Virus record (IMG/VR): IMGVR_UViG_3300021124_000001
DNA length: 64,000 nt
From: a virus
Taxonomy: Duplodnaviria > Caudoviricetes
Strand: one strand, 5' to 3'
How positions within the stretch are numbered: the first letter of the stretch is position 1; the number at the start of each line of letters is the position of its first letter. Positions 1-64,000 of the stretch are shown one piece after another. A program made the translations under genes and the position numbers. The notes beneath the pieces are model-generated. The model was not told where the DNA came from, did no database searches, and was given only the letters and a program-made list of their open reading frames with translations.

Positions 1-42
1 GCCGCACCGACCGAAAGGCCGCACCGACCGAAAGGCCGCACC
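1..42. repeat. 17-nt tandem repeat GCCGCACCGACCGAAAG x2.5 at window edge
   Basis: Directly visible. The last partial copy ends in GCCGCACCA, like a tRNA 3' end. May be an edge or assembly artefact. Confidence 0.6.
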
Positions 43-114
43 AAGTATAGCTGGAATTTACCAGTGAACCGGAAAGGAACAGCCGGGTACGGACGTCACG
101 AGGATAATAAGTCC

Positions 115-657
115 TCACCTATTCAATAAGTTTTTGGGATCTTCACGGAATCGAAAACTTATACTGATTCTGGCCTGATCTGTATCATTACACACCTGAT
201 GTGGTATTTGATTATCAAACAAGACAGGTGTAGATAAATCAAATTCAGCCACTTGTGTAAATGTAGCTGATGTGTCATATTTCCAATAATTTAATCCTGA
301 AGGTGTTTTGGACAATATTGGCTCCATATCACAGGTATACATTTTTGTTCGAGGTAAAGCACAATTCTGTATATCAAAATTTAAAGCCAAAGGATTGTTG
401 ATCTTATTGATAAAATCAATGTGACAATCTTGAATTGTGTTTGGCGGTACAATGATTATTCCGATTGATCGAACGTTTAGTTTTTTACTATCAAACCAGT
501 CCTTTATTAAAGGACATTTTTCTAATAGTTCCTGGTGTTGAACTTCATGGAATCCATGAACACGACCAGCAATAAAATTATTGACATACGGCCTTAACTG
601 TGATACAATCTGGTCGTATCCATCAACATTTATATGTGAAAAGTAAAATTTAGTCAT
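115..657 (-). CDS. putative 2OG-Fe(II) oxygenase/cupin-fold protein
   Basis: HxD (CHID), distal H (PHQV) and RISISFR strand; late-promoter-like ATAAATA just upstream on the - strand. Confidence 0.55.
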   Translation of the reverse strand: MTKFYFSHINVDGYDQIVSQLRPYVNNFIAGRVHGFHEVQHQELLEKCPLIKDWFDSKKLNVRSIGIIIVPPNTIQDCHIDFINKINNPLALNFDIQNCALPRTKMYTCDMEPILSKTPSGLNYWKYDTSATFTQVAEFDLSTPVLFDNQIPHQVCNDTDQARISISFRFREDPKNLLNR

Positions 658-669
658 AGCAATATTTAT

Positions 670-744
670 GGTGGTTATAGTGTAGTGGAAGCACCCGACT
701 CTGTGAAAGTCGTAGTATGGGATCGTTACCCATTAATCACCCCA
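670..744 (+). tRNA. tRNA-His(GTG)
   Basis: Cloverleaf, anticodon arm CGACT-CTGTGAA-AGTCG, G-1, encoded CCA. Confidence 0.9.
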
Positions 745-749
745 AATTT

Positions 750-825
750 GCCTGGTTGCGTAGAGAGGTTATACGTCTCCTTTACACGGAGAGCGATGTA
801 GGTTCGAGTCCTACACCAGGTACCA
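750..825 (+). tRNA. tRNA-Val(TAC)
   Basis: TCTCC-TTTACAC-GGAGA arm, GGTTCGAGTCC T-arm, CCA. Confidence 0.92.
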
Positions 826-872
826 AATTCGCTCTAACACACGGCGTACAATGAGATAAGTGGTGTGTTCTC

Positions 873-946
873 GCTCTCATAGTATAATGGTATTACACAT
901 CCTTGGTAAGGATGAGAACCAGGCTCGTTTCCTGGTGGGAGCACCA
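873..946 (+). tRNA. tRNA-Thr(GGT)
   Basis: CATCC-TTGGTAA-GGATG arm, CCA. Confidence 0.9.
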
Positions 947-1040
947 TATGAAAGCATTCTAAACTGGACGCAGGTTCTGTGAAGTAAGACCTCGGGGTAA
1001 TTGCCGAGAAGGTATGGAGAATAAGAATGCTTCCATATGG
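944..1040 (+). ncRNA. structured spacer RNA, 17-bp closing stem
   Basis: 944-960 pairs with 1024-1040 (16/17), with internal hairpins. Confidence 0.45.
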
Positions 1041-1051
1041 TAAATGCAACT

Positions 1052-1600
1052 CTAGCTGATGTTAGATTTATGTCCTCGTTTTGCGTGTGATAATTTCATA
1101 GCTTCAGACATAGTTTTTTTGTATTTTTCTGTTCTTGGTTTTTGAATTCTAGCTTTTGCCTTTTCAGAAATAGATTTTCTGCCGCTTGCAGTTATTGGTG
1201 ACGGCATAGATTTTAATGTGTTTCGTATTTTATCTTTAGTTTCTTGTGTATGCTTAGTTCCCAATTTTTTATTTCTAAGCATTTCACCGAATTCTATTTT
1301 TATAGAATCGAATAATCTACTATTCATATATCTTTGCTGTTTATCGGTTTTGCCTTTCATTAACATAAAAGCGTGTAACATTTTATAACGATTTGAACCT
1401 GTTGTCATTTTCGTTAACAACAAGTGGCATATAAAATGCTCTCTTGCTGTTAATTTTACTAAATTTTCTTTGGTGTCATTTCCACCAAAAGATTTGGGTA
1501 TTATGTGGTGTCGTTCAAGATATCCTACATTGTTATTTCTTAATTTGGCATTTTTTATTATAGAAAAATACCAGTTTTTATACTTAGAGTTATTAAACAT
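1052..1600 (-). mobile_element. HNH homing endonuclease with NUMOD3-like DNA-binding region, inside the tRNA array
   Basis: ERHHIIPKSFGG...NLVKLTAREHFICH HNH motif, KHTQETKDKI NUMOD3-like motif, very AT-rich, TATAAATA at 1624-1631 (-). Confidence 0.88.
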
Positions 1601-1646
1601 ATTTTACCTTATGTGGTTTGATATATTTATAAATTTTAAATTTTTT

Positions 1647-1725
1647 GGGGGGTGAGCTAGTCTGGTGATTTCAGCGACTGCCTGAAGAGCAGTAGAACTA
1701 GGTTCGATTCCTAGACCTCCCACCA
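1647..1725 (+). tRNA. tRNA-Phe(GAA)
   Basis: ACTGC-CTGAAGA-GCAGT arm, GGTTCGATTCC, CCA. Confidence 0.9.
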
Positions 1726-1732
1726 AGATTAT

Positions 1733-1809
1733 GCCTGAGTGATGGAATTGGTATACGTGCTTGATTCAAAATCAAGATTCTGTGGGTTCAAGTCCCACCT
1801 TAGGCACCA
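1733..1809 (+). tRNA. tRNA-Leu(CAA), short variable loop
   Basis: CTTGA-TTCAAAA-TCAAG arm, CCA. Confidence 0.88.
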
Positions 1810-1831
1810 ATAAAGAATACACTTAACTTAT

Positions 1832-1908
1832 GCGGATGTAGCCGAATTGGTATAGGCAACAGACTTAAACCCTGTAATCTGCGAGTTCGAGTCTCGCCTT
1901 CCGCACCA
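1832..1908 (+). tRNA. tRNA-Leu(TAA), short variable loop
   Basis: ACAG stem around CTTAAAC loop, GTTCGAGTC, CCA. Confidence 0.85.
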
Positions 1909-1921
1909 TATATATACATGT

Positions 1922-1996
1922 AGCAGGCTGGTGAAATGGTATCACAGAGGACTCATAATCCTCAATTCCTAGTTCGACTCTAGGGCACTGCAACCA
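1922..1996 (+). tRNA. tRNA-Met(CAT) (initiator or Ile2 identity not resolved)
   Basis: GAGGA-CTCATAA-TCCTC arm, 1:72 mismatch, CCA. Confidence 0.85.
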
Positions 1997-2002
1997 ATTA
2001 CT

Positions 2003-2076
2003 GCGGGGTTCGTATAGTGGTAATACCTTAGCCTTCCAAGCTAAAGCGAGGAGTTCGATTCTCCTACCCCGCTCCA
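2003..2076 (+). tRNA. tRNA-Gly(TCC)
   Basis: TTAGC-CTTCCAA-GCTAA arm, CCA. Confidence 0.93.
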
Positions 2077-2077
2077 C

Positions 2078-2569
2078 TTATTTTGTAAGTTCATGGAACA
2101 AAACTGTTCCAAACGGTACTATCACACACAACAACGAAAAAAATAATAAACAAGTCACTATCATTTCACCTTGTTCTTTTTTTCTTTTTCGTTCATATTC
2201 TTCCTGCTCTCTTTGCGCCTTGGCCCTTTCTTTAGCCAACTCAATTCTTTGGCGCATCATGTCTTGATATACTTCACCATTTCCGCTGTAGATTAGTATA
2301 TCTTTTAGTTCTTTTTCATTGTCTCTAAATGTTTTGGCCGCAAAGGCAATCTCAAGTGCCATCTTGTAGATTTCAGCATTGGACCTTGTTGCTTTTTCAG
2401 TTCTTATTTTGTTTGTTGCCATGTACACTTCTGTACTTGCACTATAGAACTTACTGAACTCACCTATTAGTTGGCCAATATCTTGTCCCAGGGCTTTCGC
2501 CTTCTTTATAGTATTCACTGCTTGTTGTGCTGTAGTTATTGCTACAGTTATACTGATAGGGTCAAACAT
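2078..2569 (-). CDS. hypothetical coiled-coil protein with C-terminal TM helix
   Basis: ORF, hydrophobic C-terminus. Confidence 0.75.
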   Translation of the reverse strand: MFDPISITVAITTAQQAVNTIKKAKALGQDIGQLIGEFSKFYSASTEVYMATNKIRTEKATRSNAEIYKMALEIAFAAKTFRDNEKELKDILIYSGNGEVYQDMMRQRIELAKERAKAQREQEEYERKRKKEQGEMIVTCLLFFSLLCVIVPFGTVLFHELTK

Positions 2570-2648
2570 CAATCACCTTCGTAGGTTTGTCTTTATTTCT
2601 CCATTCTAAAATTATAACTTTTGGTCATAAACATCAATCGTTCATGCT

Positions 2649-3236
2649 TTATTTGTTGGCTAATGGATTATCAATAGCCTTTTGAATCTTCTGGTCAACT
2701 TCCTTTTTAAGCACTTCAACTTCTTTACTGATTTCTCGTCTTGCATCGGCCATTTCTTTGCGAATAGCATTGACTTCGGAACGTGCCTTATCTAAATCCT
2801 CACGTATGTCTTTACGTGCTTGTCTCATCTCTTGGTCTGTTTCACGTTGTGAAGTTTTAACTGAACGTTCAATCTGTTCCGTTACAGATTCGTTACGGCG
2901 AATGTCATTCTTCAAATCATTCTTAATGTCTCGTGTGTAATCACCAGTCTTTTGGTTTGTTTCTTCAATCACAGCCAATCGTTTGTCAAATTCGGACAAA
3001 TCTGGTGCAGAATACTCAGAAATCTTCTTCTTCATTGTCTGATAGTCTTTATAAACCTCAAACGCACCATACAAACCACCAAGAGTAGAAGAAACGATTG
3101 TAAATGCAACCATCAATTTTGCTGGAGTAAACTCATAACCACCAATACTGATTACAGTATCTTTACTTGCATACTTCTTAGCGGCCGCTTCAAGTTCATC
3201 AACTTTTGCATTCACATCTTTGATTTCTTCCGTCAT
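2649..3236 (-). CDS. membrane-anchored coiled-coil protein
   Basis: One TM segment followed by a long heptad-rich region; GGAG RBS. Confidence 0.8.
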   Translation of the reverse strand: MTEEIKDVNAKVDELEAAAKKYASKDTVISIGGYEFTPAKLMVAFTIVSSTLGGLYGAFEVYKDYQTMKKKISEYSAPDLSEFDKRLAVIEETNQKTGDYTRDIKNDLKNDIRRNESVTEQIERSVKTSQRETDQEMRQARKDIREDLDKARSEVNAIRKEMADARREISKEVEVLKKEVDQKIQKAIDNPLANK

Positions 3237-3248
3237 CTAATACTCCAT

Positions 3249-3671
3249 TTATTTTTCAAACTTTAAGGATCTCAAGTTGTTCAATTCACTTTCTAACTTT
3301 TGAATTTCAATTCTTCTCTTTTCCAATTCAAGTTGATATAAAATATCACAATCAACTCTTCCCTTAGGCATACCAATTGGTATAACTATTCTACCATAAA
3401 CACCAACATTTTTTGATTGTGGGTTTGTACTTGGGTCGGTTGAAATTGTTGTGGTTGATGTTGTCGTATTATTGTTACTCAGAACACCAACAACACCAAA
3501 TTCAACGTTAACACCAGAACCAATGGCCATCGTACAATCTAAATCACCAGCTCTAAATCTATCTGATTGGTAATTTCCTGGTGCACTAGGAATTGCCAAA
3601 TTAAGAGATCCGTTCTGTGCTTCACTTAAATTACAAAACATCAACAATGCAATAATGATATAATGTTTCAT
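3249..3671 (-). CDS. secreted hypothetical protein
   Basis: Signal peptide MKHYIIIALLMFCNLSEA, two Cys, C-terminal coiled coil. Confidence 0.75.
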   Translation of the reverse strand: MKHYIIIALLMFCNLSEAQNGSLNLAIPSAPGNYQSDRFRAGDLDCTMAIGSGVNVEFGVVGVLSNNNTTTSTTTISTDPSTNPQSKNVGVYGRIVIPIGMPKGRVDCDILYQLELEKRRIEIQKLESELNNLRSLKFEK

Positions 3672-4042
3672 TTCACTTTTGAACAAATTTTTGAATATAT
3701 TACAGTGTTCTGTAGAGCATCTTTTTTAATCTTAGATTCGGTACAAATATAAGTAACTTTTTTTACATCCTCTTTCTTAACATAAACATTAATATCTTTT
3801 GTTTGTAGATATTTCACATATATGATTTTATTTTCTGATGCAAACGGAACTCCATTCCAATCAGCATCAAAAACAGACAATTCATAATACTCAACTTCTT
3901 TCCTTTTATTAAACAACTGCATTTTTGTATACATAACTCCTTCAATAAAAGAATATTGGAAGGTTGGATATGTCGGCAAAAACTGATGAGCATTTACATA
4001 CCCACTAAACATCAAAAGAAGCATAACGACATAACGAAACAT
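3668..4042 (-). CDS. secreted beta-rich protein (pilus-chaperone-like?)
   Basis: Signal peptide ending VNA, beta-strand pattern, paired C-terminal Cys. Confidence 0.65.
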   Translation of the reverse strand: MFRYVVMLLLMFSGYVNAHQFLPTYPTFQYSFIEGVMYTKMQLFNKRKEVEYYELSVFDADWNGVPFASENKIIYVKYLQTKDINVYVKKEDVKKVTYICTESKIKKDALQNTVIYSKICSKVK

Positions 4043-4060
4043 AATATACCTTTTACATTT

Positions 4061-4558
4061 TTAAATTGCGATACAAGAAGCGGTTACAATTGCAGTATAT
4101 GTTCCTGCTGGATACGCTTTGTTGTATCCGTATGTTGCAGTAGAATCTGCACTAAACCAAACAGAACCTGGAAGTTTTAGGTCAACTTCGGTTGTATTGC
4201 CAAAAACTCTTTTGTTTGTTGAATATACAGACATATTTGAATCTGAAACTCTAGCAACATTAACAACCCCTGTCCAAACAACATTGTCAGTCAATTGTGG
4301 TGATGATGAAAATGATGTTGGTGTTGTGATAGATGCTTTGTAGAAACCGCCTTGTACAACATCATAACGAACAAGAGGTTCTACGCCACCATCCGTTGGA
4401 AGTGTACTCAAAAGACCTGGTGACGGGTTACCATAAACACCAGCAGTTTCGGTATAAATTACACATCTTGAAGTAACAACACCAGTGATTGGTATATCTG
4501 TTGATGATGCTAAAATTGGCATTGCCAATAGAGCAGAAAGTAATACTTTTTTAAACAT
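4061..4558 (-). CDS. secreted fimbrial-subunit-like protein
   Basis: Signal peptide, N-terminal ITGVVTSRC, C-terminal PAGTYTAIVTAS resembling chaperone-usher pilin ends. Confidence 0.55.
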   Translation of the reverse strand: MFKKVLLSALLAMPILASSTDIPITGVVTSRCVIYTETAGVYGNPSPGLLSTLPTDGGVEPLVRYDVVQGGFYKASITTPTSFSSSPQLTDNVVWTGVVNVARVSDSNMSVYSTNKRVFGNTTEVDLKLPGSVWFSADSTATYGYNKAYPAGTYTAIVTASCIAI

Positions 4559-4586
4559 TTTTTATTTCCTTTTAGTTTTTATAATG

Positions 4587-5459
4587 TTACCTATTAAATT
4601 GTAAATCTACCATTTCTCCGTGCAATTTCTCTTGTGCCATTCCGAGACTTCTTGCCTTCCTAGAATCAGGCAGTTTCTTGTCAACATATTTAATTGTTTC
4701 ATTATAAGTCCCACCCGGTATATTTAGTCGATATTGATCCATTCCAGGTATGTTATTCATCTTCTCCAACTGCACGGCAACCTGAGCGGCTTCTTTACTG
4801 ACTATTGCATTTACGATTGTCTTCTTTTCGGCCGCCAATTTATCGTTCTTTTTTTCTTTATTTTCAGGTGGCGGTGGGTTCTTCTGTTGTTCATCTACAG
4901 GAGGTGGCGGAGCATTTAATGCATCTTTAACGTATTGATTGGATAATGGATCAATAGGTTGAGCCGCATCCATTGTTACCTTTTTCAACATGGCATCATC
5001 ATAACCAGGACAACTAGGAGAACTAAGTGGGTTATTCAAACAAGTGTCATATTTGTATTGATAATATACTAAAGGATTTTGGACCTGACCTTTTCCATCA
5101 ATTGAAATCTGACCATCACCCCAATATGCACTAGGAATGTTGTTTACAGGAACAACTTTAGTTATAGAATTTCCAGGTAAACCAGACCAATCATCTACAC
5201 TTCTAAAAATATATCCAGTTCCTAATGCATTTTTGTTTTGTATTGAAACCGTCATGGGATCAGCAGGTTTTTTAACTGCTGTATATTGATAGATCACATC
5301 ATTGATAGTTAAACCTGTTACAGAAGGAATAACATTCGTCATTGTCCAATTTAAGCCCTGTTGAGCCGCATTGGAAGTTGTATTGTTTATTATTTCAGTG
5401 TACGAGTAGCAAGAGTAAAGTAGCAATGCCACCAATACCAAACATCGTTTTAGCGTCAT
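4587..5459 (-). CDS. secreted hypothetical protein with Pro-rich linker
   Basis: Signal peptide, C-x(8)-CPGY motif, poly-Pro. Confidence 0.75.
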   Translation of the reverse strand: MTLKRCLVLVALLLYSCYSYTEIINNTTSNAAQQGLNWTMTNVIPSVTGLTINDVIYQYTAVKKPADPMTVSIQNKNALGTGYIFRSVDDWSGLPGNSITKVVPVNNIPSAYWGDGQISIDGKGQVQNPLVYYQYKYDTCLNNPLSSPSCPGYDDAMLKKVTMDAAQPIDPLSNQYVKDALNAPPPPVDEQQKNPPPPENKEKKNDKLAAEKKTIVNAIVSKEAAQVAVQLEKMNNIPGMDQYRLNIPGGTYNETIKYVDKKLPDSRKARSLGMAQEKLHGEMVDLQFNR

Positions 5460-5943
5460 TACTAATTCCTTCCGGTTTTTCTTCGGTGTTTCCAGGCTGA
5501 AGTGCTTTATTTGCTTTCCACGACTCTTTAGCTTCCAAACCAATAGTTCCATCATATGGACACGGAGTTCCTGCCATCATCATCGCATCAAATACTCGTT
5601 TGTCCTGACATAGTGTGGATACGGCAGCAACTTTCATGCCCATATCATAAAGTGTTTTGGACAACTTCAATCTTTCACAGTTCATATCTTTAACTGTGGT
5701 TCCTGCTGAAATACCTAGAATTTGAGTTTGAACGGCACCTGCAACACCAACTGTACACAAATCTGAATTGGAAAAGTTCATTGTTGGTATCATTGCAGAT
5801 GGTGGTGGTGATTTTACTGTAGTGACACCATTGGAGTATGAATTAACTGTACTCGTTGAGGTTGAATCTGTCACAATTGGCTGTGAGAAGGCCAAGCTAC
5901 AATGTATAAATGCCAAAACCATTAAAATAAATTTTATATTCAT
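5395..5943 (-). CDS. secreted Cys-rich protein with C-terminal TM anchor
   Basis: Signal peptide, 4 Cys, hydrophobic C-terminus. Confidence 0.75.
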   Translation of the reverse strand: MNIKFILMVLAFIHCSLAFSQPIVTDSTSTSTVNSYSNGVTTVKSPPPSAMIPTMNFSNSDLCTVGVAGAVQTQILGISAGTTVKDMNCERLKLSKTLYDMGMKVAAVSTLCQDKRVFDAMMMAGTPCPYDGTIGLEAKESWKANKALQPGNTEEKPEGISNDAKTMFGIGGIATLLLLLVH

Positions 5944-5960
5944 CCATATCTCCATGTCTA

Positions 5961-5989
5961 TTGACTTTTAATTGTCTATGCTGTACAAT
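5961..5989 (+). promoter_or_regulatory. sigma70-type promoter for the replication operon
   Basis: TTGACT-17-TACAAT. Confidence 0.6.
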
Positions 5990-6032
5990 CAATCATAAGT
6001 ATATTTATGCAAACTCAACTATTGGAGAATTT

Positions 6033-6338
6033 ATGAAGATTATTGCTATGAAATTGGTCACCGGAGAAGATGTTCTTGGAGAAGTCCAAACAGAATCCGA
6101 AACAGAATTTGTTATTGAAAATGCGGTAGGAATTGCTGTTGTCCGTGGCCAGAACGGTCCAAATGTAGGTTTTGCACCTTTTCCACTTCATGCACCACAG
6201 GAAAAAGGTGCAACGGTTGTATTGGCTAAGAAACATGTTGTATACTCTTATGTTCCTGCCGAAGACTTTGTTGAAAATTACAAGCAAATCTTCGGTGTTG
6301 GCATCGTTCTTCCTAACAAACAAATTATTACAGGCTAA
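6033..6338 (+). CDS. Sm-like hypothetical protein
   Basis: KLVTGEDVLG N-terminal motif, GGAG RBS, coupled to gp43. Confidence 0.7.
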   Translation: MKIIAMKLVTGEDVLGEVQTESETEFVIENAVGIAVVRGQNGPNVGFAPFPLHAPQEKGATVVLAKKHVVYSYVPAEDFVENYKQIFGVGIVLPNKQIITG

Positions 6339-8881
6339 TGAATTTCTATACAAACGTACAATGCTTCGGTAATTCCATTCTTTACCGAGGCGTTATGGAT
6401 GGCAAAAGAGTCAAGCAAAGAATTGACTATCAGCCATCACTCTACATCCACAGCAAAAATGGCACCTACAAGTCATTAGATGGAACTCCACTACACCGCA
6501 AGAAGTTTGATGACATCAAAGAGGCTCGTGAGTACATCAAAGGCTTTACCGGTGTTGCTGGTGGTCCTAAAATCTATGGAAATACTCGATATGAGTATGC
6601 TTTCATCGGTGAACAACATCCAGGTATGGTCGAATGGGATCAAGAACATGTTACGATTGGTGTAATCGATATTGAGGTTGGTTCTGAGAATGGTTTCCCT
6701 GATCCATATTTGGCCAACGAACCAATCACCGCTATCTGTCTGAAATACATCAACGGCATGACCTTGGTCTTTGGTTGTGGTGATTATGAAGTGCAGGGCA
6801 ATGAACACTATATCAAATGCAAAGATGAATGGACACTTTGCAAACAATTCCTCAAACATTGGCAAAATAACACACCAGATGTACTGACTGGCTGGAACAC
6901 CAAGTTCTTCGATATTCCATATTTGATTAACCGCTTCCGTAAAATTCTCGGTGAAGATGAAGCCAAGTTGTTGTCACCGTGGAAGTTTATTGGTGAACGT
7001 AAGACTATCATTAATGGCCGTCAGATGATCGCATATGACATCATGGGTGTCGCATCACTTGATTATATTGAATTATACAGATGGTATGCTCCTGATGGTA
7101 AGTCACAAGAGTCTTATCGTTTGGATGCCATTGCTAATGCTGAGATTGGTGAAAACAAATTGTCCTATGATGAGTTCGACAACTTGCACCAACTATATCG
7201 TTTGAACTTTCAAAAGTTTATTGAGTATAACATCAAAGACGTTGAACTGATTATCAAACTGGAAGACAAACTAAAGTTATTGGAACTTGCACTGACTCTA
7301 GCATATGATACTAAGTGTAACTATGAAGATGTGTTTGCACAGACTCGTATGTGGGATGCATTGACATACAACCGGCTAATGCAAGACAACATTGTTGTTC
7401 CACCACGTGATGTACAAGACAAAGATGGTGCATTTGAAGGTGCGTATGTGAAAGAGGTTCAAGTTGGTGCTCACGATTGGGTTGCATCATTTGACTTGAA
7501 CAGTTTGTATCCTCACTTGATGATGCAATACAACATCAGTCCTGAAACATTGATTGAGCCAGAAGACTACACGGATGAAATGCGTAATGTTTTGTCACAA
7601 GGTTTAAGCGTTGATAAATTGTTGCTTAAGTCAGTTGACCTATCAAATTTGCAAGGTGTGACTTTAACACCAAACGGCCAATTCTTTCGGACAGACAAAC
7701 AAGGTTTCTTGCCAAAGATGATGGCTGAGATGTATGAAGATCGTAAGAAATTCAAAAAGATGATGTTGGCCGCAAAGCAGGATTATGAAAATGAAAAAGA
7801 TGATTCCAAGAAGTATGACATCGAAAAGCGAATCGCAAGATTTAATAACCTACAACTTGCAAAGAAAGTTTCTCTCAATTCTGCTTATGGTGCGCTTGGT
7901 AGCCAGTATTTCCGCTTTTATGATCTCCGAATGGCTCTTGGGGTCACTACTGCTGGTCAGTTGTCTATTCGATGGATTGAAAAGAAACTGAATGAGTACA
8001 TGAACAAGATATTGATGACAAGTGGTGTTGATTACGTCATTGCTTCAGATACAGATTCGATTTACTTGAAACTTGGTCCTTTGGTGAACAGTGTTTATGG
8101 TGCCGGTGGTACAGTTGCACTTCCAAAGATTAAAGTGATTGATTTCATGGATCGTGTATGTAAAAGCAAGATTGAACCATACATCGATAAATCTTATCGT
8201 GAGTTGGCTGATTACGTTCATGCGTATGCACAGAAGATGCAGATGAAACGTGAAGCACTTGCCGACAAGGGTATTTGGACTGCAAAGAAACGTTACATCA
8301 TGAACGTGTATGACAATGAAGGCGTTCGTTATAATGAACCTGACCTGAAAGTCATGGGTCTTGAAATGATTAAGTCTTCTACTCCTGCGGCTGTCCGTGA
8401 GAAGATGAAGGAATCGATTTACATTATGATTAGTGGCACCGAACAAGACATGCACAAGTTCATTGCTGACTTCCGTAAATACTTCCGTCAGTTGCCACCT
8501 GAAGACATCTCTTTCCCACGAGGTATCAACGGACTGAGTAAGTATTCGGATGCCGCTACGCTATATAAATCAGGGACACCGATTCATGTGAAAGGTGCAA
8601 TCATATACAACCACAATCTGGAAAAGTTCAATCTCACCAAGAAATATCCGAAGATTCAGGAAGGTGAGAAAATCAAATTCTCGTATCTATTGATGCCGAA
8701 TCCATTCAAAGATACCGTTATCTCCTATCCGGCAAGATTGCCAAAAGAATTTGACATTAACAGATATATCGATTATGATACACAATTCGAAAAGACTTTC
8801 CTTGAACCCATTAAGGTCATTCTTGACTGTATGAATTGGTCGACCGAACAACAAAGCACACTTGAAGATTTTTTTAGTTAA
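6338..8881 (+). CDS. 43: family B DNA polymerase, T4 gp43-like
   Basis: Exonuclease DIEV, SFDLNSLYP, KVSLNSAYG, SDTDS, KKRY motifs. Confidence 0.98.
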   Translation: MNFYTNVQCFGNSILYRGVMDGKRVKQRIDYQPSLYIHSKNGTYKSLDGTPLHRKKFDDIKEAREYIKGFTGVAGGPKIYGNTRYEYAFIGEQHPGMVEWDQEHVTIGVIDIEVGSENGFPDPYLANEPITAICLKYINGMTLVFGCGDYEVQGNEHYIKCKDEWTLCKQFLKHWQNNTPDVLTGWNTKFFDIPYLINRFRKILGEDEAKLLSPWKFIGERKTIINGRQMIAYDIMGVASLDYIELYRWYAPDGKSQESYRLDAIANAEIGENKLSYDEFDNLHQLYRLNFQKFIEYNIKDVELIIKLEDKLKLLELALTLAYDTKCNYEDVFAQTRMWDALTYNRLMQDNIVVPPRDVQDKDGAFEGAYVKEVQVGAHDWVASFDLNSLYPHLMMQYNISPETLIEPEDYTDEMRNVLSQGLSVDKLLLKSVDLSNLQGVTLTPNGQFFRTDKQGFLPKMMAEMYEDRKKFKKMMLAAKQDYENEKDDSKKYDIEKRIARFNNLQLAKKVSLNSAYGALGSQYFRFYDLRMALGVTTAGQLSIRWIEKKLNEYMNKILMTSGVDYVIASDTDSIYLKLGPLVNSVYGAGGTVALPKIKVIDFMDRVCKSKIEPYIDKSYRELADYVHAYAQKMQMKREALADKGIWTAKKRYIMNVYDNEGVRYNEPDLKVMGLEMIKSSTPAAVREKMKESIYIMISGTEQDMHKFIADFRKYFRQLPPEDISFPRGINGLSKYSDAATLYKSGTPIHVKGAIIYNHNLEKFNLTKKYPKIQEGEKIKFSYLLMPNPFKDTVISYPARLPKEFDINRYIDYDTQFEKTFLEPIKVILDCMNWSTEQQSTLEDFFS

Positions 8882-8890
8882 AGGTGACAT

Positions 8891-9925
8891 ATGAGTATTC
8901 TAGATAAAATTAAAAAGAATAGTAGCATTAAAGATTCTGCTATTCTATCCAAATCCAAATTCTTCACAGATAAGGATATGATTCCAACGGCAGTTCCTGC
9001 CATCAACATTGCTCTCTCAGGTAAACTTGATGGTGGTCTAACTCCAGGTCTTACAATGTGGGCCGGTCCATCAAAACACTTTAAGACAGCATTTTCTTTA
9101 TTGATGGCCAAATCTTACCTGGACAAATATGAAGACGCCGCATTACTTTTTTACGACAGCGAATTTGGAACGCCTCAGTCTTACTTTGATAGTTTCGGTA
9201 TCGATACTGATAGAGTTTTACATACTCCTCTCACTGATATTGAACAATTAAAGTTTGATGTGATGAAACAACTGACCGGATTGGAACGTGGTGAACACCT
9301 CATCATTGTCATTGATTCTATCGGTAACTTGGCATCTAAGAAAGAAGTTGAAGATGCTTTATCTGAGAAGTCTGTGGCCGATATGTCACGAGCAAAACAA
9401 GTCAAGAGTTTGTTCCGTATGGTAACACCACACTTGTCGTTGAAAGATATTCCAATGATTGTTGTGAATCACACATACAAAGAAATTGGCATGTTCCCTA
9501 AAGATATTGTTGGTGGCGGTACAGGTTCATATTACTCTGCTGACAACATTTTCATCTTGGGTCGCCAGCAAGAAAAAGAAGGCACCGAGATTGTCGGTTA
9601 CAATTTTATTATCAACGTAGAAAAGTCTCGTTATGTTAAAGAGAAATCTAAAATACCTGTCTCTGTATCTTTTGACGGTGGCATTAGTAAGTGGTCTGGC
9701 TTACTTGACATTGCCCTTGAATCTGGACACGTTATCAAACCATCAAATGGATGGTATTCTAAAGTGGACAAAACTACTGGTGAAGTAGATGAGAAAAAGT
9801 ATCGCATCAAAGATACTGACACCAAAGAGTTTTGGACTTCTATTGTTGAAGATGAAACGTTCCAACAATACGTATCGGACAAGTATGCCATTGCAACTGG
9901 CGCAATCATGCAGGAAGAAGAATGA
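8891..9925 (+). CDS. uvsX: RecA-like recombinase UvsX
   Basis: AGPSKHFKT, YDSEFG, DSIGNLASKKE. Confidence 0.97.
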   Translation: MSILDKIKKNSSIKDSAILSKSKFFTDKDMIPTAVPAINIALSGKLDGGLTPGLTMWAGPSKHFKTAFSLLMAKSYLDKYEDAALLFYDSEFGTPQSYFDSFGIDTDRVLHTPLTDIEQLKFDVMKQLTGLERGEHLIIVIDSIGNLASKKEVEDALSEKSVADMSRAKQVKSLFRMVTPHLSLKDIPMIVVNHTYKEIGMFPKDIVGGGTGSYYSADNIFILGRQQEKEGTEIVGYNFIINVEKSRYVKEKSKIPVSVSFDGGISKWSGLLDIALESGHVIKPSNGWYSKVDKTTGEVDEKKYRIKDTDTKEFWTSIVEDETFQQYVSDKYAIATGAIMQEEE

Positions 9926-10248
9926 TTGAGGGAATCGATTACTGCTTCATCTATCCTAAAGATGATGCAACTATAACCCACATCAAACTACTGAGTGGTA
10001 GATATAAAGATGTGGTGTTCAAATATGGCAAAGTTAAAATAACGGAAGAAGTTGATGGCCCCCATTTACATTTCGCTTATGATGTGTTAGAATCGCCAGA
10101 TATTAAGTCTAAAAAACTTATGACTGATGCCGACTTTAAACAATTTGCAGGTGATATGTTGGTAGAACTGATGACTACCAACCTTGATGAGGATATTATA
10201 GATGAAACTAGAACAGACGATACTGAAGAACCTGATTTACTCAGATGA
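9922..10248 (+). CDS. gp40-like head vertex assembly chaperone
   Basis: Size and T4 synteny between uvsX and 41. Confidence 0.55.
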   Translation: MIEGIDYCFIYPKDDATITHIKLLSGRYKDVVFKYGKVKITEEVDGPHLHFAYDVLESPDIKSKKLMTDADFKQFAGDMLVELMTTNLDEDIIDETRTDDTEEPDLLR

Positions 10249-11593
10249 ATACCTGAGAAAGGTTCTTCCTTTCCTAAAGAGTGAATATTTTACAGATAGA
10301 ACAGAACGGTTGATTTATGATGAGATTAAGTCCTTCACAGAAACTTACAATACTACACCATCAATTGAGGCGATTGAATTGGCCGTCAAAGAAAGGCGTA
10401 ATCTCACAGATGACGAAGTGGAGAAGTCGGAAACTTATCTTAAAGAAATTGAAAGTTCTAACCGAGAAACAACCCAAATTCAGTGGCTCACCGATAAGAC
10501 TGAAAAGTTTTGTCAGGAGAAGGCCATTTACAATGCCGTATTGGGTTCTATTTCAATACTCGATGGCAAAGACAAGACCCATGACAAAGGTCAGATTCCG
10601 AAAATTCTCTCGGATGCTTTAGCCGTAACTTTTGATACCTCAATTGGTCATGATTATTTGGAGAACAGTGATGAACGATATGAATTCTACCACAGAAAAG
10701 AAGAACGAATTCCATTCGATTTGGAGTTCTTCAACAAGATTACTAAAGGTGGCCTTCCAGCTAAAACTCTTAATATTGCTCTCGCTGGCACAGGTGTTGG
10801 TAAATCTCTTTTCATGTGTCATGTGGCTGCTGGTGCAATGTCTCAAGGTCGCAATGTTCTTTATATCACGATGGAGATGGCTGAAGAAAAGATTGCCGAA
10901 CGTATTGATGCAAACTTGCTTAATGTTGCATTGGATGATCTGATGGCCTTGCCAAAGGATATGTACGATAAGAAAGTTGAAAAGGTCAAATCAAAAACAA
11001 CCGGCAAACTAATCATCAAAGAATATCCAACCGCATCGGCTTCAGCTACTCACTTTAGAGCATTATTGAATGAACTCAACCTTAAGAAATCTTTTGTTCC
11101 TGATATTATTTTTATCGACTATCTTAATATCTGCTGTAGTAGTAGAATTAAAACAGGAGGTAACGTTAATTCATACACATATGTCAAATCTATTGCAGAG
11201 GAACTGCGTGGTCTTGCCGTTGAATTTGGAGTACCAATCGTATCCGCAACTCAAACAACCAGAAGCGGATATACCTCTTCTGATCCAGGACTCGAAGATA
11301 CAAGTGAATCTTTTGGTTTGCCAGCAACCGCTGACTTGATGTTTGCACTCATCACAAGTGAAGAATTGGAAGAACTTGGTCAGATTATGGTCAAGCAACT
11401 GAAGAATCGTTATAATGATCCTTCTTATTACAAACGATTCACTATTGGTGTTGACCGTGCAAAGATGAAATTGTATGATGTGGACCAATCCGGTCAAGAT
11501 GGATTATCTGATGCAGGTCAAGATAAACCCATTAACACATTTGGAAACAGAGAAGCACCTAAGAAGAAAGGTTTTGACGGCTTCAAGGTGTGA
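10202..11593 (+). CDS. 41: DnaB-like replicative helicase gp41
   Basis: AGTGVGKS Walker A, EMAEEKIAERIDA, IDYL, SATQTTR. Confidence 0.97.
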   Translation: MKLEQTILKNLIYSDEYLRKVLPFLKSEYFTDRTERLIYDEIKSFTETYNTTPSIEAIELAVKERRNLTDDEVEKSETYLKEIESSNRETTQIQWLTDKTEKFCQEKAIYNAVLGSISILDGKDKTHDKGQIPKILSDALAVTFDTSIGHDYLENSDERYEFYHRKEERIPFDLEFFNKITKGGLPAKTLNIALAGTGVGKSLFMCHVAAGAMSQGRNVLYITMEMAEEKIAERIDANLLNVALDDLMALPKDMYDKKVEKVKSKTTGKLIIKEYPTASASATHFRALLNELNLKKSFVPDIIFIDYLNICCSSRIKTGGNVNSYTYVKSIAEELRGLAVEFGVPIVSATQTTRSGYTSSDPGLEDTSESFGLPATADLMFALITSEELEELGQIMVKQLKNRYNDPSYYKRFTIGVDRAKMKLYDVDQSGQDGLSDAGQDKPINTFGNREAPKKKGFDGFKV

Positions 11594-11627
11594 TAAATAT
11601 CTCCATCAAAGAATGATGGAGATAATA

Positions 11628-12575
11628 ATGGCCTCAAATTTATCTTTTAGGGAATTAAAAAAACCTGGTCGTGAATGGCGTTTAGATAAATTCATAGAAA
11701 TGTATGAAAATCGTGAAGATTTTACCTTAGTCGTTGGAAATAAAAAAGTAAAATTAATTCTTGAAGAAGGTGTTTTAAAACACCTAAAAAGGAAAATTGC
11801 TTGGGACAATATAACATTCTTAACGAATACAGGGAAATATGTTTTTTTAAAAGATTTAGCAAAAACTTCTGAATTTGGCGGACTTGCTGATAAAAAACAA
11901 AGCACAACACATATCGAAGAAAAAGAAATTTTATCAATTAGAAACCAATTGAGTGAGATAAGAAAAAAAACAAAAGAAAGTACTGTTCCCATAAAAATAA
12001 AGAATAAAGTTTATAAGGTATTTGATATACAAAAAACACCAGGAACACCAAAATCAGATTTTCATTTTTTGGATGAGAACGGTGAAGAAATAGTATGGAT
12101 GTCACATAAAGACGGCAATACAGCCAAAGATTTCCAACAATGGGGTGGAATATCAAAAAATGTGCCGCAAGTCAATGCACACAAAGAAACGAAAACATTC
12201 ATTAACCAACTAGAACAGAATTTCCCAGAAGGATTGGAAAGGGGATCGAATGTTGTTAAAGACATGAAGGATCCAGTATTGAAAGGTAAATCTGTGTATG
12301 GTGACGACTTTAAACCGGGTGCACCAAAATACGGAAGAAATAATGTAACTCTATTATTGCAAGGACCTGTAAAGGTTGTAAAAAAAGGTTCTTATTACAC
12401 CTTAGAATCAAACCATACACATGAGAATGGAGATATGCTAAAAGGTGATTATGAGCCAACTTTCACTGCACAATATAGATCGGATCGTGGTGCTCCTGTT
12501 CCAAATTCAAGAGCATCCGTTTGGCCAAAATATGTAGAGAAAAGAAAAGGCACAATAAAGTTACCACCAAAATAA
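11628..12575 (+). CDS. putative PD-(D/E)xK nuclease-like protein
   Basis: GTPKSDF...MSHK motif, AT-rich, ATAAATA late-like promoter upstream. Confidence 0.45.
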   Translation: MASNLSFRELKKPGREWRLDKFIEMYENREDFTLVVGNKKVKLILEEGVLKHLKRKIAWDNITFLTNTGKYVFLKDLAKTSEFGGLADKKQSTTHIEEKEILSIRNQLSEIRKKTKESTVPIKIKNKVYKVFDIQKTPGTPKSDFHFLDENGEEIVWMSHKDGNTAKDFQQWGGISKNVPQVNAHKETKTFINQLEQNFPEGLERGSNVVKDMKDPVLKGKSVYGDDFKPGAPKYGRNNVTLLLQGPVKVVKKGSYYTLESNHTHENGDMLKGDYEPTFTAQYRSDRGAPVPNSRASVWPKYVEKRKGTIKLPPK

Positions 12576-12590
12576 AATTAGGAATTTATT

Positions 12591-13316
12591 ATGAACCCAT
12601 TAGTGACAGTCATTACACCGACTACCGGTGCCCATTATCTCCGTCAAGCTATTCAAAGCGTCAAAGACCAAACATACGACAATATTCAGCATTTAGTTGT
12701 CGTTGACGGAGAACATCCTAGAGCAACTCCTATACTACAGGATTATCCACATCTAGATGTCATTAAACTACCATATTCTACAGGCAAGGATCGTTTTAAC
12801 GGTCACAGAATCTATGGTGCTTCAATTTACCTTGCACGAGGTGAATATGTTTGCTTCTTAGATGAGGACAACTGGTTTGATCCTGAGCATGTAGAATCTT
12901 TGATGAAGGTTATCAACAACAAATTTGCATGGGCTTATTCCTTACGCAAAATTGTTGATTCGGATGGCAAATACGTATGTAATGATGACTGTGAAAGTCT
13001 CGGTAAATGGCCATCAGTACTAAGTGAACAAGATTATTTTGTTGATGTTGGTTGTTTCTTTTTACCAAGAGGTATTGCATTACAAACAAGTCCAATTTGG
13101 TATCGTAAAGCAAGAGAACCAGGTGTTCCTGAAGTGGATAGATACTTGACTGCGGTGTTGAGACAAAATAACTTGACACACCAGACTAATGGCCTATATA
13201 CTCTTAACTATAGAGCCGGCAACACAGGAATATCTGTACAAGCAGATTTCTTTCTTAAAGGTAATGAAGTGATGAAACAAAAATATAATGGAAGTTTGCC
13301 ATGGAAAAAGACCTAA
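12591..13316 (+). CDS. glycosyltransferase family 2
   Basis: VTVITPT, VVVDG, CFLDEDN. Confidence 0.9.
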   Translation: MNPLVTVITPTTGAHYLRQAIQSVKDQTYDNIQHLVVVDGEHPRATPILQDYPHLDVIKLPYSTGKDRFNGHRIYGASIYLARGEYVCFLDEDNWFDPEHVESLMKVINNKFAWAYSLRKIVDSDGKYVCNDDCESLGKWPSVLSEQDYFVDVGCFFLPRGIALQTSPIWYRKAREPGVPEVDRYLTAVLRQNNLTHQTNGLYTLNYRAGNTGISVQADFFLKGNEVMKQKYNGSLPWKKT

Positions 13317-14155
13317 TAATTGGTGCGTTTAAGAACTATAACTTTGAAACAATCAAACCTTGGATTCAATCAATCAATGAATGTGGTTTCAAAGGTGACA
13401 AAGTAATTGTCTCTATTGGTTCTTCAAAAGAGACCAACGATAAAATAGCACAAGCCGGTTTCACCGTAATCAGTGCGCCAAGTCAAGCTCGTATGGGCTT
13501 TCACATGGAGAGATTCTTACACATCTATAACTTCCTTCAAGCACAAGGAATCAATTATCGATATGTAATCACAACTGATGTGCGTGATGTGATCTTTCAA
13601 AAAGACCCAAGTGAATGGATCGAAAAAAACATCGGTGATAACGAGATGATTGCCGTGTCTGAGTCTATCAAAATCAAAAACGAACACTGGAACAGACAAA
13701 ACATCATCAATGCTTTTGGTGGTTACTTCTATGAAGGTGTACAAGACCAAGATGTTTATAATGTAGGAACACTTGCAGGTACATCCACATACATCAAAGA
13801 TTTGTGTGGCATGTTATATCAATTATCTGCTAATCGTCCAGATTGGGTTGCTGACCAAGCCGCATACAACATTCTACTAAACTGGCAACCATACAAAGAC
13901 AAAACCAAATTTGTCGGCCTGTCTGATGGTTGGTCGTGCAACTTACATATCACCCACAAACCCGATGAAAAGGAACATTTCAAGTCTTTCATTCTTCAAC
14001 CTGTTCCGGTGTTTGAAGATGGTGTGGTGCGAGATGGAACAACCGATGAACTTTTCTGTATTGTCCACCAGTATGACCGAGATCCTGTGATGTCGAAATT
14101 CTACAAAGACAAATATAAGGTAGAAGATGTCATCACTTTTAGGACAGACGTATGA
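13301..14155 (+). CDS. putative GT-A-fold glycosyltransferase
   Basis: TTDVRDVIFQ, DQAAYN, IVHQYDR. Confidence 0.65.
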   Translation: MEKDLIIGAFKNYNFETIKPWIQSINECGFKGDKVIVSIGSSKETNDKIAQAGFTVISAPSQARMGFHMERFLHIYNFLQAQGINYRYVITTDVRDVIFQKDPSEWIEKNIGDNEMIAVSESIKIKNEHWNRQNIINAFGGYFYEGVQDQDVYNVGTLAGTSTYIKDLCGMLYQLSANRPDWVADQAAYNILLNWQPYKDKTKFVGLSDGWSCNLHITHKPDEKEHFKSFILQPVPVFEDGVVRDGTTDELFCIVHQYDRDPVMSKFYKDKYKVEDVITFRTDV

Positions 14156-14907
14156 AAATGATTAATGATTTTGATTGGGATTATCTCAGATTTAAATTTG
14201 AGTCTGCCAAACCATTTCACCATGTTGTAATCGATAATTTTTTCAAAGAAGAATTTGCACAGGCCATTGCCCAAGAAATTCCTGGTTATGACGCCGAAGT
14301 GGATGCAAAGTATGACAATGCTATTGAGAAGAAAAGAACAGTACAAAACTGGACCAAATTCTCTAAGAATGTTTACAAAGCAATGTCAGCTTTGGTTGAC
14401 CAAGAATTCACGAGTCTTTTGAGATACATAACTAATCAACCTGATTTGGTTGCAGACTTTGGTCTTCATGGTGGTGGTATGCATTTACATCAATCTGGTG
14501 ACTATTTGAATGTACACTTGGATTATGATGTTCACCCAAAGATGGACATGAAACGTAAATTAAACATCATCATTTATTTGAACCCTGAATGGCAGGCATC
14601 TTGGGGTGGCAACTTAGGTCTTTGGTCGCATGATGAAGAAACGAATCAACCTAAAGAACTAGGATCTTCAATTATTCCAATCTTCAATAGAGCAGTTTTA
14701 TTTGATACGACACAAAACTCTTGGCATGGTGTGACTGAGGGTATCTTTTGTCCTGAAGGCCAGTACAGAAAGAGTCTCGCACTATATTATCTCATTCCAA
14801 CAGAAGACCTAGATAACAAGAGACAGAAAGCATTGTTTGTTCCAAGGAAAGAACAAAAAGGCGATAAAGAAATTGAAAAATTGATTAAGACAAGATCGGG
14901 ATATTGA
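14152..14907 (+). CDS. 2OG-Fe(II) oxygenase
   Basis: PFHHVVIDNF, GGGMH, HLD, WHG, RKS. Confidence 0.9.
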   Translation: MKMINDFDWDYLRFKFESAKPFHHVVIDNFFKEEFAQAIAQEIPGYDAEVDAKYDNAIEKKRTVQNWTKFSKNVYKAMSALVDQEFTSLLRYITNQPDLVADFGLHGGGMHLHQSGDYLNVHLDYDVHPKMDMKRKLNIIIYLNPEWQASWGGNLGLWSHDEETNQPKELGSSIIPIFNRAVLFDTTQNSWHGVTEGIFCPEGQYRKSLALYYLIPTEDLDNKRQKALFVPRKEQKGDKEIEKLIKTRSGY

Positions 14908-14908
14908 T

Positions 14909-15721
14909 ATGGGTAATATTACCATTGTGACTGCATTTTATGACATTGGCCGTGGTGATTGGACACCAGATAAAGGCCTTCCACACTATCTACAAAGAAC
15001 TACAGACACCTACATTGAAAGATTTACACATCTAACTAAACTAGATAATGAAATTGTTGTAGTGACAACGCCAGACATTGGTAAAAGACTAAAAGAAATT
15101 AGTGATAAGGTTAAAATTGTCGAATATGATCCTTTCAATGCCTTTTCAACACACCTCAGTAAAATCATTACTATCCAAGAAGGTGTATCTTACAAACAAA
15201 TGATTCATCCGAGTCAAGTAAGAAACCCCGAATATTGGAGCCAAAAATATGTTTTAGTGAATCTCTTAAAATCACACTTTGTTAATTTGGCAATCAATCA
15301 AGGTTTGGTTACTAACGATTTGGTTGCATGGTTGGACTTTGGTTACTGTAGGGATGAAAATACACTTCCAAAAAGTCTTACTTGGTCTTATGATTTTGAT
15401 GCAACTAAGATTCATTTGTTTGCTTACAAAGATTTGAATCCAAAAATAACACTACAACAAATTATATCCACAAACGATGTTCATATCTTAGGTGCAAAAA
15501 TTGTAGCACATAAGAAACTATGGCCAGTCATGGAAAGTAAGATGTTTAATTCTTTTGATTTGTTGTACATGAACGGACTAATGGATGATGACCAAACTAT
15601 GATGTTGATTTGTGCTACAGAAAATCCTGATCTATTTGAGCAACACAGAATACCGGATCACCAGCTAGGACTTGATCCTTTTGTCATTTTTAAAAACTTC
15701 AATAATGCGGAGAAACTATGA
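14909..15721 (+). CDS. HtrL/YibB (WlaTC)-family glycosyltransferase-like protein
   Basis: TIVTAFYDIGRGDW, WLDFG, DDDQT. Confidence 0.8.
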   Translation: MGNITIVTAFYDIGRGDWTPDKGLPHYLQRTTDTYIERFTHLTKLDNEIVVVTTPDIGKRLKEISDKVKIVEYDPFNAFSTHLSKIITIQEGVSYKQMIHPSQVRNPEYWSQKYVLVNLLKSHFVNLAINQGLVTNDLVAWLDFGYCRDENTLPKSLTWSYDFDATKIHLFAYKDLNPKITLQQIISTNDVHILGAKIVAHKKLWPVMESKMFNSFDLLYMNGLMDDDQTMMLICATENPDLFEQHRIPDHQLGLDPFVIFKNFNNAEKL

Positions 15722-16278
15722 GCGATACTATTACATTTAACACCGCCACGCAACAATTTTACGGCATGAAAAAGAGTTCAGGCCATGGTTTAGGTGAACT
15801 TGTTAAAACTATGAACGAACCTTTTGTTGTTGAAATTGGATGTTCCGAGGGTGACACAACAGAATGGCTACTACAGTGTAATCCAGGTTTGAAGATTGTC
15901 TCTATCGACCCATACGCAAACTATTTGGATTGGAATGGTAACTACCTGAATGATCGTCAAGAGTTTTATGAAAAAACTATGCGCCGGTTGGCTCCTTATG
16001 GTGACCGGTTTGAAATGATTAGAGACTATTCTGATAATGTTCACGGTGAGTTCGAGGACAACTCCCTAGACCTGTTATTCATCGATGGATTACACACATA
16101 TGAACAAGTTCTGATTGACTGTTTTAACTATTATTCCAAGGTTAAGCCTGGAGGCGTATTCTCAGGTCATGATTTCAGAGTTATTCCTGGTGTGAACAAA
16201 GCCGTGAAAGAATTTGCTTCCTCAGTCGGTAAAGAGATTCTGGAAACAGAATGTGATGTCTGGTATTGGTACAAATAA
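15718..16278 (+). CDS. class I SAM methyltransferase (Methyltransf_24-like)
   Basis: VEIG, LFIDGLHTYE, KPGG..GHD. Confidence 0.9.
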   Translation: MSDTITFNTATQQFYGMKKSSGHGLGELVKTMNEPFVVEIGCSEGDTTEWLLQCNPGLKIVSIDPYANYLDWNGNYLNDRQEFYEKTMRRLAPYGDRFEMIRDYSDNVHGEFEDNSLDLLFIDGLHTYEQVLIDCFNYYSKVKPGGVFSGHDFRVIPGVNKAVKEFASSVGKEILETECDVWYWYK

Positions 16279-16937
16279 TGAGCAACTTGTTCATTGTAAC
16301 TTCAGCCATCAATTCCTTTCGAAGTGTCATACCGCTAGACAAAAGATATGAACAAACACTAGAGACTATTGAATCGGTCAGAACTAAAGTTCCTGATTCG
16401 ATCATTTTGCTGGCAGAATCTTCTCCTAATCCTGTTCCAGAAAATATATTACAGGATTTGTCAAAAAAAGTGGATTATTTATTGATAAACTCTAACATTC
16501 CTGATATAATTCAATTAGGTAAACAGGGTTTACAAAGTCCAGCGGAAGCATATAGCCTAGCATTTACACTAGACGTTGTGGAGAATCTCCTACCGGAGGT
16601 TAAAAGAATATTTAAGGTTACAGGTAGAGGTTCTCTGACGGATGATTTTCATATCGAAGATCATGCAATAGAAGGAAAATACGTTTTTAAAAGACGAGTT
16701 GATTCGTGGATATCAAAGGATATTCAACTGGTCGACACTAGAATTTTCTCTTTCTGTGGGTCTCTGATTCCAGAAACCAAGGAAATGATGAGGCGTATCG
16801 TAAATCACAGCTTACAGACTGGCCGAGACTTGGAACATTGTGTTTTTGAGTTAATGGACAAAGAAAAACTGGAAGAACGAGATGTCATGGGTTTCAAATG
16901 CCAAATTTCTTCTACAGGCTTCATGCAATTTGACTGA
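16278..16937 (+). CDS. putative glycosyltransferase-like protein
   Basis: FIVTSAI, FKVTGR motifs; cluster context. Confidence 0.5.
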   Translation: MSNLFIVTSAINSFRSVIPLDKRYEQTLETIESVRTKVPDSIILLAESSPNPVPENILQDLSKKVDYLLINSNIPDIIQLGKQGLQSPAEAYSLAFTLDVVENLLPEVKRIFKVTGRGSLTDDFHIEDHAIEGKYVFKRRVDSWISKDIQLVDTRIFSFCGSLIPETKEMMRRIVNHSLQTGRDLEHCVFELMDKEKLEERDVMGFKCQISSTGFMQFD

Positions 16938-16990
16938 CTATGTATCGGAGCCAAACTTTCCAAACTAAAAAGGTATAAACCGAAAAGTTA

Positions 16991-16998
16991 TATAAATA
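16991..16998 (+). promoter_or_regulatory. T4-type late promoter
   Basis: TATAAATA ahead of the late cluster. Confidence 0.8.
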
Positions 16999-17041
16999 CT
17001 ATCATGGCAATCATAGTGTATTGCAATGTCTAAGGAAAACA

Positions 17042-18226
17042 ATGAAAAGTTTTAAGTCTTTTCTAAAAGAAGATTCTAGCCCACAAGAAGGGGCAAAACT
17101 AAAACATATCCACCACGCTGAGGATCGTCCTCTGTTCCATGGTGCTGCCGGCTTTGAACACGCTAAAGGTGCTCTGATGCAAGCACACAACCACATCAAG
17201 TCTGGTGGAAACAGTTCAGCCCTGACAATGAAATATGATGGTTCTCCTTCTTTAGTATACGGACACCATCCAGAGACTGGCAAATTCTTTGTGGCTTCAA
17301 AGTCTGCATTCAATAAGACACCAAAAATCAATTACACCCATGCAGATATCGAGAAAAATCATGGCCATGCACCAGGTTTAATGGACAAACTACATGCCGC
17401 ATTAAATCACCTACCTAAAGTTGTGCCAAAGACTGGTGTTTACCAGGGTGATATAATGCACTCAAAAGATGATGTGGAACACAAACCAGGCGGAAAAGCA
17501 TCTTTTACACCTAACACTATAACTTACACGGCAAGAGGTGATGAGGCCGATAAGGTTAAAAAATCTAAAATTGGTATCGTAACACACACTCAGTACCATG
17601 GAGATGATGCTTCCTCAATGACTGCGGATCCACATCCAGACTTACATAACTTCAAACAACATCCTGATGTCTGGCAGAAATCTCCAAACCACGACACCCG
17701 AGAACTTCACTATAGTGATGCCGCACAAAGTGAATTTATGAAACACATGAAGGCCGCACAGGATATACACAACAAAAATCCTGAAATGTATGACCACATA
17801 CATCCTCAACATGCTGGAGAAGCAGGCCATTTAGCCACTTATATAAATCACACCGTTCGTACAGGTGAGGAACCTAGCGTTGAAGGATTGAAAAAGCACA
17901 TTGCAGATAAGACAGGCAAAGAAATAGCAAAACTTAAAACACCAGCGGCTAAAGGAAAGAAACAAGCTATTGCTAAAGGCCATTCAGAGTGGATCGACAG
18001 CAACAAAAAGCATTATGCAAATCTGTTAAAGATGCATAGCCATTTACAAAAGGCTAAAAATGTATTGGTTGACACACTACAACAACATGAGGGTGGACTA
18101 GAGCACCACATTGATGGAAAGAGAACTGGTCCTGAAGGCTTTGTTGTCAACCACGCAGGTGAACCAACAAAACTAGTTAATCGTGCCGAGTTTGCTCGTG
18201 CTAACCTATTGAAGGTAAGAAAATGA
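17042..18226 (+). CDS. ligase-like (KxDG) protein with capsid-targeting N-terminus
   Basis: MKSFKSFLKE leader; KYDGSP, YQGD, EGFV, K nucleotidyltransferase-type motifs. Confidence 0.6.
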   Translation: MKSFKSFLKEDSSPQEGAKLKHIHHAEDRPLFHGAAGFEHAKGALMQAHNHIKSGGNSSALTMKYDGSPSLVYGHHPETGKFFVASKSAFNKTPKINYTHADIEKNHGHAPGLMDKLHAALNHLPKVVPKTGVYQGDIMHSKDDVEHKPGGKASFTPNTITYTARGDEADKVKKSKIGIVTHTQYHGDDASSMTADPHPDLHNFKQHPDVWQKSPNHDTRELHYSDAAQSEFMKHMKAAQDIHNKNPEMYDHIHPQHAGEAGHLATYINHTVRTGEEPSVEGLKKHIADKTGKEIAKLKTPAAKGKKQAIAKGHSEWIDSNKKHYANLLKMHSHLQKAKNVLVDTLQQHEGGLEHHIDGKRTGPEGFVVNHAGEPTKLVNRAEFARANLLKVRK

Positions 18227-19575
18227 AAAGATTTTCAGTATACGTTACAGAAAACTTTGGTGATGACCAAGACTTTGGTAGCCAAAAACCATATCATTCA
18301 TACAAAACAGATGATGGCCATAAAATTGATGTGCATGTTATCAATCGTGTTGGTGGTAAATCTGCAATATTTCACAATAAAAATTTAAACGCAGTCACCA
18401 AAGTTGTTCACTGGGGGCTAAACGCAGATGAGCCTAGCAAAGACGATTTACAAAATATAGGTCATGATATCGAGGAAGAACACCAGAGATTGCTGGAGAA
18501 ATTTTCGGCCGGTGAGGATATAACTCCAGATACTGCTGGCAAAATAGCTGAACATTCAACAGCTAAACATCTGATAGATATTATGCACAAGGGTGCTGGT
18601 ACACACGGATCACCAGAACATAAAAAGGATATTCAACCACACGTTGATGCAATCAATAGGTTGTCTCAAGGTATCAAAAAAGAACATATCGACACTAGAA
18701 TAGAACATGGCCGTGCTGCCGCCCAGGCTATACATGAGGCAATTCGTCAGAAGCATGGAGAAGGTGCTATAATTTCTAATATTGGCCACACTTCAAAATC
18801 TGGCGATATTGGAAGATTTACAAAAGGTAAACACAACGACAGTCAAGAGAATCCTTCGGATGTTTCAGTTGAAGTGGCACATTCCCACCACGCTACAGAA
18901 CCTGATGAAAAGCATTATGAGGGTTACTCACTGAAATCTTCCAGTAAATCTAGTGTCATTACAGCTAAAAATCCATCTATCCATATGGATGGAATTTTGG
19001 ATCATCCAAGAAGAAAACTAGACACAGATTCAGTTTCTAGAACGGGTTTGGGTAAAGTACATTCTATGTTAGGTGTTGGTCACTTAAAGCAAGCAGAAAG
19101 AAAAAAATACCTAGATGATTTTCGTAAAAAAGAAGGTGTAAAGTCTGATTCCTCACTTGAAGGTGCAACGAATGAATTGGCTAGACCTGTAAAAACAGAT
19201 GTGGCTAAAGAATTACACGACCATTTGGATTTCTTAACGAAACAAAGCGATGGTCATGAAAAAATTGGTCATATGTTAAAAAAACATTTGACCGCTGATA
19301 CAAGTATGCCTTGGGCTAAAGTGCACGTTAAAGGTGATACACCAAGTAAGGTCCATGCCGCTGTAACATCAGGAAGTGATTCACCACTAAATAAAATATT
19401 CAGTGATCGAAATACAAAATATGCGGCAACTAGAAACGGGGATAGAGTGACGGTACATAAAAAAGAAAAAGATGGTTCAATGACACCAATTGCACATTAT
19501 TCACCTAAAACCAAATCTAATGCCTTTAAAGAAAACGTTCATGGATGGAATGTTATGCCTGCAAAGATCCACTAA
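18223..19575 (+). CDS. His-rich hypothetical protein, possible PD-(D/E)xK nuclease fold
   Basis: MKRFSVYVTE leader; NPSDV...GYSLK. Confidence 0.5.
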   Translation: MKRFSVYVTENFGDDQDFGSQKPYHSYKTDDGHKIDVHVINRVGGKSAIFHNKNLNAVTKVVHWGLNADEPSKDDLQNIGHDIEEEHQRLLEKFSAGEDITPDTAGKIAEHSTAKHLIDIMHKGAGTHGSPEHKKDIQPHVDAINRLSQGIKKEHIDTRIEHGRAAAQAIHEAIRQKHGEGAIISNIGHTSKSGDIGRFTKGKHNDSQENPSDVSVEVAHSHHATEPDEKHYEGYSLKSSSKSSVITAKNPSIHMDGILDHPRRKLDTDSVSRTGLGKVHSMLGVGHLKQAERKKYLDDFRKKEGVKSDSSLEGATNELARPVKTDVAKELHDHLDFLTKQSDGHEKIGHMLKKHLTADTSMPWAKVHVKGDTPSKVHAAVTSGSDSPLNKIFSDRNTKYAATRNGDRVTVHKKEKDGSMTPIAHYSPKTKSNAFKENVHGWNVMPAKIH

Positions 19576-19576
19576 A

Positions 19577-21400
19577 ATGAAATCATTTAAACAACTAATT
19601 GTCGAAAATAAAGAAGATTCCAAACCGGTGGTTATGGCTTTTGGCCGAATGAATCCACCAACAACAGGTCACATGAAGTTGATCGATAAGGTGCGTGATA
19701 TTGCAGATAGAGAAAATGCTCCACATGCGGTTATAGTTTCTCATTCACAAGATTCCAAAAAGAATCCACTTAGTGCACAACAGAAATTAAAACATTTGCG
19801 CCGTTATTCACCCGGCACACATTTTATTGGTTCTTCTTCCGCACAGCCAACATTATTGCATCATGCGGCTGAATTACACAAAATGGGACACAGACACCTT
19901 ATTATGGTTGCAGGTTCAGATCGTGTCAAGGAATATCACGACCTATTAAACAAATATAATGGTGTTGAAGGTAGACACGGTAAATACAACTTCAACAAGA
20001 TAGAAGTTCGATCTGCTGGACACCGTGATCCAGATGCTGAAGGCTCAGAAGGTATGTCTGGCACTAAAATGCGTCAACACGCACAACACAAAGATTTTTC
20101 ATCATTTAGACAAGGTGTGCCAAGTCACGTTTCTGATGAACATGCTAAAGAGCTTATGCATGACGTTCGAAAGGGAATGGGTTTACATGAATCGGCCAAT
20201 CATGGTTACCACAAAGCAATTTTCGTCACTGGTGGTCCAGGATCAGGCAAAGATGTTGTTATTCGTGAATGTATCGCAGAACAAAACGTGATGGAATTCA
20301 ACTTCACTCAAGTTATGGATGTATTGAATGATAAACATAAGTTAGCAATGCGTTCTATGAATCCACGTACAGAATCAATTCGCACTGGCAAACCTTTGAT
20401 TATTAATGGTCCAGCAGATGACAGTGAAAAGATTGCACACATCAAAGAAGAATTAGAAGAACTTGGATACAAGACAATGATGGTTTTTGTGGACACCACC
20501 GATGTTGTAAGTAAAGAACGTAATACTCTACTATCCAGAATGATGGCAGAGTCCATTCGCCATGACCGTTGGAACAAAGCACAAAATAATATCAACCTAT
20601 TCACAAATTTATTTACAAATTTTGTCCGTTTTGACAATACAGGTGATTTGGAAAATAACATAGATAATATCACAGAAACATATCAGATTACAACTCAATT
20701 CTTAGATAACAGTATAAAAGAAAATAACAGATTCTTATCGTTATATGAATCAAAACAAGGAGCCAAGGCTATTCAGAAAGCCAATCTTGCTTCTAAAGGT
20801 TTCAAAGTATTGAAAGACAACAATAGTCCTATCATGCAATTTCAAGCCAAGTTAGGCAAGAGAGATGATGTTAGAGATGGTGACATCAAAATGAATGGTG
20901 GTTACTCTAAGATTGGTGGACAGGCTTTCTCATATGCAGAAGATTCTGAGCCTAAACTCATTAAGATGCCTGAACCAAAAGAAGCTAACTTTAATAAAGA
21001 TGCAGATAAGATTCGTTTAAAGAAATTTGGTGATCGTTCACTGAAAGCTGGTCGTATTGGCAACACAGATGGTGTTGGTTCAACTTTCGATACAAGAGGA
21101 AGTACTCCAGCCGCTGGCGCAGGCTTGGGTGACCAAGGAACATATAGAGAATCTACAGAATATAGCAATGATGATGTTGCAGACTTCTCAGCCAAACCAA
21201 GAGGTGTTAGTCCTAATCCATTGGCTGAGAAGAAGAAGTTGAAAAAGTTTAAGGAATCAATCTTCGATTTCGGTCAAGGAGATTCTGGTGTAAGTGGCAC
21301 TCTTGGTGGTGCTGGAAATAAGGAAGACTTTGTTAAGCCAATTGAAAAGTTTGGCCAATCAGGTATCACAATCAAAAAGAAAAAAACAGGAGCAAAATAA
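19577..21400 (+). CDS. cytidyltransferase-like (HxGH-class) NTase fused to a P-loop kinase domain
   Basis: FGRMNPPTTGH, AGSDR, MSGTKMR; second domain GGPGSGK; MKSFKQLIVE leader. Confidence 0.8.
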   Translation: MKSFKQLIVENKEDSKPVVMAFGRMNPPTTGHMKLIDKVRDIADRENAPHAVIVSHSQDSKKNPLSAQQKLKHLRRYSPGTHFIGSSSAQPTLLHHAAELHKMGHRHLIMVAGSDRVKEYHDLLNKYNGVEGRHGKYNFNKIEVRSAGHRDPDAEGSEGMSGTKMRQHAQHKDFSSFRQGVPSHVSDEHAKELMHDVRKGMGLHESANHGYHKAIFVTGGPGSGKDVVIRECIAEQNVMEFNFTQVMDVLNDKHKLAMRSMNPRTESIRTGKPLIINGPADDSEKIAHIKEELEELGYKTMMVFVDTTDVVSKERNTLLSRMMAESIRHDRWNKAQNNINLFTNLFTNFVRFDNTGDLENNIDNITETYQITTQFLDNSIKENNRFLSLYESKQGAKAIQKANLASKGFKVLKDNNSPIMQFQAKLGKRDDVRDGDIKMNGGYSKIGGQAFSYAEDSEPKLIKMPEPKEANFNKDADKIRLKKFGDRSLKAGRIGNTDGVGSTFDTRGSTPAAGAGLGDQGTYRESTEYSNDDVADFSAKPRGVSPNPLAEKKKLKKFKESIFDFGQGDSGVSGTLGGAGNKEDFVKPIEKFGQSGITIKKKKTGAK

Positions 21401-22500
21401 TGTTTACCAAATCATCAGTATCACAAGCACTTATCGATGCTACAAGAGCAATCATGGAAGCAGATGACAAGAAAAAGATGCTTTTGGAGCCAGAATTAGA
21501 TGAGACTGGTTTCCACAAGGCAGCACATGCGGCTAAAAGAGCAAATCAATCTCACTTTGAATTTCAAGGTAAGAAATATCCAGTGACTGCAAAGCACCAC
21601 TCTGAAGGTATGGTTCCTCCAGAAAAAATTGGTGGCCAAATTGCAAAGAAAAAAGATGACAAGGCAGCGGCATCTGGTCATCCAGCAGATGTGCGTGAGG
21701 AAGATGAGAAGGATAGTCCATTCAACTGGAAAGGAAAGCCTAGCCAGATACCTAAGAAGCCTGGTGCTTTAACTGGTCACGATTCTAAGAAGACTTCTAC
21801 AGGTACAGTGTTTACCAAGAAATTCAAGAAAGACAAAGAAGAAGTTAAAGAAGAAGCACATCCAGACGAGAAAGAAGACAAAGCTCTTGTTAAGAAGATG
21901 GTTAAAACTTCCGCTTTGAAAAAGGAAGAAAGTGATTGCGTAACACCACCACAAGCAAAGAAAATTGCTCACAAAGAAGTTGGTAAACATGAAAAAGAAA
22001 TGCACAAAGAGGAAGAAGAACGCCATATGACTAGTGGTGAAAAAGAAAAGCGTGAAAAGATTGTCAAGTCTATGAAAAAAGGTTTGGCAGGCTTCAAATC
22101 ACGCTATGGTGATCGTGCTAAGAATGTGATGTATGCAACTGCTACAAAACAAGCAATGAAACATGAAAATCTAGGCGGCATCAGTACAATGAGTGAAGAA
22201 GATGATGTTCGCATTGAGCCTGACGAAAACATGAAGACTAAGACTGTTGATACATTGGCAGGTCGTGTTAAAGTTGGTGCCGATTATCACAATAAAGCTA
22301 AGTCATATAAAGTTAAGTTGAATGTGGAAGAACAAAATGTTGCAGAAGGTAAAGGTACTGATGTTGATCCTAATTTTGTTACAAATGAATCCACACCATT
22401 GAAAATGGCTAAAGAATTGGCTAAGAAATCTTTTGGTAAAATCCGTAAAGAAATGCTTGGACCAGCTGGTGGAACCACAGAGGAAAAGAAAAAATGGTAA
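21400..22500 (+). CDS. K/E/H-rich low-complexity virion protein (putative internal head protein)
   Basis: Charged modules separated by hydrophobic-x-E sites. Confidence 0.55.
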   Translation: MFTKSSVSQALIDATRAIMEADDKKKMLLEPELDETGFHKAAHAAKRANQSHFEFQGKKYPVTAKHHSEGMVPPEKIGGQIAKKKDDKAAASGHPADVREEDEKDSPFNWKGKPSQIPKKPGALTGHDSKKTSTGTVFTKKFKKDKEEVKEEAHPDEKEDKALVKKMVKTSALKKEESDCVTPPQAKKIAHKEVGKHEKEMHKEEEERHMTSGEKEKREKIVKSMKKGLAGFKSRYGDRAKNVMYATATKQAMKHENLGGISTMSEEDDVRIEPDENMKTKTVDTLAGRVKVGADYHNKAKSYKVKLNVEEQNVAEGKGTDVDPNFVTNESTPLKMAKELAKKSFGKIRKEMLGPAGGTTEEKKKW

Positions 22501-23537
22501 GCAAAGCTAAAGAATTGGTGAAGGGCATTGTAAAAAATGCCGCACCAAAGTCTACTTACGCCACTGATCCCAACGATCCATGGTCTGCAAAGGCCGGGAT
22601 CGCTGAGAACGTGACTTCACGCCGTGCAGACTTATTAAAAAAGTTCTACAAGGCTAAAGGTTACAACATCGATTATGTTTCCAAAAATCAACGTGTTGGT
22701 CAAGCAAAGACTGGTGAGTTTGATAAATGGAAGGCAGATCATGGCATTTATGAAGAAGATACTATCGATGAGGGTGTAACTTATGAGCCTGCATCCGGTA
22801 AACCTTCTAAAACGAGTGCGGGACACACACTTGTTGGTCACTCATGGCATTCAGATGGCACTAAACACGCCAATATTATGAAGCATGGTGAAACAGGTAA
22901 ATACTTTGCGGCTGGTGGAAGTTCTTCACATCCAACCAAGACTACCACATTTCATGATTCACCTGAAGAGGCTGCGAAAAGTAAGAAGATGTCTGTCGAA
23001 GAAGAAACTGCTCCAATTGCAGTTAAGAAGGTTCGCTCACACACTGCTGATTCTCCTACAGCTAAGAGAACACACCAATTAAATAAAGCCTCAACAATTG
23101 GAACAATAAAACCTGTTCATTTTCCAAACTCCAGTGGTTTGAGAAAAGAGGATAATATTAATGATCCACAATGTGCTACACAATCTCCTTTTGATGGTGG
23201 AACTACACCAGATGATGTTGCACCAAAGAAATCTAAGGCTGGTAAAATGGTCAAAGAAATCTATGCTAAACGTAGACTGAAAGAAGACTTGTATGACCAC
23301 GAAAAGGACGATAAAGGTCCTGGTACATCCAGTAAGCAACCAAAGGTCATCAAAAAGGTTGAAGTCAATGATGATAATGAAAAGGGAACAAATGCACGTA
23401 TGGTTCTGAAGGGTGGAACCACACTAACAGGTGAAAAGCGAGACACTATTGAAATCGATCCTATGTTGAAAAATCGTAGTAAGACCGCCGATTATTTGGA
23501 CCAAGACCCTAAGAAGCAACAGCTAAGAACAAAATAA
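22494..23537 (+). CDS. charged modular hypothetical protein (putative internal head protein)
   Basis: Same composition, late operon. Confidence 0.55.
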   Translation: MVSKAKELVKGIVKNAAPKSTYATDPNDPWSAKAGIAENVTSRRADLLKKFYKAKGYNIDYVSKNQRVGQAKTGEFDKWKADHGIYEEDTIDEGVTYEPASGKPSKTSAGHTLVGHSWHSDGTKHANIMKHGETGKYFAAGGSSSHPTKTTTFHDSPEEAAKSKKMSVEEETAPIAVKKVRSHTADSPTAKRTHQLNKASTIGTIKPVHFPNSSGLRKEDNINDPQCATQSPFDGGTTPDDVAPKKSKAGKMVKEIYAKRRLKEDLYDHEKDDKGPGTSSKQPKVIKKVEVNDDNEKGTNARMVLKGGTTLTGEKRDTIEIDPMLKNRSKTADYLDQDPKKQQLRTK

Positions 23538-23578
23538 CAATAAATAGGTAGATTACCTTACACATCAAGGAGAAAAAA

Positions 23579-24283
23579 ATGTCCTCATGGGGAAAATTAG
23601 ACGCAAGCAACAATGCACCTAAATGGGCAACTGCTCGTGTTAACGTTAGACAAAATGCTAACAACACTGCAAACTTATTCAACAACACTACAGCCAACTA
23701 TTGGGCATCTACATTGGCTGATGGTTCCGTAAGAAACAATAACGTTACTATTGGTCTTTTCAACGTTGATAATCAAGAAGAACAAGTTACTGAAGCAACA
23801 TCAGCAACTACAGGTCGCCCACCACACTCTGGTTGGGTTCTAAAAACCACAGGTTCCGGCGGCCGTGCTGGTAGAATCACACAAGAAACCTTGGTTTGCT
23901 TGAATTCTACTATTGGTGATGCTGACGGTCAAATTTACGCCAACGTTCAAATCACTTTGGTTACTTCTGGTTCACAGACTGTAAACTCCAACACATCATT
24001 CACCAACGTTGCATCATTTGTTGTTACTCCAACATTGGTTGGAAATACAGCGGCTGCCTTGACATACAACTGGCAATACAACAACTCAACCGGTTCTTAT
24101 GGTTGGGCAACTATTCCAGCAAACACAACAAGTATCCACTTCTCTGGAAACAATACTTCTACGTTGTATGCAATGCCTGGTACTACCGCAAACAACACGA
24201 ACGTGTTCCGTGTGGTTGTAACTGCCGCAGACGAAGGTGTGGTTGCTACATCAGCCAACGTTACTCTAAACGTTCCTGCTTAA
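23579..24283 (+). CDS. virion structural protein with C-terminal Ig-like domain (Hoc-like decoration)
   Basis: LTYNWQ...W...FRVVVT...TSANVTLNV Ig pattern; high-expression codon usage; late promoter-like ATAAATA and terminator. Confidence 0.7.
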   Translation: MSSWGKLDASNNAPKWATARVNVRQNANNTANLFNNTTANYWASTLADGSVRNNNVTIGLFNVDNQEEQVTEATSATTGRPPHSGWVLKTTGSGGRAGRITQETLVCLNSTIGDADGQIYANVQITLVTSGSQTVNSNTSFTNVASFVVTPTLVGNTAAALTYNWQYNNSTGSYGWATIPANTTSIHFSGNNTSTLYAMPGTTANNTNVFRVVVTAADEGVVATSANVTLNVPA

Positions 24284-24288
24284 ACAAT

Positions 24289-24308
24289 AGGGGCTTCGGC
24301 CCCTCTTT
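24289..24308 (+). terminator. rho-independent terminator
   Basis: AGGGGC-TTCG-GCCCCT followed by CTTT. Confidence 0.85.
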
Positions 24309-24311
24309 AAC

Positions 24312-24698
24312 ATGTTTGATGAATTGAATGAAGACAACTTTGTAATGTATGCGGCCAAAAGCTATACATCACCGAATTGTTTACAATCTGAATTTGAGGG
24401 TGATCTGAAAAGGACAAAGTATCTTAAACGACTCTTGCGTAGATATAAAATCACCAAGAGTCTAAAAGAGAGATTGATTCTGAATCATATCATCCTTCTT
24501 AATAATGTTTTTGGTCCAGAAGCTACTGCCAGAATATTATTTTTTAGAATTGATGAAAAAGATTATGATGTTTTAAAGACATTTTTATTATATCTTAATA
24601 TATTGCCAGAGGTAATCAAAGGTATAAGAGGCAATAATATAAGAACAGATGTTATCCCCGTAGACATGAATGTTGCAGATATACTGAGGAAGATATGA
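24312..24698 (+). CDS. T4-like-phage hypothetical protein
   Basis: ORF, LKERLILNHII.L.NVF motif. Confidence 0.75.
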   Translation: MFDELNEDNFVMYAAKSYTSPNCLQSEFEGDLKRTKYLKRLLRRYKITKSLKERLILNHIILLNNVFGPEATARILFFRIDEKDYDVLKTFLLYLNILPEVIKGIRGNNIRTDVIPVDMNVADILRKI

Positions 24699-25627
24699 AA
24701 AGTTTCAAACAAATCAGAGAAGAAGAAAAAAAGAAATCTTTGAGAACCAGTAATCCATGCTGGACTGGATATCATCCTGTTGGTACAAAACAAAAAGGTG
24801 GACGTACAGTTCCGAATTGTGTGCCGGAAGAAGTTGAAGATGTGACGGAAGGTTGGAAAGAAAAAGTTGGCGCGGCCGTATTGGCTGGTGCCATGGCAAC
24901 TGGTGCTGGTGCCAAGACTCCAAAAGTTCCACTACAACATGCAATCGATAATGCAACCATTGTATATAATAACAACAAGTTTATTAAAAAACAAATTAAA
25001 AAATACAAAGAAAAAGAAAAGGCTGCTGATAAACAGGTTAAAGAAGAAAAAGATCCAGAATACTCTGATCCATACATGGCCATCAATCAATTACGTACCA
25101 TCATGCACAATGCACAAGAGATGATGGACTTGATTGGTGACAAAACGGACTTACCTGAATGGGTCGAATCTAAGATTACATTGGCAGAAGACTACATCAT
25201 GACTGTTGCCAATTACATGCGTAGTGAACTTAAAGAAGAACACAATCCAGATGCAATGTTTGACATCGTTGAAGAACTTGTTATGGAAATTGCAGAGACA
25301 CACAACATTGATCCTGAACAAATCTGGGAAGACCTAGAAGACGTTTCAGACGAAGAACTTTATGAGTCTGCCGCATGGCGCCGTAAAGAAGGTAAAGACC
25401 CTAAGGGTGGTTTGAATCGCAAAGGTGTTGCATCATATCGTAGAGAAAATCCAGGTTCAAAATTGAAGATGGCAGTTACAACTCCACCATCAAAACTGAA
25501 AAAAGGTTCTAAGGCCGCTAATCGCCGCAAGTCGTTCTGTGCAAGAATGGGTGGCATGAAAGGTCCTATGAAGAAAGATGGTAAACCAACTCGTAAAGCG
25601 TTGGCACTAAGAAAGTGGAACTGCTAA
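24695..25627 (+). CDS. modular protein with capsid-targeting N-terminus
   Basis: MKSFKQIREE leader; PCWTGY..VPNCVPE module; C-terminal RRKSFCARM...RKWNC module. Confidence 0.7.
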   Translation: MKSFKQIREEEKKKSLRTSNPCWTGYHPVGTKQKGGRTVPNCVPEEVEDVTEGWKEKVGAAVLAGAMATGAGAKTPKVPLQHAIDNATIVYNNNKFIKKQIKKYKEKEKAADKQVKEEKDPEYSDPYMAINQLRTIMHNAQEMMDLIGDKTDLPEWVESKITLAEDYIMTVANYMRSELKEEHNPDAMFDIVEELVMEIAETHNIDPEQIWEDLEDVSDEELYESAAWRRKEGKDPKGGLNRKGVASYRRENPGSKLKMAVTTPPSKLKKGSKAANRRKSFCARMGGMKGPMKKDGKPTRKALALRKWNC

Positions 25628-25842
25628 TGAAATCGTTCAAAACATTCATCAATGAAGACGGCATGGGTGGAGGTGCTATTGCAGTTCCTGGCCCAACAAA
25701 CACTACAGGTGGTGGCCAAGTTGCAGGTATGGGTCAGCCACCAGGTAGTAAATCAGGTGAACCTGGTGTTTATCTGAAGAAAAAGAAAGCACACAACCCT
25801 ATAATGATGGGAATGGGAAGCAGAAAACCACCAAAGGTGTAA
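25627..25842 (+). CDS. small Gly-rich protein with capsid-targeting N-terminus
   Basis: MKSFKTFINE. Confidence 0.7.
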   Translation: MKSFKTFINEDGMGGGAIAVPGPTNTTGGGQVAGMGQPPGSKSGEPGVYLKKKKAHNPIMMGMGSRKPPKV

Positions 25843-25843
25843 A

Positions 25844-26272
25844 ATGTGGATTTTAAAATGGTTGCCTGATTGGATTTTTTATGGTCTCTTACTAATAGGA
25901 TTGCTAGGGTATGCAGTAACTTATTTGTTGCGGTTTATACCAATACCAGCAATCTACATATACAAAACTCCAATACAAATAGTCTCGATAGCACTTGTTG
26001 TTATTGGGACTTTTATGTCTGGAGCTATACATGAAGAGGCCGCTTGGCTGGCTAGAGTGAAAGAGATGGAAGAAAAGGTTGCTGAAGTTGAAAAGAAATC
26101 AGAACAAACCAACACCGAAATACAAACAAAAGTTGTAACCAAGACTCAAGTTGTAAAAGAAAAAGGTGAAGAAATAGTTAAGTACGTAGACAGAGAAATT
26201 GTTAAATATGATTCTTCTTGTGTTATTCCTAAAGAGGTAGTAGATACTATAAATAAGGCAGCAGTAAAATGA
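25844..26272 (+). CDS. i-spanin-like protein
   Basis: N-terminal TMs, coiled coil, C-terminal Cys; adjacent to lipoprotein and endolysin. Confidence 0.65.
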   Translation: MWILKWLPDWIFYGLLLIGLLGYAVTYLLRFIPIPAIYIYKTPIQIVSIALVVIGTFMSGAIHEEAAWLARVKEMEEKVAEVEKKSEQTNTEIQTKVVTKTQVVKEKGEEIVKYVDREIVKYDSSCVIPKEVVDTINKAAVK

Positions 26273-26529
26273 AATATACATTAATTGCTCTTTTACTTTT
26301 GTGTGGTTGCACTACGACTGTTCCTGTTGTTGCTAAGTTTCCAAATGTACCTCCAGAATTGATGGAGAAGTGCCAGGAACTTAAAATTATATCGGAAGAT
26401 GCAAAGCTGAGTGATGTGACTAAAACTGTTGTAATAAACTACACATTATACAATGAGTGTTCTATAAAAATTGATGCTTGGAGTGAATGGTACCAAACAC
26501 AAAAAAAGTTATTTGAAAGTATAGAATAA
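26269..26529 (+). CDS. o-spanin-like lipoprotein
   Basis: Lipobox LLCGC, P..P.EL..C. Confidence 0.75.
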   Translation: MKYTLIALLLLCGCTTTVPVVAKFPNVPPELMEKCQELKIISEDAKLSDVTKTVVINYTLYNECSIKIDAWSEWYQTQKKLFESIE

Positions 26530-27152
26530 TGGAACTAACAGTACAACAATTAAAACAATTACTTCCAAGAAATCCTTATGTGGACCATTGGCATCATGCT
26601 TTGGCTCAATTGTTACCCGACTATGAAATCAATACACCACAACGTATTGCGGCCTTTCTCGCTCAGTGTGCCCATGAATCTGGTGAGTTTACTGCACTTA
26701 AAGAAAACTTAAATTATAAGCCAGCTACGTTGCGAAAGATTTTCTCAAAATACTTTCCTGATGATGCAATAGCAAATGACTATTGCTCACGTCCTAACAA
26801 GCAGGAAGCGATTGCGAACAGAGTTTACGCCAATCGTATGGGTAACGGAGATGAAGCGTCAGGAGATGGTTATCGTTATTGTGGACGTGGTCTAATCCAA
26901 TTGACAGGTAAAGACAATTACACTTGGTTTGCCGCAAGTCTTAATATTACTCCAGATGAAGCATCAGAATATCTACAAACATTCGAAGGTGCTTGCCAAT
27001 CGGCTTGCTGGTTCTGGGAAACCAATAGTTTAAATCAATGGGCCGACAAAGGTGACATCCTTACTATAACTAAGAAGATTAATGGTGGTACTATTGGTTT
27101 AGATGATCGCATCAAGCATTATGAAAATGCTTTACGTATTTTTGGAGCATAA
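26529..27152 (+). CDS. GH19 endolysin
   Basis: FLAQCAHES, ENLNY, GRGLIQLTG..NY, INGGT.GL.DR. Confidence 0.95.
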   Translation: MELTVQQLKQLLPRNPYVDHWHHALAQLLPDYEINTPQRIAAFLAQCAHESGEFTALKENLNYKPATLRKIFSKYFPDDAIANDYCSRPNKQEAIANRVYANRMGNGDEASGDGYRYCGRGLIQLTGKDNYTWFAASLNITPDEASEYLQTFEGACQSACWFWETNSLNQWADKGDILTITKKINGGTIGLDDRIKHYENALRIFGA

Positions 27153-27153
27153 A

Positions 27154-27432
27154 ATGCATGATAAAAAATTGTTCATCGGTGCATTAGCGCTTTTAATTGT
27201 CATACCTTGCACTATGGCAATTTTTGGTGGTGATAAGTTTCGTTATCCATGCCAAGATCCTGCAAACTGGGATAAAGACTTCTGTAAACCACCTATCTGT
27301 GATGTAACTAGAACATGTCCAGAACAAATTTTTAAGGGTCAACGTGATCCAAGACTTGGTGCACCAACACCAGAACCAGTGAGTGCACCAATAGCACCTG
27401 GTCCAAAACAAGGAGTGAATTGTGGAAAATAA
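27154..27432 (+). CDS. membrane-anchored Cys-rich protein of the lysis region
   Basis: TM segment then RYPCQDP..C.PP.C..C. Confidence 0.7.
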   Translation: MHDKKLFIGALALLIVIPCTMAIFGGDKFRYPCQDPANWDKDFCKPPICDVTRTCPEQIFKGQRDPRLGAPTPEPVSAPIAPGPKQGVNCGK

Positions 27433-27949
27433 TAACAATAATACATTAGTGCACATGATGTATACTGAAGAACAGTTGATGGCTCGACTGAAGTTCTTCA
27501 TTGGTATCTGTTTGGCCTTGACGCTAACAGGTATTGTCTTTGTTGTACTTTACTCTATCATTTTCATCACTCAGCCATTGAATGCTATTAGTCCTATTGA
27601 CCAAAAATTCTTTGAGATGATTATACCTATCGCTACTTTCTTGACTGGTACCTTATCAGGTATTATGTTAGCTGGTGGTGATAAAGATTTACAAGCGAAG
27701 GCACTAGAAGCGGCAAATAGACCAACTCCAATATCGCCACCACCAAATGCCAGCACAACAACCTTCAACTCAACACCTGCATTATCTCCAGCAACAGCAA
27801 CAAGTATGCCGAGTCCTTATGCAGGTTCGCCCTTGACAAGTACTGCAACACCATCATATACTAGCGGTGTTCCGTCTTCAGTGCCAATGGTAACTACCGG
27901 TTTTGGTGGTAAATTGGCTCCACCACCAGCACCACAACCAGAAATCTAA
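27422..27949 (+). CDS. two-TM protein with P/S/T-rich tail (holin candidate)
   Basis: Two hydrophobic segments; lysis context. Confidence 0.55.
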   Translation: MENNNNNTLVHMMYTEEQLMARLKFFIGICLALTLTGIVFVVLYSIIFITQPLNAISPIDQKFFEMIIPIATFLTGTLSGIMLAGGDKDLQAKALEAANRPTPISPPPNASTTTFNSTPALSPATATSMPSPYAGSPLTSTATPSYTSGVPSSVPMVTTGFGGKLAPPPAPQPEI

Positions 27950-27958
27950 GGAACTATC

Positions 27959-28147
27959 ATGTTGAAAAATATCATTCTAGCTTTGTCACTTGCAATCTTC
28001 TCTGTTGGTGTTGTCCACGCAGAAGCAGAAGTTAAAAAAGTTTGTGTCGACCAAAAAGATGCAAAAACCGGCAAAACCAAACAAGTTTGTAAAGATGTGA
28101 AGCAACACAAGAAACTTGAAGGTACCGAAGTCCCAGTTAAAAAATAA
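27959..28147 (+). CDS. small secreted protein
   Basis: Signal peptide, two Cys. Confidence 0.75.
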   Translation: MLKNIILALSLAIFSVGVVHAEAEVKKVCVDQKDAKTGKTKQVCKDVKQHKKLEGTEVPVKK

Positions 28148-28557
28148 TGGCTGACGGACTCGAAGTTGACGTTGGGATTCTAAAATCCCAAGTCAGCATG
28201 ATAACTAATCTGTGCAATAAGATGGACCAGGTCATTGAGAAACTGGTGGATCAGCACGACCGCCATATAGCAAAGGTGTATGATGACATGGATAAGCGCA
28301 GATCAGAGACTAACGAAGACATCAAAGAAATCCATCAACGCATAGATGCCGTTTTGGATAAAGTTAAGGGCACCGAAAAGGCCTTACTCGATGAAATGAA
28401 GGGTCTACGCAAAGAAATGCAAGACCACAATGCCAAAGAGAAGGAGTCTTTAGATAAACTTCTCCAATGGAAGTGGATGGTTGCCGGCGGCATACTTGTT
28501 GCATCTTGGTTGATTTCCCATGTAAAACTTGATACACTACTAACCGGCATCAAGTAA
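28147..28557 (+). CDS. coiled-coil protein with C-terminal TM
   Basis: Heptad pattern, KWMVAGG TM. Confidence 0.75.
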   Translation: MADGLEVDVGILKSQVSMITNLCNKMDQVIEKLVDQHDRHIAKVYDDMDKRRSETNEDIKEIHQRIDAVLDKVKGTEKALLDEMKGLRKEMQDHNAKEKESLDKLLQWKWMVAGGILVASWLISHVKLDTLLTGIK

Positions 28558-28573
28558 TTTTTTCTTTTATATT

Positions 28574-29575
28574 ATGAGTGTTTTTATTGATCGTACTTTT
28601 CTCCTCCAACTGGCACCAAAATTGCAGAAGTTCTCTAAAAAGAAGGACGATCTCTACAATTTTCGATGCCCTCTGTGTGGAGATTCTCAAAAGAATAAAC
28701 ACAAATGTCGAGGATATATCTTCCGTAAAAAGAATGACTACTTCTACATGTGTCACAACTGTGGTGCATCCACATCTTTCTATAACTTCCTAAAACAAGT
28801 TGATCCAGCTATGTTGCAGGAGTACTCACTAGAACTCTATCGCAATTCAGCCAATACAAATTCACCAGAGCCTGCATTTACAGAGTTCAAAGCACAACCT
28901 GTATTTAAAAAGAAGCCTAATCTTCCTTCTATTGCATCTTTGCCAGAGGAACACTTTGCAAAGCAATATGTAATCGGTCGCCAGATTCCTGAGTCATTCT
29001 ATGACAGCTTATACTATGCAGAAGAATTCAAAGACTTTGTAGATTCTTTCAATGTAGAGAAAGAAATCATGGCTGGTGATAAACGACTTGTTATTCCTTT
29101 TTACGACAAAGATGGAAACATGACAGGGTTTCAGGGTAGAGCATTGGGTGAGTCGAAGATACGGTACATCACAATTAAACTCATGGATGAAGTTCCAAGA
29201 GTCTTTGGCCTAGATCGTGTAGATGAAGAAAAGAAGATATTTGTCTTTGAGGGTCCTATCGATTCTATGTTTGTAGAAAACTCTATTGCGGTCGCCAGCT
29301 CGGCTTTAGATTCGGCCGCCAACTACCTAGATAAATCAAAAATCGTTCTGGTGTTTGATAATGAGCCTAGAAACAAAGAGATTATGAAATTGATGGAGAA
29401 AGCCATCGATAATCATTTCAATGTTGTTATTTGGCCAGAAATGATAGAAGAAAAAGACGTTAATGATATGATTCTTTCAGGATTTGACAAAGAAGAATTA
29501 TATGATATAATGGACAAACACACCTATGTTAATCTCCGTGCAAAAATGGAATTCGTGAATTGGAAAAAAGTATGA
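28574..29575 (+). CDS. 61: DNA primase gp61
   Basis: RCPLCGDS/CHNCG zinc finger, EGPIDS, DNEPRN. Confidence 0.97.
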   Translation: MSVFIDRTFLLQLAPKLQKFSKKKDDLYNFRCPLCGDSQKNKHKCRGYIFRKKNDYFYMCHNCGASTSFYNFLKQVDPAMLQEYSLELYRNSANTNSPEPAFTEFKAQPVFKKKPNLPSIASLPEEHFAKQYVIGRQIPESFYDSLYYAEEFKDFVDSFNVEKEIMAGDKRLVIPFYDKDGNMTGFQGRALGESKIRYITIKLMDEVPRVFGLDRVDEEKKIFVFEGPIDSMFVENSIAVASSALDSAANYLDKSKIVLVFDNEPRNKEIMKLMEKAIDNHFNVVIWPEMIEEKDVNDMILSGFDKEELYDIMDKHTYVNLRAKMEFVNWKKV

Positions 29576-30219
29576 ATGTAAAATTAATTAGCTATAGTCA
29601 AGGTTCAGACGGTAAAAACCTATTAGAACAAATCGCATATGCGGCTCGTGTATCTAATCCAGCAAACCAAAACAACTCAGAGACATCCGAAAAGTTGGTG
29701 CGATACTTGATTAAGAATCAGCATTGGTCTCCATTGGAGATGGCCTCCTTGACTTTGGAGATTGAAACCACACGAGACATTGCACGACAAATTCTACGCC
29801 ACCGTTCATTCTCATTCCAGGAGTTTAGCCAACGTTATGCTGATGCATCACAACTCGGCTTTGAAACACGGGAAGCACGATTGCAAGATACCAAAAACCG
29901 TCAAAATAGTATTGCCACTGATAATTTGGCATTACAGACCTGGTGGCAAAATTACCAAAAAGAGGTTATTGAGAAATGCCAAAATGCATACCAATTTGCA
30001 TTAGATAAAGGTATTGCCAAAGAACAGGCTCGTGCAGTTCTTCCAGAGGGCATGACAAAATCTCGTATGTACATGGCTGGAACCCTTCGTTCTTGGGTTC
30101 ACTATATACAACTCAGGTCAGCAAACGGTACTCAAAAAGAGCATCAAGAAATCGCAATTGAATGTGCTAATGTAATAGAATCTGTTTTCCCAATGATTAA
30201 GGAATTTGTAAATGTATAA
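29572..30219 (+). CDS. thyX: FAD-dependent thymidylate synthase
   Basis: RHRSFSFQEFSQRY ThyX motif, HWSPLE. Confidence 0.97.
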   Translation: MNVKLISYSQGSDGKNLLEQIAYAARVSNPANQNNSETSEKLVRYLIKNQHWSPLEMASLTLEIETTRDIARQILRHRSFSFQEFSQRYADASQLGFETREARLQDTKNRQNSIATDNLALQTWWQNYQKEVIEKCQNAYQFALDKGIAKEQARAVLPEGMTKSRMYMAGTLRSWVHYIQLRSANGTQKEHQEIAIECANVIESVFPMIKEFVNV

Positions 30220-30550
30220 TGATGTAGTAAAATTTATTGAAGCGTGTGACCAAGAGAAGACAAGTCAAAACGCAGGTCTTTACACCAAGTTGATTACGGA
30301 AGAGTATGGAGAATTCTTAGATGCAGACTATGATGTAGATGAACTTGATGCTTGTATGGATATGATTTGGGTCATTCTAGGTTATTGTTATATGAGGGGT
30401 TGGAATGTAGAAGGTGCATGGAATGAAGTTGCACGTTCCAACTTGGCCAAAATTAATCCAGAGACAGGCAAAGTGAATAAAAGAGAAGATGGTAAAGTGT
30501 TGAAACCAGAAGGTTGGACACCTCCAGAACTGAAGCAATTTTTAAAATAA
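30212..30550 (+). CDS. MazG/PRA-PH-like nucleotide pyrophosphohydrolase
   Basis: EEYGE...ELDA..D, SNLAK, DGKVLKP. Confidence 0.85.
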   Translation: MYNDVVKFIEACDQEKTSQNAGLYTKLITEEYGEFLDADYDVDELDACMDMIWVILGYCYMRGWNVEGAWNEVARSNLAKINPETGKVNKREDGKVLKPEGWTPPELKQFLK

Positions 30551-30564
30551 TAATAAGGAATAAT

Positions 30565-32364
30565 ATGGAATACATGGGCATTAAGATAGACTTAGAACGT
30601 GATAAGCTATTTGATGAGTTGGGTATTAAACGATTAAAAGAATCATACATGCGTGAGGATGAAACTTCACCACAACAAAGGTTTGCATATGTTTCGTCTG
30701 CTTTCGGCTCTAATCCAGAACATTCTCAGCGTCTGTATAATTACGCCTCTAATCATTGGCTTAGCTATAGTACTCCAATTCTTAGCTACGGCCGCAGTAA
30801 GCGTGGTTTACCTATTTCATGCTTTCTTAACTATATTGAAGACACAGCGGAGGGCCTAGTTGATAATCTTTCTGAAACTAATTGGTTGTCTATGTTTGGT
30901 GGTGGTGTTGGCATCGGCTTTGGTATACGTTCGGCGGATGATAAGTCTACTGGTGTTATGCCACACCTCAAGATATACGATGCCTCTAGTCTGGCGTATC
31001 GTCAAGGCAGGACTCGCCGTGGCTCTTATGCTGCCTACCTCGATATTAGTCATCCTGACATTATTCCGTTCCTAGAGATGCGTAAGCCCACAGGCGACCC
31101 AAATGTACGTTGCTTGAATCTACACCACGGCATTAACATCACTGATGACTTCATGGCCATCATTGAAAAGTGTATGTTGGATCCTGAAGCTGATGATTCT
31201 TGGAACCTAGTTGATCCTTACAGTAAAGAGGTTCGTGAAACTGTCTCTGCAAAAAATATATGGCAACAAATTCTTGAATTGCGTATGCATACAGGTGAAC
31301 CATACATTCACTTTATTGATACAAGCAATAGAATGTTACCACAACATCTAAAAGATAAAGGATTGAAAGTACACCAGTCTAATCTGTGTTCTGAGATTAT
31401 ACTACCTACAGATAAAGATCGTACAGCAGTATGTTGCCTATCTTCTTTGAACTTGGAGACTTATGATGATTGGAAAGATAACAAACTTTTTCTTCGGGAC
31501 GTTGCTGAGATGCTTGATAACGTCCTACAGTATTTCATTGATAGTGCTCCTGATAGCGTATCACGAGCAAGATACTCAGCTTCTATGGAACGGTCTATTG
31601 GTATTGGTGCCCTCGGTTTTCATGCATATCTACAAAAGAACGGAATTGCATTCGAGGGTGTAATGGCCAAGGTTGCTAACAACAAGATGTTTAAATTTAT
31701 CAGGGAGGGTTTAGATGAAGCGAATCTTCAATTGGGTAAAGAAAGAGGGGAGGCTCCTGATGCTGTCGGCACTGGCAAGCGTTTTAGTCATATTATGGCT
31801 ATTGCTCCAAATGCTTCTTCGTCTATCATCTTGGGAAATACTAGCCCTAGTGTCGAGCCTTATCGTGCTAATGCTTACCGTCAGGACACTCTATCGGGAG
31901 CATATCTAAACAAGAATCGTTGGTTGGATAAACTAATTAAACAAAAACTTAATTTACCTGAAGGCCTGCATTCTGGCACATATGCTGACACCTGGTCTAG
32001 CATTATCGCTAATGATGGTTCAGTCCAACATTTAGATATTCTAAGTGAAGATGAGAAGGCAGTATTCAAAACATCAATGGAAATTGACCAGCGTTGGGTA
32101 ATTGATTTGGCCGCAGATAGACAAGTATACATTGACCAAGCACAGTCCTTGAACTTGTTCTTCCGTCCAGATGCACACATCAAATATATCCATGCTATTC
32201 ATTTCATGGCATGGAAAAAAGGTTTGAAAACTTTATACTATTGCCGTTCAGAAAAGATTGGCAAAGCGGATAAAGTTTCCAAGAAAATTGAACGTCAAGT
32301 AATTAAAGAACTAGATATGACACAAATTGCTCAGGGCAATGATTGTATCGCATGTGAAGGATAA
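30565..32364 (+). CDS. nrdA: class I ribonucleotide reductase alpha subunit
   Basis: ISCF, SNLCSEI, APNASSS, LYY, C-terminal CIAC. Confidence 0.97.
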   Translation: MEYMGIKIDLERDKLFDELGIKRLKESYMREDETSPQQRFAYVSSAFGSNPEHSQRLYNYASNHWLSYSTPILSYGRSKRGLPISCFLNYIEDTAEGLVDNLSETNWLSMFGGGVGIGFGIRSADDKSTGVMPHLKIYDASSLAYRQGRTRRGSYAAYLDISHPDIIPFLEMRKPTGDPNVRCLNLHHGINITDDFMAIIEKCMLDPEADDSWNLVDPYSKEVRETVSAKNIWQQILELRMHTGEPYIHFIDTSNRMLPQHLKDKGLKVHQSNLCSEIILPTDKDRTAVCCLSSLNLETYDDWKDNKLFLRDVAEMLDNVLQYFIDSAPDSVSRARYSASMERSIGIGALGFHAYLQKNGIAFEGVMAKVANNKMFKFIREGLDEANLQLGKERGEAPDAVGTGKRFSHIMAIAPNASSSIILGNTSPSVEPYRANAYRQDTLSGAYLNKNRWLDKLIKQKLNLPEGLHSGTYADTWSSIIANDGSVQHLDILSEDEKAVFKTSMEIDQRWVIDLAADRQVYIDQAQSLNLFFRPDAHIKYIHAIHFMAWKKGLKTLYYCRSEKIGKADKVSKKIERQVIKELDMTQIAQGNDCIACEG

Positions 32365-32368
32365 ACAA

Positions 32369-32611
32369 ATGAAAAAGATTTTAAGATTTACAGCATCGTG
32401 GTGCCAACCTTGTAAAGGTTTGGCTATGAATTTGGAGTCAGCCGAATTGGATATTCCAGTTGAGGTTGTTGACATTGATGTTATGTCTGACGTTGCTATA
32501 GAATATGGCATCCGCTCAGTTCCAACTTTAGTTATGGTAGAAGATGGAACAATCCTGAAGCGTTCTTCAGGCGTTCTGTCTGTACAACAACTAAAGGAAT
32601 GGGCAGTATGA
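32369..32611 (+). CDS. thioredoxin
   Basis: WCQPC, IRSVPT. Confidence 0.93.
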   Translation: MKKILRFTASWCQPCKGLAMNLESAELDIPVEVVDIDVMSDVAIEYGIRSVPTLVMVEDGTILKRSSGVLSVQQLKEWAV

Positions 32612-33594
32612 TTAAGAAAACCAAAAACAATGTAACTTCAGAAAGAAGTTATTTCAAACCTTTTAATTATCCATGGGCTTATGATGCTTGGTTGAAACAT
32701 GAGCAATCACATTGGCTTCATACAGAGGTGCCAATGATGGAAGATGTTAAGGATTGGAAAAAGAAACTAACTGATAATGAAAAGAAGTTTTTGACACACA
32801 TCTTCCGTTTCTTTACTCAGGGTGACATTGACGTTGCTGGTGGTTATGTTAGCAATTATTTGCCATACTTTCCACAACCTGAAATGAGAATGATGTTGTT
32901 GGGATTTGCCGCCAGAGAAGCATTACATGTGGCCGCATACTCACACTTGATCGAAACTTTGGGTTTACCTGAAACAACATACAATGAATTCTTAGAGTAT
33001 TCAGAGATGAAAGAAAAGCATGACTATGTGCTTGATATCTCTAAACAAAACACAACAAAAGAGAATACTGCAACACACATTGCGGTGTTTAGTGCATTCA
33101 CTGAAGGTATGCAGTTGTTCTCATCATTCATTATGTTGTTGAACTTCCCTAGACATGGCAAAATGAAAGGCATGGGCCAAATCGTTACCTGGTCTATTGT
33201 GGATGAAACACAACATGCTGAGAATATGATTAAGTTGTTCAGAACTTTCATTCAGGAAAATCCAGAAATTTGGACAGATGAATTGAAGTCACGCATATAT
33301 ACGATTGCAGAAAAGATGGTAGAACTTGAAGACAAGTTTATCGATCTTGCTTTTGACATGGGTGAAATGGAAGGACTTAATGCCGAGGATGTTAAGAAGT
33401 ACATTCGTTACATTGCAGACCGTAGATTGATCTCGTTAAGTCTCAAAGGCATTTTCAAAGTGAAGAAGAATCCTTTGCCTTGGGTTGAAGAAATGATTAA
33501 TGCTCCAACCCACACAAACTTCTTTGAGAATCGTGCCACAGACTATGCAAAGGGTGCACTGTCTGGTGATTGGTCTGATGTTTGGGCTAATTAA
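32608..33594 (+). CDS. nrdB: class I ribonucleotide reductase beta subunit
   Basis: EALH...Y, EGMQLFSSF, DETQH, NFFE. Confidence 0.96.
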   Translation: MIKKTKNNVTSERSYFKPFNYPWAYDAWLKHEQSHWLHTEVPMMEDVKDWKKKLTDNEKKFLTHIFRFFTQGDIDVAGGYVSNYLPYFPQPEMRMMLLGFAAREALHVAAYSHLIETLGLPETTYNEFLEYSEMKEKHDYVLDISKQNTTKENTATHIAVFSAFTEGMQLFSSFIMLLNFPRHGKMKGMGQIVTWSIVDETQHAENMIKLFRTFIQENPEIWTDELKSRIYTIAEKMVELEDKFIDLAFDMGEMEGLNAEDVKKYIRYIADRRLISLSLKGIFKVKKNPLPWVEEMINAPTHTNFFENRATDYAKGALSGDWSDVWAN

Positions 33595-33623
33595 TTTTTT
33601 AAAACTATAATAAGAAGAATAAC

Positions 33624-33812
33624 ATGACAAATAAAGTTATCAGTGGCGAATGCCTAGAGTGTGAATCATCTTACTCAGTAGAGTATACACAAGAATTAGT
33701 TTCACAACCAATGCCAGAGTTTTGCCCATTTTGTGGTGATCCCATCGAAGAATTATCCGAAGAATATATAGAGGATGATGACTTAGATGAAGATGACCTC
33801 AAATGGGAATAA
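33624..33812 (+). CDS. zinc-ribbon protein
   Basis: CLEC...CPFCG, acidic tail. Confidence 0.8.
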   Translation: MTNKVISGECLECESSYSVEYTQELVSQPMPEFCPFCGDPIEELSEEYIEDDDLDEDDLKWE

Positions 33813-34234
33813 ACTGGCAATATAATGATATAGAATTCACAGAAGATTTAATTGGTGATAGTTATGGGTTTGTTTACCTCATAACAAATTTGGAGAACAA
33901 CAGGAAATACATCGGTAAGAAGTTATTCTGGTTCTCCAAGACCAAACAAGTCAAAGGTAAAAAGAAAAGAATTAAAGTCCCATCGGACTGGCAAACTTAC
34001 TATGGAAGTAGTGACGAATTGCAAAAAGATGTTATACTATATGGAACGGATAAGTTCCGCAGAGAGATACTACATCTATGCAAATCAAAAGGTGAGTGTA
34101 GTTACCTTGAAGCGAAAGAACAGTTCGCCAACAATGTAATGGAAAGCGATGAGTATTACAATAACTGGATCATGGTTAGAGTAAGAAAGTCACACATCAA
34201 GGACTACAATGCTAGAATCACTAAAACATCTTAA
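33803..34234 (+). CDS. GIY-YIG endonuclease
   Basis: GFVY...YIGKK, YYGSS, E, YYN. Confidence 0.85.
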   Translation: MGINWQYNDIEFTEDLIGDSYGFVYLITNLENNRKYIGKKLFWFSKTKQVKGKKKRIKVPSDWQTYYGSSDELQKDVILYGTDKFRREILHLCKSKGECSYLEAKEQFANNVMESDEYYNNWIMVRVRKSHIKDYNARITKTS

Positions 34235-34553
34235 AGATGAAAAATTAGACACATATACTTTTTTCCCATCAGAAGTAAACGGCCAAATACATTTTAAAGG
34301 AAGCAATTATGCTGTACCTGGAACAAAACTAGATGGCTCTGAAATGGGTGATTGTTACCACATAATTCTGTTCAAAGAATCTGAAGAAGAAAAAGTAATA
34401 CATTTAGATAGATTTGAAGCCATTTTAATTGATCCTTTAGAATACATGTCCAGATTATTGCTAGATGGTTGGTTTGGTGTTATTTGCAAAAAAACAACAA
34501 CCTCTCATGAATACATAGAAGAAACATTTGACATGATTAAAGAAGCGTGTTAA
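34209..34553 (+). CDS. hypothetical protein
   Basis: ORF with RBS. Confidence 0.7.
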   Translation: MLESLKHLKDEKLDTYTFFPSEVNGQIHFKGSNYAVPGTKLDGSEMGDCYHIILFKESEEEKVIHLDRFEAILIDPLEYMSRLLLDGWFGVICKKTTTSHEYIEETFDMIKEAC

Positions 34554-34581
34554 GATATAATTTTACATATTTGGATTCATA

Positions 34582-35430
34582 ATGATTCTTGTTGACCTGA
34601 ACCAAGTCCTTCTTGCTGGACTTATGGCTCAAATTTCTAATCAAAAGACAATTAAGTTAGAAGAAGACTTAATTCGTCACATGGTATTAAACATCCTCCG
34701 TATGCACCTCAAGAACTTCCGTAACGAATACGGTGAAGTTGTGCTTTGCTGTGACAACCGCAAATACTGGCGCAAGGAGTTCTTTCCTTACTACAAGGCA
34801 GGTCGTAAAAAGACTCGTGAAAAGTCCGCACTTGACTGGCATCTCATTTTTGACATGTTGGCCAAGTTCAAGCAGGAACTTAAAGAAAACTTTCCATACA
34901 AAGTGATTGATGTTGAAGGTGCAGAAGCTGATGACATCATTGGAACATTGGTACCTCGTCATGCACCACATGAAAAGATCCTGATTTTGTCCAGTGACGG
35001 AGATTTCTTGCAATTGCAACAATATGGTAGTAATATCAAGCAGTACAATCCAGCATTGAAGAAATACCTGAAGTCGGAAAGTCCATTGATTGACCTCAAA
35101 GAGAAGATTATCCGTGGAGATAAAGGTGACGGCATTCCAAACATGTTTTCACCGGCCGATTGTTTTGTCCGTGACCAACGCCAGAAGCCAATCACTAAAG
35201 CAATCATGGAGAAATACCTGTGGCAGGACGTTGAAGAATATGGTGAAACTGACAAAGCTAATTTTATTCGGAACGCAACTTTGATTGACCTCAAGAAGGT
35301 ACCAGTTGAAATCCGAGAGAAAATCATAAATACCTATGATGAGATCAAACCTGCTACGAAGCAGAAGATGCTGAATTATTTCATTCAGTATAAACTTAAA
35401 AATCTAATGGATGTGATTGAGGAATTTTGA
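34582..35430 (+). CDS. rnh: T4 RNase H (5'-3' exonuclease)
   Basis: ILVD, YWRK..YK..RK, EADDII, SSDGDF.QL, GD.GD. Confidence 0.95.
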   Translation: MILVDLNQVLLAGLMAQISNQKTIKLEEDLIRHMVLNILRMHLKNFRNEYGEVVLCCDNRKYWRKEFFPYYKAGRKKTREKSALDWHLIFDMLAKFKQELKENFPYKVIDVEGAEADDIIGTLVPRHAPHEKILILSSDGDFLQLQQYGSNIKQYNPALKKYLKSESPLIDLKEKIIRGDKGDGIPNMFSPADCFVRDQRQKPITKAIMEKYLWQDVEEYGETDKANFIRNATLIDLKKVPVEIREKIINTYDEIKPATKQKMLNYFIQYKLKNLMDVIEEF

Positions 35431-35852
35431 TGAAAAATATATATGAAGTTTTTGACGAGTTTGAATTAGCCAAAAATAAAAAAGCAAGAATGGAAGTTAT
35501 AGGTAATAACCTATCAAAGGCTCTAACAGAAGTATTACAGTTAACATTTGACCCACAATATGAGTGGTATGTTAAAGAAGTTCCTGAGGGCTATGTAATT
35601 AAAGAAGTACCGGCAGGAATGGGATATGCTAAATTGTCCACTGAACTCCGTAAAATGTATATGTTTCGAAAGGGACACCCCACAGCCGATAAGTTGACAC
35701 CTAAGAAGCGTGAACAACTTTTGGTTGAGTATCTCCAAAACCTGGAACCCCGAGAGGCCGAAGTAGTTATGGGCATCTTCAATAAAGACTTGGGTGTTAA
35801 AGGTTTGGATTATAAGTTCGTTAAAGAAGCATTCCCAAATCTCATACCTTAA
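35430..35852 (+). CDS. hypothetical protein
   Basis: ORF downstream of rnh. Confidence 0.75.
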   Translation: MKNIYEVFDEFELAKNKKARMEVIGNNLSKALTEVLQLTFDPQYEWYVKEVPEGYVIKEVPAGMGYAKLSTELRKMYMFRKGHPTADKLTPKKREQLLVEYLQNLEPREAEVVMGIFNKDLGVKGLDYKFVKEAFPNLIP

Positions 35853-35865
35853 TAGGAGTTAGTAA

Positions 35866-36045
35866 GTGTCAAAATTTGTAGCTAAGTTTCGCCCTGAAAG
35901 AGACTACAGCGATGATTATGAATTCAAACAGAATACATATGAACGTAAAAAGCGAGACAAACAAAGAGAATCGAAAAAACAATCTAAATATTTCGACTCA
36001 TATGAATCTGAATGGTATTCCGAACCTAAACGCCAAAGACGATAG
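35866..36045 (+). CDS. small charged hypothetical protein (GTG start, not in ORF track)
   Basis: AGGAG RBS, MSKFVAKFRPERD..., 59 aa. Confidence 0.65.
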   Translation: MSKFVAKFRPERDYSDDYEFKQNTYERKKRDKQRESKKQSKYFDSYESEWYSEPKRQRR

Positions 36046-36098
36046 TGTTGTTTTTTTACAACACCTAGGTTGACAAGAAACATAGGCTCTGTATAATA
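36046..36098 (+). promoter_or_regulatory. TGTTG-N8-CAACA palindrome plus sigma70 promoter
   Basis: Palindrome 36046-36063; TTGACA-17-TATAAT from 36070. Confidence 0.85.
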
Positions 36099-36119
36099 CA
36101 AATCTTGTATGGAGTTTTT

Positions 36120-36464
36120 ATGTTTATTCACGGCAGTATTCCAAAGTCCAAAAAACGCAAAGTGCCTAAGGCTAAGCAGGCAGAGTATGATGCATGGTTA
36201 AAATCTATCGAAGATATGAAGCCAAAATCATTGAGTAAATTTACTCAGCGTCCTACAATCAAAAATCCAGTGGTTACTGGCGTTTTTGTTCGGGAAACTC
36301 GTAAAATTGAATCTTTAGACTCAGGACTTGGCACGGCCACAAAGCCAGCACCAAAAGTCTATACAGGAACCGCAATGAAAGGTATTGCAACTATGCATAA
36401 GAGCAATGCAGTACCAGTTTTTACGGATGAGCAAGCAAAAGACATTTCAAGTATGAGGCGATAA
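36120..36464 (+). CDS. basic hypothetical protein
   Basis: GGAG RBS; GIATMHKSNAVP motif. Confidence 0.8.
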   Translation: MFIHGSIPKSKKRKVPKAKQAEYDAWLKSIEDMKPKSLSKFTQRPTIKNPVVTGVFVRETRKIESLDSGLGTATKPAPKVYTGTAMKGIATMHKSNAVPVFTDEQAKDISSMRR

Positions 36465-36750
36465 TGAAAAAACTTAATTTTGTTGTAAAATTACAACGTC
36501 CGGTGTGTCGAACACCAATCAAACCTGTTCAAGTGCATAAACCTGTCGTTTTTAATGCACGTAAAGAGAAACATAAACGTACTTTGTCGCATTTTTTGAA
36601 CGGAGATGAATGATATGACAGATTTTTTAGCCCAAAGTGACCACCGATTGATGGAGCCACTAAAAATTGACCAAGAAGCAGTAAAATCACTAACTGAAGT
36701 TACTAAAATGTGGGCCAATTTGACTCAATTCGAGAAGGACCAAGAAAACT

Positions 36751-36942
36751 ATGAGCGACTCAAGCAACAATACGACTAAAATCACTTGGACTACAAAAAT
36801 CGAAGATGCCAATGACGGCACCGGCGATGGAATTCTTACTTTTCCTCCAGAAGTAGTTGCACTGAACGGTTGGAAAGAAGGAACCATACTCCATTTTAAG
36901 GTTGAAGATGGTGCATTGATTATTTCTGAAAATCCGTTGTAA
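36751..36942 (+). CDS. AbrB/MazE-like swapped-hairpin protein
   Basis: ILTFPPEV...GWKEG..L.F.VEDG.LII pattern. Confidence 0.65.
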   Translation: MSDSSNNTTKITWTTKIEDANDGTGDGILTFPPEVVALNGWKEGTILHFKVEDGALIISENPL

Positions 36943-36986
36943 AAAAACAACAAATTAATTGACATTATTAGGAATACTTGTATAAT
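36935..36986 (+). promoter_or_regulatory. palindrome plus sigma70 promoter
   Basis: CGTTG-N8-CAACA 36935-36952; TTGACA at 36959 ... TATAAT. Confidence 0.8.
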
Positions 36987-37011
36987 AGATACATATTCTT
37001 AAGGACATACT

Positions 37012-39174
37012 ATGAGTTTAGTTCAAACCAAATCACTTCTTGCCAAATTAATGGCAACAGAGAATCTCCACATTGAGCAACGCAATGTTTCGACTGCATC
37101 CTTTGATGTGGTTAATCGGATTCTCACTGTACCTATTCTAAACGATACAGTTACTAGCGACCAATACGACCTTTTCATGGGCCATGAAGTCGGACATGCA
37201 CTTTATACTCCACTTGACGGTTTAAAACGTGCTTCAGAACTAAATTACTCTATGTCCGTAATGAACGTGCTTGAGGATTCACGTATTGAGCGTAAAATTA
37301 AGATAAAATATCCAGGAATTCGTCAATGTTTCATCCGTGCTTACAAAGAATTGATGGAAAATGACTTTTTTGGCACTTCCGACAAAGATTTGAACACTTT
37401 GAACTTTATTGATCGTGTTAATTTGTACTGCAAAGCAGGAATTGACACCGGAATTGTTTTTTCCGATGAAGAAAAAGCAATCGTCAATGAAATTGAAAAC
37501 ACAATCACATATGATGATGTCATGGAAGTGTACAAAAAAGTTTCGGATTACATGAAAACACAAAATCAGCCTGAGCCACTAGAATCTTCTCTTGGTTTTG
37601 GTTTTGCCGATGAAGATTTTGATGGTCCGACTGAAAAATCCCCAGGTTCAAATTCTGAAAATTCTCAGTCTGGTGAAAAATCAGAATCAAAATCTTCAGA
37701 AAATCAAGAAGATCATTCCGATTCCGATAAGGCCAACAAAAGTGGTGATAATAAATCAAGTGATTCTGTGAAAGATACGATAGAATCTGGTAAAAGTACT
37801 GGTACTGGAAAGAATGCATCGAACTCAAATAAGCCAATTGAGGAGCCAGTTTCACATACTGACAATGCATGGCGTAAAAATGAAGATCGTTTGTTCTCCA
37901 ATAAACCAGGACGTTACTACTATGGTAACATTCCAAACTTCAATCTAAGTTCTATTGTAATAGATCACAAAAGATTGTGGGTCCGTTACAAAAAAGATGT
38001 TGCAGATCGTCAGAGGCAATTAGGAATACAAAATGACGGTACGAATGTTCCTGCTTTCAACAAGTTCCGTGAAGATTCTAAAAAAATTGTATCATACCTT
38101 GTGAAAGAATTTGAACTACGTAAGAATGCAAATGAAATGAAACGTACATCCGTTGCTAAAACGGGTAATCTGAATATGTCTAAGATTTTTTCTTACAAAT
38201 TCAGTGAAGATATTTTCAAACGCATGACTGTTGTTCCTAATGGAAAATCACATGGCTTGGTTATGTTTATCGATTGGTCTGGTTCTATGCACACCAATAT
38301 TGACAATACAATTCGCCAATTGTTGAACTTAGTTATGTTTTGTAAAAAAGTGAATATTCCATTTGAAGTATATGCATTTACAAGTGCTTATGGTGAAAAC
38401 TTAGGTTTTGCAAAATTCTCTGCAAAACCCGGTGATTTTGTTTTCAATAGTTTCCATTTGATGAATTTGTTGTCAAGTCAAATGAACGCATCTGAATACA
38501 AGTATGCCGCATCAGCATTGTTGGCTTTCTCAAATCGTTACAACAATAGACCATCTTGGTTTGGCCTATCTGGTACTCCATTAAACGAGGCCATTGTGGC
38601 TGCCATGAAAATTGTTCCTGAATTTCAGAAAGAGCGTAAACTACAAATTGTAAATACTGTTTTCTTAACTGATGGTGATGGTTCTAGACCTTATGGAATC
38701 TACACAGAGCATGGTCAACAATCATTGCGTAGTGATGGTATTATTGTAATTCGTGATCCTATTACTAAACATGAAGAAAAGATTGATGACACTTCGTCTA
38801 GAAAAATCACTTCAGCCTTCATCAAACTAATGAAAGAACGGACAAAATCCAATGTTGTTGGTTTTTATATTTTAGATGGCCGAAATTTCAGCCATGAGAT
38901 TCATAACTTTTATCCAGATACTCTAACAGATGCTAATAAAGTTGAACAGTTGAAGAAGGAGTTTAGAAGTGAAAAGTATAAAATTGTGACCACAGATGGT
39001 TATGATGAATATTATTTGCTACGTGCTGAAGGCCTAGATACTGAAGAAGGTGTGGAGTTTGAAGTAAAAGAAAACGCAACTACTCGTGGTTTTGTTTCTG
39101 CATTCTCCAAATTTACTAATAACCGTAAAGCCAATCGAGTGGTGTTGAACCGTTTTATTGGAATGATTGTATAA
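37012..39174 (+). CDS. CobT-like protein: HExxH metallopeptidase-like domain plus VWA domain
   Basis: GHEVGH, NVLED.RIE, S/E-rich linker, DWSGSM MIDAS, GTPL, LTDG. Confidence 0.85.
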   Translation: MSLVQTKSLLAKLMATENLHIEQRNVSTASFDVVNRILTVPILNDTVTSDQYDLFMGHEVGHALYTPLDGLKRASELNYSMSVMNVLEDSRIERKIKIKYPGIRQCFIRAYKELMENDFFGTSDKDLNTLNFIDRVNLYCKAGIDTGIVFSDEEKAIVNEIENTITYDDVMEVYKKVSDYMKTQNQPEPLESSLGFGFADEDFDGPTEKSPGSNSENSQSGEKSESKSSENQEDHSDSDKANKSGDNKSSDSVKDTIESGKSTGTGKNASNSNKPIEEPVSHTDNAWRKNEDRLFSNKPGRYYYGNIPNFNLSSIVIDHKRLWVRYKKDVADRQRQLGIQNDGTNVPAFNKFREDSKKIVSYLVKEFELRKNANEMKRTSVAKTGNLNMSKIFSYKFSEDIFKRMTVVPNGKSHGLVMFIDWSGSMHTNIDNTIRQLLNLVMFCKKVNIPFEVYAFTSAYGENLGFAKFSAKPGDFVFNSFHLMNLLSSQMNASEYKYAASALLAFSNRYNNRPSWFGLSGTPLNEAIVAAMKIVPEFQKERKLQIVNTVFLTDGDGSRPYGIYTEHGQQSLRSDGIIVIRDPITKHEEKIDDTSSRKITSAFIKLMKERTKSNVVGFYILDGRNFSHEIHNFYPDTLTDANKVEQLKKEFRSEKYKIVTTDGYDEYYLLRAEGLDTEEGVEFEVKENATTRGFVSAFSKFTNNRKANRVVLNRFIGMIV

Positions 39175-39183
39175 GGAGTTTTT

Positions 39184-39396
39184 ATGAGTAATGTGATAAT
39201 GTCATATCAGTTAAATGGTAGACGCACCGAAGTATTACAAGAACACAATGGAATGTACCGTGTTGAGTTTTATGTCAATGGTCGTTTGTCTCATGTAACT
39301 AACGCATTTAACTTTGACGAGGCTCAACGCCTTGCTGAGAATTATGTGGAAGTGGCCGGTCAGAATAAACCTGGTCCTGCCTTCTTGCAAGAATGA
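39184..39396 (+). CDS. hypothetical protein
   Basis: AGGAG RBS. Confidence 0.75.
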   Translation: MSNVIMSYQLNGRRTEVLQEHNGMYRVEFYVNGRLSHVTNAFNFDEAQRLAENYVEVAGQNKPGPAFLQE

Positions 39397-40208
39397 TGAA
39401 CGTTCTAATCACCGGTGATTCTGGTTATATTGGTAGTCATCTCAAACAGATGATTATCAAAACCGGAAAACAATATAATGTGCAATGCTTGAATTTGAGT
39501 AATGCAGATGTTGAAGTGCCAGCCACATTATTCAAAGCCGGCTTTGGTGATGTTAAGTGGGATACAGTCATTCATTTGGCCGCTTTAGTTAAAGTTGGAG
39601 AATCTGTGGATAATCCATCTAACTATTTTGAGACAAATGTGAATGGTACAATAAATGTACTTCGATATTTGAATTATGAAAATTTTATATTTGCATCGAC
39701 AGGAGCTGCCGCTAACCCTAATAGTCCATATGGGCTATCAAAGTTAATGGCAGAAAATGTCGTGTTTGAATTTGCTAACAAAAAACCTATTGACTTTACA
39801 ATCTTTAGATTCTATAATGTAATTGGTCAAGATGGATTTGAACCAACTAATCCAGACGGGCTATTTTATAACTTGAAAAAGGCGGTACAAACAAAACAGT
39901 TTGATTTATATGGTACAGATTACGATACCAAAGATGGTACCTGTATACGAGAGTATGTGCATGTAAACGATATTTGTTGGGCAATCATTCGAGCAATCGA
40001 GAAACCAGCATATAGTATTGAGAACCTGGCCTACGGTGACACCAGAACAGTCCGTGAGATTATCGACACTTTTAAGATGACAAACTCAGTAGACTTTGAA
40101 GTAATTGAGAAACCGAGAAGACCAGGCGATCTTGAGGCATGTTACTTGCCCAACCCATCAAAGTATATGGTGCGTGATTACACCTATGAACAAATGCTGA
40201 TGATTTGA
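39393..40208 (+). CDS. galE: NAD-dependent epimerase, UDP-glucose 4-epimerase-like
   Basis: TGDSGYIGSH, HLAA, YGLSK, DGTCIREYVHV, RRPGD. Confidence 0.88.
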   Translation: MMNVLITGDSGYIGSHLKQMIIKTGKQYNVQCLNLSNADVEVPATLFKAGFGDVKWDTVIHLAALVKVGESVDNPSNYFETNVNGTINVLRYLNYENFIFASTGAAANPNSPYGLSKLMAENVVFEFANKKPIDFTIFRFYNVIGQDGFEPTNPDGLFYNLKKAVQTKQFDLYGTDYDTKDGTCIREYVHVNDICWAIIRAIEKPAYSIENLAYGDTRTVREIIDTFKMTNSVDFEVIEKPRRPGDLEACYLPNPSKYMVRDYTYEQMLMI

Positions 40209-40211
40209 TCC

Positions 40212-40367
40212 TCAGAAGTATGCTACTCGATTTTTTCTTTCCCATTGTTGTACCCAATAATCGATCTCAGCAGTGCTTTGAACGTTTTTAGATTTTAGAT
40301 AAAGATCCAATGCACTGGTGTTATCACCGGAAAAGAAATTGAATAGTTTTGAAAGATAAGCAAACAT
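40212..40367 (-). CDS. small late-expressed protein (51 aa, not in ORF track)
   Basis: MFAYLSKLFNFFSGDNTSALDLYL...; AGGGG RBS; TATAAATA at 40398-40405 (-). Confidence 0.65.
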   Translation of the reverse strand: MFAYLSKLFNFFSGDNTSALDLYLKSKNVQSTAEIDYWVQQWERKNRVAYF

Positions 40368-40445
40368 TTTATTAACCCCTAGTAGTAACTATATTAGTAT
40401 TTATACTAGGTTATGTTGCAATGCAACAAAAACAGAAAGAAAATT

Positions 40446-40706
40446 ATGATTAAAGCATTAGGTAAAAAAGTTATTGTTGAATTACTTGAAAAAGAGACAG
40501 TCACTCCAGGTGGCATTGTCCTGACACGAGCAGATTCGGATGAAGCCACTCGTGGTGTTGTTCTTGCAGTCGGACCAGATGTGGTTGACATTTCTATGGG
40601 AGATGTTATACTCGCTAACTGGAACAAAGGCCAAAAAATGAAAGTAGAGGACATTGATGCTTACGTTGTTTCGGAAGAAGATATTGTTTTGGTATTTGAA
40701 GATTAA
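40446..40706 (+). CDS. groES: co-chaperonin GroES-like
   Basis: TPGGIVL, G.VLAVGP, GD, EEDI. Confidence 0.9.
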   Translation: MIKALGKKVIVELLEKETVTPGGIVLTRADSDEATRGVVLAVGPDVVDISMGDVILANWNKGQKMKVEDIDAYVVSEEDIVLVFED

Positions 40707-40756
40707 ATCATCCTTCAAATCTGATTGTACCGGTAATTGTATGCAAGGAAGAAATT

Positions 40757-41347
40757 GTGACTGCCGTAAGTAATTTGGATAAGGTCGTTGCCGGTTTAAC
40801 CGGCAGCGGCCAGACAGATTTTGAAATTGAATGTGGAAATCTGAAGAATAGAATCCGGACAAAACTCAATCAAAAGTTGGCTGAACTCCCAAAAGATGTT
40901 CAGGAAACATTGGTGGCAAACTGTATTCTTTCTGGTGGTGCAATTGCTTCCTTATACCATAATGAAGAACCAAAAGATTATGATCTCTGGTCTTTCTTTT
41001 CAACTATTATTCCACTCATTCAAATGAAATTGCAGGGAGTAGAAGATTTTTCGACTATTGATACTGGGAAAAATTATTCTGAAATGGGAGTTGCTTCATT
41101 TACTTCACCAAATGCTGTCACACTTAAAAACTCTATTCAGTTTATCACTTTAGGTGATTACCAAAGCCAACGTGAAAAGTTTGACTTTGTTCACTGTAAG
41201 CCCTATTATAATTTATATGCACAAAAACTTTTTATTTCAGAAGAACAATGGAGCTGTATTAAAAATAAGAAACTTGTTATTAGCCCCGGCCAAAGTCCTA
41301 GTGATATAAGAATTAGCAAGTTTGTCGGTAGAGGATGGAGACATTAA
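40757..41347 (+). CDS. hypothetical protein, possible pol-beta-type nucleotidyltransferase fold
   Basis: SGGAI...KDYD, FDFVH. Confidence 0.5.
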   Translation: MTAVSNLDKVVAGLTGSGQTDFEIECGNLKNRIRTKLNQKLAELPKDVQETLVANCILSGGAIASLYHNEEPKDYDLWSFFSTIIPLIQMKLQGVEDFSTIDTGKNYSEMGVASFTSPNAVTLKNSIQFITLGDYQSQREKFDFVHCKPYYNLYAQKLFISEEQWSCIKNKKLVISPGQSPSDIRISKFVGRGWRH

Positions 41348-41348
41348 A

Positions 41349-41726
41349 ATGGCGATTGTTCATAAAAAATTAAATGATACGACAGTGGTGCCTTCGGTAT
41401 CTTCGGCACCTTCGACTCTATCCAGCAATTGGTCTAACCCATTTGGTTTGACATCGACAGGAATACCTATAAAAGAACATGCAATCAGTGGCCAGATGGT
41501 TACTGTTTCGCTTAATTTTACAGACCATGAAATGAATGGTATTAATAGTATTCCAAAAGATATTATCCGAAAACAACTGGTTAATTTACTTGCAGAAGAA
41601 ATATTCAAAAAGGGCCTTGTATTCTACTCACAGCAATATAAAGCCACTGAAGGTGTCAACTGTGTCATGGCCAGAGCATACTTGGTTCCCAGTGAAACAG
41701 TACAATTACTCCGTACCTTGATATAA
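41349..41726 (+). CDS. hypothetical protein
   Basis: GGAG RBS. Confidence 0.7.
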   Translation: MAIVHKKLNDTTVVPSVSSAPSTLSSNWSNPFGLTSTGIPIKEHAISGQMVTVSLNFTDHEMNGINSIPKDIIRKQLVNLLAEEIFKKGLVFYSQQYKATEGVNCVMARAYLVPSETVQLLRTLI

Positions 41727-41888
41727 AATGAACTTCCTATCCGTCAGCCTTAACTCCATGAACCTATTCTCTTTCATGGTGGGTATGTTCTTTTCCGCCA
41801 CCATGTACCGAGCCAGAGCCATGATATGGGTTGCAATCTATGCTTTTGGATTAGCCGCTTACTATTGGTACCAATCCCAAAATATGAC

Positions 41889-42098
41889 ATGAGCCATAGC
41901 CACACCAATAAAAACAAACCCATCACCATAAGGGACGTGGAACTATACGTATCAACCTATGTGATGATCCATGGTCCAGTAGATTCTAAAGAGTCCTTGA
42001 TACACCTTCTGAATTGGGTAGAGGATTTCAAAGCGATTCCGAGCACCCGGCGTTCCAAAATTATCCGAATGAAGCGAGCCATCCATGAGAACTCGTAG
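41889..42098 (+). CDS. hypothetical protein
   Basis: ORF in a coupled run. Confidence 0.5.
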   Translation: MSHSHTNKNKPITIRDVELYVSTYVMIHGPVDSKESLIHLLNWVEDFKAIPSTRRSKIIRMKRAIHENS

Positions 42099-42366
42099 CC
42101 CTAAACAAATCTTTGTGGTCTCTGGGAACTATAGAGAGTTTATAGATGTCGTTAATAAGAAAAGGAAAGAGTTCTTCGATGCCACGACACTTGCGAATTT
42201 GACTGAAGAATTCCCCAACTACATCTACGTGAGCCATGTAGATACTCTCAAAGGGCGTTCCGAAATAGAGGGCTTCTACTGTGGTACGTATTGGACCCGT
42301 CAAGACCTACATGATATTAAATTTGTTATTGATGTAATAAAAGCGAGAATGAATGCTACCGTCTAA
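42085..42366 (+). CDS. hypothetical protein
   Basis: ORF in a coupled run. Confidence 0.65.
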   Translation: MRTRSPKQIFVVSGNYREFIDVVNKKRKEFFDATTLANLTEEFPNYIYVSHVDTLKGRSEIEGFYCGTYWTRQDLHDIKFVIDVIKARMNATV

Positions 42367-42667
42367 ACCAGCACCCCACAACAAAGTCATCGTGACCTGG
42401 AACCATGGCTTCCAGCATACTTTCATATCGGTCGGGAACGCCTTGACGGGGCATCTGAAGGCCTTAGAAGGATTAGAGTATGTCAAAGAGGTTATGCACT
42501 ATGAGATTACCAAAGAGGAATACGAAGATTTTTATAGTATGACTCTGGATACTGTAGAGTCCCCTGAAAAAAAATCCAGGGGTAAAAAAGGTTTACCTGC
42601 GTTTTCCTCCCTAGAGAATTTTTTCGGGGAACAAAAAGTACCGGTGAAAAAATCCCGGAGAAAATAA
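42353..42667 (+). CDS. hypothetical protein
   Basis: ORF in a coupled run. Confidence 0.65.
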   Translation: MLPSKPAPHNKVIVTWNHGFQHTFISVGNALTGHLKALEGLEYVKEVMHYEITKEEYEDFYSMTLDTVESPEKKSRGKKGLPAFSSLENFFGEQKVPVKKSRRK

Positions 42668-42978
42668 AATAGAGAAAAAAAGAGTTTGACCATGGACGAA
42701 CTTTTTCTAACACATTTTGCCGTAGAACGCCGGCACCGCCACCATACTGTCATCCAAGGACCTGCCCCTGACAGGCCCCTGGTAACCTGTTATCCTTCCC
42801 TACCCCTCACTCCAACCACATGGCGCTCCATTAATAACTCGACCAGTGCCCCCGAATCACTGTGCCCAAGTAACTCCAAAACCATTGTATTCCATGCCAT
42901 GCCCATATTATGCTCCTAATACTATTATATCCAAAATGAGAGTGGCCAACCCAATGGCCACCAATAAGAGGGAAACCC

Positions 42979-43218
42979 TCATGCCATCTCCTTCCGTAAT
43001 TGGATCTCTATCTCCTTGCTGGCGGTGGTACGGTTCATATACTCCAGTGCCTCTTGGCGCTTTGCTTTAGGCAATTGGTCTACTATGCTTGCCAAGTGGG
43101 AACCGAGATAACCTGCCAAGAACATGTAAGCCTCGGCAGTGGTATAGCCCTTGGTAACTTGCAATTCCACGATGGAGTTGGTGAATTGGTTAATGACGGA
43201 GCGGGAATCTACTGACAT
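42979..43218 (-). CDS. early hypothetical protein
   Basis: AAGGA RBS, own promoter upstream. Confidence 0.75.
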   Translation of the reverse strand: MSVDSRSVINQFTNSIVELQVTKGYTTAEAYMFLAGYLGSHLASIVDQLPKAKRQEALEYMNRTTASKEIEIQLRKEMA

Positions 43219-43362
43219 TTTCTTTCCTTTGTTTTGTTTAAGATGGCTCTATTATACCACTTCCACGGAGAACCACAAGGATTATTTGGAATACTTGACC
43301 GGAGTGGAGTGTTATTGGAGGGCCCTTGACGGGACCTCCATGGAGTGCTATAATGGATGGCT

Positions 43363-43608
43363 TCAGTCGGCCTCCTGCTCCTCTGGCTCCATCTGGTCCT
43401 CGGTATAGTCTTCCACGTATATGTCAGAATCCACCAGGCAATCACAATATTGGATAAAATCCTCACGGTATGCCACTGGATCTAATTCACGGAGTACCGT
43501 TGATGGCATAAAGGACAGGTACCCGACCTTTACCATGGGATTGGTATCATCCAGCATTTCCTCGAAAAGTTGGATGGCATCATATTCGGAGATCAATTGT
43601 GGGCGCAT
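43363..43608 (-). CDS. acidic early hypothetical protein
   Basis: TAAGGA RBS; LRELDPVAYR. Confidence 0.8.
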   Translation of the reverse strand: MRPQLISEYDAIQLFEEMLDDTNPMVKVGYLSFMPSTVLRELDPVAYREDFIQYCDCLVDSDIYVEDYTEDQMEPEEQEAD

Positions 43609-43617
43609 TGTAGTTCC

Positions 43618-43728
43618 TTATTTGGTTGCGAATTGAGCCAGAGCGAGACCCATTTGGATGCCTGATATCCAGGTTATGAGGAATACCAGGTTGTCAGTAT
43701 TGGAGAAAAAGTTACGGATTTTGTTCAT
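43618..43728 (-). CDS. 36-aa membrane peptide
   Basis: TAAGGAACTACAATG start; hydrophobic. Confidence 0.6.
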   Translation of the reverse strand: MNKIRNFFSNTDNLVFLITWISGIQMGLALAQFATK

Positions 43729-43737
43729 TGTAGTTCC

Positions 43738-43836
43738 TTAGGGTTTCATTTGGAAGAGGATGTAAAAGAAAACTGGACCACCGAATAGGAGTGCCAGGAC
43801 GGTTGCTTGGATTAGGTCTTTAATTTGTTTCATCAT
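43738..43836 (-). CDS. 32-aa membrane peptide
   Basis: Hydrophobic ORF directly after a promoter. Confidence 0.55.
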   Translation of the reverse strand: MMKQIKDLIQATVLALLFGGPVFFYILFQMKP

Positions 43837-43895
43837 GGATGGATTGTAACCGAAGTGGATGGATTTTGCAAGCGATACTTGACCGGATTGTAGTG

Positions 43896-44057
43896 TTATT
43901 CGCCTATGATAACCAGGTCATCCGACCACACGTGGATGTCATCCGCTTCCACAGCCGCCTGGTACTCTTGGTTCATTGCCATTTCCACCAAGGCATTCTG
44001 GTTAGGAAGGGCCTGGAGGATGGCTATCAATTGTGCTACAGTCAGTTGGTTTTGCAT
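43896..44057 (-). CDS. early hypothetical protein
   Basis: AAGGA RBS; LTVAQLIAILQALP. Confidence 0.75.
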   Translation of the reverse strand: MQNQLTVAQLIAILQALPNQNALVEMAMNQEYQAAVEADDIHVWSDDLVIIGE

Positions 44058-44834
44058 TTTCTGTTCCTTTGTTGCTTGGTATGGCTCTATTATACCACGA
44101 CCAAGGAGAACCACAACCAATACTTGACCATTCCATGTGCCTATTGCAGACACTACCTGGCCACCTGATTTCCGTGGAACATGCAAAAACCTCGAGGTTT
44201 TGACTGGTTTCCTGGAAATCAGGTGGCCAGGTAGTGTGTCGTTTCCTTGCAACACCACGAGGCCTTGACAATCCCACTGGTTCTGGTATAATTGGTACCA
44301 GATTCGAAGCCAAGCGGGATGCACGTGGAGGCTGCCTGTATGGTTTCTGGAGTGCCGACACCTTACTGGAATTATAGCATAAAAACTAGGAACCTGTCAA
44401 CCGTGAACTTTTTTCTTACGTGGGGCATTGTGAGAACCTTTCGGTACCTTGTGGTATCCTCTGGAAGTGGTATAATGGCACCATGATTCGAAGCAAAGGC
44501 GGGGTGGACGTGGAGTGTGGTCGTATGGTTACTGGAAACTTTTGAGAACCTTTGTGTTCCAAGTGTTTTGAATACCAAACGGTACCTTGCGGAATCTCGG
44601 AAACCGTGCTATAATGCCAGGATTTTCGCCGGACAATCGCACCTAAACGCTAACATGTTAGTGGACACTCACAAAAGCGACAGGTGTTGCGCGGATACAA
44701 CAAAATGTAAAAATATGCGTGGAAATTGTAAAAAACCCTTGACATACCATTCCGGTCAACCATTCCACATTGTCCTTGCATAGTGGAACTGGATCGGTTA
44801 TAATGGCACCATGCAATCAATGAATGGATCCTCT

Positions 44835-45113
44835 ATGAATACCAAAGACTTAATGGCTCAATTAGAATCCCTTAATAAGGAAATATCCAAAATGGAATAT
44901 GCCGAGGCAGTTAATGCTAATAAGGGTCGCTATAAAATGTCCAATGATATTAAAGCATTGGATAATCTGGAAGTGGATGCCATTCAAAATCAAAAATATA
45001 TCGACCGGATTATCTCGGTTAATGCTATGATTGATTATCGTTCTAATGGTGGTAATATCACTAAATGTAGAACGGTTACTAGTAAGAGAATGAAACGTTT
45101 ATATGGAGTATAA
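44835..45113 (+). CDS. early hypothetical protein
   Basis: ORF after promoter; start may be 44811. Confidence 0.65.
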   Translation: MNTKDLMAQLESLNKEISKMEYAEAVNANKGRYKMSNDIKALDNLEVDAIQNQKYIDRIISVNAMIDYRSNGGNITKCRTVTSKRMKRLYGV

Positions 45114-45114
45114 T

Positions 45115-45351
45115 ATGATTAAAATGGTTAAACTGGTTAATGGTGTCGAAACTGAATTGGTATTATCCCATACTGATTTGGATGTGATTATGTCGGCATT
45201 GAATGTATATGAAAATTACATAATGGATAATGAGCCATTATTCGGAGAAGATGAAAATGGCGATAAAACAGAGGATTATGATATATGGTCCGAAGAAAAT
45301 GGTAATTATGAGAGTTTTGATAATCGGTTCACGCAGTTTTTGAATCAATAA
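45115..45351 (+). CDS. acidic hypothetical protein
   Basis: GGAG RBS. Confidence 0.7.
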   Translation: MIKMVKLVNGVETELVLSHTDLDVIMSALNVYENYIMDNEPLFGEDENGDKTEDYDIWSEENGNYESFDNRFTQFLNQ

Positions 45352-45360
45352 GGAGATAAT

Positions 45361-45624
45361 ATGAATAAAATTCTATTCAATAAGAAAATGGTATTATATT
45401 CGAATCATTATAAAAATGTTTCTGAAGTATATCTTGTGCCATTTACATTATCGGCTGAATATCAGCATTTTCATTTACACGAACCAAATATCAATTTAAC
45501 TGGTATTGAGTTAACCGCCAAAGTAGATATTCAAAATCGTATTCGTGACGTATTATCTAAAATGAATATGGTTTTATTGAATATCTCATTTACTTCAAAC
45601 ACATTAACTATAGGAATTGAATAA
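45361..45624 (+). CDS. hypothetical protein
   Basis: AGGAG RBS. Confidence 0.75.
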   Translation: MNKILFNKKMVLYSNHYKNVSEVYLVPFTLSAEYQHFHLHEPNINLTGIELTAKVDIQNRIRDVLSKMNMVLLNISFTSNTLTIGIE

Positions 45625-45809
45625 TGATCGGAATAACCACTTATAATGAAGCATTGAATATCATTAATCAATATGGTATCGATAATAACTGTGATTCTCT
45701 TATTGAGGCCATTTCTATGATGGAAGATAATCAATATGATTTGTCGAGGTTTCAATTAATGTGCATGAATATTGTATTAGGTGAAATGGAGGCATATTAT
45801 GGTACATAA
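45624..45809 (+). CDS. hypothetical protein
   Basis: Coupled TAATG junction. Confidence 0.7.
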   Translation: MIGITTYNEALNIINQYGIDNNCDSLIEAISMMEDNQYDLSRFQLMCMNIVLGEMEAYYGT

Positions 45810-45829
45810 TGAGGTAAATATTTAATAAT

Positions 45830-45859
45830 AACCCGCATGGATTATCCCAGCGGGTTTTT
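45830..45859 (+). terminator. rho-independent terminator
   Basis: AACCCGC...GCGGGTT plus T-run. Confidence 0.65.
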
Positions 45860-45976
45860 GAGGTGAAAAGGTACTATAATGAAATATATGTTAATCACAA
45901 GTAAAGGTAAAGTTTTTACATTTTACATTAAAGATTTGGCATTATCTTATTATTATGCTTATGGTGGTGTTCTAAG

Positions 45977-46038
45977 TGTTGTTTCCATGCAACATGACGA
46001 TAAAAAACCGTTGACAATTTCCAGGATTCCTGTATAAT
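45977..46038 (+). promoter_or_regulatory. palindrome plus sigma70 promoter
   Basis: TGTTG-N8-CAACA 45977-45994; TTGACA at 46011 ... TATAAT. Confidence 0.85.
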
Positions 46039-46094
46039 AACCACATTGATTCAGTAATTCAGCACTTTGATTGTAATTTTTAAAGGAATATATT

Positions 46095-46844
46095 ATGCAC
46101 TTATTATCTACTGGTAATCCCAAGACATTAAAAGGTCAATCACAAGGTTATATGACGTATATTCTGCATTTAGCACCATATACATTATCCGGTAAAAATA
46201 CGTGCCCAAAAGCAACCGCCGGTTGTATTATGTCCTGCCTTAATACTGCTGGTCGAGGTGGTATGTTCAAAAAAGGTGAAAATACTAATATTATCCAGCA
46301 AGCTCGTATTCGTAAAACACAATTATTTTATAATAATCGTAACGAGTTTTTCAAATTATTGTTCAGAGATATTACTTTGGCAATTAAACAATCAGCTAAA
46401 CTCGGATTAACTCCTGTTTTCCGTTTAAATGGTACATCTGATTTATCGTGGGAGAAATATGGTTTCACAATTAATGGTTACTATTATGAGAATATCTTTA
46501 ATGCTTTCCCTAATGTAACCTTTTATGATTATACTAAGGTATTAGGTCGTAAAGTATCGAATATCCCCAATTATTCGTTGACATTTTCTGCCGCTGATGG
46601 TAATGATGGTGACGTATTATTGGCAATTCAACAAGGTTATAATATTGCCACTGTATTTGGTATTAAGAAAACTAGCCCAATGCCTGAAACATATAATGGT
46701 TTGCCTGTATTTAACGGTGACGAGTCCGATTTGCGTTTTCTTGATCCAAAAGGTGTTATCGTTGGATTATATGCAAAAGGTAAAGCCAAGAAAGATAATA
46801 GTGGTTTTGTTAAGTATCCAACGATTATGATGCAACCGGCATAA
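46095..46844 (+). CDS. gp88-like protein (three-Cys, possible Fe-S/radical-SAM-like)
   Basis: CP.AT.GC...C, RLNGTSD, FYDYTK, GD.SDLRFLD. Confidence 0.7.
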   Translation: MHLLSTGNPKTLKGQSQGYMTYILHLAPYTLSGKNTCPKATAGCIMSCLNTAGRGGMFKKGENTNIIQQARIRKTQLFYNNRNEFFKLLFRDITLAIKQSAKLGLTPVFRLNGTSDLSWEKYGFTINGYYYENIFNAFPNVTFYDYTKVLGRKVSNIPNYSLTFSAADGNDGDVLLAIQQGYNIATVFGIKKTSPMPETYNGLPVFNGDESDLRFLDPKGVIVGLYAKGKAKKDNSGFVKYPTIMMQPA

Positions 46845-46848
46845 TCCA

Positions 46849-46900
46849 GCATTACTGATGAGGATTTAATATCCGAAACCGATGTGAATCGGTCTAATGC
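46849..46900 (+). ncRNA. type I hammerhead ribozyme
   Basis: Stem I GCATTA/TAATGC; CTGATGA; stem II GGAT/ATCC; GAAA; stem III CCGAT/ATCGG; GTC cleavage triplet, cut after 46894. Confidence 0.93.
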
Positions 46901-46919
46901 AACATATAGAGGTAACAAA

Positions 46920-47105
46920 ATGCGAGATAAAATGATTGAGGCATTGGTCGATAATGATTTTAATTCTATTATGAGTGGTGATGCAACTGAATTGCTGAAT
47001 TCATATTTGGAATTTGGCCATCGTGGTTACCGTGATTATTCCACTTTGGAGTTAATCAGAGAATGTAATGAACGTGAAATTTATTTGGATATTTTGGAGG
47101 CTTAA
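46920..47105 (+). CDS. hypothetical protein
   Basis: GAGGT RBS after the ribozyme. Confidence 0.75.
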   Translation: MRDKMIEALVDNDFNSIMSGDATELLNSYLEFGHRGYRDYSTLELIRECNEREIYLDILEA

Positions 47106-47106
47106 T

Positions 47107-47328
47107 ATGAAACGCAAGTTGCCATTTGATTGTTTGATTATGGATTCTGAACCTGTCGAGGTAAGAAACCCATTTTCGGGCCAATCATGTAAATTAGAAC
47201 CAGATGCCGTTGCGGTATATGACTCTATTATGGGAGGTAATATGACCGGTAACTATAAAATCGTCCAAAAGGGCTGTGATTGGTTTCGTAAGTATTTTCC
47301 TGAAGAATATATGATTTTATTGGATTGA
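47107..47328 (+). CDS. hypothetical protein
   Basis: GGAGG RBS; NPFSG, WFR..FP.EY..LLD. Confidence 0.8.
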   Translation: MKRKLPFDCLIMDSEPVEVRNPFSGQSCKLEPDAVAVYDSIMGGNMTGNYKIVQKGCDWFRKYFPEEYMILLD

Positions 47329-47376
47329 TTATGTTCAAACTCAAAGAATATGAATATGAGATTGTGGAAGAAGATG

Positions 47377-47438
47377 TGTTGTAAAAAAACAACATAACCA
47401 AGGATATTTGTTGACAATCCTTGGATTCCGTGTATAAT
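47377..47438 (+). promoter_or_regulatory. palindrome plus sigma70 promoter
   Basis: TGTTG-N8-CAACA 47377-47394; TTGACA at 47411 ... TATAAT. Confidence 0.85.
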
Positions 47439-47462
47439 TGTATTTTTTATTGATGAGGTAAT

Positions 47463-47999
47463 GTGATGTCTAATGTATTCAATACTGGTGTTAATCCAGT
47501 CCATTCTGGTATTTACGTGGTCGACCGCGGTGAGAAACTAGGTACACCGTTGCGTTGGTTCGATGCCGACACTGGTGAATGGTCTCGTTGTGAATATACA
47601 ATGGAAGATGTTATTAATGCCAAGGGTAAACCATCGGCACTTGGATTCTTGCCCTGGCGCGGTCCTGTCAAGGTAGCAAAACCAAAACCAGCCGCTGAGG
47701 TTGCATTGGTTAATGATGTACACGTTACAAATACCAATAACCCAGTCGATTTTCCCAAGACTAAAGCCAAACCAGTCAAGGTTGCTAAAGTAAAAGCACC
47801 AAAAGCTGTTAAGGTAGCAAAATCAACTGGTACTAAAGCCACACACCCTGACGGTACTATTATCTTCCGTGCAGACCGTAACAAATACATGGCATGGTTT
47901 GGCGGTAAGCCAGTTGCGGCGCGACCAACTATCGAATCGGCTAAGAATTTTCTAATTAAGAAAGGTATTACTGCCGAAAATATCAATGTAATTGCATAA
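47463..47999 (+). CDS. two-domain early protein with K/A/V/P-rich linker
   Basis: GAGGT RBS, histone-like VKVAK repeats. Confidence 0.8.
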   Translation: MMSNVFNTGVNPVHSGIYVVDRGEKLGTPLRWFDADTGEWSRCEYTMEDVINAKGKPSALGFLPWRGPVKVAKPKPAAEVALVNDVHVTNTNNPVDFPKTKAKPVKVAKVKAPKAVKVAKSTGTKATHPDGTIIFRADRNKYMAWFGGKPVAARPTIESAKNFLIKKGITAENINVIA

Positions 48000-48063
48000 A
48001 TAGGTGTGGGTCACCACCCACCACAGGTGCACCCACTCTAATATCTATTACGGAGATACCAGC

Positions 48064-48501
48064 ATGAAATATGTATATATTACGGCCGAGTTTAATAAAA
48101 AAATGTGTGAGATTTTTGAAGTTGATTATACGCCGACAGATACAACAAGATTTTTACTAAACAAAACCGAATCCATAATGCCTGTTAACATTGGTATTGA
48201 TATTGGTGTATTTGGTAAAGACCCATGGAACAAAGGTAAAAATACTGGACCATTATCAGAATCACACAGAAAATCATTATCATTGGCGGCAAAAAATTAT
48301 AAGAGAACACCAGAGCATCAAGAAAATAATAGAATCGCAAGGTCAGATTCTTGGTCAGTAACTAATCCAAAAGGTGAAACATTTACTATAAAAAGTATGA
48401 ATCATTTTTGTAAATGTAATCAATTAAATGCAGGACATATGACCTTGGTATCTCAAGGTAAAAGAAAACAACATAAAGGATGGACTTGTTCCAAAATATA
48501 A
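48064..48501 (+). CDS. NUMOD-type DNA-binding protein (homing-endonuclease derivative)
   Basis: PWNKGK, SESHRKSLS, KRKQHKGWTC; no nuclease motif seen. Confidence 0.7.
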   Translation: MKYVYITAEFNKKMCEIFEVDYTPTDTTRFLLNKTESIMPVNIGIDIGVFGKDPWNKGKNTGPLSESHRKSLSLAAKNYKRTPEHQENNRIARSDSWSVTNPKGETFTIKSMNHFCKCNQLNAGHMTLVSQGKRKQHKGWTCSKI

Positions 48502-48698
48502 TGAACGAACGAATTAAAGAACTTGCTAAACAAGCAACTGTTCATGGCGATACTGAGCATCACCTGGACATACCGTTATGGTACTTGGAGCAGTTCGCCA
48601 AGTTGATTGTGAAAGAATGTACCAATATTGTGTTACACTATACTGATGTTGATGAAGGTGTAGCAGTGGCCAAGAAACATTTCGGAGTTGAAGAATGA
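48501..48698 (+). CDS. MNERI/KFAELIV/HFGVEE family member 1
   Basis: All three constant blocks. Confidence 0.85.
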   Translation: MNERIKELAKQATVHGDTEHHLDIPLWYLEQFAKLIVKECTNIVLHYTDVDEGVAVAKKHFGVEE

Positions 48699-48988
48699 AA
48701 ACATCAGATATTAAAAAAGGTATGCGTGTCCGTCTTGCCAATGGTTGGTACGGTACTATGATGGATAATATGCGAGGTACTACCCGGCTTGTAGAGGTAG
48801 AAGGCCATTACACTGAAACCGGGTCGGTATATTCACATGATATTATTGTGGCTCAAACACCTACAGGCTGGGAAGCCGTTGTGCATACTGCAAAAGAATT
48901 GCAGTGCAAAGAAATGAATGAAGCGTTTTTTGGTGGTGGTGAAGAAGACCTACCATTTAAAAATGGTCTAGAATATATGTCAAACTAA
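48695..48988 (+). CDS. SH3/KOW-like hypothetical protein
   Basis: IKKGMRV; starts within the GGAGTTGAAGAATGA junction. Confidence 0.75.
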   Translation: MKTSDIKKGMRVRLANGWYGTMMDNMRGTTRLVEVEGHYTETGSVYSHDIIVAQTPTGWEAVVHTAKELQCKEMNEAFFGGGEEDLPFKNGLEYMSN

Positions 48989-49010
48989 GTATTGAATAAA
49001 GGAATATATT

Positions 49011-49553
49011 ATGCCAAACTGGTGCTCTAATGTTGTGGTTATCTCTCACGTTGAACCATCCAAACTGGATGTTATTCGTGATGCTGTTAAGGTAGCGGCC
49101 GAAGCCTCTACTGGTGAACATTTTTTCAATACTCTGGTGCCACGACCAGTAAATGAAGAAGAAAATTGGTATGAATGGAACGTGACCAATTGGGGTTGTA
49201 AATGGGATGTAGAGCCACAAATTACCGAAGATACTGGTGATTCTATTACTTTGACCTTTGATACCGCATGGGCACCACCAATTCAATTCTATAATGAGAT
49301 GGTCGAGCGTGATTATGAGGTTCGGGCATTCTATGATGAATCTGGTATGGCATTCGCTGGCATTTATGATAATGGCAATGACGATGATTATGAATATGGC
49401 AGTATGGACTCCAGTGAGATTGTAGATAATCTACCTCAAGAATTGGATGAAATGTTTGCTATCTCTGAGCAAAAGGCCGATTGGGAATCTGAAAACGAAG
49501 AACCTGATGTGGATGAAGCACAGGAATGGAACGATTTTGATCCAGAGTGTTGA
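49011..49553 (+). CDS. DUF1281/YubB ferredoxin-like protein
   Basis: MPNWCSN, WY.W...NWG.KWD, F.TAW.PP. Confidence 0.8.
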   Translation: MPNWCSNVVVISHVEPSKLDVIRDAVKVAAEASTGEHFFNTLVPRPVNEEENWYEWNVTNWGCKWDVEPQITEDTGDSITLTFDTAWAPPIQFYNEMVERDYEVRAFYDESGMAFAGIYDNGNDDDYEYGSMDSSEIVDNLPQELDEMFAISEQKADWESENEEPDVDEAQEWNDFDPEC

Positions 49554-49563
49554 AAGGAAATAA

Positions 49564-50142
49564 ATGTTTGTCTTTGATGTTGAAACACTTGGTAAGGAAT
49601 CTAGTGCAGTGATATTATCCATGGCGGCCGTATACTTTGACCCGAGGGAAAAACCATCACCAAAAGATATGCGAGACACCGCATTTTTTGCCAAATTCAA
49701 TGTCAATGACCAAATTGCAAGGCTTGGTCGCACCATGACCAGGTCATCCATATCATGGTGGGGTAAACAATGTGACATTGTAAAAAACAAATCATTTAAA
49801 CCAAGCGCCGATGATATTATCATTGATGATGGTGTAGAAGCCATGAGACAATGGTCAAAACAATTTCCAATGCACGACAAATGTTGGGTGTGGGCACGTG
49901 GCAACCTCGACCAATTGGTGCTTGATTCGATTGAAGAAAAACTAGGCATTGAACCTGTGTTTTTCTTTAATCGTTGGCGTGATGTGCGTACCGCATTGGA
50001 CCTATTGAATGGGTCTGTGACTGGTTATGTGGATGTGGATTATCCTGGTTTCAATCCTGCACATCATATACAAAAACATGACCCAATTGATGATTGCATT
50101 TTTGACGCCATGCAGTTACTATACGGAAAGAATGTAGAATGA
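49564..50142 (+). CDS. DEDDh 3'-5' exonuclease, DexA-like
   Basis: FDVET, WARG..D, RDVRT, H.PIDD. Confidence 0.85.
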   Translation: MFVFDVETLGKESSAVILSMAAVYFDPREKPSPKDMRDTAFFAKFNVNDQIARLGRTMTRSSISWWGKQCDIVKNKSFKPSADDIIIDDGVEAMRQWSKQFPMHDKCWVWARGNLDQLVLDSIEEKLGIEPVFFFNRWRDVRTALDLLNGSVTGYVDVDYPGFNPAHHIQKHDPIDDCIFDAMQLLYGKNVE

Positions 50143-50360
50143 ACGAACGAATTGAACAAATTATTGAACAGGCATATTGCGATTTACATAAACAGGATCC
50201 AAATAGATTTTTTGGTGAAAGAACTATTGCTAAAAAAGTAGCCGAGTTGATTGTCCAAGATTGTGCCAATTTTGTGCGTGAAACATATGACCACGAGGCG
50301 GCAGAATCTATCGCATGGACAATGGAGATTAATTATGGTTTACACGGAGATTATGCATGA
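50139..50360 (+). CDS. MNERI/KFAELIV family member 2 (divergent C-terminus)
   Basis: MNERIEQ, KVAELIVQDC. Confidence 0.8.
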   Translation: MNERIEQIIEQAYCDLHKQDPNRFFGERTIAKKVAELIVQDCANFVRETYDHEAAESIAWTMEINYGLHGDYA

Positions 50361-50519
50361 AAACAATTTTTGATAAAGAGTATGATTCGGAATCATTGTG
50401 TGATTTGAGCCGAGATGTCCATGAGGCATTCAACAATGATTTTAATCCAACAGTAGCCGACATACCAAAAGACGAGTATGGCTTCCATGAAGGCCGGTTC
50501 ATTGTCACAATAAAATGGG

Positions 50520-50581
50520 TGTTGTAAATTAACAACAAGCATACCAAAAGTCCTTGACGGACCGTCCAGATGTGCTATAAT
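50520..50581 (+). promoter_or_regulatory. palindrome plus sigma70 promoter
   Basis: TGTTG-N8-CAACA 50520-50537; TTGACG at 50554 ... TATAAT. Confidence 0.85.
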
Positions 50582-50609
50582 TGCCACTTATTCGATTGAT
50601 TAGGACACT

Positions 50610-50858
50610 ATGAGAACCAAGCAAATTGTTCAAGGGCTTAAAAATAGCCAGCGTATACGTGCCATTGTGAATGGTGTTGGATTTTATACAACCGTACAAG
50701 ATGCCCTGGCTGGTCCATTTACTACGCAAACCTCGGCAGTTAATGTTGTATTGCATGAGATTGGTTCAAATAAATTAACTGGTTTTGGTCGAACCGTTAA
50801 AGTTTATAATAGCTATATGGAAGCTGTTAATTTCAACATTCAAATTGATTTGGTTTAA
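50610..50858 (+). CDS. hypothetical protein
   Basis: AGGA RBS after promoter. Confidence 0.75.
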   Translation: MRTKQIVQGLKNSQRIRAIVNGVGFYTTVQDALAGPFTTQTSAVNVVLHEIGSNKLTGFGRTVKVYNSYMEAVNFNIQIDLV

Positions 50859-50868
50859 GGAGATAATC

Positions 50869-51321
50869 ATGGGTTTAGATATGTACTTGTCGGCACGTAA
50901 ATATGTTTCTGATTTTGGTTTTAAACCAGAAGATACTAAACTAAATGCATCGATTAAAGAATCATTGGGTTTTGGTCCTAATGAATTTGGCCACATTTAT
51001 GTTGAATTAGAAGTGGCATATTGGCGTAAAGCAAACCAGATTCACGCATGGTTTGTGAATAATGTCCAAGATGGTGAAGACGATTGTGGAAATTATTATG
51101 TTTCCCGCGAACAAATTAGTGAATTGGTTAATCTGTGTTCGGAAGCCATTGATAATAAAGACTCCGAATTATTGGAACCAAAAAGTGGTTTCTTTTTTGG
51201 TTCGACCGATGTGGATGAATACTACTGGGACGAATTGAAACGCACCAAAATCGTCCTCAATCAAATTTTGAATGACAAACGACTGGAAGATTGTTCCTTC
51301 CAATATCATGCGTCCTGGTAA
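50869..51321 (+). CDS. phage hypothetical protein
   Basis: MGLDMYL, YWRKANQIH.WF, GFFFGST. Confidence 0.85.
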   Translation: MGLDMYLSARKYVSDFGFKPEDTKLNASIKESLGFGPNEFGHIYVELEVAYWRKANQIHAWFVNNVQDGEDDCGNYYVSREQISELVNLCSEAIDNKDSELLEPKSGFFFGSTDVDEYYWDELKRTKIVLNQILNDKRLEDCSFQYHASW

Positions 51322-51416
51322 TGTTGCATAATAATGATTATAATATAAATAGGTGTGTATCGCGTCCTGGCAGGGACCATACACTCTAGCCATCGAAACA
51401 ATAATCAAGGACTATT

Positions 51417-51827
51417 ATGACCAGCACTAATATGTATATACCCCAGTCGGAATGGGATGCAATGTCCCAAGCATTATCTACCATATTCGATGTAGATTAT
51501 GTACCAAGTAACACCGAACCTTATATTGTAACCCCATTATATTCTAATAATTCTGGACATTTCAATCTAGGCATAAAAAGAACGGCCGAACAAAAAAAAG
51601 CTCAAAGTACTAGACAAATAGGAATGAGATATTCCCATTTACGCAATGAAAAAATTGGATTTGCAAATTCTAAAAATTGGTTAATCACTGATCCTATCGG
51701 TATCACATATAGAGTTTTTAATTTAAGGCAATTTTGTCGAGAAAAAAACTTAAATCAATCTAGTATGACTATGGTAGCCAAAGGCAAATTTAAACAACAC
51801 AAGGGTTGGACCTGTCAGAAAATTTGA
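51417..51827 (+). CDS. NUMOD-type DNA-binding protein (paralog of 48064)
   Basis: NLRQFC, KGKFKQHKGWTC; TATAAATA at 51344. Confidence 0.7.
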   Translation: MTSTNMYIPQSEWDAMSQALSTIFDVDYVPSNTEPYIVTPLYSNNSGHFNLGIKRTAEQKKAQSTRQIGMRYSHLRNEKIGFANSKNWLITDPIGITYRVFNLRQFCREKNLNQSSMTMVAKGKFKQHKGWTCQKI

Positions 51828-51828
51828 T

Positions 51829-51890
51829 TGTTGTTTTTAAGCAACACCGTCCCGGATTGTCCTTGACTTAGGTGCCGGCCGTGTTACAAT
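51829..51890 (+). promoter_or_regulatory. palindrome plus sigma70 promoter
   Basis: TGTTG-N8-CAACA 51829-51846; TTGACT at 51863 ... TACAAT. Confidence 0.8.
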
Positions 51891-51922
51891 GGACTCTTAC
51901 TTTGATTGATGAAGGAATTTAA

Positions 51923-52786
51923 ATGTCTGGTATTTTTATGGTTGACGGTAAGTATGCGGCTAATATCAACGGCAAGATTGTAAAACGTGCTAATCGCCGT
52001 GCATTGGAGCGTATGTTAAAAGTAACTGATGCCGTTGTTGCACCCACTGAGTCCAAATTCTCTATTAACCAGCGTTTTGGTTTCGTCCGTGATATGGTTC
52101 AAATGCTTGCAAAAGGCGACCAAGCGTCCGTGGTTGTATCGGGACCTGGTGGTCTCGGTAAGTCACACACCGTATCAGCCGCTTTGACCGATGCCGGCTT
52201 CACTGATCTGTCCGTGCTTGACGAATTGGCTGATGGTGCCGTTGTGCCTGATAAATCTTTCCGTGTTGTTAAAGGTTATTCTACACCAAAAGGTTTATAT
52301 CGTGTTTTGTTTGAGAATCGTAATTCGGTTGTTGTATTTGATGACTGTGATTCGGTGCTCAAAGATCCAGTATCTCTTAACCTATTGAAAGCGGCTCTAG
52401 ATTCATATTCTCGCCGTATTATCTCTTGGCGTGCCGATACTCGTGATGAAGAATTGCCTAATGTGTTTGAATTTAAAGGCCGTGTTGTCTTTATCTCTAA
52501 CCTGTCGTCATCTTCATTGGATCAAGCCATTATCTCACGTTCACTAGCCGTTGACTTGTCTATGACTGCCAAACAAAAGGTTGAACGTATGCGATTCCTG
52601 CTTGACCAAAAAGACTTTATGCCTGAGTATGACAAACAACACAAGGTCGATGCAATGGACCTTATTGCTGAGTTATGCGATAATGTGAAAGAGTTGTCTT
52701 TGCGTACACTGATTCAGGTAACAAAGATTCGTAAATCTGCCGGTGCAAACTGGAAAGATTTGGCTGAATATGCTATTGTTGGTTGA
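51923..52786 (+). CDS. AAA+ ATPase
   Basis: GPGGLGKS, VVFDDCD, LKAALD, FISN, SR. Confidence 0.85.
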   Translation: MSGIFMVDGKYAANINGKIVKRANRRALERMLKVTDAVVAPTESKFSINQRFGFVRDMVQMLAKGDQASVVVSGPGGLGKSHTVSAALTDAGFTDLSVLDELADGAVVPDKSFRVVKGYSTPKGLYRVLFENRNSVVVFDDCDSVLKDPVSLNLLKAALDSYSRRIISWRADTRDEELPNVFEFKGRVVFISNLSSSSLDQAIISRSLAVDLSMTAKQKVERMRFLLDQKDFMPEYDKQHKVDAMDLIAELCDNVKELSLRTLIQVTKIRKSAGANWKDLAEYAIVG

Positions 52787-52804
52787 TTTTTTAAAGGATT
52801 TATT

Positions 52805-53011
52805 ATGTTTGAACAAACTGTAATGCAAAAAATTGGACATTTATTGAAAGAAGGCGAAACTGCTGAATTTCATAATGGTACATTGTTTCTCAATTCAGGC
52901 CGACCAACGGCCAATGATGTTTATATTGAATTGTGTAACATTTATCGTAAACGATTTATAAATTTCAATATTGTTACTGAAGGTGAATATGCGTTTGACT
53001 TTACTGCGTGA
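52805..53011 (+). CDS. hypothetical protein
   Basis: AAGGA RBS. Confidence 0.7.
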   Translation: MFEQTVMQKIGHLLKEGETAEFHNGTLFLNSGRPTANDVYIELCNIYRKRFINFNIVTEGEYAFDFTA

Positions 53012-53222
53012 GACTACAAAGTGGGCCGATGGTTCGGCCACCAACTTCATATATGCCTTTGTGGATAAACCGGGTAAACGGTTAGGTAATGCTGTTGGTT
53101 ATATCAATCACCTATCTGATGAGTATAAGGAATTTAGTAAGCCAATGGTGATTGATATGAAGGATAGGACCTTTGTAGAGGTAGGTAATATCAAATTTGA
53201 ATTGGATACACCTATTCATTGA
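52989..53222 (+). CDS. hypothetical protein
   Basis: AGGTG RBS; LRETTKW. Confidence 0.7.
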   Translation: MRLTLLRETTKWADGSATNFIYAFVDKPGKRLGNAVGYINHLSDEYKEFSKPMVIDMKDRTFVEVGNIKFELDTPIH

Positions 53223-53279
53223 AAGCGGCACACCGCTATCTTATACACCATTTTTAAAATTGTCAAGGTAACTTTTGGT

Positions 53280-53504
53280 ATGAATGAAAAAATTCAAAAA
53301 CTAATGGGTAAGGCTCTAGATAGCGAAATGCGGCGAACCTGGGATACCATGACTTACGGAGACCTATTACAGTTTAGTGAAAAGTTCGCCGAGTTGATTG
53401 TTCGGGAATGTATGTATGTAGGTCGCTTATCTCAGATTAACAACGGCCTTGTTGATTCAGATATCAAAGACCATTTTTACGGAGTTGAAGATGAACGAGA
53501 CTGA
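53280..53504 (+). CDS. family member 3
   Basis: MNEKI, EKFAELIVREC, HFYGVE. Confidence 0.85.
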   Translation: MNEKIQKLMGKALDSEMRRTWDTMTYGDLLQFSEKFAELIVRECMYVGRLSQINNGLVDSDIKDHFYGVEDERD

Positions 53505-53586
53505 AATTAAATTACTAATCGTCGGCACCATTATGCTTGGAGCAGGCATGATGTGGTTGGGCAATATCTTAGGGAGATTAGCATGA
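53491..53586 (+). CDS. 31-aa membrane peptide (cargo)
   Basis: MNETEIKLLIVGTIMLGAGMMWLG...; starts at the GGAG junction. Confidence 0.65.
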   Translation: MNETEIKLLIVGTIMLGAGMMWLGNILGRLA

Positions 53587-53828
53587 GCAAAAGAATGAGA
53601 GAACTTGCCGAACAGGCTGGATTTCAATACATTAAAGATGAAGGCATTGGCTGGGCTGGAAATTACAATGACAGTTTACCCAAGTTCGCCGAGTTGATTG
53701 TTCGGGAATGTATCGGATGTTGTGAACAAGTTATTAGTGATCCTGTTCCTAACTATATTGACACTTGGTTAAATGGTGGTTCGCAATGTATTGACGAAAT
53801 TAAACAACATTTCGGAGTTGAACGATGA
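53583..53828 (+). CDS. family member 4
   Basis: RMRELAEQAG, KFAELIVREC, HFGVER. Confidence 0.85.
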   Translation: MSKRMRELAEQAGFQYIKDEGIGWAGNYNDSLPKFAELIVRECIGCCEQVISDPVPNYIDTWLNGGSQCIDEIKQHFGVER

Positions 53829-54052
53829 AAGTCATTATTGAAAAACCGGATGGATCACCATATCTCACAGTAAGTGATGATAGACTAATGGTGTCTGTTC
53901 AAATGCACGATTGTGTGTGGATAGGTGAGCCAGTAAAGATTCACTTTGACCGCAGAACCATACCAGCACTGATTGATGCGTTAAGCAGATTGAATCGTGG
54001 CGAACTTGACACAACCATTCGCACACACCACTTTAACCAGGATATAGAATGA
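53825..54052 (+). CDS. unrelated cargo ORF
   Basis: ATGA overlaps at both ends. Confidence 0.75.
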   Translation: MKVIIEKPDGSPYLTVSDDRLMVSVQMHDCVWIGEPVKIHFDRRTIPALIDALSRLNRGELDTTIRTHHFNQDIE

Positions 54053-54285
54053 AAAAGATACCAATGTTAGAACGGTTCGCCGCACAAAGTCTTGTTGAAC
54101 ACGATGGTGAGTTGATATTCAGCAAAGAAAAGTTCGCCGAGTTGATTGTGCGTGATACATTAGACCAAGTTGCTGAATTTAGTCGTCTAACAAAGGCATA
54201 TCAAACACAAGGCATTGATCCCGAGATTGATGTTACCCGAGAAGTTTTGAAAAACTATGGGTTTACAAGATTTCCCAGGAGTTGA
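54049..54285 (+). CDS. family member 5
   Basis: EKFAELIVR; followed by GGAGTTGAAGAATGA out of frame. Confidence 0.8.
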   Translation: MKKIPMLERFAAQSLVEHDGELIFSKEKFAELIVRDTLDQVAEFSRLTKAYQTQGIDPEIDVTREVLKNYGFTRFPRS

Positions 54286-54288
54286 AGA

Positions 54289-54516
54289 ATGAACGAACGA
54301 ATTCGAGAACTTGCCGAACAGTCCAGAGAAAAGAAATATGATTACGGTGCTAGAGAAGGTGAAAGTCATTACATTTATGTATTCAATGAAGAAAAGTTCG
54401 CCGAGTTGATTGTCAAGGAATGTCAAACTCGTGTAGAACAATATATCTGTGATTGCGGCGAGATTGGTTCATTGCCTGATGCTGTGATTATGAAACATTT
54501 CGGAGTTGAAGAATGA
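54289..54516 (+). CDS. family member 6
   Basis: All three blocks. Confidence 0.88.
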   Translation: MNERIRELAEQSREKKYDYGAREGESHYIYVFNEEKFAELIVKECQTRVEQYICDCGEIGSLPDAVIMKHFGVEE

Positions 54517-54785
54517 TTGATTACTTCCAAGCACTTAAAGAAATGCACCAGGGCAATGTGGTCAAATATGTGGGCACAGTAAATGGTAATGTGATGAGCG
54601 ATAATGGTGCCAGTTTTTGTATGTGTCGTGGTTGTATCTTTCGATTCGACGATGGAGTAATCAAGTGGAACAAGTTGGGATATATGGTTTACGATCCAGA
54701 CTACCGTTATGAACTAACAGGTGAAACTGTGGATCCAAGGGCATGGAAACCAGAAGAGACAAAAAAGCAAAAGGATAAAGAATGA
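54513..54785 (+). CDS. unrelated cargo ORF
   Basis: ATGA overlaps at both ends. Confidence 0.75.
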   Translation: MIDYFQALKEMHQGNVVKYVGTVNGNVMSDNGASFCMCRGCIFRFDDGVIKWNKLGYMVYDPDYRYELTGETVDPRAWKPEETKKQKDKE

Positions 54786-55186
54786 AAGACGATGATGTAA
54801 GAAAAGAGATTAGGCGTATAATGGAAAATCGTAAACACTATTCAAACACAAATAACCCTATTGATTTTCCAAAAATACAGGCAGGCGCTGATATCCATGC
54901 AGGTGATGGTGGTTATAGTATAGGCACACAAGAAAAGTATGAGGAGTTCGCTAAGGCTCGCAATAAGTCATTAGCCAACGCAAGAATTAGAGAACTTGCT
55001 GAACAGGCTGGATCAACCCATAAACAAAATCTCGGAGTATATCAATTTTATACAGATGAATTGGAAAAGTTCGCCGAGTTGATTGTTCAGGAATGTATCG
55101 AGGTCGTGGGAGACTGTTCCGATCAATTTGCTACACGGTCGCAGATTACTGAAGAAATTAAAGAACATTTCGGAGTTGAAGAATGA
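54782..55186 (+). CDS. family member 7, fused to a ~65-aa N-terminal extension
   Basis: Internal NARIRELAEQAG, EKFAELIVQEC, HFGVEE. Confidence 0.85.
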   Translation: MKDDDVRKEIRRIMENRKHYSNTNNPIDFPKIQAGADIHAGDGGYSIGTQEKYEEFAKARNKSLANARIRELAEQAGSTHKQNLGVYQFYTDELEKFAELIVQECIEVVGDCSDQFATRSQITEEIKEHFGVEE

Positions 55187-55590
55187 AATCATATAATGCA
55201 GTAAACGATTTACACATGGCCATGGCTCACGCTATTTACGAGGGCTTTCCTGAATATGAATACGAAAGCCGTGATTTCAACAACCCGGATAGAAATGCCC
55301 GAGTGGTTAAAAAAACACGCCACACCGAATACAATCTAACAGTCAAGGCCATGTTTCCTCAAGTCTGGAGTTCAACTGCGCTGGGCTTTGGTGGCATTGG
55401 TGGACAGGCTATTACTACCGCATATACCACGGTGGTAGAAAGCGACATTGACTCAAGTTGTTGTGTGTATTTTGGTGGACAATTTGCTTACCGTATTGAA
55501 CGACCTAATACTCAATTCTTTGAGGACCTGTCCAAACAACAAATGACCAAGGTGTCGGAAGCAAAGAAAAGATATGAACGAACGAATTGA
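55183..55590 (+). CDS. unrelated cargo ORF
   Basis: FPQ.WSSTALGFGGIGGQAIT. Confidence 0.8.
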   Translation: MKSYNAVNDLHMAMAHAIYEGFPEYEYESRDFNNPDRNARVVKKTRHTEYNLTVKAMFPQVWSSTALGFGGIGGQAITTAYTTVVESDIDSSCCVYFGGQFAYRIERPNTQFFEDLSKQQMTKVSEAKKRYERTN

Positions 55591-55867
55591 AAAACTTGTC
55601 GAACAGGCTACTATTAAAACTTCTCATCGGTATATTACTTGGGGAAATACGGTTGCTACTCAGTCCGAAGAAGTCTTTGACAAGGAAAAGTTCGCCGAGT
55701 TGATTGTTCGGGAATGTGCTAAAATTTGTATTGAACAGAATGTATCCAACCTTGATTTAGATGTTATTCGTGAGTCTGGCAAATTTACTTTACAGGATCT
55801 TGCTACCAAATCGTGTGGTGAGAATTTGTCTAAACAGATTAGGAAACATTTCGGAGTTGAAGAATGA
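55574..55867 (+). CDS. family member 8
   Basis: All three blocks, longer inserts. Confidence 0.88.
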   Translation: MNERIEKLVEQATIKTSHRYITWGNTVATQSEEVFDKEKFAELIVRECAKICIEQNVSNLDLDVIRESGKFTLQDLATKSCGENLSKQIRKHFGVEE

Positions 55868-55959
55868 ACTATTTTATTGTTGGGCTGGTCATTGGACTTA
55901 TTCCAGGTATGTGTGTAGCGGCTAATTATCATTACAAAAAATGGAGAAATTCTAAATGA
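55864..55959 (+). CDS. 31-aa membrane peptide (cargo)
   Basis: MNYFIVGLVIGLIPGMCVAANY...; ATGA overlaps at both ends. Confidence 0.65.
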   Translation: MNYFIVGLVIGLIPGMCVAANYHYKKWRNSK

Positions 55960-56186
55960 ACGAACTAATCAATAACTTAAGGCTTGATGCTGGAATAGCA
56001 CAACTCAAAGATGATCCACGATTAGTGGTAATTGATCGTGAAGGCAATGTGATTGATCCATTGATTGGGTTAGAAAAGTTCGCTGAGTTGCTTGTTCGAG
56101 AATGTGCTAATATTGCCACGATAAATCAATATCAATCCTACACTCCTGGTCATTATATTTTGAATCATTTCGGAGTTGAAGAATGA
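55956..56186 (+). CDS. family member 9
   Basis: MNELI, EKFAELLVREC, HFGVEE. Confidence 0.85.
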   Translation: MNELINNLRLDAGIAQLKDDPRLVVIDREGNVIDPLIGLEKFAELLVRECANIATINQYQSYTPGHYILNHFGVEE

Positions 56187-56308
56187 ACGAAGACGAACGA
56201 GCAGGTTGGTGGGCTGTTGTATGCCTATTGATGGTTGGTGCGGCCGCCTACTTTACGATTTTTATGATCGTTTTCAGTTTGTTAAAACATTTTTTCGGAG
56301 TTGAATGA
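56183..56308 (+). CDS. 41-aa TM peptide framed by the family's first and last blocks
   Basis: MNEDER-[TM]-KHFFGVE. Confidence 0.7.
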   Translation: MNEDERAGWWAVVCLLMVGAAAYFTIFMIVFSLLKHFFGVE

Positions 56309-56454
56309 TGGACGCATTTGATTTTATATGGAATGCAGACCAAGAATCCAAAATCAATCAACTTGAAAAACGTATTGAACAGTTGGAAAAACAGAATGAA
56401 GTCCTATGTGAATGTATTTTATATTTCAAACAAAAATTAGGAGTTGAAGAATGA
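56305..56454 (+). CDS. 49-aa coiled-coil peptide ending in the junction block
   Basis: ...KQKLGVEE*. Confidence 0.7.
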   Translation: MMDAFDFIWNADQESKINQLEKRIEQLEKQNEVLCECILYFKQKLGVEE

Positions 56455-56918
56455 AACCTAAATTGTATATGTTAATTGGTGTACCCGGTTCTGGTAAGAC
56501 CACATGGATTTCCAAACAAGAATGGGCCAAAGATTGTTGTATCGTATCAACCGACAAATATGTTGAAGAATATGCCATGATGCAGGGCAAAACATATTCT
56601 GAAGTATTCCAAGAGTTTATGCCCACGGCTGTAGAGTTGATGACTGATAATGTTAGACTCGCAAGGGAAGATAACCAAGATGTTATTTGGGATCAAACCT
56701 CAACCACAGTATCAACCAGACGGAAAAAGTTTGCATTGTTGCCTGACCATTATGCCATTGCAGTAGTATTCCGTACACCGAGCCGTGATGAATTGGATGT
56801 CCGACTATCTGGACGCCCAGGCAAACACATTCCTAAAGAAGTGGTTGATTCTATGATTGCAAAGTGGGAAGAACCAACCGAAGATGAGGGCTTCAGTGAA
56901 ATTTGGTACGTCAATTAA
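56451..56918 (+). CDS. P-loop kinase (polynucleotide-kinase/AAA_33-like)
   Basis: GVPGSGKTT, STD, DQT, R...R, IP..V. Confidence 0.88.
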   Translation: MKPKLYMLIGVPGSGKTTWISKQEWAKDCCIVSTDKYVEEYAMMQGKTYSEVFQEFMPTAVELMTDNVRLAREDNQDVIWDQTSTTVSTRRKKFALLPDHYAIAVVFRTPSRDELDVRLSGRPGKHIPKEVVDSMIAKWEEPTEDEGFSEIWYVN

Positions 56919-56975
56919 GCCCTTGACAAATGCCACAAAGTGGTATACAATGGTCACACAAACTAAGGAGTTCCA

Positions 56976-57143
56976 ATGGGTAAGATGAAAGAAGTTGTTG
57001 ATAGAATCTTGGACTTGGTTCAAAATGATTATGATGATGAGGCCATTGCATTGATTGTTGGTGTGGACATCACAATTGTTGAACAAGTCAAACGCAATTC
57101 TGGTCTTTATGAAGAACCAAAAGACATAATTGAAAAATACTAA
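56976..57143 (+). CDS. small hypothetical protein
   Basis: TTGACA promoter at 56923, AAGGAG RBS, MGKMKE. Confidence 0.65.
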   Translation: MGKMKEVVDRILDLVQNDYDDEAIALIVGVDITIVEQVKRNSGLYEEPKDIIEKY

Positions 57144-57158
57144 TTTATGGAAATCGCA

Positions 57159-58298
57159 ATGAACAAAAATCAAAAAGCATTTATCTCTGCATCTGAGCGT
57201 AAACATGGCCGTGGTGCCACATTGACTCGTGACCAGATCAACGACATTGTTGAAGAAACTGGTTTGTCATTCCCATTCTGGTTGACCACAAAGTCTGAAT
57301 ATCGTGCTGGCCGTGGGCAGTATGAAGTGCCTACATTGGGCAATACACCTGTCGAGGTAGAATCTCCTGAGTTGGCTACTGTTGACCTTGCACAAGTTAT
57401 GGTTCTGCGCCAGCCTAAACTGAAAGATGAATCTGATACCTCTATCCCTGAAAAGTACCCTGATTATGTCCCTTTTGGATTTTTTAAAGATTTACGGAAC
57501 ATTGTTAAATCCTCTCTATTTTATCCTGTGTTTATTACTGGTCTTTCTGGTAATGGTAAAACCCTCATGGTTGAACAAGTTTGTGCCGAACTCCAAAGAG
57601 AGTGCATCCGTGTCAATATTAGTATCGAAACTGACGAAAGCGATTTGTTGGGTGGTCCTACTCTTGTCAATGGCAACGTTGTTAACCGTGATGGTCCTGT
57701 CATTATCGCTATGAAGCGTGGTGCCATTCTATTGATTGACGAAGTTGACCGTGGTTCTAATAAACTAATGTGCTTGCAAGGTATTCTTGAGGGTAAGCCA
57801 TACTACAACAAGAAATCTGGTGAGTTGGTGCATCCTGCTCCTGGCTTCAACATCATTGCTACTGCTAACACTAAAGGCCGTGGTTCTGATGAGGGCAAGT
57901 ATCTATCTCAGATTCTTGATGATGCATTCTTGGAACGTTTCCCTATTACTGTAGAACAGGAATATCCTGACAGCAGAACAGAGACTAAGATTCTTACACC
58001 ATTGATTAAGGACGAAGACTTTGTTAAGTGCCTTGTTATGTGGGCTGAAGTGGTCCGTAAGTCATTCGATGAAGATGCAACCGATGAAGTTATCTCTACT
58101 CGCCGTTTGGTGCATATTGCAAAAGCATATGAAATCTTTGGTGAACGTATGAAGGCTATCAAATTGTGTGTGAATCGTTTCGATGAAGAAACCAAGACTG
58201 CATTCCTTGACCTGTATACAAAAGTTGATGCAAAGATCAATGCACCTGAAGCGCCTGCTGTTCCAACGCCAAAAGTTGATGAAGAAATTCCATTTTAA
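57159..58298 (+). CDS. CobS/MoxR-like AAA+ ATPase
   Basis: GLSGNGKT, LLIDEVD, TANTKGRG, AFLERF, ISTRRL. Confidence 0.9.
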   Translation: MNKNQKAFISASERKHGRGATLTRDQINDIVEETGLSFPFWLTTKSEYRAGRGQYEVPTLGNTPVEVESPELATVDLAQVMVLRQPKLKDESDTSIPEKYPDYVPFGFFKDLRNIVKSSLFYPVFITGLSGNGKTLMVEQVCAELQRECIRVNISIETDESDLLGGPTLVNGNVVNRDGPVIIAMKRGAILLIDEVDRGSNKLMCLQGILEGKPYYNKKSGELVHPAPGFNIIATANTKGRGSDEGKYLSQILDDAFLERFPITVEQEYPDSRTETKILTPLIKDEDFVKCLVMWAEVVRKSFDEDATDEVISTRRLVHIAKAYEIFGERMKAIKLCVNRFDEETKTAFLDLYTKVDAKINAPEAPAVPTPKVDEEIPF

Positions 58299-58308
58299 GG
58301 AGTGAGTT

Positions 58309-58656
58309 ATGATTAAGAAAATTCGTACAGGCAAACAAAATCGTCATGAAAAAATTACTGTTGCTTTGTTATCGGGTAAGCCAGTGGCTCCTGATGATAT
58401 TAAAGCGTTGTTTAAGGGCACTGACCAAGAAGCCGTGTTGTACCGACTGAGTACAAACATCTATAATATTCGGCGTGATGGTGGTATCATACGTGTTCAA
58501 AAAAATGGGCGAGCGGTATCATCCTATCAATTGATGAACCCACAAGATTTCAATGCCGATGGCCGTTTTGTTGGTCGTAAATCAGCCGAATCAGTAAATA
58601 AAACTGTTGAAGTTAATCCAACAGAAATCATTGTAGATGAATTGGAAACAGTATGA
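58309..58656 (+). CDS. hypothetical protein, possible winged HTH
   Basis: RLSTNIYNIRRDG.II...Y.L pattern. Confidence 0.6.
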   Translation: MIKKIRTGKQNRHEKITVALLSGKPVAPDDIKALFKGTDQEAVLYRLSTNIYNIRRDGGIIRVQKNGRAVSSYQLMNPQDFNADGRFVGRKSAESVNKTVEVNPTEIIVDELETV

Positions 58657-58856
58657 ACGAAAAAGGTATAGTGATTCCTTATGAAGTGGCTGATGGTATT
58701 ATTTTGGCTGGTTTGATTGACCAACGTGCATACCTCACTGAAGAATTGCGAGCAAATGAGGAAGAACTCTCGTGGTTGCATCCTGAAGATATTGTCCGTA
58801 ACAAGAAACTTATCAAGGCATTGACAAAGATTATCCATTACTATGGAGGTGAATGA
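58653..58856 (+). CDS. hypothetical protein
   Basis: ATGA coupling. Confidence 0.7.
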   Translation: MNEKGIVIPYEVADGIILAGLIDQRAYLTEELRANEEELSWLHPEDIVRNKKLIKALTKIIHYYGGE

Positions 58857-59030
58857 TGAGTTCACTTGATGCTTTGAGAATTGTTTTTGGTCTTTCTTGT
58901 TTTATTGGTGCAACTGTCGGTTTGTATAATCAAGAATGGATGATGTCTTGTGCTTACTCTTTGTTCTATATTGCATTTGAGTTTGGTAATAAGATAGAAG
59001 AATAAATATTAAATTTGATGGTGAACAACA

Positions 59031-59252
59031 ATGAAAGAACGTATTAAAGAAATTGCGTTGCAGGCTGGTGGTAGCCATTACCCTGATGTTGGTGGCGATC
59101 TATTACAGAAGTTTGCAGACCTATTGATTGATGAATGTATTAGAGCAATACAAGAAACACCTAATCATCATTGCTACACTAGTTTTGATATTGCACAATC
59201 TGATGGTACTAAGGCTGAATGTATTGAACACATTAAAAAAATTCTAATGTAA
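59031..59252 (+). CDS. divergent family member 10
   Basis: MKERIKEIALQAG, QKFADLLIDEC; DNA blocks diverged. Confidence 0.75.
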   Translation: MKERIKEIALQAGGSHYPDVGGDLLQKFADLLIDECIRAIQETPNHHCYTSFDIAQSDGTKAECIEHIKKILM

Positions 59253-59261
59253 GGAAATTAA

Positions 59262-59522
59262 ATGGATCGATTAACAGAACACGACTTACGTAATGTTAGA
59301 TTTTTGATGTCATTGGGTAGTATTGGTCTGATGAGATTCATGCAACAAGCCAGCGAAGATGATATTCGTTATGCGAATGAGATTATGAGAATGTATAAAA
59401 GGGAAATGGAAGAGGCAGGCAGTAGGTTCACAGAAGATTCGTTCCTATCCCACAATCACAATGAGATTGAAGATTTTAGTGATGCAAAGTTGGTTCTGAA
59501 AAAGTTTATGTTAAACAAGTGA
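59262..59522 (+). CDS. hypothetical protein
   Basis: AAGGA RBS. Confidence 0.75.
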   Translation: MDRLTEHDLRNVRFLMSLGSIGLMRFMQQASEDDIRYANEIMRMYKREMEEAGSRFTEDSFLSHNHNEIEDFSDAKLVLKKFMLNK

Positions 59523-59537
59523 TACGGAGATTATATT

Positions 59538-59855
59538 ATGACTGCAAGTGAAATTAAATTAGAATCTGATAAAGTAACGGCGGAGTTGTTTGCTGATGAA
59601 GTGGCCCGCCAATGGCTTAAGAGTTGCCTGAACACCTCTATTTGCACTATCACCTTCACCAAGAAAAATGGTGATGAGCGTGTTATGAAGTGCACACTGG
59701 ACGAACAACATTTCCCACCAATCCAAAAAGAAGCCGCAGAGGTCGGTGAAGTTCGTCAGAAATCCAAGGACGCCCTGGCCGTTTTTGACATCGAGGCTCA
59801 AGCATGGCGTTCATTCCGTTGGGATTCCATCAAACGATTTGAAATGGCGCTATGA
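59538..59855 (+). CDS. WYL_2/SH3-fold (DUF2693-like) protein
   Basis: FTKKNG.ER.M.CT, VFD.E...WRSFR. Confidence 0.85.
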   Translation: MTASEIKLESDKVTAELFADEVARQWLKSCLNTSICTITFTKKNGDERVMKCTLDEQHFPPIQKEAAEVGEVRQKSKDALAVFDIEAQAWRSFRWDSIKRFEMAL

Positions 59856-60002
59856 AAGATACCCTTGACATTGCACTGGTACTGTGTTACAATCTAGCCA
59901 TACTTGCCGGCACTGCATACCTTGTGGAATTCCACAATTGGTCAGGCTGGTGGTTCCTTATGACACTCTGCTTCATGGTAAGCATTAAAACGGACGATTA
60001 AA

Positions 60003-60836
60003 ATGAAATTTGCACTATGCTCAGACCTCCATTTGGAGTTTGAAACACTTGAATTGAACAACACCGAAGGTGCTGATGTATTGGTGCTGTCCGGTGATAT
60101 TTGCCTTGCTAAAGATTTGTGGCATAAAAATACTGAGCGCAGTGAAATCTGGATGAAATTCTTTACTCATTGCTCTGAACAATTCAAAGATGTGATTTAC
60201 ATTATGGGTAACCATGAGCATTATCATGGTGACTTTGCTAAATCATATAATCAATTAAAAGAAGCATTGGCTGAACTGCCTAACATTCATGTGATGGAAA
60301 AAGAATTCATTCACATTGGTGATGTGACCTTTATCGCAGGTACTCTTTGGACTGATATGAACAAAGAAGACCCTAGTACCTTGTTTGGTATCAAGGGTTA
60401 CATGAATGATTATCGTATCATTGAAGACTCTGCACGTCCTGTTCACTTCCGTGATTCTGATGGTAACTTCCACACTCGCACATCTAAGTTTAGTCCTGAA
60501 CAGTCTGTTGAAGAACACAAGGCCATGTTGAAAGTGATTGATGAAGTCACTAAAGATAATGTCACTGGAAAGTTTGTGGTTGTTGGACATCATGCACCAT
60601 CTAAAATGTCCACTAAGCCAAAATATCAAGGTGATGTAATGGTCAATGGTGCATATAGTTCCGACTTGTCAGACTTTATCTTGGATCGTCCTATGATTAA
60701 AGTATGGACTCATGGCCATACACATGATACGTTCGATTATATGATTGGTTCCACTCGTATTGTTTGCCGGCCGAGAGGATATGCAAACTATGAAGATGTT
60801 GCCGATACTTTTAAATTGCAGTATATTGAGGTTTGA
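60003..60836 (+). CDS. calcineurin-like metallophosphoesterase
   Basis: SDLH, GD, GNHE, HHAP, HGHTH. Confidence 0.93.
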   Translation: MKFALCSDLHLEFETLELNNTEGADVLVLSGDICLAKDLWHKNTERSEIWMKFFTHCSEQFKDVIYIMGNHEHYHGDFAKSYNQLKEALAELPNIHVMEKEFIHIGDVTFIAGTLWTDMNKEDPSTLFGIKGYMNDYRIIEDSARPVHFRDSDGNFHTRTSKFSPEQSVEEHKAMLKVIDEVTKDNVTGKFVVVGHHAPSKMSTKPKYQGDVMVNGAYSSDLSDFILDRPMIKVWTHGHTHDTFDYMIGSTRIVCRPRGYANYEDVADTFKLQYIEV

Positions 60837-60837
60837 T

Positions 60838-61272
60838 ATGGCCATCGAAAAAGCCAAACCATCTCGTGAAGAAATCAAGGAAAATGCTCAACTTCAAATG
60901 GAAGAAGACATTGCCAATTGGAAAAAACTATACAATGAACATATCGATAAAGATATGTTGGATGAAGATGGTTATCCGACAGATGATGCATTGATTATTA
61001 TTGAGAATTGGTATTGGAATGATCCAAAAGGTTGGTTTGAGTTTATCAAATCACTTTGGCATCTGAGTTCATGGGGTTGGGGTGAGGGTGAAGAACCACA
61101 CGACTGGCGGAAAGATGAAATGTGTTATCGCTATCACATCTCCACTGCCGGTTGGTCTGGCAATGAAGCAATCATACATGCAATGCAAAAGAATGATTGG
61201 ATGTGGCATCTTAATTGGGTACAATCACGCCGTGGTGGCCACTATATTTTTGAATTGAAAGAAATTACATGA
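60838..61272 (+). CDS. Trp-rich hypothetical protein
   Basis: STAGWSGNE, RGGHY. Confidence 0.8.
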   Translation: MAIEKAKPSREEIKENAQLQMEEDIANWKKLYNEHIDKDMLDEDGYPTDDALIIIENWYWNDPKGWFEFIKSLWHLSSWGWGEGEEPHDWRKDEMCYRYHISTAGWSGNEAIIHAMQKNDWMWHLNWVQSRRGGHYIFELKEIT

Positions 61273-61970
61273 AAGTCTACATCTCAAACTATCGTAATCA
61301 TTGGTTAAGCCCATACACTATTCTAAAGAATGTGTGTTTTTGGGAAAAAGATCATGACGTATTCTATGACCTTGAAGAAAAAGGTAGCAAGTATACCAAA
61401 TGGGTAAACTTTCTTAATCCAATTTGCCAAGCATGGCAGAAGTTCTTAGACATCGTGCACCCAAGAATCAATTATGTGAAGATTGACAACTACGACACAT
61501 GGAACATGGACGGCACATTGACACCAATCATTCTACCGATGTTGAAGCAATTGAAGGCAACTAAACATGGTTCTGCTCCTGTTGATATGGAAGATGTTCC
61601 AGAATCAATGAGAACGATTGACCATGAAGAATATGAAGATCAAAAATCTTTTGACTTCTACCATGATCCAGATTTACAAAAGGTTCAATGTGATATTCAC
61701 GACCGTTGGGATTGGGTCTTGGATGAAATGATTTTTGCGTTCGAACACCTTGCTGATGATTCATGGCAAGATGCTTACCGTAGTGGTGTTATGGATTGGG
61801 GAAGCAAAGCGTGTGAATGGAACGAAAATGGCAAAGCAACCATGTTCCAAATGGTTGAAGGTCCAAACCATACATATAAATGTGACTATGATGGAATGAA
61901 AGTAGTTGAAGACCGTATTAATAATGGTTTGAGACTTTTTGGCCGGTATTTTAGAGGATTGTGGGACTAA
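61269..61970 (+). CDS. phage hypothetical protein
   Basis: DTWNMD.TL, W..VLDEMIFAF, GL.LFG.Y..LWD. Confidence 0.85.
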   Translation: MKVYISNYRNHWLSPYTILKNVCFWEKDHDVFYDLEEKGSKYTKWVNFLNPICQAWQKFLDIVHPRINYVKIDNYDTWNMDGTLTPIILPMLKQLKATKHGSAPVDMEDVPESMRTIDHEEYEDQKSFDFYHDPDLQKVQCDIHDRWDWVLDEMIFAFEHLADDSWQDAYRSGVMDWGSKACEWNENGKATMFQMVEGPNHTYKCDYDGMKVVEDRINNGLRLFGRYFRGLWD

Positions 61971-61971
61971 T

Positions 61972-62190
61972 ATGAACGAACGAATTAAAGAACTTGCTAT
62001 AGAGGCTGGGATGATTGTAGGTGAGGCAAATGGATTTGACATGACACGGTTGATGCCCAGAGAAGTAAAGTTCGCCGAGTTGATTGTGAAGGAATGTGTG
62101 GGCATTTACAACAAACTTGATAATGGTAATCAACATCTTGGCACTGACGATTACTTGGAAGCATTACAAAAACATTTCGGAGTAAAGTAA
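61972..62190 (+). CDS. family member 11
   Basis: MNERIKELA, KFAELIVKEC (exact 20-mer at 62068), HFGVK. Confidence 0.88.
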   Translation: MNERIKELAIEAGMIVGEANGFDMTRLMPREVKFAELIVKECVGIYNKLDNGNQHLGTDDYLEALQKHFGVK

Positions 62191-62387
62191 TGAATGCCGA
62201 ACGAGTTACAAACAAGAGATTAAACCGTAATGGATGGTACTGGGCAGTAAAGTTTGCTGACCCAGCGGATGCTGATGACCTAATCGCAACTTTGCCATTG
62301 GGCACAAAAGGATACTACCGGGCCAAGGGGCATACTGCTCGACCACATTGGGTTTTAGTTAAAAATACTTTCGGAGTTGAAGAATGA
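62190..62387 (+). CDS. cargo ORF ending in the junction block
   Basis: ...NTFGVEE*, TTTCGGAGTTGAAGAATGA. Confidence 0.75.
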   Translation: MNAERVTNKRLNRNGWYWAVKFADPADADDLIATLPLGTKGYYRAKGHTARPHWVLVKNTFGVEE

Positions 62388-62605
62388 AATCTCTCTTTAA
62401 ACAAACAAAGGTTGTGTATGATGCACACATGCAAGAATATGTTGTATTCTATAAGAATTGGTTGTTTTGGAAACATGAATGGACATATAAAGTATCTGAG
62501 TATCTTCCTGATGAAAGAGCAAAAGAACTTGCTGTAACCAGAGCAAAGAATATGTTAGATACCGTTGAAGTGTATCGTAGTCCCAAACCAGTATATTATT
62601 GTTAA
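62384..62605 (+). CDS. hypothetical protein
   Basis: Starts within the junction. Confidence 0.75.
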   Translation: MKSLFKQTKVVYDAHMQEYVVFYKNWLFWKHEWTYKVSEYLPDERAKELAVTRAKNMLDTVEVYRSPKPVYYC

Positions 62606-62614
62606 GGATAAAAA

Positions 62615-63019
62615 ATGATTGAATGTCTAGTAATCGGTGACTCTATTGCCGTAGGTACTCACATGATGAGGCCCGAATGTGTTGCATATGCACAGACAGG
62701 TATCACCTCACATGGATGGAACAAAAAGTTCGGCAATAAAGACCTGTCCGCAAATACCGTTATCATTAGCCTAAGCACAAATGACTTGACAAGTGCAGAC
62801 ACATATGGTACACTGATGAACATTCGCACCAAAATCTTAGGTAACCCTAAAGTATTTTGGATTGAACCTAATCGTGAATCGAGGTTTGAGGCTGTTCAAA
62901 TTGTTCGCCGTGTTGCACATGAATTTGGTGATACTGTTTTAGTCAACACCAAATGGGCAAGAGACCACATTCATCCAACGACAACAGGTTATAGGGAACT
63001 TGCAAATAGCACAAAATGA
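62615..63019 (+). CDS. minimal SGNH/GDSL hydrolase
   Basis: GDSIA, STND, DHIHP...GY. Confidence 0.85.
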   Translation: MIECLVIGDSIAVGTHMMRPECVAYAQTGITSHGWNKKFGNKDLSANTVIISLSTNDLTSADTYGTLMNIRTKILGNPKVFWIEPNRESRFEAVQIVRRVAHEFGDTVLVNTKWARDHIHPTTTGYRELANSTK

Positions 63020-63151
63020 CTGACCAGCAATTAGAAGAAATTGGCCGTGATTTAGTAAAGATGTTTGGTGACTCTTTACCTAATCCTGAACAAGAACCAA
63101 TCAGGTTCAAATACTACATAAACTTGTTATTCTATATGAAAAGGAACGGCT

Positions 63152-63406
63152 ATGAGTAAAGAAGAAGATCGTATTAAGCATTCTAAACGCCTGCATCAAG
63201 AAGAAACAGCAATCAAACATAACATGAAGGTTGCTAAAGCACATGGTGTTCCTGTTGACCAATATGAATCACATCGTTATGCTAAAGTCAATGCAGTTAA
63301 CTGTGGTGATCCAAAATGTGTATTGTGTATGAATCCTCGTAAGTCAATGGGTGAGAAAACAATTCAAGAACAACGATTTGAACAATCAGGATTATATGAT
63401 GAGTGA
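63152..63406 (+). CDS. hypothetical protein with Cys motif
   Basis: CGDPKCVLC.NPRK. Confidence 0.75.
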   Translation: MSKEEDRIKHSKRLHQEETAIKHNMKVAKAHGVPVDQYESHRYAKVNAVNCGDPKCVLCMNPRKSMGEKTIQEQRFEQSGLYDE

Positions 63407-63599
63407 GGTTGACAAACCCGATTGTGGTTGTTATAATTGTATGCACAAGAAGAAGGACAAGAATGGTTGGCCACTAACCATGTCTATCTTCATTGTGTGT
63501 CCTAATTGTGGCAATAAACGTTGCCCTAAGGCAACAGACCACACATTAGAATGTACAAATAGTAATGAACCAGGACAAAAAGGAAGTCGTTATGGGTGA
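63396..63599 (+). CDS. Cys-rich zinc-finger-like protein
   Basis: C.C..C, CP.CGNKRCP.A..H...C. Confidence 0.75.
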   Translation: MMSEVDKPDCGCYNCMHKKKDKNGWPLTMSIFIVCPNCGNKRCPKATDHTLECTNSNEPGQKGSRYG

Positions 63600-63616
63600 A
63601 AATAAGGTGACTGAAA

Positions 63617-64000
63617 TTGAGAAAAAACTTTGAATATTACAAACGTGATTACTGGTCATTCGGTATTGCTGTACGTAATCCTTATGAACGTGAGCACCAT
63701 GAAAAGCCTTATTGCACATTTAATATTTGTTTGTTCAAGCATTCATGGTGGTGGAAAATTCCTGAGTTGTTCAAACCAAAAGAAAAGTGGATTGATACAA
63801 CCAATATGTCATGGAACAAAGACAAAGAAGGTCCATGTGGATTCATGGAAGAGATTCGTAAAGAATACGGATTCACATTTACACCTGATGGACTACACAC
63901 CTATTATGGTATTCAACCAGGTAATTGGACTCGTGATGATCCAGAAAATTCAGACCATTCAAAATTATTCAGTTATCCATGGCGCCTAGAGATTGTACGT
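63617..64000 (+). CDS. hypothetical protein, truncated by window end (TTG start)
   Basis: AAGGTG RBS; open frame MRKNFEYYKRDYWSFG... to the edge. Confidence 0.65.
   Translation, partial: MRKNFEYYKRDYWSFGIAVRNPYEREHHEKPYCTFNICLFKHSWWWKIPELFKPKEKWIDTTNMSWNKDKEGPCGFMEEIRKEYGFTFTPDGLHTYYGIQPGNWTRDDPENSDHSKLFSYPWRLEIVR

Follow-up and report, generated by a model that had tools for sequence, protein, structure and literature searches.

A repeated stop/start joint in a T4-like lake phage as a candidate translational signal and site of gene exchange

A single short sequence, GGAGTTGAAGAATGA as a 15-mer and CATTTCGGAGTTGAAGAATGA as a 21-mer, recurs at the junctions between small genes in a 64,000-nt stretch of viral DNA (IMG/VR record IMGVR_UViG_3300021124_000001, hereafter the window). 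The genome is that of a freshwater (lake) T4-like myophage, and the joints lie in its hyperplastic, early-type region. Our preferred reading, to which we give a probability of about 70%, is that this joint forms the constant 3′ end block of a mini-protein family present in many copies, acting both as a Shine-Dalgarno (SD)/stop/start coupling device and as a homology tract for gene exchange. The tail would encode the usual C-terminus HFGVEE and would give the next cistron a GGAG SD and an ATGA overlap; therefore any following gene, whichever it is, would be translated by re-initiation or direct initiation within a long operon without internal promoter. The tail is also the same at the DNA level within a phage and from phage to phage, and so would be a short homology tract, at which homologous recombination (the phage encodes a UvsX) could swap downstream neighbours and delete or insert whole mini-genes. 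The N and middle blocks of the family genes would act likewise inside the gene, swapping half-genes.

Anatomy and setting of the joint

The 15-mer is present in eight exact + strand copies (48684, 54278, 54502, 55172, 55853, 56172, 56440, and 62373), whereas dinucleotide shuffles give 0.33 matches at ≤2 mismatches by chance and reached 11 matches in 0 of 100 shuffles. Five of these copies are in-frame family tails, the one at 54278 is out of frame after a family gene, and two end non-family open reading frames (ORFs). The five exact 21-mer positions reported in a first-pass annotation of this DNA (48678, 54496, 55166, 55847, and 56166) were all reproduced, as were its listed variants. It had also described the sequence as coding for GVEE* and placing a GGAG 7 nt ahead of an ATG overlapping the TGA stop, and this SD/ATG layout was seen in every exact copy; elsewhere in the window, 17 of the 22 other GGAG-bearing genes have the GGAG 5–8 nt before the ATG. 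The overlap between + strand ORFs is ATGA at 8/8 exact copies and at variant 53814, and TAATG at 62173. Calling the junction "universal", as the annotation did, goes too far: the motif occupies ~11 of ~114 + strand gene junctions, all within the hyperplastic region (48.6–62.4 kb), and ATGA overlaps make up 26 of the window's + strand junctions.

All the joints lie on the + strand. The first exact 21-mer (48678..48698) is the tail of family gene 48501-48698 and leads into the non-family gene 48695-48988. Most of the others fall in a tightly packed array of ~18 small genes with stop/start overlaps (53280..56918), which holds seven family copies (starts 53280, 53583, 54049, 54289, 54782, 55574, and 55956); the other four start at 48501, 50139, 59031, and 61972. 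At 53480..53495, the variant GGAGTTGAAGATG is short of one A (GGAGTTGAAG-ATG), so that family gene 53280-53504 continues to ..GVEDERD*; a 31-aa ORF begins there at 53491, and its orthologues also stand behind the joint in contigs L065 and L021. The variant GGAGTTGAACGATGA (..HFGVER*, 53808..53828) joins family gene 53583-53828 to gene 53825-54052. The out-of-frame 15-mer (54272..54292; ..RFPRS*, stop 54283-54285) follows KNYGFTR, the decayed tail of family gene 54049-54285, and sits as the SD and start of family gene 54289-54516. Four exact 21-mers complete the series of family tails: 54496..54516, from gene 54289-54516 to the non-family gene 54513-54785; 55166..55186, from a fused 134-aa family gene (54782-55186) to the non-family gene 55183-55590; 55847..55867, from family gene 55574-55867 to a membrane-like 31-aa ORF (55864-55959); and 56166..56186, from family gene 55956-56186 to a 41-aa transmembrane mini-ORF (56183-56308).

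This mini-ORF ends in turn with the variant GGAGTTGAATGATG (56297..56311, also listed at 56287; ..KHFFGVE*), and its orthologues in L047 and L061 have a tail as well; the variant starts ORF 56305-56454. The latter, a coiled-coil non-family ORF, ends with an exact 15-mer (56440..56454; ..KQKLGVEE*; 21-mer form TTAGGAGTTGAAGAATGA at 56434), at which an AAA_33 kinase-like gene begins (56451-56918, + strand). Orthologues of the kinase follow the joint in L188 and the variant GGAGTCGAAGGTG in L096, and those elsewhere have a ribosome-binding site (RBS) of their own. Outside the array, the variant GGAGTAAAGTAATG (62173..62193, also listed at 62167; ..HFGVK*) connects family gene 61972-62190 to ORF 62190-62387, which ends with an exact 15-mer (62373..62387; ..KNTFGVEE*; 21-mer form ACTTTCGGAGTTGAAGAATGA at 62363) that starts gene 62384-62605; orthologues of this last gene follow different family genes in L032 and L116. 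The statement that the motif ends the unrelated ORFs 56183, 56305, and 62190 stands in so far as all three are non-family by HMM (E 0.3 or worse). ORFs 56183-56308 and 62190-62387 do open in a family-like manner, with MNE..ER and MNAER.

No promoter-like site of ≥10/12 was found on the + strand at the joints or within 53.3–56.9 kb, while sites of 10–12/12 flank the array at 51863 and 56923. No terminator-like site was present at any joint, and no inverted repeats were found at the joints. Folding of six joints gave z values of −1.0 to +1.8 against shuffled sequence, which is no excess of structure. Considering the GGAG-N7-ATG spacing, the ATGA overlap and this unstructured context, the joint is predicted to couple translation of the two genes. 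ATGA overlaps are known to be coupled by termination-reinitiation, and removal of the intragenic SD cut reinitiation in 4/5 Escherichia coli gene pairs (Huber et al. 2019, PMC6728339). Like such pairs, the genes at the joint are co-directed members of one operon with a 4-nt ATGA overlap and an SD in the upstream 3′ end at normal spacing, and an ATGA overlap with an SD at working distance is found at every exact copy. However, ordinary coupled pairs each have their own sequence, whereas the joint reuses one 15-mer before unrelated genes in >119 contigs. Automatic expression of any downstream gene is thus a prediction from the anatomy of the joint and from the published work on overlaps.

The family to which the joint belongs (MNERIKELAEQ / EKFAELIVREC / HFGVEE) has 11 copies in the window and at least 7,995 database proteins; its members are acidic and mostly of ~75 residues. 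No Pfam or PHROG model matched it. An AlphaFold model (pLDDT 84) predicts a helix, a beta-hairpin, a long helix and a short helix, and no PDB structure matched this model with better than E 0.4, with weak winged-helix-like resemblances only. Each gene is laid out as an N block (ATGAACGAACGAATTAAAGAACTTGC), a first variable segment, a middle block (AAGTTCGCCGAGTTGATTGT, encoding KFAELIV, for example at 54131..54150 on the + strand), a second variable segment and the tail CATTTCGGAGTTGAAGAATGA, which encodes KHFGVEE*. The joint is one of three codon-frozen blocks per gene, and the N and middle blocks are equally frozen. An RNA pairing between GAACTT of the N block and AAGTTC of the middle block was considered but not supported: no covarying pairs appeared in the mutual information of 526 distinct family genes (maximum 0.125 bit, none on this stem), a comparison of low power as the blocks hardly vary. 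A Chi-like hotspot, GAGTTGA, common to the middle block and the joint, was also set aside, since its 22 + strand copies are almost confined to family blocks and joints and it is not a genome-wide signal.

Downstream genes and breakpoints

The motif was found in >119 viral contigs, with 290 exact joints over all sequences; all the relatives compared are metagenome contigs. In 234 of the 290 (81%), the upstream gene belongs to the family. Downstream, 191 non-family ORFs fall into 146 clusters, and orthologues of the downstream genes follow the joint in some contigs; in others, they have a promoter or RBS of their own. The downstream genes are not fixed. No orthologues of the array genes (53.2–56.9 kb), or more widely of the small genes of 48.6–62.4 kb, were found in 80 syntenic relatives. 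The first-pass annotation had proposed to measure this diversity, reasoning that a motif restricted to family members, with fixed genes behind it, would contradict an exchange of cassettes; instead, non-family ORFs also end with it, and the downstream genes are as diverse as the 146 clusters indicate.

The diversity was compared with that at other junctions, using called genes. Among clusters of homologous upstream genes, 7/16 had more than one downstream partner at the motif versus 13/81 at other ATGA junctions (p 0.02), a 2.7-fold enrichment that is modest and drawn from small numbers; over all control junctions, the proportion was 61/343. When clusters were anchored on the downstream gene, there was no enrichment (3/17 at the motif versus 12/81 at ATGA controls). 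A cruder census gave 12/23 motif clusters versus 1/31 neighbouring controls, a contrast that is overstated because many of the control "junctions" lay within genes.

In 12/13 discordant pairs with near-identical upstream genes, identity stops within ±3 nt of the ATG, and one family gene was found with four different downstream genes. In the reverse, downstream-anchored case, identity begins at −19 to −5 in 5/7 pairs. Same-lake variants (Trout Bog samples, contigs L261–L282) have their breaks exactly at the joint in the window and at the two remaining blocks. In L269, identity to the window is complete from the tail at 54486 onward, and a different family gene stands upstream; L270 crosses over at the middle block 54392-54414 (break at 54391); and L263 and L264 do so at the middle block 54131..54150 (break at 54129). 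From these alignments, related phages appear to have swapped neighbouring genes exactly at the joint, most simply by homologous recombination; a UvsX-like recombinase is encoded at 8891..9925 on the + strand (phrog_97, E 1e-90). The proposal of a cassette exchange at the joint is thereby supported as to the position of the breakpoints, but not as to the special place of the joint, as the other two family blocks cross over just as much. Homing endonucleases were considered as drivers of the exchange and rejected, as no nuclease domain was present in the larger neighbouring ORFs.

The joint could instead be a purely translational device, the exchanges arising from illegitimate recombination at random, with selection retaining intact genes. 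We regard this as unlikely. In its favour, ordinary junctions are also mosaic near the ATG, with identity lost within 5 nt of it in 12/27 control discordant pairs (about 40%), so selection for intact genes contributes; the multi-partner clusters among the controls (13/81 and 61/343) and the lack of downstream-anchored enrichment point the same way. GGAGGTGA is the complement of the usual 3′ end of 16S rRNA, and an extended SD pairing of GGAGTTGA against it fits the frozen codons GGA and GTT in the tail. An SD role can account for these codons but does not extend to the N and middle blocks, which are no less frozen. Although it plays no part in translation, the middle block is the most frequent crossover point (49/68 clusters). 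The 2.7-fold higher upstream-anchored discordance at the motif, the contrast of the cruder census, overstated as it is, and the same-lake variants that break at all three blocks also argue against a translational role only. We thus infer that the breakpoints are probably due to homology and not to selection among random joins.

It is far less probable that the mosaics are artefacts of assembly, chimeras formed at short repeats in the metagenomes. Every relative is a metagenome contig, so an individual contig may be chimeric, and several short contigs (L264, L272) begin or end exactly at a block, so assemblers do break there. However, six independent assemblies, from various samples and years, give the array at 99.4–100% identity; the blocks, at 20–45 nt, are far below the final k of 141 and the read length; and the same pattern of blocks and variable segments is seen among paralogues inside the single window. 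A search for cultured relatives with the array DNA and the protein of one family copy gave 0 matches in 50,697 GenBank phage records, and the peptide and DNA strings of the joint and the family were absent from the published literature searched.

Conservation of the DNA beyond the peptide

The DNA of the joint is kept beyond what the peptide needs. Among 100 family clusters from 80 loci, picked via an unrelated neighbouring gene, 37 end with GVEE, and 32 of these carry the 15-mer unchanged, where the codon usage of the same genes would predict ~4% (p about 6e-40). The 15-mer is retained in a shifted frame (..TFRS*) in six gene clusters, in addition to the copy at 54278, and three copies lie directly 3′ of a TAA stop, where they are non-coding and a pure RBS. 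The claim that the motif does not depend on the peptide holds for these copies and for the 32/37 excess, but is tempered by the 234 of 290 upstream genes that do belong to the family. The least probable reading, that the motif is just the conserved C-terminal peptide of a set of paralogues, with a DNA identity that reflects codon bias or recent descent, gains from that 81% and from GAA and TGA being the commonest codon and stop choices in any case, but is already contradicted by the 15-mer excess and the shifted-frame and non-coding copies, and is further opposed by the variable segments of the same genes, which are unalignable, and by the non-family ORFs that the motif terminates.

Known analogues and significance

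The closest known analogues of the joint are the PeSL (promoter-early stem-loop) cassettes of T4-type phages, which consist of an intergenic sigma-70 promoter and a terminator hairpin (Arbiol et al. 2010, PMC2839356; Comeau et al. 2014, PMC4122927). Both are short repeats in many copies in T4-like hyperplastic regions, provide the gene that follows with a signal for its expression, and coincide with breakpoints of insertion, deletion and replacement between related phages; in both, single small genes would be excised or inserted by recombination between direct copies. Unlike PeSLs, the joint has neither a strong sigma-70-like early promoter nor a terminator stem-loop: it is a 15–21-nt coding sequence, its predicted signal is translational, and it is part of a protein family with two internal blocks that likewise cross over. 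Excised mini-circles are a feature of PeSLs (Arbiol et al. 2010, PMC2839356).

Integron cassettes (attC/attI, promoter Pc) resemble the joint in offering a slot where any insert is expressed from shared signals. The joint differs in having no attC-type inverted repeat and in that the shared signal would be translational and the exchange would proceed by general homologous recombination; no integrase match was found among the window ORFs scanned. The gp38 tail-fibre adhesin of the T4 superfamily is another protein with another function, where exchange occurs only within the gene, and its glycine-rich motifs are not known to double as the RBS of the next gene. The likeness is that these short conserved motifs split hypervariable segments of a single small gene and are proposed as recombination points at which the segments are reshuffled (Trojet et al. 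2011, PMC3157838).

A bolder form of the preferred reading, which we hold only tentatively, is that the three frozen blocks are kept for recombination, so that gene halves and downstream neighbours reassort as a combinatorial library and single genes move in the manner of mini-circles. A gene between two joints would be excised and re-inserted at any joint of a co-infecting relative, and every recombinant would be translated at once because the joint carries SD, stop and start. If true, this system would match integron cassettes at the level of translation and independently of a recombinase, and would offer a clear example in nature of the "linker" model of modular phage evolution.

Whether phage mosaics arise by exchange at short conserved linkers or by random joins followed by selection is an old dispute. 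Here, one 15–21-nt sequence common to >100 uncultured phages would be both the translation signal of the next gene and the point at which the neighbour changes, which gives the linker model a concrete sequence on which it can be tested directly. The joint would also account for the gain and loss of tiny genes in packed early operons without loss of expression. Finally, it draws attention to a family of acidic phage mini-proteins that is very large and as yet unnamed; judging by its size and reshuffling, the family may act in host takeover or counter-defence.

The joint in its genomic setting

The window belongs to a T4-like myophage; its genes include those for DNA polymerase, DnaB-like helicase, primase, ribonucleotide reductase and a UvsX-like recombinase. 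Named relatives are distant only (34–35% identity to cyanomyophage proteins), and no close relative was found among 50,697 GenBank phage records. Several samples from a single freshwater lake, one of them dated 2009, gave assemblies containing DNA identical to the window. Between 51.9 and 56.9 kb, about 20 small + strand genes follow one another with overlapping stops and starts, and this array was recovered at 99.4–100% identity in six independent assemblies. No promoter-like site of at least 10/12 was found inside the array on the + strand; sites that fit the sigma-70 type perfectly or nearly so were located at 46011, 47411, 50554, 56923, 59865 and 63409.

The joint, a 3′ block combining the end of one gene with the start of the next, was searched as the 15-mer GGAGTTGAAGAATGA, which matched the + strand of the window exactly at 48684, 54278, 54502, 55172, 55853, 56172, 56440 and 62373, where shuffling predicts 0.33 matches even with up to two mismatches. 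The first-pass annotation had reported five exact copies of the longer 21-mer CATTTCGGAGTTGAAGAATGA along with several variants, and every one of these was recovered in place. In each exact copy of the motif, GGAG lies 7 nt 5′ of an ATG whose A overlaps the TGA stop. That annotation had also called the junction universal, which is too strong, since the motif is confined to 48.6–62.4 kb and occurs at ~11 of the ~114 + strand junctions, 26 of which have an ATGA overlap anyway. Still, the joint is real and widespread: at least 119 IMG/VR contigs carry the exact 18-mer TTCGGAGTTGAAGAATGA.

Other features of the window were noted. The gene behind the joint at 56440 (56451–56918) encodes an AAA_33/zeta-toxin-like P-loop kinase (Pfam E 5e-20), and 59538–59855 encodes a protein with a WYL_2 domain. 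In the ~3.4 kb from 41350 to 44800, ORFs on both strands are at most 142 aa long, and no Rfam family matched; G+C reaches 45% in the 42–44 kb bin vs ~38% elsewhere.

A mini-gene family with three repeated blocks

Repeat analysis found three repeated DNA blocks rather than one: an N block (ATGAACGAACGAATTAAAGAACTTGC), a middle block (AAGTTCGCCGAGTTGATTGT) and the tail, which forms the joint. Together they bound 11 paralogous genes, starting at 48501, 50139, 53280, 53583, 54049, 54289, 54782, 55574, 55956, 59031 and 61972. Their products, all acidic (pI 4.7–5.8), share the layout MNERIKELAEQ, variable segment, EKFAELIVREC, variable segment, KHFGVEE*; ten measure 65–97 aa, and the fused copy at 54782 measures 134 aa. 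No Pfam or PHROG model covers the family. A profile search nevertheless placed at least 7,995 of 8,000 scored candidates in it, and the few named by their sources are nearly all hypothetical proteins. AlphaFold, run on 105 sequences, predicts (pLDDT 84) a helix followed by a beta-hairpin and then a long and a short helix; the model has no significant PDB match.

In the fused copy (54782–55186), a 64-aa non-family N-terminal part precedes a complete family domain. Its counterpart on L270, a contig from the same lake, has an identical first 46 aa and a different family domain, the divergence beginning at an internal N-block-like site near 54987. The tail also occurs outside the family: a separate group of 67–72-aa proteins ending in ..KALD(E/D)LKAEYGVEE (loci L102, L118, L072 and L182) consistently ends in the exact 15-mer and does not match the family profile, and two 195-aa ORFs (L200, L201) end in ..IKHNGVEE. 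One family gene (L165) has the tail FGVEGVEE, its end GGAGTTGAAGGAGTTGAAGAATGA being a tandem duplication of GGAGTTGAA within the tail, which looks like a scar of slippage or unequal exchange.

So that the test would not be circular, tails played no part in choosing family genes. Searching with a codon-degenerate KFAELIVxEC pattern yielded 69 genes at new loci, and a fully independent sample of 80 loci around the CobS-like gene (57147–58298) yielded 124, which form 100 clusters at the 80% identity level. Peptides in the latter ended in GVEE (37), FGVE (8), GVEK (5), FGVK (3) and others. The exact GGAGTTGAAGAATGA encoded 32 of the 37 GVEE ends, against ~4% expected from the codons that these genes use in their variable segments (p ~6e-40). 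In six further clusters the 15-mer is intact but read in another frame (..TFRS*), as in the window copy at 54278, and three non-coding copies directly followed a TAA stop. The DNA motif therefore does not depend on the peptide, as had been proposed. The ..TFRS* tails (L208, L035, L245, L186, L259 and others) belong to six independent family clusters shifted just before the tail, in most cases by one extra A in the A-run immediately 5′ of its CATTTC; this could be a recurrent slippage mutation, a homopolymer sequencing error or a programmed shift.

Synonymous sites in the N and middle blocks were frozen as strongly as those in the tail. The N block preferred AAC (69/91 observed, background 0.29), CGA (67/75, background 0.14) and CTT (56/86, background 0.13); the middle block AAG (47/63, 0.24), TTC (64/92, 0.22), GCC (73/90, 0.18), GAG (63/75, 0.16) and TTG (75/90, 0.29); and the tail GGA (65/73, 0.27) and GTT (57/64, 0.40). 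GGAGGTGA is complementary to the usual 3′ end of 16S rRNA. Because GGA and GTT create GGAGTTGA, which matches it at 7/8 positions, ribosome binding can explain the frozen tail codons but not those of the N and middle blocks. No covariation indicative of RNA pairing between blocks was found. Freezing in the N and middle blocks may reflect selection for recombination, homogenisation by recombination or another cause.

The heptamer GAGTTGA is common to the middle block (54131–54150, 54392–54414) and all joints, in different reading frames; in the middle block it is produced exactly by the frozen choices GAG and TTG. It has 22 + strand copies vs ~6.5 expected, nearly all in family blocks or joints. 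Eight phage tRNA genes lie at 671–2076, including Gly(UCC), Leu(CAA) and Phe(GAA), which read the frozen codons GGA, TTG and TTC; AAC, CGA, CTT, AAG, GCC and GAG have no matching phage tRNA in the window, and the overlap may be coincidence.

Exchange at the joint and inside genes

At the joint, conserved DNA is followed by diverse genes, and identity between contigs breaks off there. Among 290 exact joints over all sequences, the upstream ORF was a family member in 234 and the downstream ORF in 83; the remaining 191 downstream ORFs fell into 146 blastp clusters. We then compared junction pairs from different metagenome contigs, the source of all comparison DNA, in which the DNA of one side was ≥85% identical. 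Downstream genes were unrelated in 13 of 22 upstream-homologous pairs at motif joints and in 27 of 157 at other called ATGA junctions (p 7e-5, although pairs are not independent). At the cluster level, more than one downstream partner was found in 7/16 vs 13/81 clusters (p 0.02, with small counts). Downstream-anchored clusters showed no motif enrichment (3/17 vs 12/81), ordinary junctions of these phages are also mosaic, and a cruder census gave a bigger contrast but had poorer controls.

Twelve of the 13 discordant pairs kept 85–100% identity through the tail and lost it within 3 nt either side of the ATG; one family gene preceded four different downstream genes (L101, L245, L183 and L021). 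In the reverse case, with discordant upstream genes, identity started at −19 to −5 in 5/7 pairs. The window's array genes had no orthologues in 80 syntenic relatives (CobS-like protein 71–86% identical). Orthologues of the non-family genes at 48695, 54513, 56451 and 62384 and of the 31-aa ORF at 53491 were found elsewhere; on some contigs the joint or a variant of it precedes them, and the family gene before it is a different one. On other contigs, those of 48695, 54513 and 56451 had their own promoter-like site and RBS in front.

Variants from the same lake showed sharp identity edges at all three blocks. The 90-aa gene at 54513–54785 occurs, identical, in different settings. On contig L269, 99.7% identity to the window sets in at 54486, inside the tail of the 54289 copy, and continues onward; the sequence upstream holds a different family gene and then one encoding 334 aa. 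For L270 the match is limited to the stretch between the middle block at 54391 and the N-block-like site at 54987, and the matches of L263 and L264 start at the middle block at 54129. Across the family, more than one partner segment was seen for 49 of 68 clusters of the first variable segment and for 46 of 71 of the second. The 53583 copy is itself a mosaic of an L010-like and an L078-like half.

A probable dual-use block

Among described systems, the PeSL cassette of T4-type hyperplastic regions comes closest: a promoter and a terminator form a repeated unit at which modules are shuffled (PMC2839356, PMC4122927). Like it, the joint is repeated, bears an expression signal and marks exchange points; unlike it, the joint has no promoter or hairpin, lies in coding sequence and would act on translation, and it is not a PeSL family member. 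Features of integron attC sites are absent, and a literature search found no papers containing the motif or family signature strings.

The best-supported reading is that the tail is a dual-use block, serving as coding sequence and translation signal and also, since it is identical in many copies, as a stretch of homology on which the phage's UvsX-type recombination could act. The joint has the anatomy of a translationally coupled pair, with an ATGA overlap and an SD within the upstream gene; its SD spacing is the phage's usual one and its surroundings are unstructured. Overlaps of the ATGA type are coupled by termination-reinitiation, which an intragenic SD usually raises (PMC6728339), and coupling at the joint is probable on these sequence grounds. 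Recombination at the tail would supply new downstream neighbours and delete or insert single mini-genes, and the N and middle blocks would let the same process reshuffle half-genes; that homology causes the exchange is what we infer. The first-pass annotation had pictured a plug-in socket expressing any gene recombined behind it. Exchange at the joint bears this out in part, and expression would follow from the putative coupling, but the element is not universal or independent of the family: together with two other recombination blocks, the joint belongs to one large mini-gene family.

Follow-up and report, generated by a model that had tools for sequence, protein, structure and literature searches.

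A widespread family of phage mini-genes whose constant blocks probably serve as in-frame joints for module exchange

Introduction

What is to be made of a phage locus in which the same short coding blocks recur in gene after gene and the segments between them show no resemblance? The locus lies in a 64-kb stretch of DNA (the whole stretch that was analyzed, hereafter the window) from the 169-kb contig IMGVR_UViG_3300021124_000001 of a large uncultured freshwater phage. A first-pass annotation had listed seven short paralogs there together with four outliers, built from constant blocks A, B and C around two variable segments. It had proposed that the blocks are recombination joints through which variable segments and neighboring cargo genes are swapped, with a small scaffold protein displaying variable parts as an alternative reading. 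Based on a comparison of the window with related loci, we conclude that it probably carries a multi-copy array in which the blocks serve as in-frame joints and general homologous recombination swaps the modules.

Results

The eleven mini-protein paralogs, including the four outliers at 48501, 50139, 59031 and 61972, proved to be real. All are open frames on the + strand, encoding 65–134 aa, and their alignment gives a single layout: A, variable 1, B, variable 2, C. In a six-frame scan of the window, a profile built from the 11 paralogs recovered exactly those 11 (E 1e-15 to 1e-29), the next match reaching only E 0.036. The profile matches include members 1 (48501–48698, 65 aa), 3 (53280–53504, 74 aa), 4 (53583–53828, 81 aa), 8 (55574–55867, 97 aa), 9 (55956–56186, 76 aa) and 11 (61972–62190, 72 aa), as well as member 6 (54289–54516, 75 aa), which was used for structure modeling. 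Member 7 (54782–55186, 134 aa) is extended at its N terminus by 64 residues, and its block A lies at 54974. In member 2 (50139–50360, 73 aa) block B has diverged and block C is absent, and member 10 (59031–59252, 73 aa) is the most diverged of all.

Degenerate A or C blocks had been noted for some copies. This was borne out in member 5 (54049–54285, 78 aa), in which both blocks are weak or degenerate and the junction motif at the end of the gene is present but in another reading frame. The junction of member 3 is also altered, being one base shorter, so that its stop falls 4 codons later. A search for repeats within the window found none common to the variable segments outside the blocks, in agreement with the earlier remark that these segments lack evident similarity.

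The family extends far beyond this phage. Its proteins are acidic and 57–144 aa long (median 76 aa), and for comparison we used a set of 391 unique members from 198 loci. Because it comprises about 8,000 clusters at 50% identity, yet has no significant profile match in Pfam, PHROG or NCBIfam, it represents a sizeable part of viral "dark matter". Among the cultured or deposited phages in INPHARED, there was no near DNA match to the locus, and tblastn with the family returned nothing even at E 5; the sole distant DNA matches there fell in the N-terminal extension module of member 7. A literature search on the peptide motifs of the family found no paper. These small acidic proteins form a very large and undescribed phage family.

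As the first-pass annotation had observed, members alternate with cargo ORFs, and nearly all of these genes are coupled through ATGA or few-base overlaps. On the + strand, the cargo consists of a hydrophobic 31-aa peptide (53491–53586) with homologs in five other arrays; a 75-aa protein (53825–54052) with no family match, whose homolog in another contig (L014) has other neighbors; a 90-aa protein (54513–54785); a 135-aa protein (55183–55590), also with no family match; a second hydrophobic 31-aa peptide (55864–55959); a hydrophobic 41-aa peptide (56183–56308) with a related peptide in contig L107; and proteins of 49 aa (56305–56454) and, farther downstream, 65 aa (62190–62387). The last gene of the array, AAA_33 P-loop kinase-like (56451–56918, + strand), has homologs of 50–64% identity near arrays in 12 loci. 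A consensus scan placed a sigma-70-like promoter (51863–51890, + strand; a consensus match only) upstream of the operon that contains the 53.3–56.9 kb array, and the next strong + strand promoter at 56923. The scan showed no strong promoter inside this array, and the junctions within it have neither a strong promoter nor a terminator, the genes overlapping one another. Close to the array are two ORFs (48064–48501 and 51417–51827) that contain DNA-binding regions of the homing-endonuclease type.

The constancy of the blocks extends to the DNA itself. In the window, block B (AAGTTCGCCGAGTTGATTGT) is matched 10 times at ≤3 mismatches, against 0 expected by chance, and its exact 20-mer occurs in 7 window copies and in more than 119 IMG/VR contigs. 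We examined codon usage at block B in loci picked by their peptide pattern and compared it with the background. AAG was used in 89% of cases (background 38%), TTC in 82% (37%), GCC in 81% (22%), GAG in 83% (26%), TTG in 86% (24%) and ATT in 92% (48%); the silent positions of block B are therefore occupied by rare codons in 81–92% of members, against a background of 22–48%. The Val wobble base beside these conserved codons is free, and the adjoining Glu codons are GAA.

The junction TTCGGAGTTGAAGAATG has 10 matches in the window against 0.27 expected, and three of the 10 end the non-family ORFs of 41, 49 and 65 aa at 56183–56308, 56305–56454 and 62190–62387. Junctions are ribosome-binding-site/start motifs of 14–17 nt: the ribosome-binding site, the stop and the ATG of the next gene all lie within block C. 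The junction GGAGTTGAAGAATGA has no self-complementarity. All 10 copies of block B and all 10 of the junction are direct repeats on the + strand, and blocks B and C have the core TTCG(CC)GAGTTGA in common. A single universal consensus holds across contigs of 34–53% G+C, with no genome-specific variants. Blocks within one contig are no more alike than blocks from different contigs; local gene conversion inside genomes is therefore not indicated.

Silent-site conservation of this kind could reflect a DNA or RNA function other than recombination. We consider it unlikely that the exact blocks are kept for such a direct function (factor binding, an RNA-processing or translation signal, or a nuclease target), with recombination as a by-product. 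The universal consensus over such a range of G+C would fit this reading, as would the common core of B and C, the clear ribosome-binding site and start in C, and the nearby ORFs of homing-endonuclease type. However, pairing between blocks A and B (−13.1 kcal/mol against a shuffled mean of −11.4) lies within the shuffled range, and variants break the pairs with no compensatory changes. Minimum-energy folds of the 11 genes gave no consistent fold, Rfam gave no match at E ≤0.1, and block B shows neither a palindrome nor promoter-like features. An overlapping gene in an alternative frame is likewise unsupported as the source of the silent-site conservation: of the 391 members, 167 have an open +1 frame over variable 1, where codon shuffling predicts about 137, and 12 have an open +2 frame.

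To compare modules between contigs, we counted a variable segment as shared at ≥85% nucleotide identity among the 391 members from 198 loci. By this cut-off, 72 pairs had variable 1 in common, and just 3 of them also shared variable 2; 51 pairs had variable 2 in common, and again just 3 also shared variable 1. The A–B and B–C segments reassort independently, which is what the first-pass annotation had proposed to examine. The flanks of shared modules differ as well, downstream in 44 of 49 cases and upstream in 66 of 71, and block A is not co-inherited with variable 1. Similarity breaks down at a median distance of +21 nt from the block B start in pairs sharing variable 1 and +3.5 nt in pairs sharing variable 2, and crossover points are scattered over about 35 nt with no single fixed position.

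The same pattern is seen in matches anchored in the window, which start or stop at block edges (53682, 54149, 54277 and 54485–54502). The B–variable 2–C module of member 4 (53682–53829) recurs at 81–89% identity in five other contigs, its similarity beginning at the first base of block B, and a match to member 5 (L004) stops with the final base of block B, at 54149. Block A and variable 1 of member 6 are found at 88% identity in L189 (over window positions 54277–54423) beside an unrelated variable 2. Variable 1 of member 8 occurs at 100% identity in L035, again beside an unrelated variable 2, and that of member 7 is paired with five or more distinct variable 2 modules. Conversely, variable 2 of member 1 has 85–88% nucleotide identity to members of L120 and L121 that carry an unrelated variable 1. 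The 90-aa cargo gene at 54513 has homologs in five contigs, with five different neighborhoods, and their DNA similarity begins within the upstream block C (54485–54502).

A variant from the same lake, Trout Bog (L200), is 99.9% identical to the window downstream of 54129 and unrelated upstream. It has the same C-terminal half of member 5 and a different N-terminal half, the switch at 54129/54130 falling exactly at block B. A near-identical relative (L199) has exactly the gene order of the window. With breakpoints inside the blocks and cargo neighborhoods that differ, these results support the view that the blocks are joints at which variable segments and cargo are reassorted. Within shared modules, 254 silent changes were counted against 108 amino-acid-changing codon differences; the modules are under purifying selection, and these counts rule out hypermutation of the variable segments.

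All of these mosaics rest on assembled metagenome contigs. The least probable of the explanations that we weighed is that the genes are ordinary, gradually diverging tandem paralogs, with blocks constrained only as protein and mosaics that are assembly chimeras at short repeats. Every comparison is indeed drawn from assemblies, and short contigs such as L200 and L201 stop or change sequence at the repeat, as is typical of assembly-graph branching. On the other hand, rare codons are fixed at silent sites, and most shared modules are 85–99% rather than 100% identical, in 89 loci from many samples, some on contigs of more than 100 kb. The modules must therefore have diverged after exchange, which argues against assembly chimeras. 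Moreover, a pair alike in one half is almost never alike in the other, whereas gradual divergence predicts the opposite. This explanation is already largely refuted.

We also considered whether a dedicated site-specific system, in which a recombinase or nuclease recognizing the blocks moves cassettes, could account for the exchange, since the first-pass annotation had likened the locus to an integron or shufflon. The cassette-like array with its constant junction and the very wide conservation of the 20-mer speak for such a mechanism. Nevertheless, it is very improbable in view of the remaining features. A Pfam/PHROG scan of about 50 window ORFs found no integrase, resolvase or reverse transcriptase, in line with the earlier remark that neither an integrase nor a reverse transcriptase is seen in the window. 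Every copy is a direct repeat and lies on the same strand, the junctions have no recurrent inverted repeats or palindromes, crossovers are spread over some 35 nt instead of falling at one position, and three different blocks all act as joints.

For general homologous recombination, by contrast with a site-specific system, a candidate engine is present in the window: a UvsX-like recombinase gene (8891–9925, + strand; phrog_97, E 1e-90), accompanied by genes for T4 RNase H, PolB, a helicase and a primase. A UvsX-like gene was also found in each of three large phage records carrying the family. The suggestion that UvsX drives the exchange is plausible. From T4 genetics, homology tracts of 20–40 nt are short for efficient UvsX-type exchange.

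The structure of member 6 was modeled with AlphaFold2 (pLDDT 86, pTM 0.72). The model suggests a scaffold of helices, with block A forming the N-terminal one, block B the long central one and block C a short C-terminal one, and two interchangeable inserts: variable 1 as a beta-hairpin and variable 2 as a helix end plus loop. Modeled as a homodimer, member 6 scored 0.51, against 0.01 for the best of 3 controls; among proteins of solved structure, 20 of 30 that are pairs of one chain reached this mark, as did 1 of 23 that are single chains. Between the homodimer runs at least 58% of contacts agreed, and pLDDT was at least 72. The modeled interface consists of residues of blocks A, B and C, the two B helices lying against each other and Cys45 opposite Cys45, which suggests a small acidic dimer whose interface is built from the constant blocks; the scaffold probably forms a symmetric dimer.

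Foldseek against the PDB returned nothing at E ≤0.001, the best VIA-align fold comparison (Z 4.8) was within noise, and matches in BFVD and ESM Atlas were only to uncharacterized phage proteins of the same family. The models lend support to the alternative reading of a scaffold displaying variable parts, which is compatible with recombination at the blocks. As for function, we tentatively suggest, with somewhat less than even confidence, that the members are made early in infection from host-type promoters and bind host factors or host defences.

Discussion

We favor the explanation that the locus is a multi-copy array whose modules are swapped by homologous recombination at the blocks. The near-identical blocks A, B and C, found across many phages, would act as short in-frame homology tracts. 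Recombination at these tracts could swap variable 1, variable 2 and whole neighboring mini-genes independently; in the window phage the enzyme would presumably be T4-type UvsX machinery, and the exchange partners may be paralogs and also co-infecting phages. Every exchange product would still be in frame and translationally coupled, and the outcome would be a combinatorial repertoire drawn from a common module pool. The conservation of the blocks as DNA may be maintained by, or for, this recombination.

A broader interpretation, which we regard as rather doubtful, is that the family forms a natural combinatorial library. Here selection would keep the blocks both as the core of a mini-binder dimer and, through their silent sites, as recombination joints of universal use. 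Populations of freshwater phages would hold short binding modules by the thousand in common and constantly re-deal them as host targets, defence systems for example, change. Mixed dimers of paralogs would be possible, and a population-level repertoire would arise without a dedicated enzyme.

Phage mosaics usually exchange genes or larger modules, and the mini-gene units are just 30–160 nt. Even the silent bases of their joints are conserved among phages that differ widely in size and G+C content. Should recombination be the reason for this conservation, the blocks would represent a clean and widespread case of selection for evolvability. In addition, a family of viral "dark matter" can now be given an architecture, a model of its structure and a hypothesis that lends itself to testing, and a small scaffold, dimeric in the model, with two freely exchangeable inserts may be of interest to protein engineers.

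Several known systems resemble the mini-gene array in part. Diversity-generating retroelements, which have a reverse transcriptase and a template/variable repeat pair differing at adenines, are unlike the array in that the mini-gene variable segments are unalignable modules and not point variants, shared modules are under purifying selection, and no reverse transcriptase was found among the roughly 50 window ORFs. In shufflons, DNA is inverted between inverted repeats by a dedicated tyrosine recombinase. The shufflon of plasmid R64 (Rci, sfx repeats) is similar in that short repeats in coding sequence give alternative protein ends; however, the mini-gene repeats are all direct, and the scanned ORFs of the window, about 50, include no tyrosine recombinase. 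As in integrons, small, promoter-less, co-oriented and varied genes are joined by a recurring junction, but the array has no IntI integrase (among those ORFs), attI or palindromic attC, and its exchange points also lie inside genes. The linker or boundary sequences of lambdoid phages, in the modular theory, are short conserved module borders that favor homologous exchange of unrelated segments. These linkers lie between genes or kilobase-size functional modules, whereas the mini-gene modules are 30–160 nt long and their joints lie in frame inside the mini-gene.

PeSL (promoter-early stem-loop) cassettes of T4-type phages are closer, in that homologous recombination at their repeats, which lie in hyperplastic regions, shuffles small genes that are non-essential (Arbiol et al. 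2010, PMC2839356; Comeau et al. 2014, PMC4122927). The first-pass annotation had drawn this analogy, and it holds in part. Both systems combine short conserved repeats with modular shuffling of small genes, and related genomes carrying mini-genes likewise differ at the conserved repeats by insertion, deletion or replacement. The analogy fails at the joints: PeSLs are intergenic, with a sigma-70 promoter and a terminator stem-loop, whereas mini-gene joints lie in coding sequence or stop/start overlaps and have neither promoter nor terminator. The mini-gene system also shuffles sub-gene pieces. PeSL mini-circles have been physically shown, whereas mini-gene exchange is known from assembled contigs.

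The closest working analogy is provided by the gp38 adhesins of T-even phages, in which glycine-rich motifs (GRMs) separate hypervariable segments of the tail-fibre adhesin (Trojet et al. 2011, PMC3157838; for GRMs also Tetart et al. 1998, as cited therein). Both have structural-core motifs within one coding sequence and hypervariable segments between them, and in the mini-genes, too, exchange in or beside the conserved motifs yields chimeras. No sequence or fold relation between the two was seen: Pfam and PHROG gave no hit and the fold searches no match. The mini-genes sit with other small genes downstream of sigma-70-like promoters rather than with virion genes. Whereas gp38 is a single virion gene whose product binds receptors, the mini-genes form multi-copy arrays encoding 57–144 aa in a region with host-type promoters, have only two variable slots, and encode proteins for which binding is a conjectured role. 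Unlike in gp38, whole genes are shuffled in the mini-gene array as well, because the terminal block includes the ribosome-binding site and start codon from which the following gene is translated.

Organization of the mini-gene family

Eleven small + strand ORFs in the 48.5-62.2 kb region, encoding 65-134 aa, shared three constant blocks (A, MNERI.ELAEQA; B, EKFAELIVREC; C, KHFGVEE followed by the stop codon) separated by two unalignable segments, variable 1 and variable 2. A six-frame scan of the window with a profile of these members, which we name by start coordinate, recovered the same eleven and no others. Seven of them form an array at 53280-56186, interleaved with unrelated small ORFs (cargo genes), with stop/start overlaps at nearly all gene junctions. 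Based on consensus matching, sigma-70-like promoters at 51863 and 56923 flank the array and no strong one was found inside it; the array thus looks like a single polycistronic unit.

Among the family members, tiny hydrophobic peptides of 31-41 aa, probably membrane-spanning, are encoded at 53491-53586, 55864-55959 and 56183-56308, with homologs at comparable array positions in other comparison loci (L172, L061, L019, L106, L124, L107, L084 and L014). The last gene of the array (56451-56918) encodes an AAA_33, polynucleotide-kinase-like protein; because homologs with 50-64% identity occur near family arrays at 12 other loci, it counts as a fairly stable neighbour. Two paralogous ORFs on the + strand, 48064-48501 and 51417-51827, the former ending exactly where member 48501 starts, have C-terminal regions matching only the DNA-binding part of homing/HNH endonuclease families (phrog_2081, phrog_314), and no catalytic domain was detected in either. 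Possible identities are small DNA-binding proteins or free-standing homing endonucleases that have decayed; any part for them in cutting close to the blocks is purely speculative.

The window comes from an uncultured phage whose contig spans 169 kb; a Trout Bog Lake contig of 10.9 kb matched at 99.96% identity with unchanged gene order. The phage carries a T4-type replication and recombination set comprising a family B polymerase, DnaB-like helicase, primase, ribonucleotide reductase, RNase H and a UvsX-like recombinase (8891-9925, +). Within the replication module lies a cluster of sugar/modification enzymes (12591-16278: family 2 glycosyltransferase, 2OG-Fe(II) oxygenase, HtrL/YibB-like protein and methyltransferase); an NAD-dependent epimerase is encoded at 39393-40208. 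The ORF at 1052-1600 (-) gave a weak match to an HNH endonuclease motif (Pfam PF01844), with an E-value of 2e-4 that lay just above the cut-off.

Reassortment of variable segments

To examine exchange, we compared 391 unique complete members, obtained from 583 profile hits at 198 loci, and scored a variable segment as shared at ≥85% nucleotide identity across ≥80% of its length. Variable 1 was common to 72 pairs, only 3 of which also shared variable 2; conversely, variable 1 was also shared in 3 of the 51 pairs with a common variable 2. The two segments reassort independently, and one variable 1 module was paired with up to five variable 2 classes. Measured from the first base of block B, similarity was lost at a median of 21 nt downstream when variable 1 was the shared segment, and at a median of 3.5 nt when it was variable 2. 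The outer flanks also changed: of 71 pairs with variable 1 in common, 66 differed upstream of it, and of 49 with variable 2 in common, 44 differed downstream. Block A and variable 1 were not co-inherited; each variable segment is a separate unit between two joints.

Shared modules were mostly 85-99% rather than 100% identical and involved 89 loci, which argues against the mosaics being assembly artefacts and indicates that the exchanges are older evolutionary events. Codon differences within shared modules were silent in 254 cases and amino-acid-changing in 108, ruling out a reading of the variable segments as hypermutated loops; the shared modules are conserved building blocks.

Matches anchored on the window repeated this breakpoint pattern. 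In five contigs, similarity to the module B-variable 2-C of member 53583 began at 53682, exactly where block B starts, and extended to about 53829. For the N-terminal half of member 54049, the match to contig L004 stopped at 54149, exactly where block B ends. Block A plus variable 1 of member 54289 was matched in contig L189 from the junction at 54277 to 54423. For cargo gene 54513, matches in five contigs started at 54485-54502, within the upstream block C, and its five homologs each had different neighbours. Downstream of 54129, the 1.3-kb Trout Bog contig L200 matched the window at 99.9% identity; upstream of the equivalent position it carried another N-terminal half and another preceding gene. 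Its first 270 nt (sample 3300021136) represent a lake population variant in which the upstream family member differs and member 54049 is chimeric. Together with the start of contig L201, 6 nt before block B, this variant suggests that the assembly graph branches at the block B repeat.

Modules were also found outside the family. The N-terminal extension of member 54782 (54879-54999) is a module of ~120 nt encoding the peptide AGADIHAGDGGYS..., with 82% DNA identity to MW202796, a 44-kb circular myovirus from Manatee Spring, and 81% to Limnohabitans phage DC31 (matches at comparison loci L205 4001-4116 and L204 4001-4068). In DC31 the module supplies the N-terminal end of a P-loop kinase-like protein, and in MW202796 it is followed directly by blocks A and C without block B, showing that modules cross family borders. 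The motif NT(N/G)NP(I/V)DFPK, repeated in the otherwise unrelated ORFs 47463-47999, 54782-55186 and L014 14555-14845, may be a further small shared module or joint.

Conservation of the blocks at the DNA level

In seven members block B was the exact 20-mer AAGTTCGCCGAGTTGATTGT, with 0 expected by chance, and the same 20-mer recurred in over 119 IMG/VR contigs, which ranged from 4 to 355 kb. The block C junction TTCGGAGTTGAAGAATG occurred ten times in the window; three copies terminate non-family ORFs, and one lies at the end of member 54049 in another reading frame. Since this junction holds GGAG and, after a 7-nt spacer, the next gene's ATG, block C is largely a ribosome-binding site with a stop/start overlap.

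We then analyzed codon usage in a second locus set fetched by a degenerate peptide pattern, so that loci were not chosen by codons. Across its 182 members, the K/F/A/E/L/I residues of block B were encoded by AAG/TTC/GCC/GAG/TTG/ATT in 81-92%, compared with a background share of only 22-48%. The wobble base of the adjoining Val codon was free, and the flanking Glu codons were GAA. Block A showed the same effect more weakly. An overlapping reading frame, pairing between blocks A and B, and a known RNA family were each tested as causes of this silent-site conservation, and none was supported. Block copies within one contig were no more alike than copies from different contigs, indicating that the blocks obey a single consensus throughout the phage population. 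This would fit either thorough mixing of the pool through exchange or direct selection on the exact sequence.

Possible mechanism of exchange

Scanning about 50 window ORFs revealed no integrase, resolvase or reverse transcriptase. All block and junction repeats are direct, no palindromes were found at the junctions, and crossover points are scattered through the blocks. Taken together, these features fit general homologous recombination acting on short stretches of homology, for which the UvsX-like enzyme of this phage would be the obvious candidate catalyst. A UvsX-like gene is also encoded by three large phage records with the family.

Predicted protein structure

The AlphaFold2 model of member 54289, built with 115 homologs (pLDDT 86, pTM 0.72), places block A in a helix (residues 3-11), variable 1 in a beta-hairpin (13-32), block B and the start of variable 2 in a long helix (34-55) followed by a loop, and block C in a short helix (66-71). 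Comparison of this model with solved structures gave no informative match. A homodimer model scored 0.51, while the best of three controls scored 0.01. Among proteins of solved structure, the 0.51 mark was attained by 20 of the 30 that are one-chain pairs and 1 of the 23 that are single chains. Homodimer runs showed contact agreement of at least 58% and pLDDT of at least 72. The predicted contacts involve residues of blocks A, B and C, with helix B packed on helix B and Cys45 opposite Cys45, and the modelling thus suggests that the protein may dimerize through its constant blocks. Members of the family are acidic, with a median net charge of -5, and 89% retain the block B cysteine. Our guess, drawn solely from architecture and gene context, is that they are host-factor or defence binders made early in infection.

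Distribution and comparison with known systems

Searching 1.84 billion representative proteins with a family profile returned 8,167 clusters at E ≤0.001, including 974 at E ≤1e-10, and phage records carried from 3 to 12 or more copies. There was no model for the family in Pfam, PHROG or NCBIfam, no match in INPHARED phage genomes, and no paper in a literature search for its peptide motifs. The gp38 adhesins (PMC3157838) and PeSL cassettes (PMC2839356) are known precedents for the principle of exchange at conserved motifs. In contrast to these systems, the family and its fold were previously undescribed, its joints lie in frame within a mini-gene, its exchange units are sub-gene in size, and its last joint also serves as a translation-coupling signal.

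Follow-up and report, generated by a model that had tools for sequence, protein, structure and literature searches.

A 20-base coding block with fixed silent positions in a mosaic gene family of uncultured phages

Introduction

In Botstein's modular theory and in the work on promoter-early stem-loop (PeSL) cassettes, short conserved 'linker' DNA was proposed to guide the exchange of genes between phages; clear and quantifiable cases are few, and the known ones are intergenic or limited to tail-fibre genes. In T4-type phages, a PeSL cassette consists of an intergenic sigma-70 promoter with a terminator hairpin (Arbiol et al. 2010, PMC2839356; Comeau et al. 2014, PMC4122927). Such cassettes recur as short conserved motifs through the hyperplastic regions of T4-like genomes, form homologous exchange points between otherwise unrelated sequences and were proposed as linkers in Botstein's sense. 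Inside coding sequence, strictly conserved short motifs alternate with hypervariable segments (GRM/HVS) in the gp38 adhesin of T-even phages, where exchanges within or near the motifs produce chimeric proteins, and conserved-motif exchanges are also described for gp37 (Trojet et al. 2011, PMC3157838, citing Tetart 1996, 1998). Less than 50 bp of homology suffices for T4-type recombination, with the PeSL and gp38 motifs as exchange points (PMC2839356, PMC4122927, PMC3157838). The Type I hsdS genes have two variable target-recognition domains, each with a DNA repeat on either side (repeat – domain 1 – repeat – domain 2 – repeat), and through recombination at these repeats the domains pass from one allele or locus to another ('DOMO'; Furuta et al. 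2011, PMC3077401).

The DNA analysed here, a stretch of 64,000 nucleotides referred to as the window, derives from an uncultured T4-like freshwater phage and carries a family of small genes in which the constant blocks A, B and C enclose the variable segments V1 and V2. The system is a variant of motif-mediated modular shuffling as in PeSL and gp38 GRM/HVS: mosaic gene pairs and break-point profiles place exchange points between unrelated flanks, as in the former, and conserved motifs are combined with swapped hypervariable segments, as in the latter. Whereas PeSL junctions are intergenic, those observed here are coding (A, B) or contain a Shine-Dalgarno site and start (C), the shuffled unit is as small as a 60-80-nt gene part, and one junction is common to T4-likes and 350-kb jumbo phages. 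Unlike gp38, the protein is an unrelated, ~75-aa, non-structural one without Pfam, PHROG or PDB match, the family occurs in up to 12 copies per locus, and silent-site invariance was measured over hundreds of contigs. The hsdS layout is shared, but there both flanks are the same repeat and a domain can switch between positions 1 and 2, whereas A, B and C differ here. Mini-cassette gene conversion also operates in bacterial antigenic variation, at pilE/pilS of Neisseria; short DNA-conserved segments among variable mini-cassettes and segmental conversion from a large repertoire are the points of likeness, whereas no division into expression locus and silent copies is seen here, every copy having an open frame with start codon and Shine-Dalgarno site, and the repertoire is spread over many phage genomes.

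Several described kinds of element were rejected as an identity for the locus. A PeSL regulatory cassette was rejected because no promoter or terminator signal is present (a scan of 52800-56600 gave such sites at or below shuffled expectation) and the 20-mer lies in coding DNA, in frame; a gp38-type adhesin, because homology and tail-fibre context are lacking (Pfam, PHROG; tblastn, 50,697 phage records); hsdS-type domain movement, because no pair of genes has a V1 sequence in the V2 position (0 pairs); and a diversity-generating retroelement target, because V1 (30-123 nt) and V2 (42-159 nt) have no fixed length, their types are unalignable and shared cassettes differ mainly at synonymous sites.

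Distribution of the 20-mer in the window

The 20-mer AAGTTCGCCGAGTTGATTGT of block B was detected in seven exact copies in the window, on the + strand only, and in none of 100 shuffled sequences. All block B copies are in frame, each within a small ORF of one paralog family, of which an HMM search recovered 11 members in the window. The first-pass annotation had located the seven exact copies correctly and had rightly noted that the identity between the copies at 53382 and 53682 extends over 32 nt; its near copies at 48591 and 56076 were confirmed, whereas the one placed at 50237 begins at 50235. The features are as follows.

6338-8881, gp43-type DNA polymerase gene, adjoining the UvsX-like gene
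8891..9925, + strand, UvsX-like recombinase gene, adjoining the gp43-type DNA polymerase
48591..48610, + strand, block B near copy with 2 mismatches (one non-synonymous), family gene 48480-48698
50235..50254, + strand, block B near copy with 3 mismatches, family gene 50139-50360
53382..53401, + strand, exact block B 20-mer, family gene 53280-53504
53682..53701, + strand, exact block B 20-mer, family gene 53583-53828 (ORF open from GTG 53553)
53825..54052, + strand, unrelated cargo gene between family members, start overlapping the upstream stop (ATGA)
54130..54149, + strand, exact block B 20-mer, family gene 54049-54285
54262..54325, + strand, C-A junction: GGAG Shine-Dalgarno, ATGA stop/start overlap, then block A of the next gene
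54394..54413, + strand, exact block B 20-mer, family gene 54289-54516
54513..54785, + strand, cargo gene, ATGA-coupled to block C of the 54289 gene
55067..55086, + strand, exact block B 20-mer, gene 54782-55186
55183..55590, + strand, cargo gene, ATGA-coupled to block C of the 54782 gene
55688..55707, + strand, exact block B 20-mer, family gene 55574-55867
56076..56095, + strand, block B near copy with 2 mismatches, family gene 55956-56186
59109..59128, + strand, decayed block B (AAGTTTGCAGACCTATTGAT), solitary family gene 59031-59252
62068..62087, + strand, exact block B 20-mer, family gene 61972-62190

Given the window's own codon usage, KFAELI is written with these six codons at p = 0.0014 per peptide, and the same spelling in 7 of 9 such copies has a P of about 4e-19, which bears out the earlier claim that the synonymous positions are fixed. 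Rearrangement scars in the window are located at the blocks: the gene 54782-55186 is a family member in its C-terminal half and has an unrelated N-terminal part of 72 aa, the two being fused at block A, and the DNA of the C-A junction is retained despite a different reading frame in the 54049 gene. The gene 59031-59252 keeps the related peptide KFADLLI, has lost the DNA of block B, as befits the internal control for which it had been taken, and is also without block C.

Structure of the gene family

The family gene follows the plan A (MNERI..ELAEQA) – V1 – B (KFAELIVREC) – V2 – C (HFGVEE*), with block A written as ATGAACGAACGAATT..GAACTT and block C as CATTTCGGAGTTGAAGAATGA. Blocks A and C are fixed as DNA to the same degree as block B, so the DNA fixation described in the first-pass annotation stands for block B but is not special to it; that annotation had overlooked the like behaviour of A and C and the spread over many phages. 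Among 408 unique genes, 370 V1 types and 365 V2 types were observed. In the confident structural model (pLDDT 88), block B maps to the long helix 2, within its buried N-terminal portion, V1 is predicted to form a beta-hairpin, and V2 would comprise the end of helix 2 plus helix 3; on this model, the block B peptide is certainly constrained. Block C certainly acts as a functional RNA signal as well, with a GGAG Shine-Dalgarno site and an ATGA-coupled start, and the signal is kept even where the block is read out of frame. The shared V segments exhibit a pS of 0.148 and a pN of 0.020, and because pN/pS is 0.14, the V segments are real coding sequence under purifying selection.

The family comprises 10,795 clusters at 50% identity and is unnamed in Pfam and PHROGs, its genes sitting among small non-structural genes. 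The protein had no PDB sequence match and no PDB fold match at E 0.001 or better; its relatives in BFVD and Atlas are solely 'uncultured Caudovirales'. Searches of cultured phages with megablast, blastn and tblastn were negative, and tblastn of the family against 50,697 phage records likewise gave no match.

Silent-site conservation across phages

A degenerate peptide pattern, blind to synonymous sites, was used for the homolog search in IMG/VR, and 156 KFAELIV sites were found in 80 protein-seeded contigs, with 85 of the 156 carrying the exact 20-mer. The codons at these sites are AAG in 92%, TTC in 81%, GCC in 88%, GAG in 90%, TTG in 90% and ATT in 97%, against background frequencies of 20–61% for the same six codons, whereas the Val wobble right after the block is free (GTG 42%, GTT 41%, GTC 9%, GTA 8%). 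Fixation is therefore at the nucleotide level, and free synonymous variation in homologs, which had been named beforehand as the outcome contrary to the first-pass annotation, was checked for and not seen (codons at 81–97%); its proposal that constraint or homogenisation acts on the nucleotides is supported by these pattern-found homologs. The Ala codon of the block is GCC in 87% and GCG in under 1%. Across 484 unique genes, Glu is GAG at 0.92 in column 39, but five further conserved Glu columns have GAA at no less than 0.92; Leu is spelled CTT in column 8 but as TTG in column 40, and Lys is AAG at 0.89 in column 36 and AAA at 0.83-0.93 in columns 6 and 72, where 40-47% of the genes have Lys.

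The carriers are very different uncultured phages, and the silent positions of the 20-mer are held across them: the DNA polymerase of complete jumbo carrier contigs of 355-374 kb is 30-37% identical to that of the window, and that of a 166-kb T4-like carrier contig 50%. In total 256 exact 20-mers were detected in 199 loci, 255 of them in frame and the remaining one at a locus edge, and none of these copies was found outside family genes or out of frame. The wobble variants of the block are mostly G>A and C>T, that is, towards the genome's preferred codons, and therefore something opposes mutation pressure at the block. Variants of the 20-mer cluster weakly within loci, by which intragenomic concerted evolution was ruled out as the main force.

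Mosaic genes and break points

V1 and V2 assort independently. In a set of 408 unique full genes, a near-identical V1 alone is common to 48 pairs and a near-identical V2 alone to 46, and 3 pairs share both. In worked examples a single gene consists of the V1 of a second gene and the V2 of a third. The V2 of the 53583-53828 gene recurs in contig L142, joined there to the V1 of the 54049 gene; the latter V1 also matches contig L004, and the V2 of the 54049 gene is 91% aa identical to a gene of the 374-kb jumbo contig L152. Breaks are located at block edges, where identity tracts end: the mismatch rate rises sharply right after nt 20 of block B, and likewise at the block A ATG and the block C stop, and 40/44 and 42/44 pairs have unrelated flanks outside the blocks. 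A population variant from the same lake series (L212) has its break inside the 54130 20-mer, being identical from this 20-mer onward and different in V1 and the upstream gene. The 'recombination site' option of the first-pass annotation is directly supported by these mosaics, whereas its 'protein-binding site' and 'RNA-processing site' options obtained no support.

Directly after the 3' end of the 20-mer, the tetranucleotide at positions 21-24 is hypervariable and shows no linkage to either V1 or V2. The differences between shared cassettes are mostly synonymous, with about 15% synonymous divergence. The silent-site difference in V-sharing pairs is 0.09 in block B and 0.105 in V, a slower change of the block that is not significant; since the two are alike, direct purifying selection on the block is not demonstrated.

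Discussion

The blocks probably represent homology anchors for recombination that shuffles coding mini-cassettes of 60–80 nt, the same exchange also homogenising the blocks. The 20-mer would be the core of a constant DNA junction (block B) in a very large phage gene family, in which homologous recombination between copies, whether paralogs within one genome or genes of co-infecting phages, could cross over in the constant blocks only, so that V1 and V2 would assort independently as mini-cassettes, as would the genes between family members. The machinery is probably general phage recombination, such as the UvsX system encoded in the window, which could use short homologies. These exchanges would homogenise the blocks throughout the phage gene pool, and a copy whose block has drifted would lose its partners and drop out, of which the 59031 gene appears to be an example. 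The force holding the silent sites is likely to be recombination with homogenisation, or selection for exchangeability. The low divergence ceiling (about 0.2) could stem from homogenisation alone, and we read the non-significant rate test of block against V as exchange of block variants rather than as an absent holding force. As a caveat to the anchor reading, 20 bases are short for efficient homologous recombination. Block-confined recombination is expected of any conserved block and by itself leaves the conservation of silent sites unexplained. The unlinked positions 21-24 need repeated exchanges on both sides, including within the 6-7-nt GGAATGT, or a special junction process.

A different and unlikely explanation takes the 20-mer as a sequence-specific cis-element read as DNA or RNA, either a nuclease or recombinase recognition or cleavage site that starts exchange, or an mRNA binding or processing site; selection on that function would maintain the silent sites, and block recombination would follow as a consequence. 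It accords with silent sites maintained despite AT-biased mutation pressure, with the RNA signal in block C and with the tetranucleotide, which varies free of its flanks as a cut-and-repair junction might. The locus was also compared with integron-like site-specific recombination cassettes and with homing-endonuclease targets. Within about 2.5 kb around the arrays of about 199 loci, the commonest neighbour is a small GIY-YIG nuclease gene, not an integrase; it is present in 29 of these loci and mostly lies directly upstream of the first array member. But no neighbour family occurs in >15% of loci, no single recombinase or nuclease linked to the arrays was found at this distance, and the window itself lacks the GIY-YIG gene. 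Against an element acting through pairing, reverse-complement matches of at least 12 nt are absent from the window, as are any with up to 3 mismatches, and in 150 folded genes block B has no consistent partner, the best pairing being a weak A-C one (mean probability 0.24). Rfam families are absent from 46000-64000, promoter-like and terminator-like sites are not enriched, and the confinement of the 20-mer to family genes, in frame, also speaks against a cis-element. It is doubtful, more so than the cis-element itself, that the blocks are signals of a dedicated diversification process common to unrelated freshwater phages, in which a nuclease, for example the GIY-YIG protein at the array head, would start exchange next to the 20-mer and leave the tetranucleotide as a junction scar; if true, such a process would generate combinatorial repertoires of small effectors and be a phage counterpart of antigenic-variation mini-cassette systems.

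That protein conservation together with codon-level selection (on how fast or how accurately translation proceeds, or for pausing at rare codons) or recent descent accounts for the block, the DNA itself being irrelevant, is very improbable and largely refuted. The constrained peptide in the buried part of helix 2 and the use of the rarer, G/C-ending codons agree with it, but one codon dominates residues of 4- to 6-fold degeneracy where any rare codon should serve, the adjoining Val wobble is free, and codon bias or translational selection is excluded by the opposite codons taken by the same amino acid at different conserved columns. As for descent, homologous V cassettes have diverged at synonymous sites, and vertical descent would have saturated silent sites because the carriers' DNA polymerases are 30-50% identical. 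All mosaic evidence, like the other comparison data, comes from short-read metagenome contigs, some of which begin or end near a block (such as L213), and the mosaics might then be assembly chimeras formed at repeated blocks, with the within-genome repeat alone being real. This is highly unlikely, as the exact repeat is 20 nt and at most about 32, the window's array was recovered at 99.4-100% identity in six independent JGI and ENA assemblies, the shared cassettes differ mainly synonymously, like diverged real genes, and silent-site fixation is independent of the mosaics. Repeats of 20-32 nt are shorter than the final k-mers with which the usual assemblers work, and much shorter than the reads.

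Under the homology-anchor explanation, the linker is a 20-base coding stretch in carriers whose DNA polymerases have only about one residue in three in common, and the units of exchange, at 60-80 bases, are cassettes smaller than a gene. The family offers a natural system for measuring the minimum homology of phage recombination and for testing whether exchangeability itself can maintain synonymous sites. It also raises the question of what a small hypervariable protein with two surfaces does during infection, where the variable segments may be binding surfaces in some host-phage arms race. In the window, HNH-like fragments at 48004-48501 and 51417-51827 lie near the two most diverged copies.

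The 20-mer and its gene family

All seven exact copies of AAGTTCGCCGAGTTGATTGT listed in the first-pass annotation were recovered on the + strand of the window (starts at 53382, 53682, 54130, 54394, 55067, 55688 and 62068), with zero matches in shuffled sequence, and three near copies were located at 48591, 50235 and 56076. Every copy lies in frame within a small ORF and is read AAG TTC GCC GAG TTG ATT GT., and a family HMM built from these ORFs identified 11 members in the window, the remainder not rising above noise. The members share one layout, namely block A (MNERIxELAEQA), V1, block B (KFAELIVREC), V2 and block C (HFGVEE and the stop codon). Under the codon usage of the window, one KFAELI peptide would use exactly these codons with p = 0.0014, and 7 of 9 copies would do so with P ~4e-19, while the solitary member at 59031 has, as previously described, retained a related peptide and lost the DNA identity of the 20-mer.

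The codon alignment indicated that blocks A and C are also fixed as DNA, so that fixation is not peculiar to block B. Block C (CATTTCGGAGTTGAAGAATGA) includes both a Shine-Dalgarno site, GGAG, and an ATGA in which the stop codon overlaps the start of the following gene, and in adjacent members it passes directly into block A (ATGAACGAACGAATT). At 54262-54300 the C/A junction DNA (GGAGTTGAAGAATGAACGAACGAATT) is intact though the 54049 gene reads another frame there, ending ..GFTRFPRS*, and the junction at this site is conserved at the DNA rather than the peptide level. A 41-aa ORF at 56183-56308, after the 55956 member, opens with the initial 9 nt of block A (ATGAACGAA) and diverges thereafter (MNEDERAGWW..); block A may serve more generally as a start module.

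Silent sites in other phages

The exact 20-mer was detected in more than 119 IMG/VR contigs, a set biased by design, and the search was therefore repeated with the degenerate, codon-blind peptide pattern KFA[EK]L[IL]V[RKQ], which returned 80 contigs with 156 distinct KFAELIV sites, 85 of them carrying the exact 20-mer. The silent sites of block B are not free in these homologs: AAG is used at 92%, TTC at 81%, GCC at 88%, GAG at 90%, TTG at 90% and ATT at 97% of the 156 sites, against backgrounds of 0.27, 0.20, 0.20, 0.20, 0.27 and 0.61, respectively, in the non-conserved columns of 484 unique family genes, whereas the wobble position of the Val codon directly after these six codons varies freely (GTG 42%, GTT 41%, GTC 9%, GTA 8%). 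The earlier proposal that constraint or homogenisation acts on the nucleotides is thereby supported.

Codon choice was also observed to be position-specific. Glu is encoded by GAG at column 39 (0.92) and by GAA at five other conserved Glu columns (at least 0.92), Lys by AAG at column 36 (0.89) and by AAA at columns 6 and 72 (0.83-0.93), where Lys is the commonest residue, in 40-47% of genes, and Leu by CTT at column 8 and TTG at column 40. Since the same residue takes opposite codons by column, codon bias, translational accuracy and a preference for any rare codon are ruled out. G>A and C>T changes towards the preferred codons of the genome account for nearly all minor variants at the wobble sites of the block, indicating that some force opposes mutation pressure. 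Vertical descent cannot explain the retained silent sites either, as carriers of exact copies are too distant; these include complete genomes of 355 kb and 374 kb, the latter with 11 copies in three clusters, whose DNA polymerases are 30-37% identical to that of the window, and a 166-kb T4-like genome (50%). No occurrence of the 20-mer was found in another frame or beyond the family, and it is therefore no general genomic signal.

Independent assortment of the variable segments

Among 408 unique full-length genes, from which 80 exact duplicates had first been taken out, 48 pairs share a near-identical V1 with unrelated V2, 46 pairs share V2 with different V1, and both segments are common to only 3 pairs; the two variable segments assort independently. 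In total 370 V1 types and 365 V2 types were distinguished, and a V1 sequence was never seen in the V2 position. One gene of the comparison locus L020 has block A and V1 100% identical to a gene of locus L003 and a V2 identical at 41/42 to a different L003 gene. In a gene of locus L142, V1 corresponds to that of the window's 54049 gene and V2 to that of the window's 53583 gene, with many third-position differences in both halves and an identical 20-mer and block C, and the V2 of the 54049 gene reappears in the 374-kb jumbo contig. Differences between shared V segments are mostly synonymous (pS 0.148, pN 0.020, ratio 0.14), indicating that the segments are genuine coding sequence under purifying selection and not junk spacers.

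The identity tracts end at the block edges. Exactly after nt 20, the mismatch rate of V1-sharing pairs leaps from ~0-0.2 to ~0.6, and that of V2-sharing pairs drops to ~0 from nt 25 on. On the outer sides, identity starts with the ATG that opens block A and ends with the stop codon that closes block C, and 40/44 and 42/44 pairs have unrelated flanks outside the blocks. Constant DNA thus delimits every V segment as a cassette of its own. Positions 21-24 (Val wobble and codon 43) vary independently of V1 as well as of V2, which repeated exchange on both sides or heteroduplex repair across the patch would explain, and a cut-and-repair junction equally well.

Individual break points were also observed. 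L212, a 1.3-kb contig from a sister sample of the same lake series, matches the window at 99.9% identity from the 54130 20-mer onward, while L212:1-275 has a different V1, a different upstream family gene and a TTT variant in its block, placing the break inside that 20-mer; contig L213 begins 6 nt before the same 20-mer. Both suggest that the population is heterogeneous at the block, or that the assembly branches there. The final residues of the 53280 gene are GVEDERD*, and its last 30 nt (53475-53504), which resemble a C-A junction minus 1 nt read through in frame, may be a scar left by the deletion of a member downstream. At 54782-55186, a 134-aa fusion gene consists of 72 unrelated N-terminal residues and, joined to them at block A (..ANARIRELAEQAG), a complete family member.

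Maintenance of the blocks

Block divergence has a low ceiling (~0.2) across the whole family, in which V segments are unalignable, and this ceiling is compatible with pool-wide homogenisation, loss of non-exchangeable copies, GC-biased repair or a specific cis-function. The best explanation, which we consider probable, is that the 20-mer is a recombination junction and a homogenised homology anchor. Direct purifying selection on the block cannot be claimed, because in V-sharing pairs silent-site differences are about equally frequent in the block and in V (0.09 vs 0.105). That the 20-mer is instead a sequence-specific cis-element appears unlikely, although such a function would fit the ceiling: the window holds no complementary partner, RNA pairing of block B is not consistent, no Rfam family was found, promoters and terminators are not enriched, and no universally linked enzyme was found. 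The commonest array neighbour is a ~110-aa GIY-YIG domain protein, absent from the window and present at 29 of ~199 loci, almost always directly upstream of the first member; several copies end ..NTFGVK, similar to block C. Examples in comparison loci are:

L114:186-521, GIY-YIG gene
L138:1886-2297, GIY-YIG gene
L165:2492-2846, GIY-YIG gene

The preferred reading, a junction and anchor for exchange, is a mechanism of known kind, in which homologous exchange in T4-type phages proceeds through short conserved DNA linkers. PeSL elements are exchange linkers between genes, in work that cites a homology need of <50 bp (PMC2839356, PMC4122927), conserved motifs serve as linkers within the gp37 and gp38 adhesin genes (PMC3157838), and the layout of the family genes, repeat-variable-repeat-variable-repeat, is also that of the hsdS genes of restriction systems (PMC3077401). 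The family is a member of none of these, and differs from them in that its junctions are coding, its cassettes are sub-genic in size, its silent-site invariance is quantified here over hundreds of contigs and its junction is common to T4-like and jumbo phages. No paper with its peptide or DNA motifs was found in the literature.

Phage context

Among the genes of the window are those for a gp43-type DNA polymerase ~51% identical to cyanomyovirus polymerases, a UvsX-like recombinase, a DnaB/gp41-like helicase, a primase, a ribonucleotide reductase and eight tRNAs. Its array was recovered at 99.4-100% identity in six independent assemblies and is thus no artefact of a single assembly; one matching record is named TB03JUN2009E, a name indicative of the Trout Bog lake time series. 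Cultured phages gave no match to the array at the DNA or protein level. These features identify the window as an uncultured T4-like freshwater phage. The tRNA cluster (671-2076) includes tRNA-Leu(CAA) and tRNA-Phe(GAA), readers of the TTG and TTC codons of the block, probably by coincidence. ORFs 48004-48501 and 51417-51827 match HNH/homing-endonuclease PHROGs (phrog_2081, phrog_314) in the C-terminal part only, and the former overlaps the start of a family gene with a diverged block B.

The predicted protein

The family comprises 10,795 representatives at 50% identity (E <=0.001); its relatives are viral hypothetical proteins in every case, it belongs to no Pfam or PHROG family, and solved structures gave neither a sequence nor a fold match. 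In the AlphaFold model, which is confident (77 members, pLDDT 88), block A is predicted to form helix 1, V1 a beta-hairpin, block B the beginning of a long helix 2, and the end of V2 with block C helix 3. A constant scaffold with two independently exchangeable variable elements, as modelled, suggests what may be a binding protein in an arms race. Cys45 of block B is near-invariant, and several members have one to three further Cys in V2, which in the family alignment hints at a possible disulfide or metal site:

53583-53828, family member with extra V2 Cys
54289-54516, family member with extra V2 Cys
55574-55867, family member with extra V2 Cys
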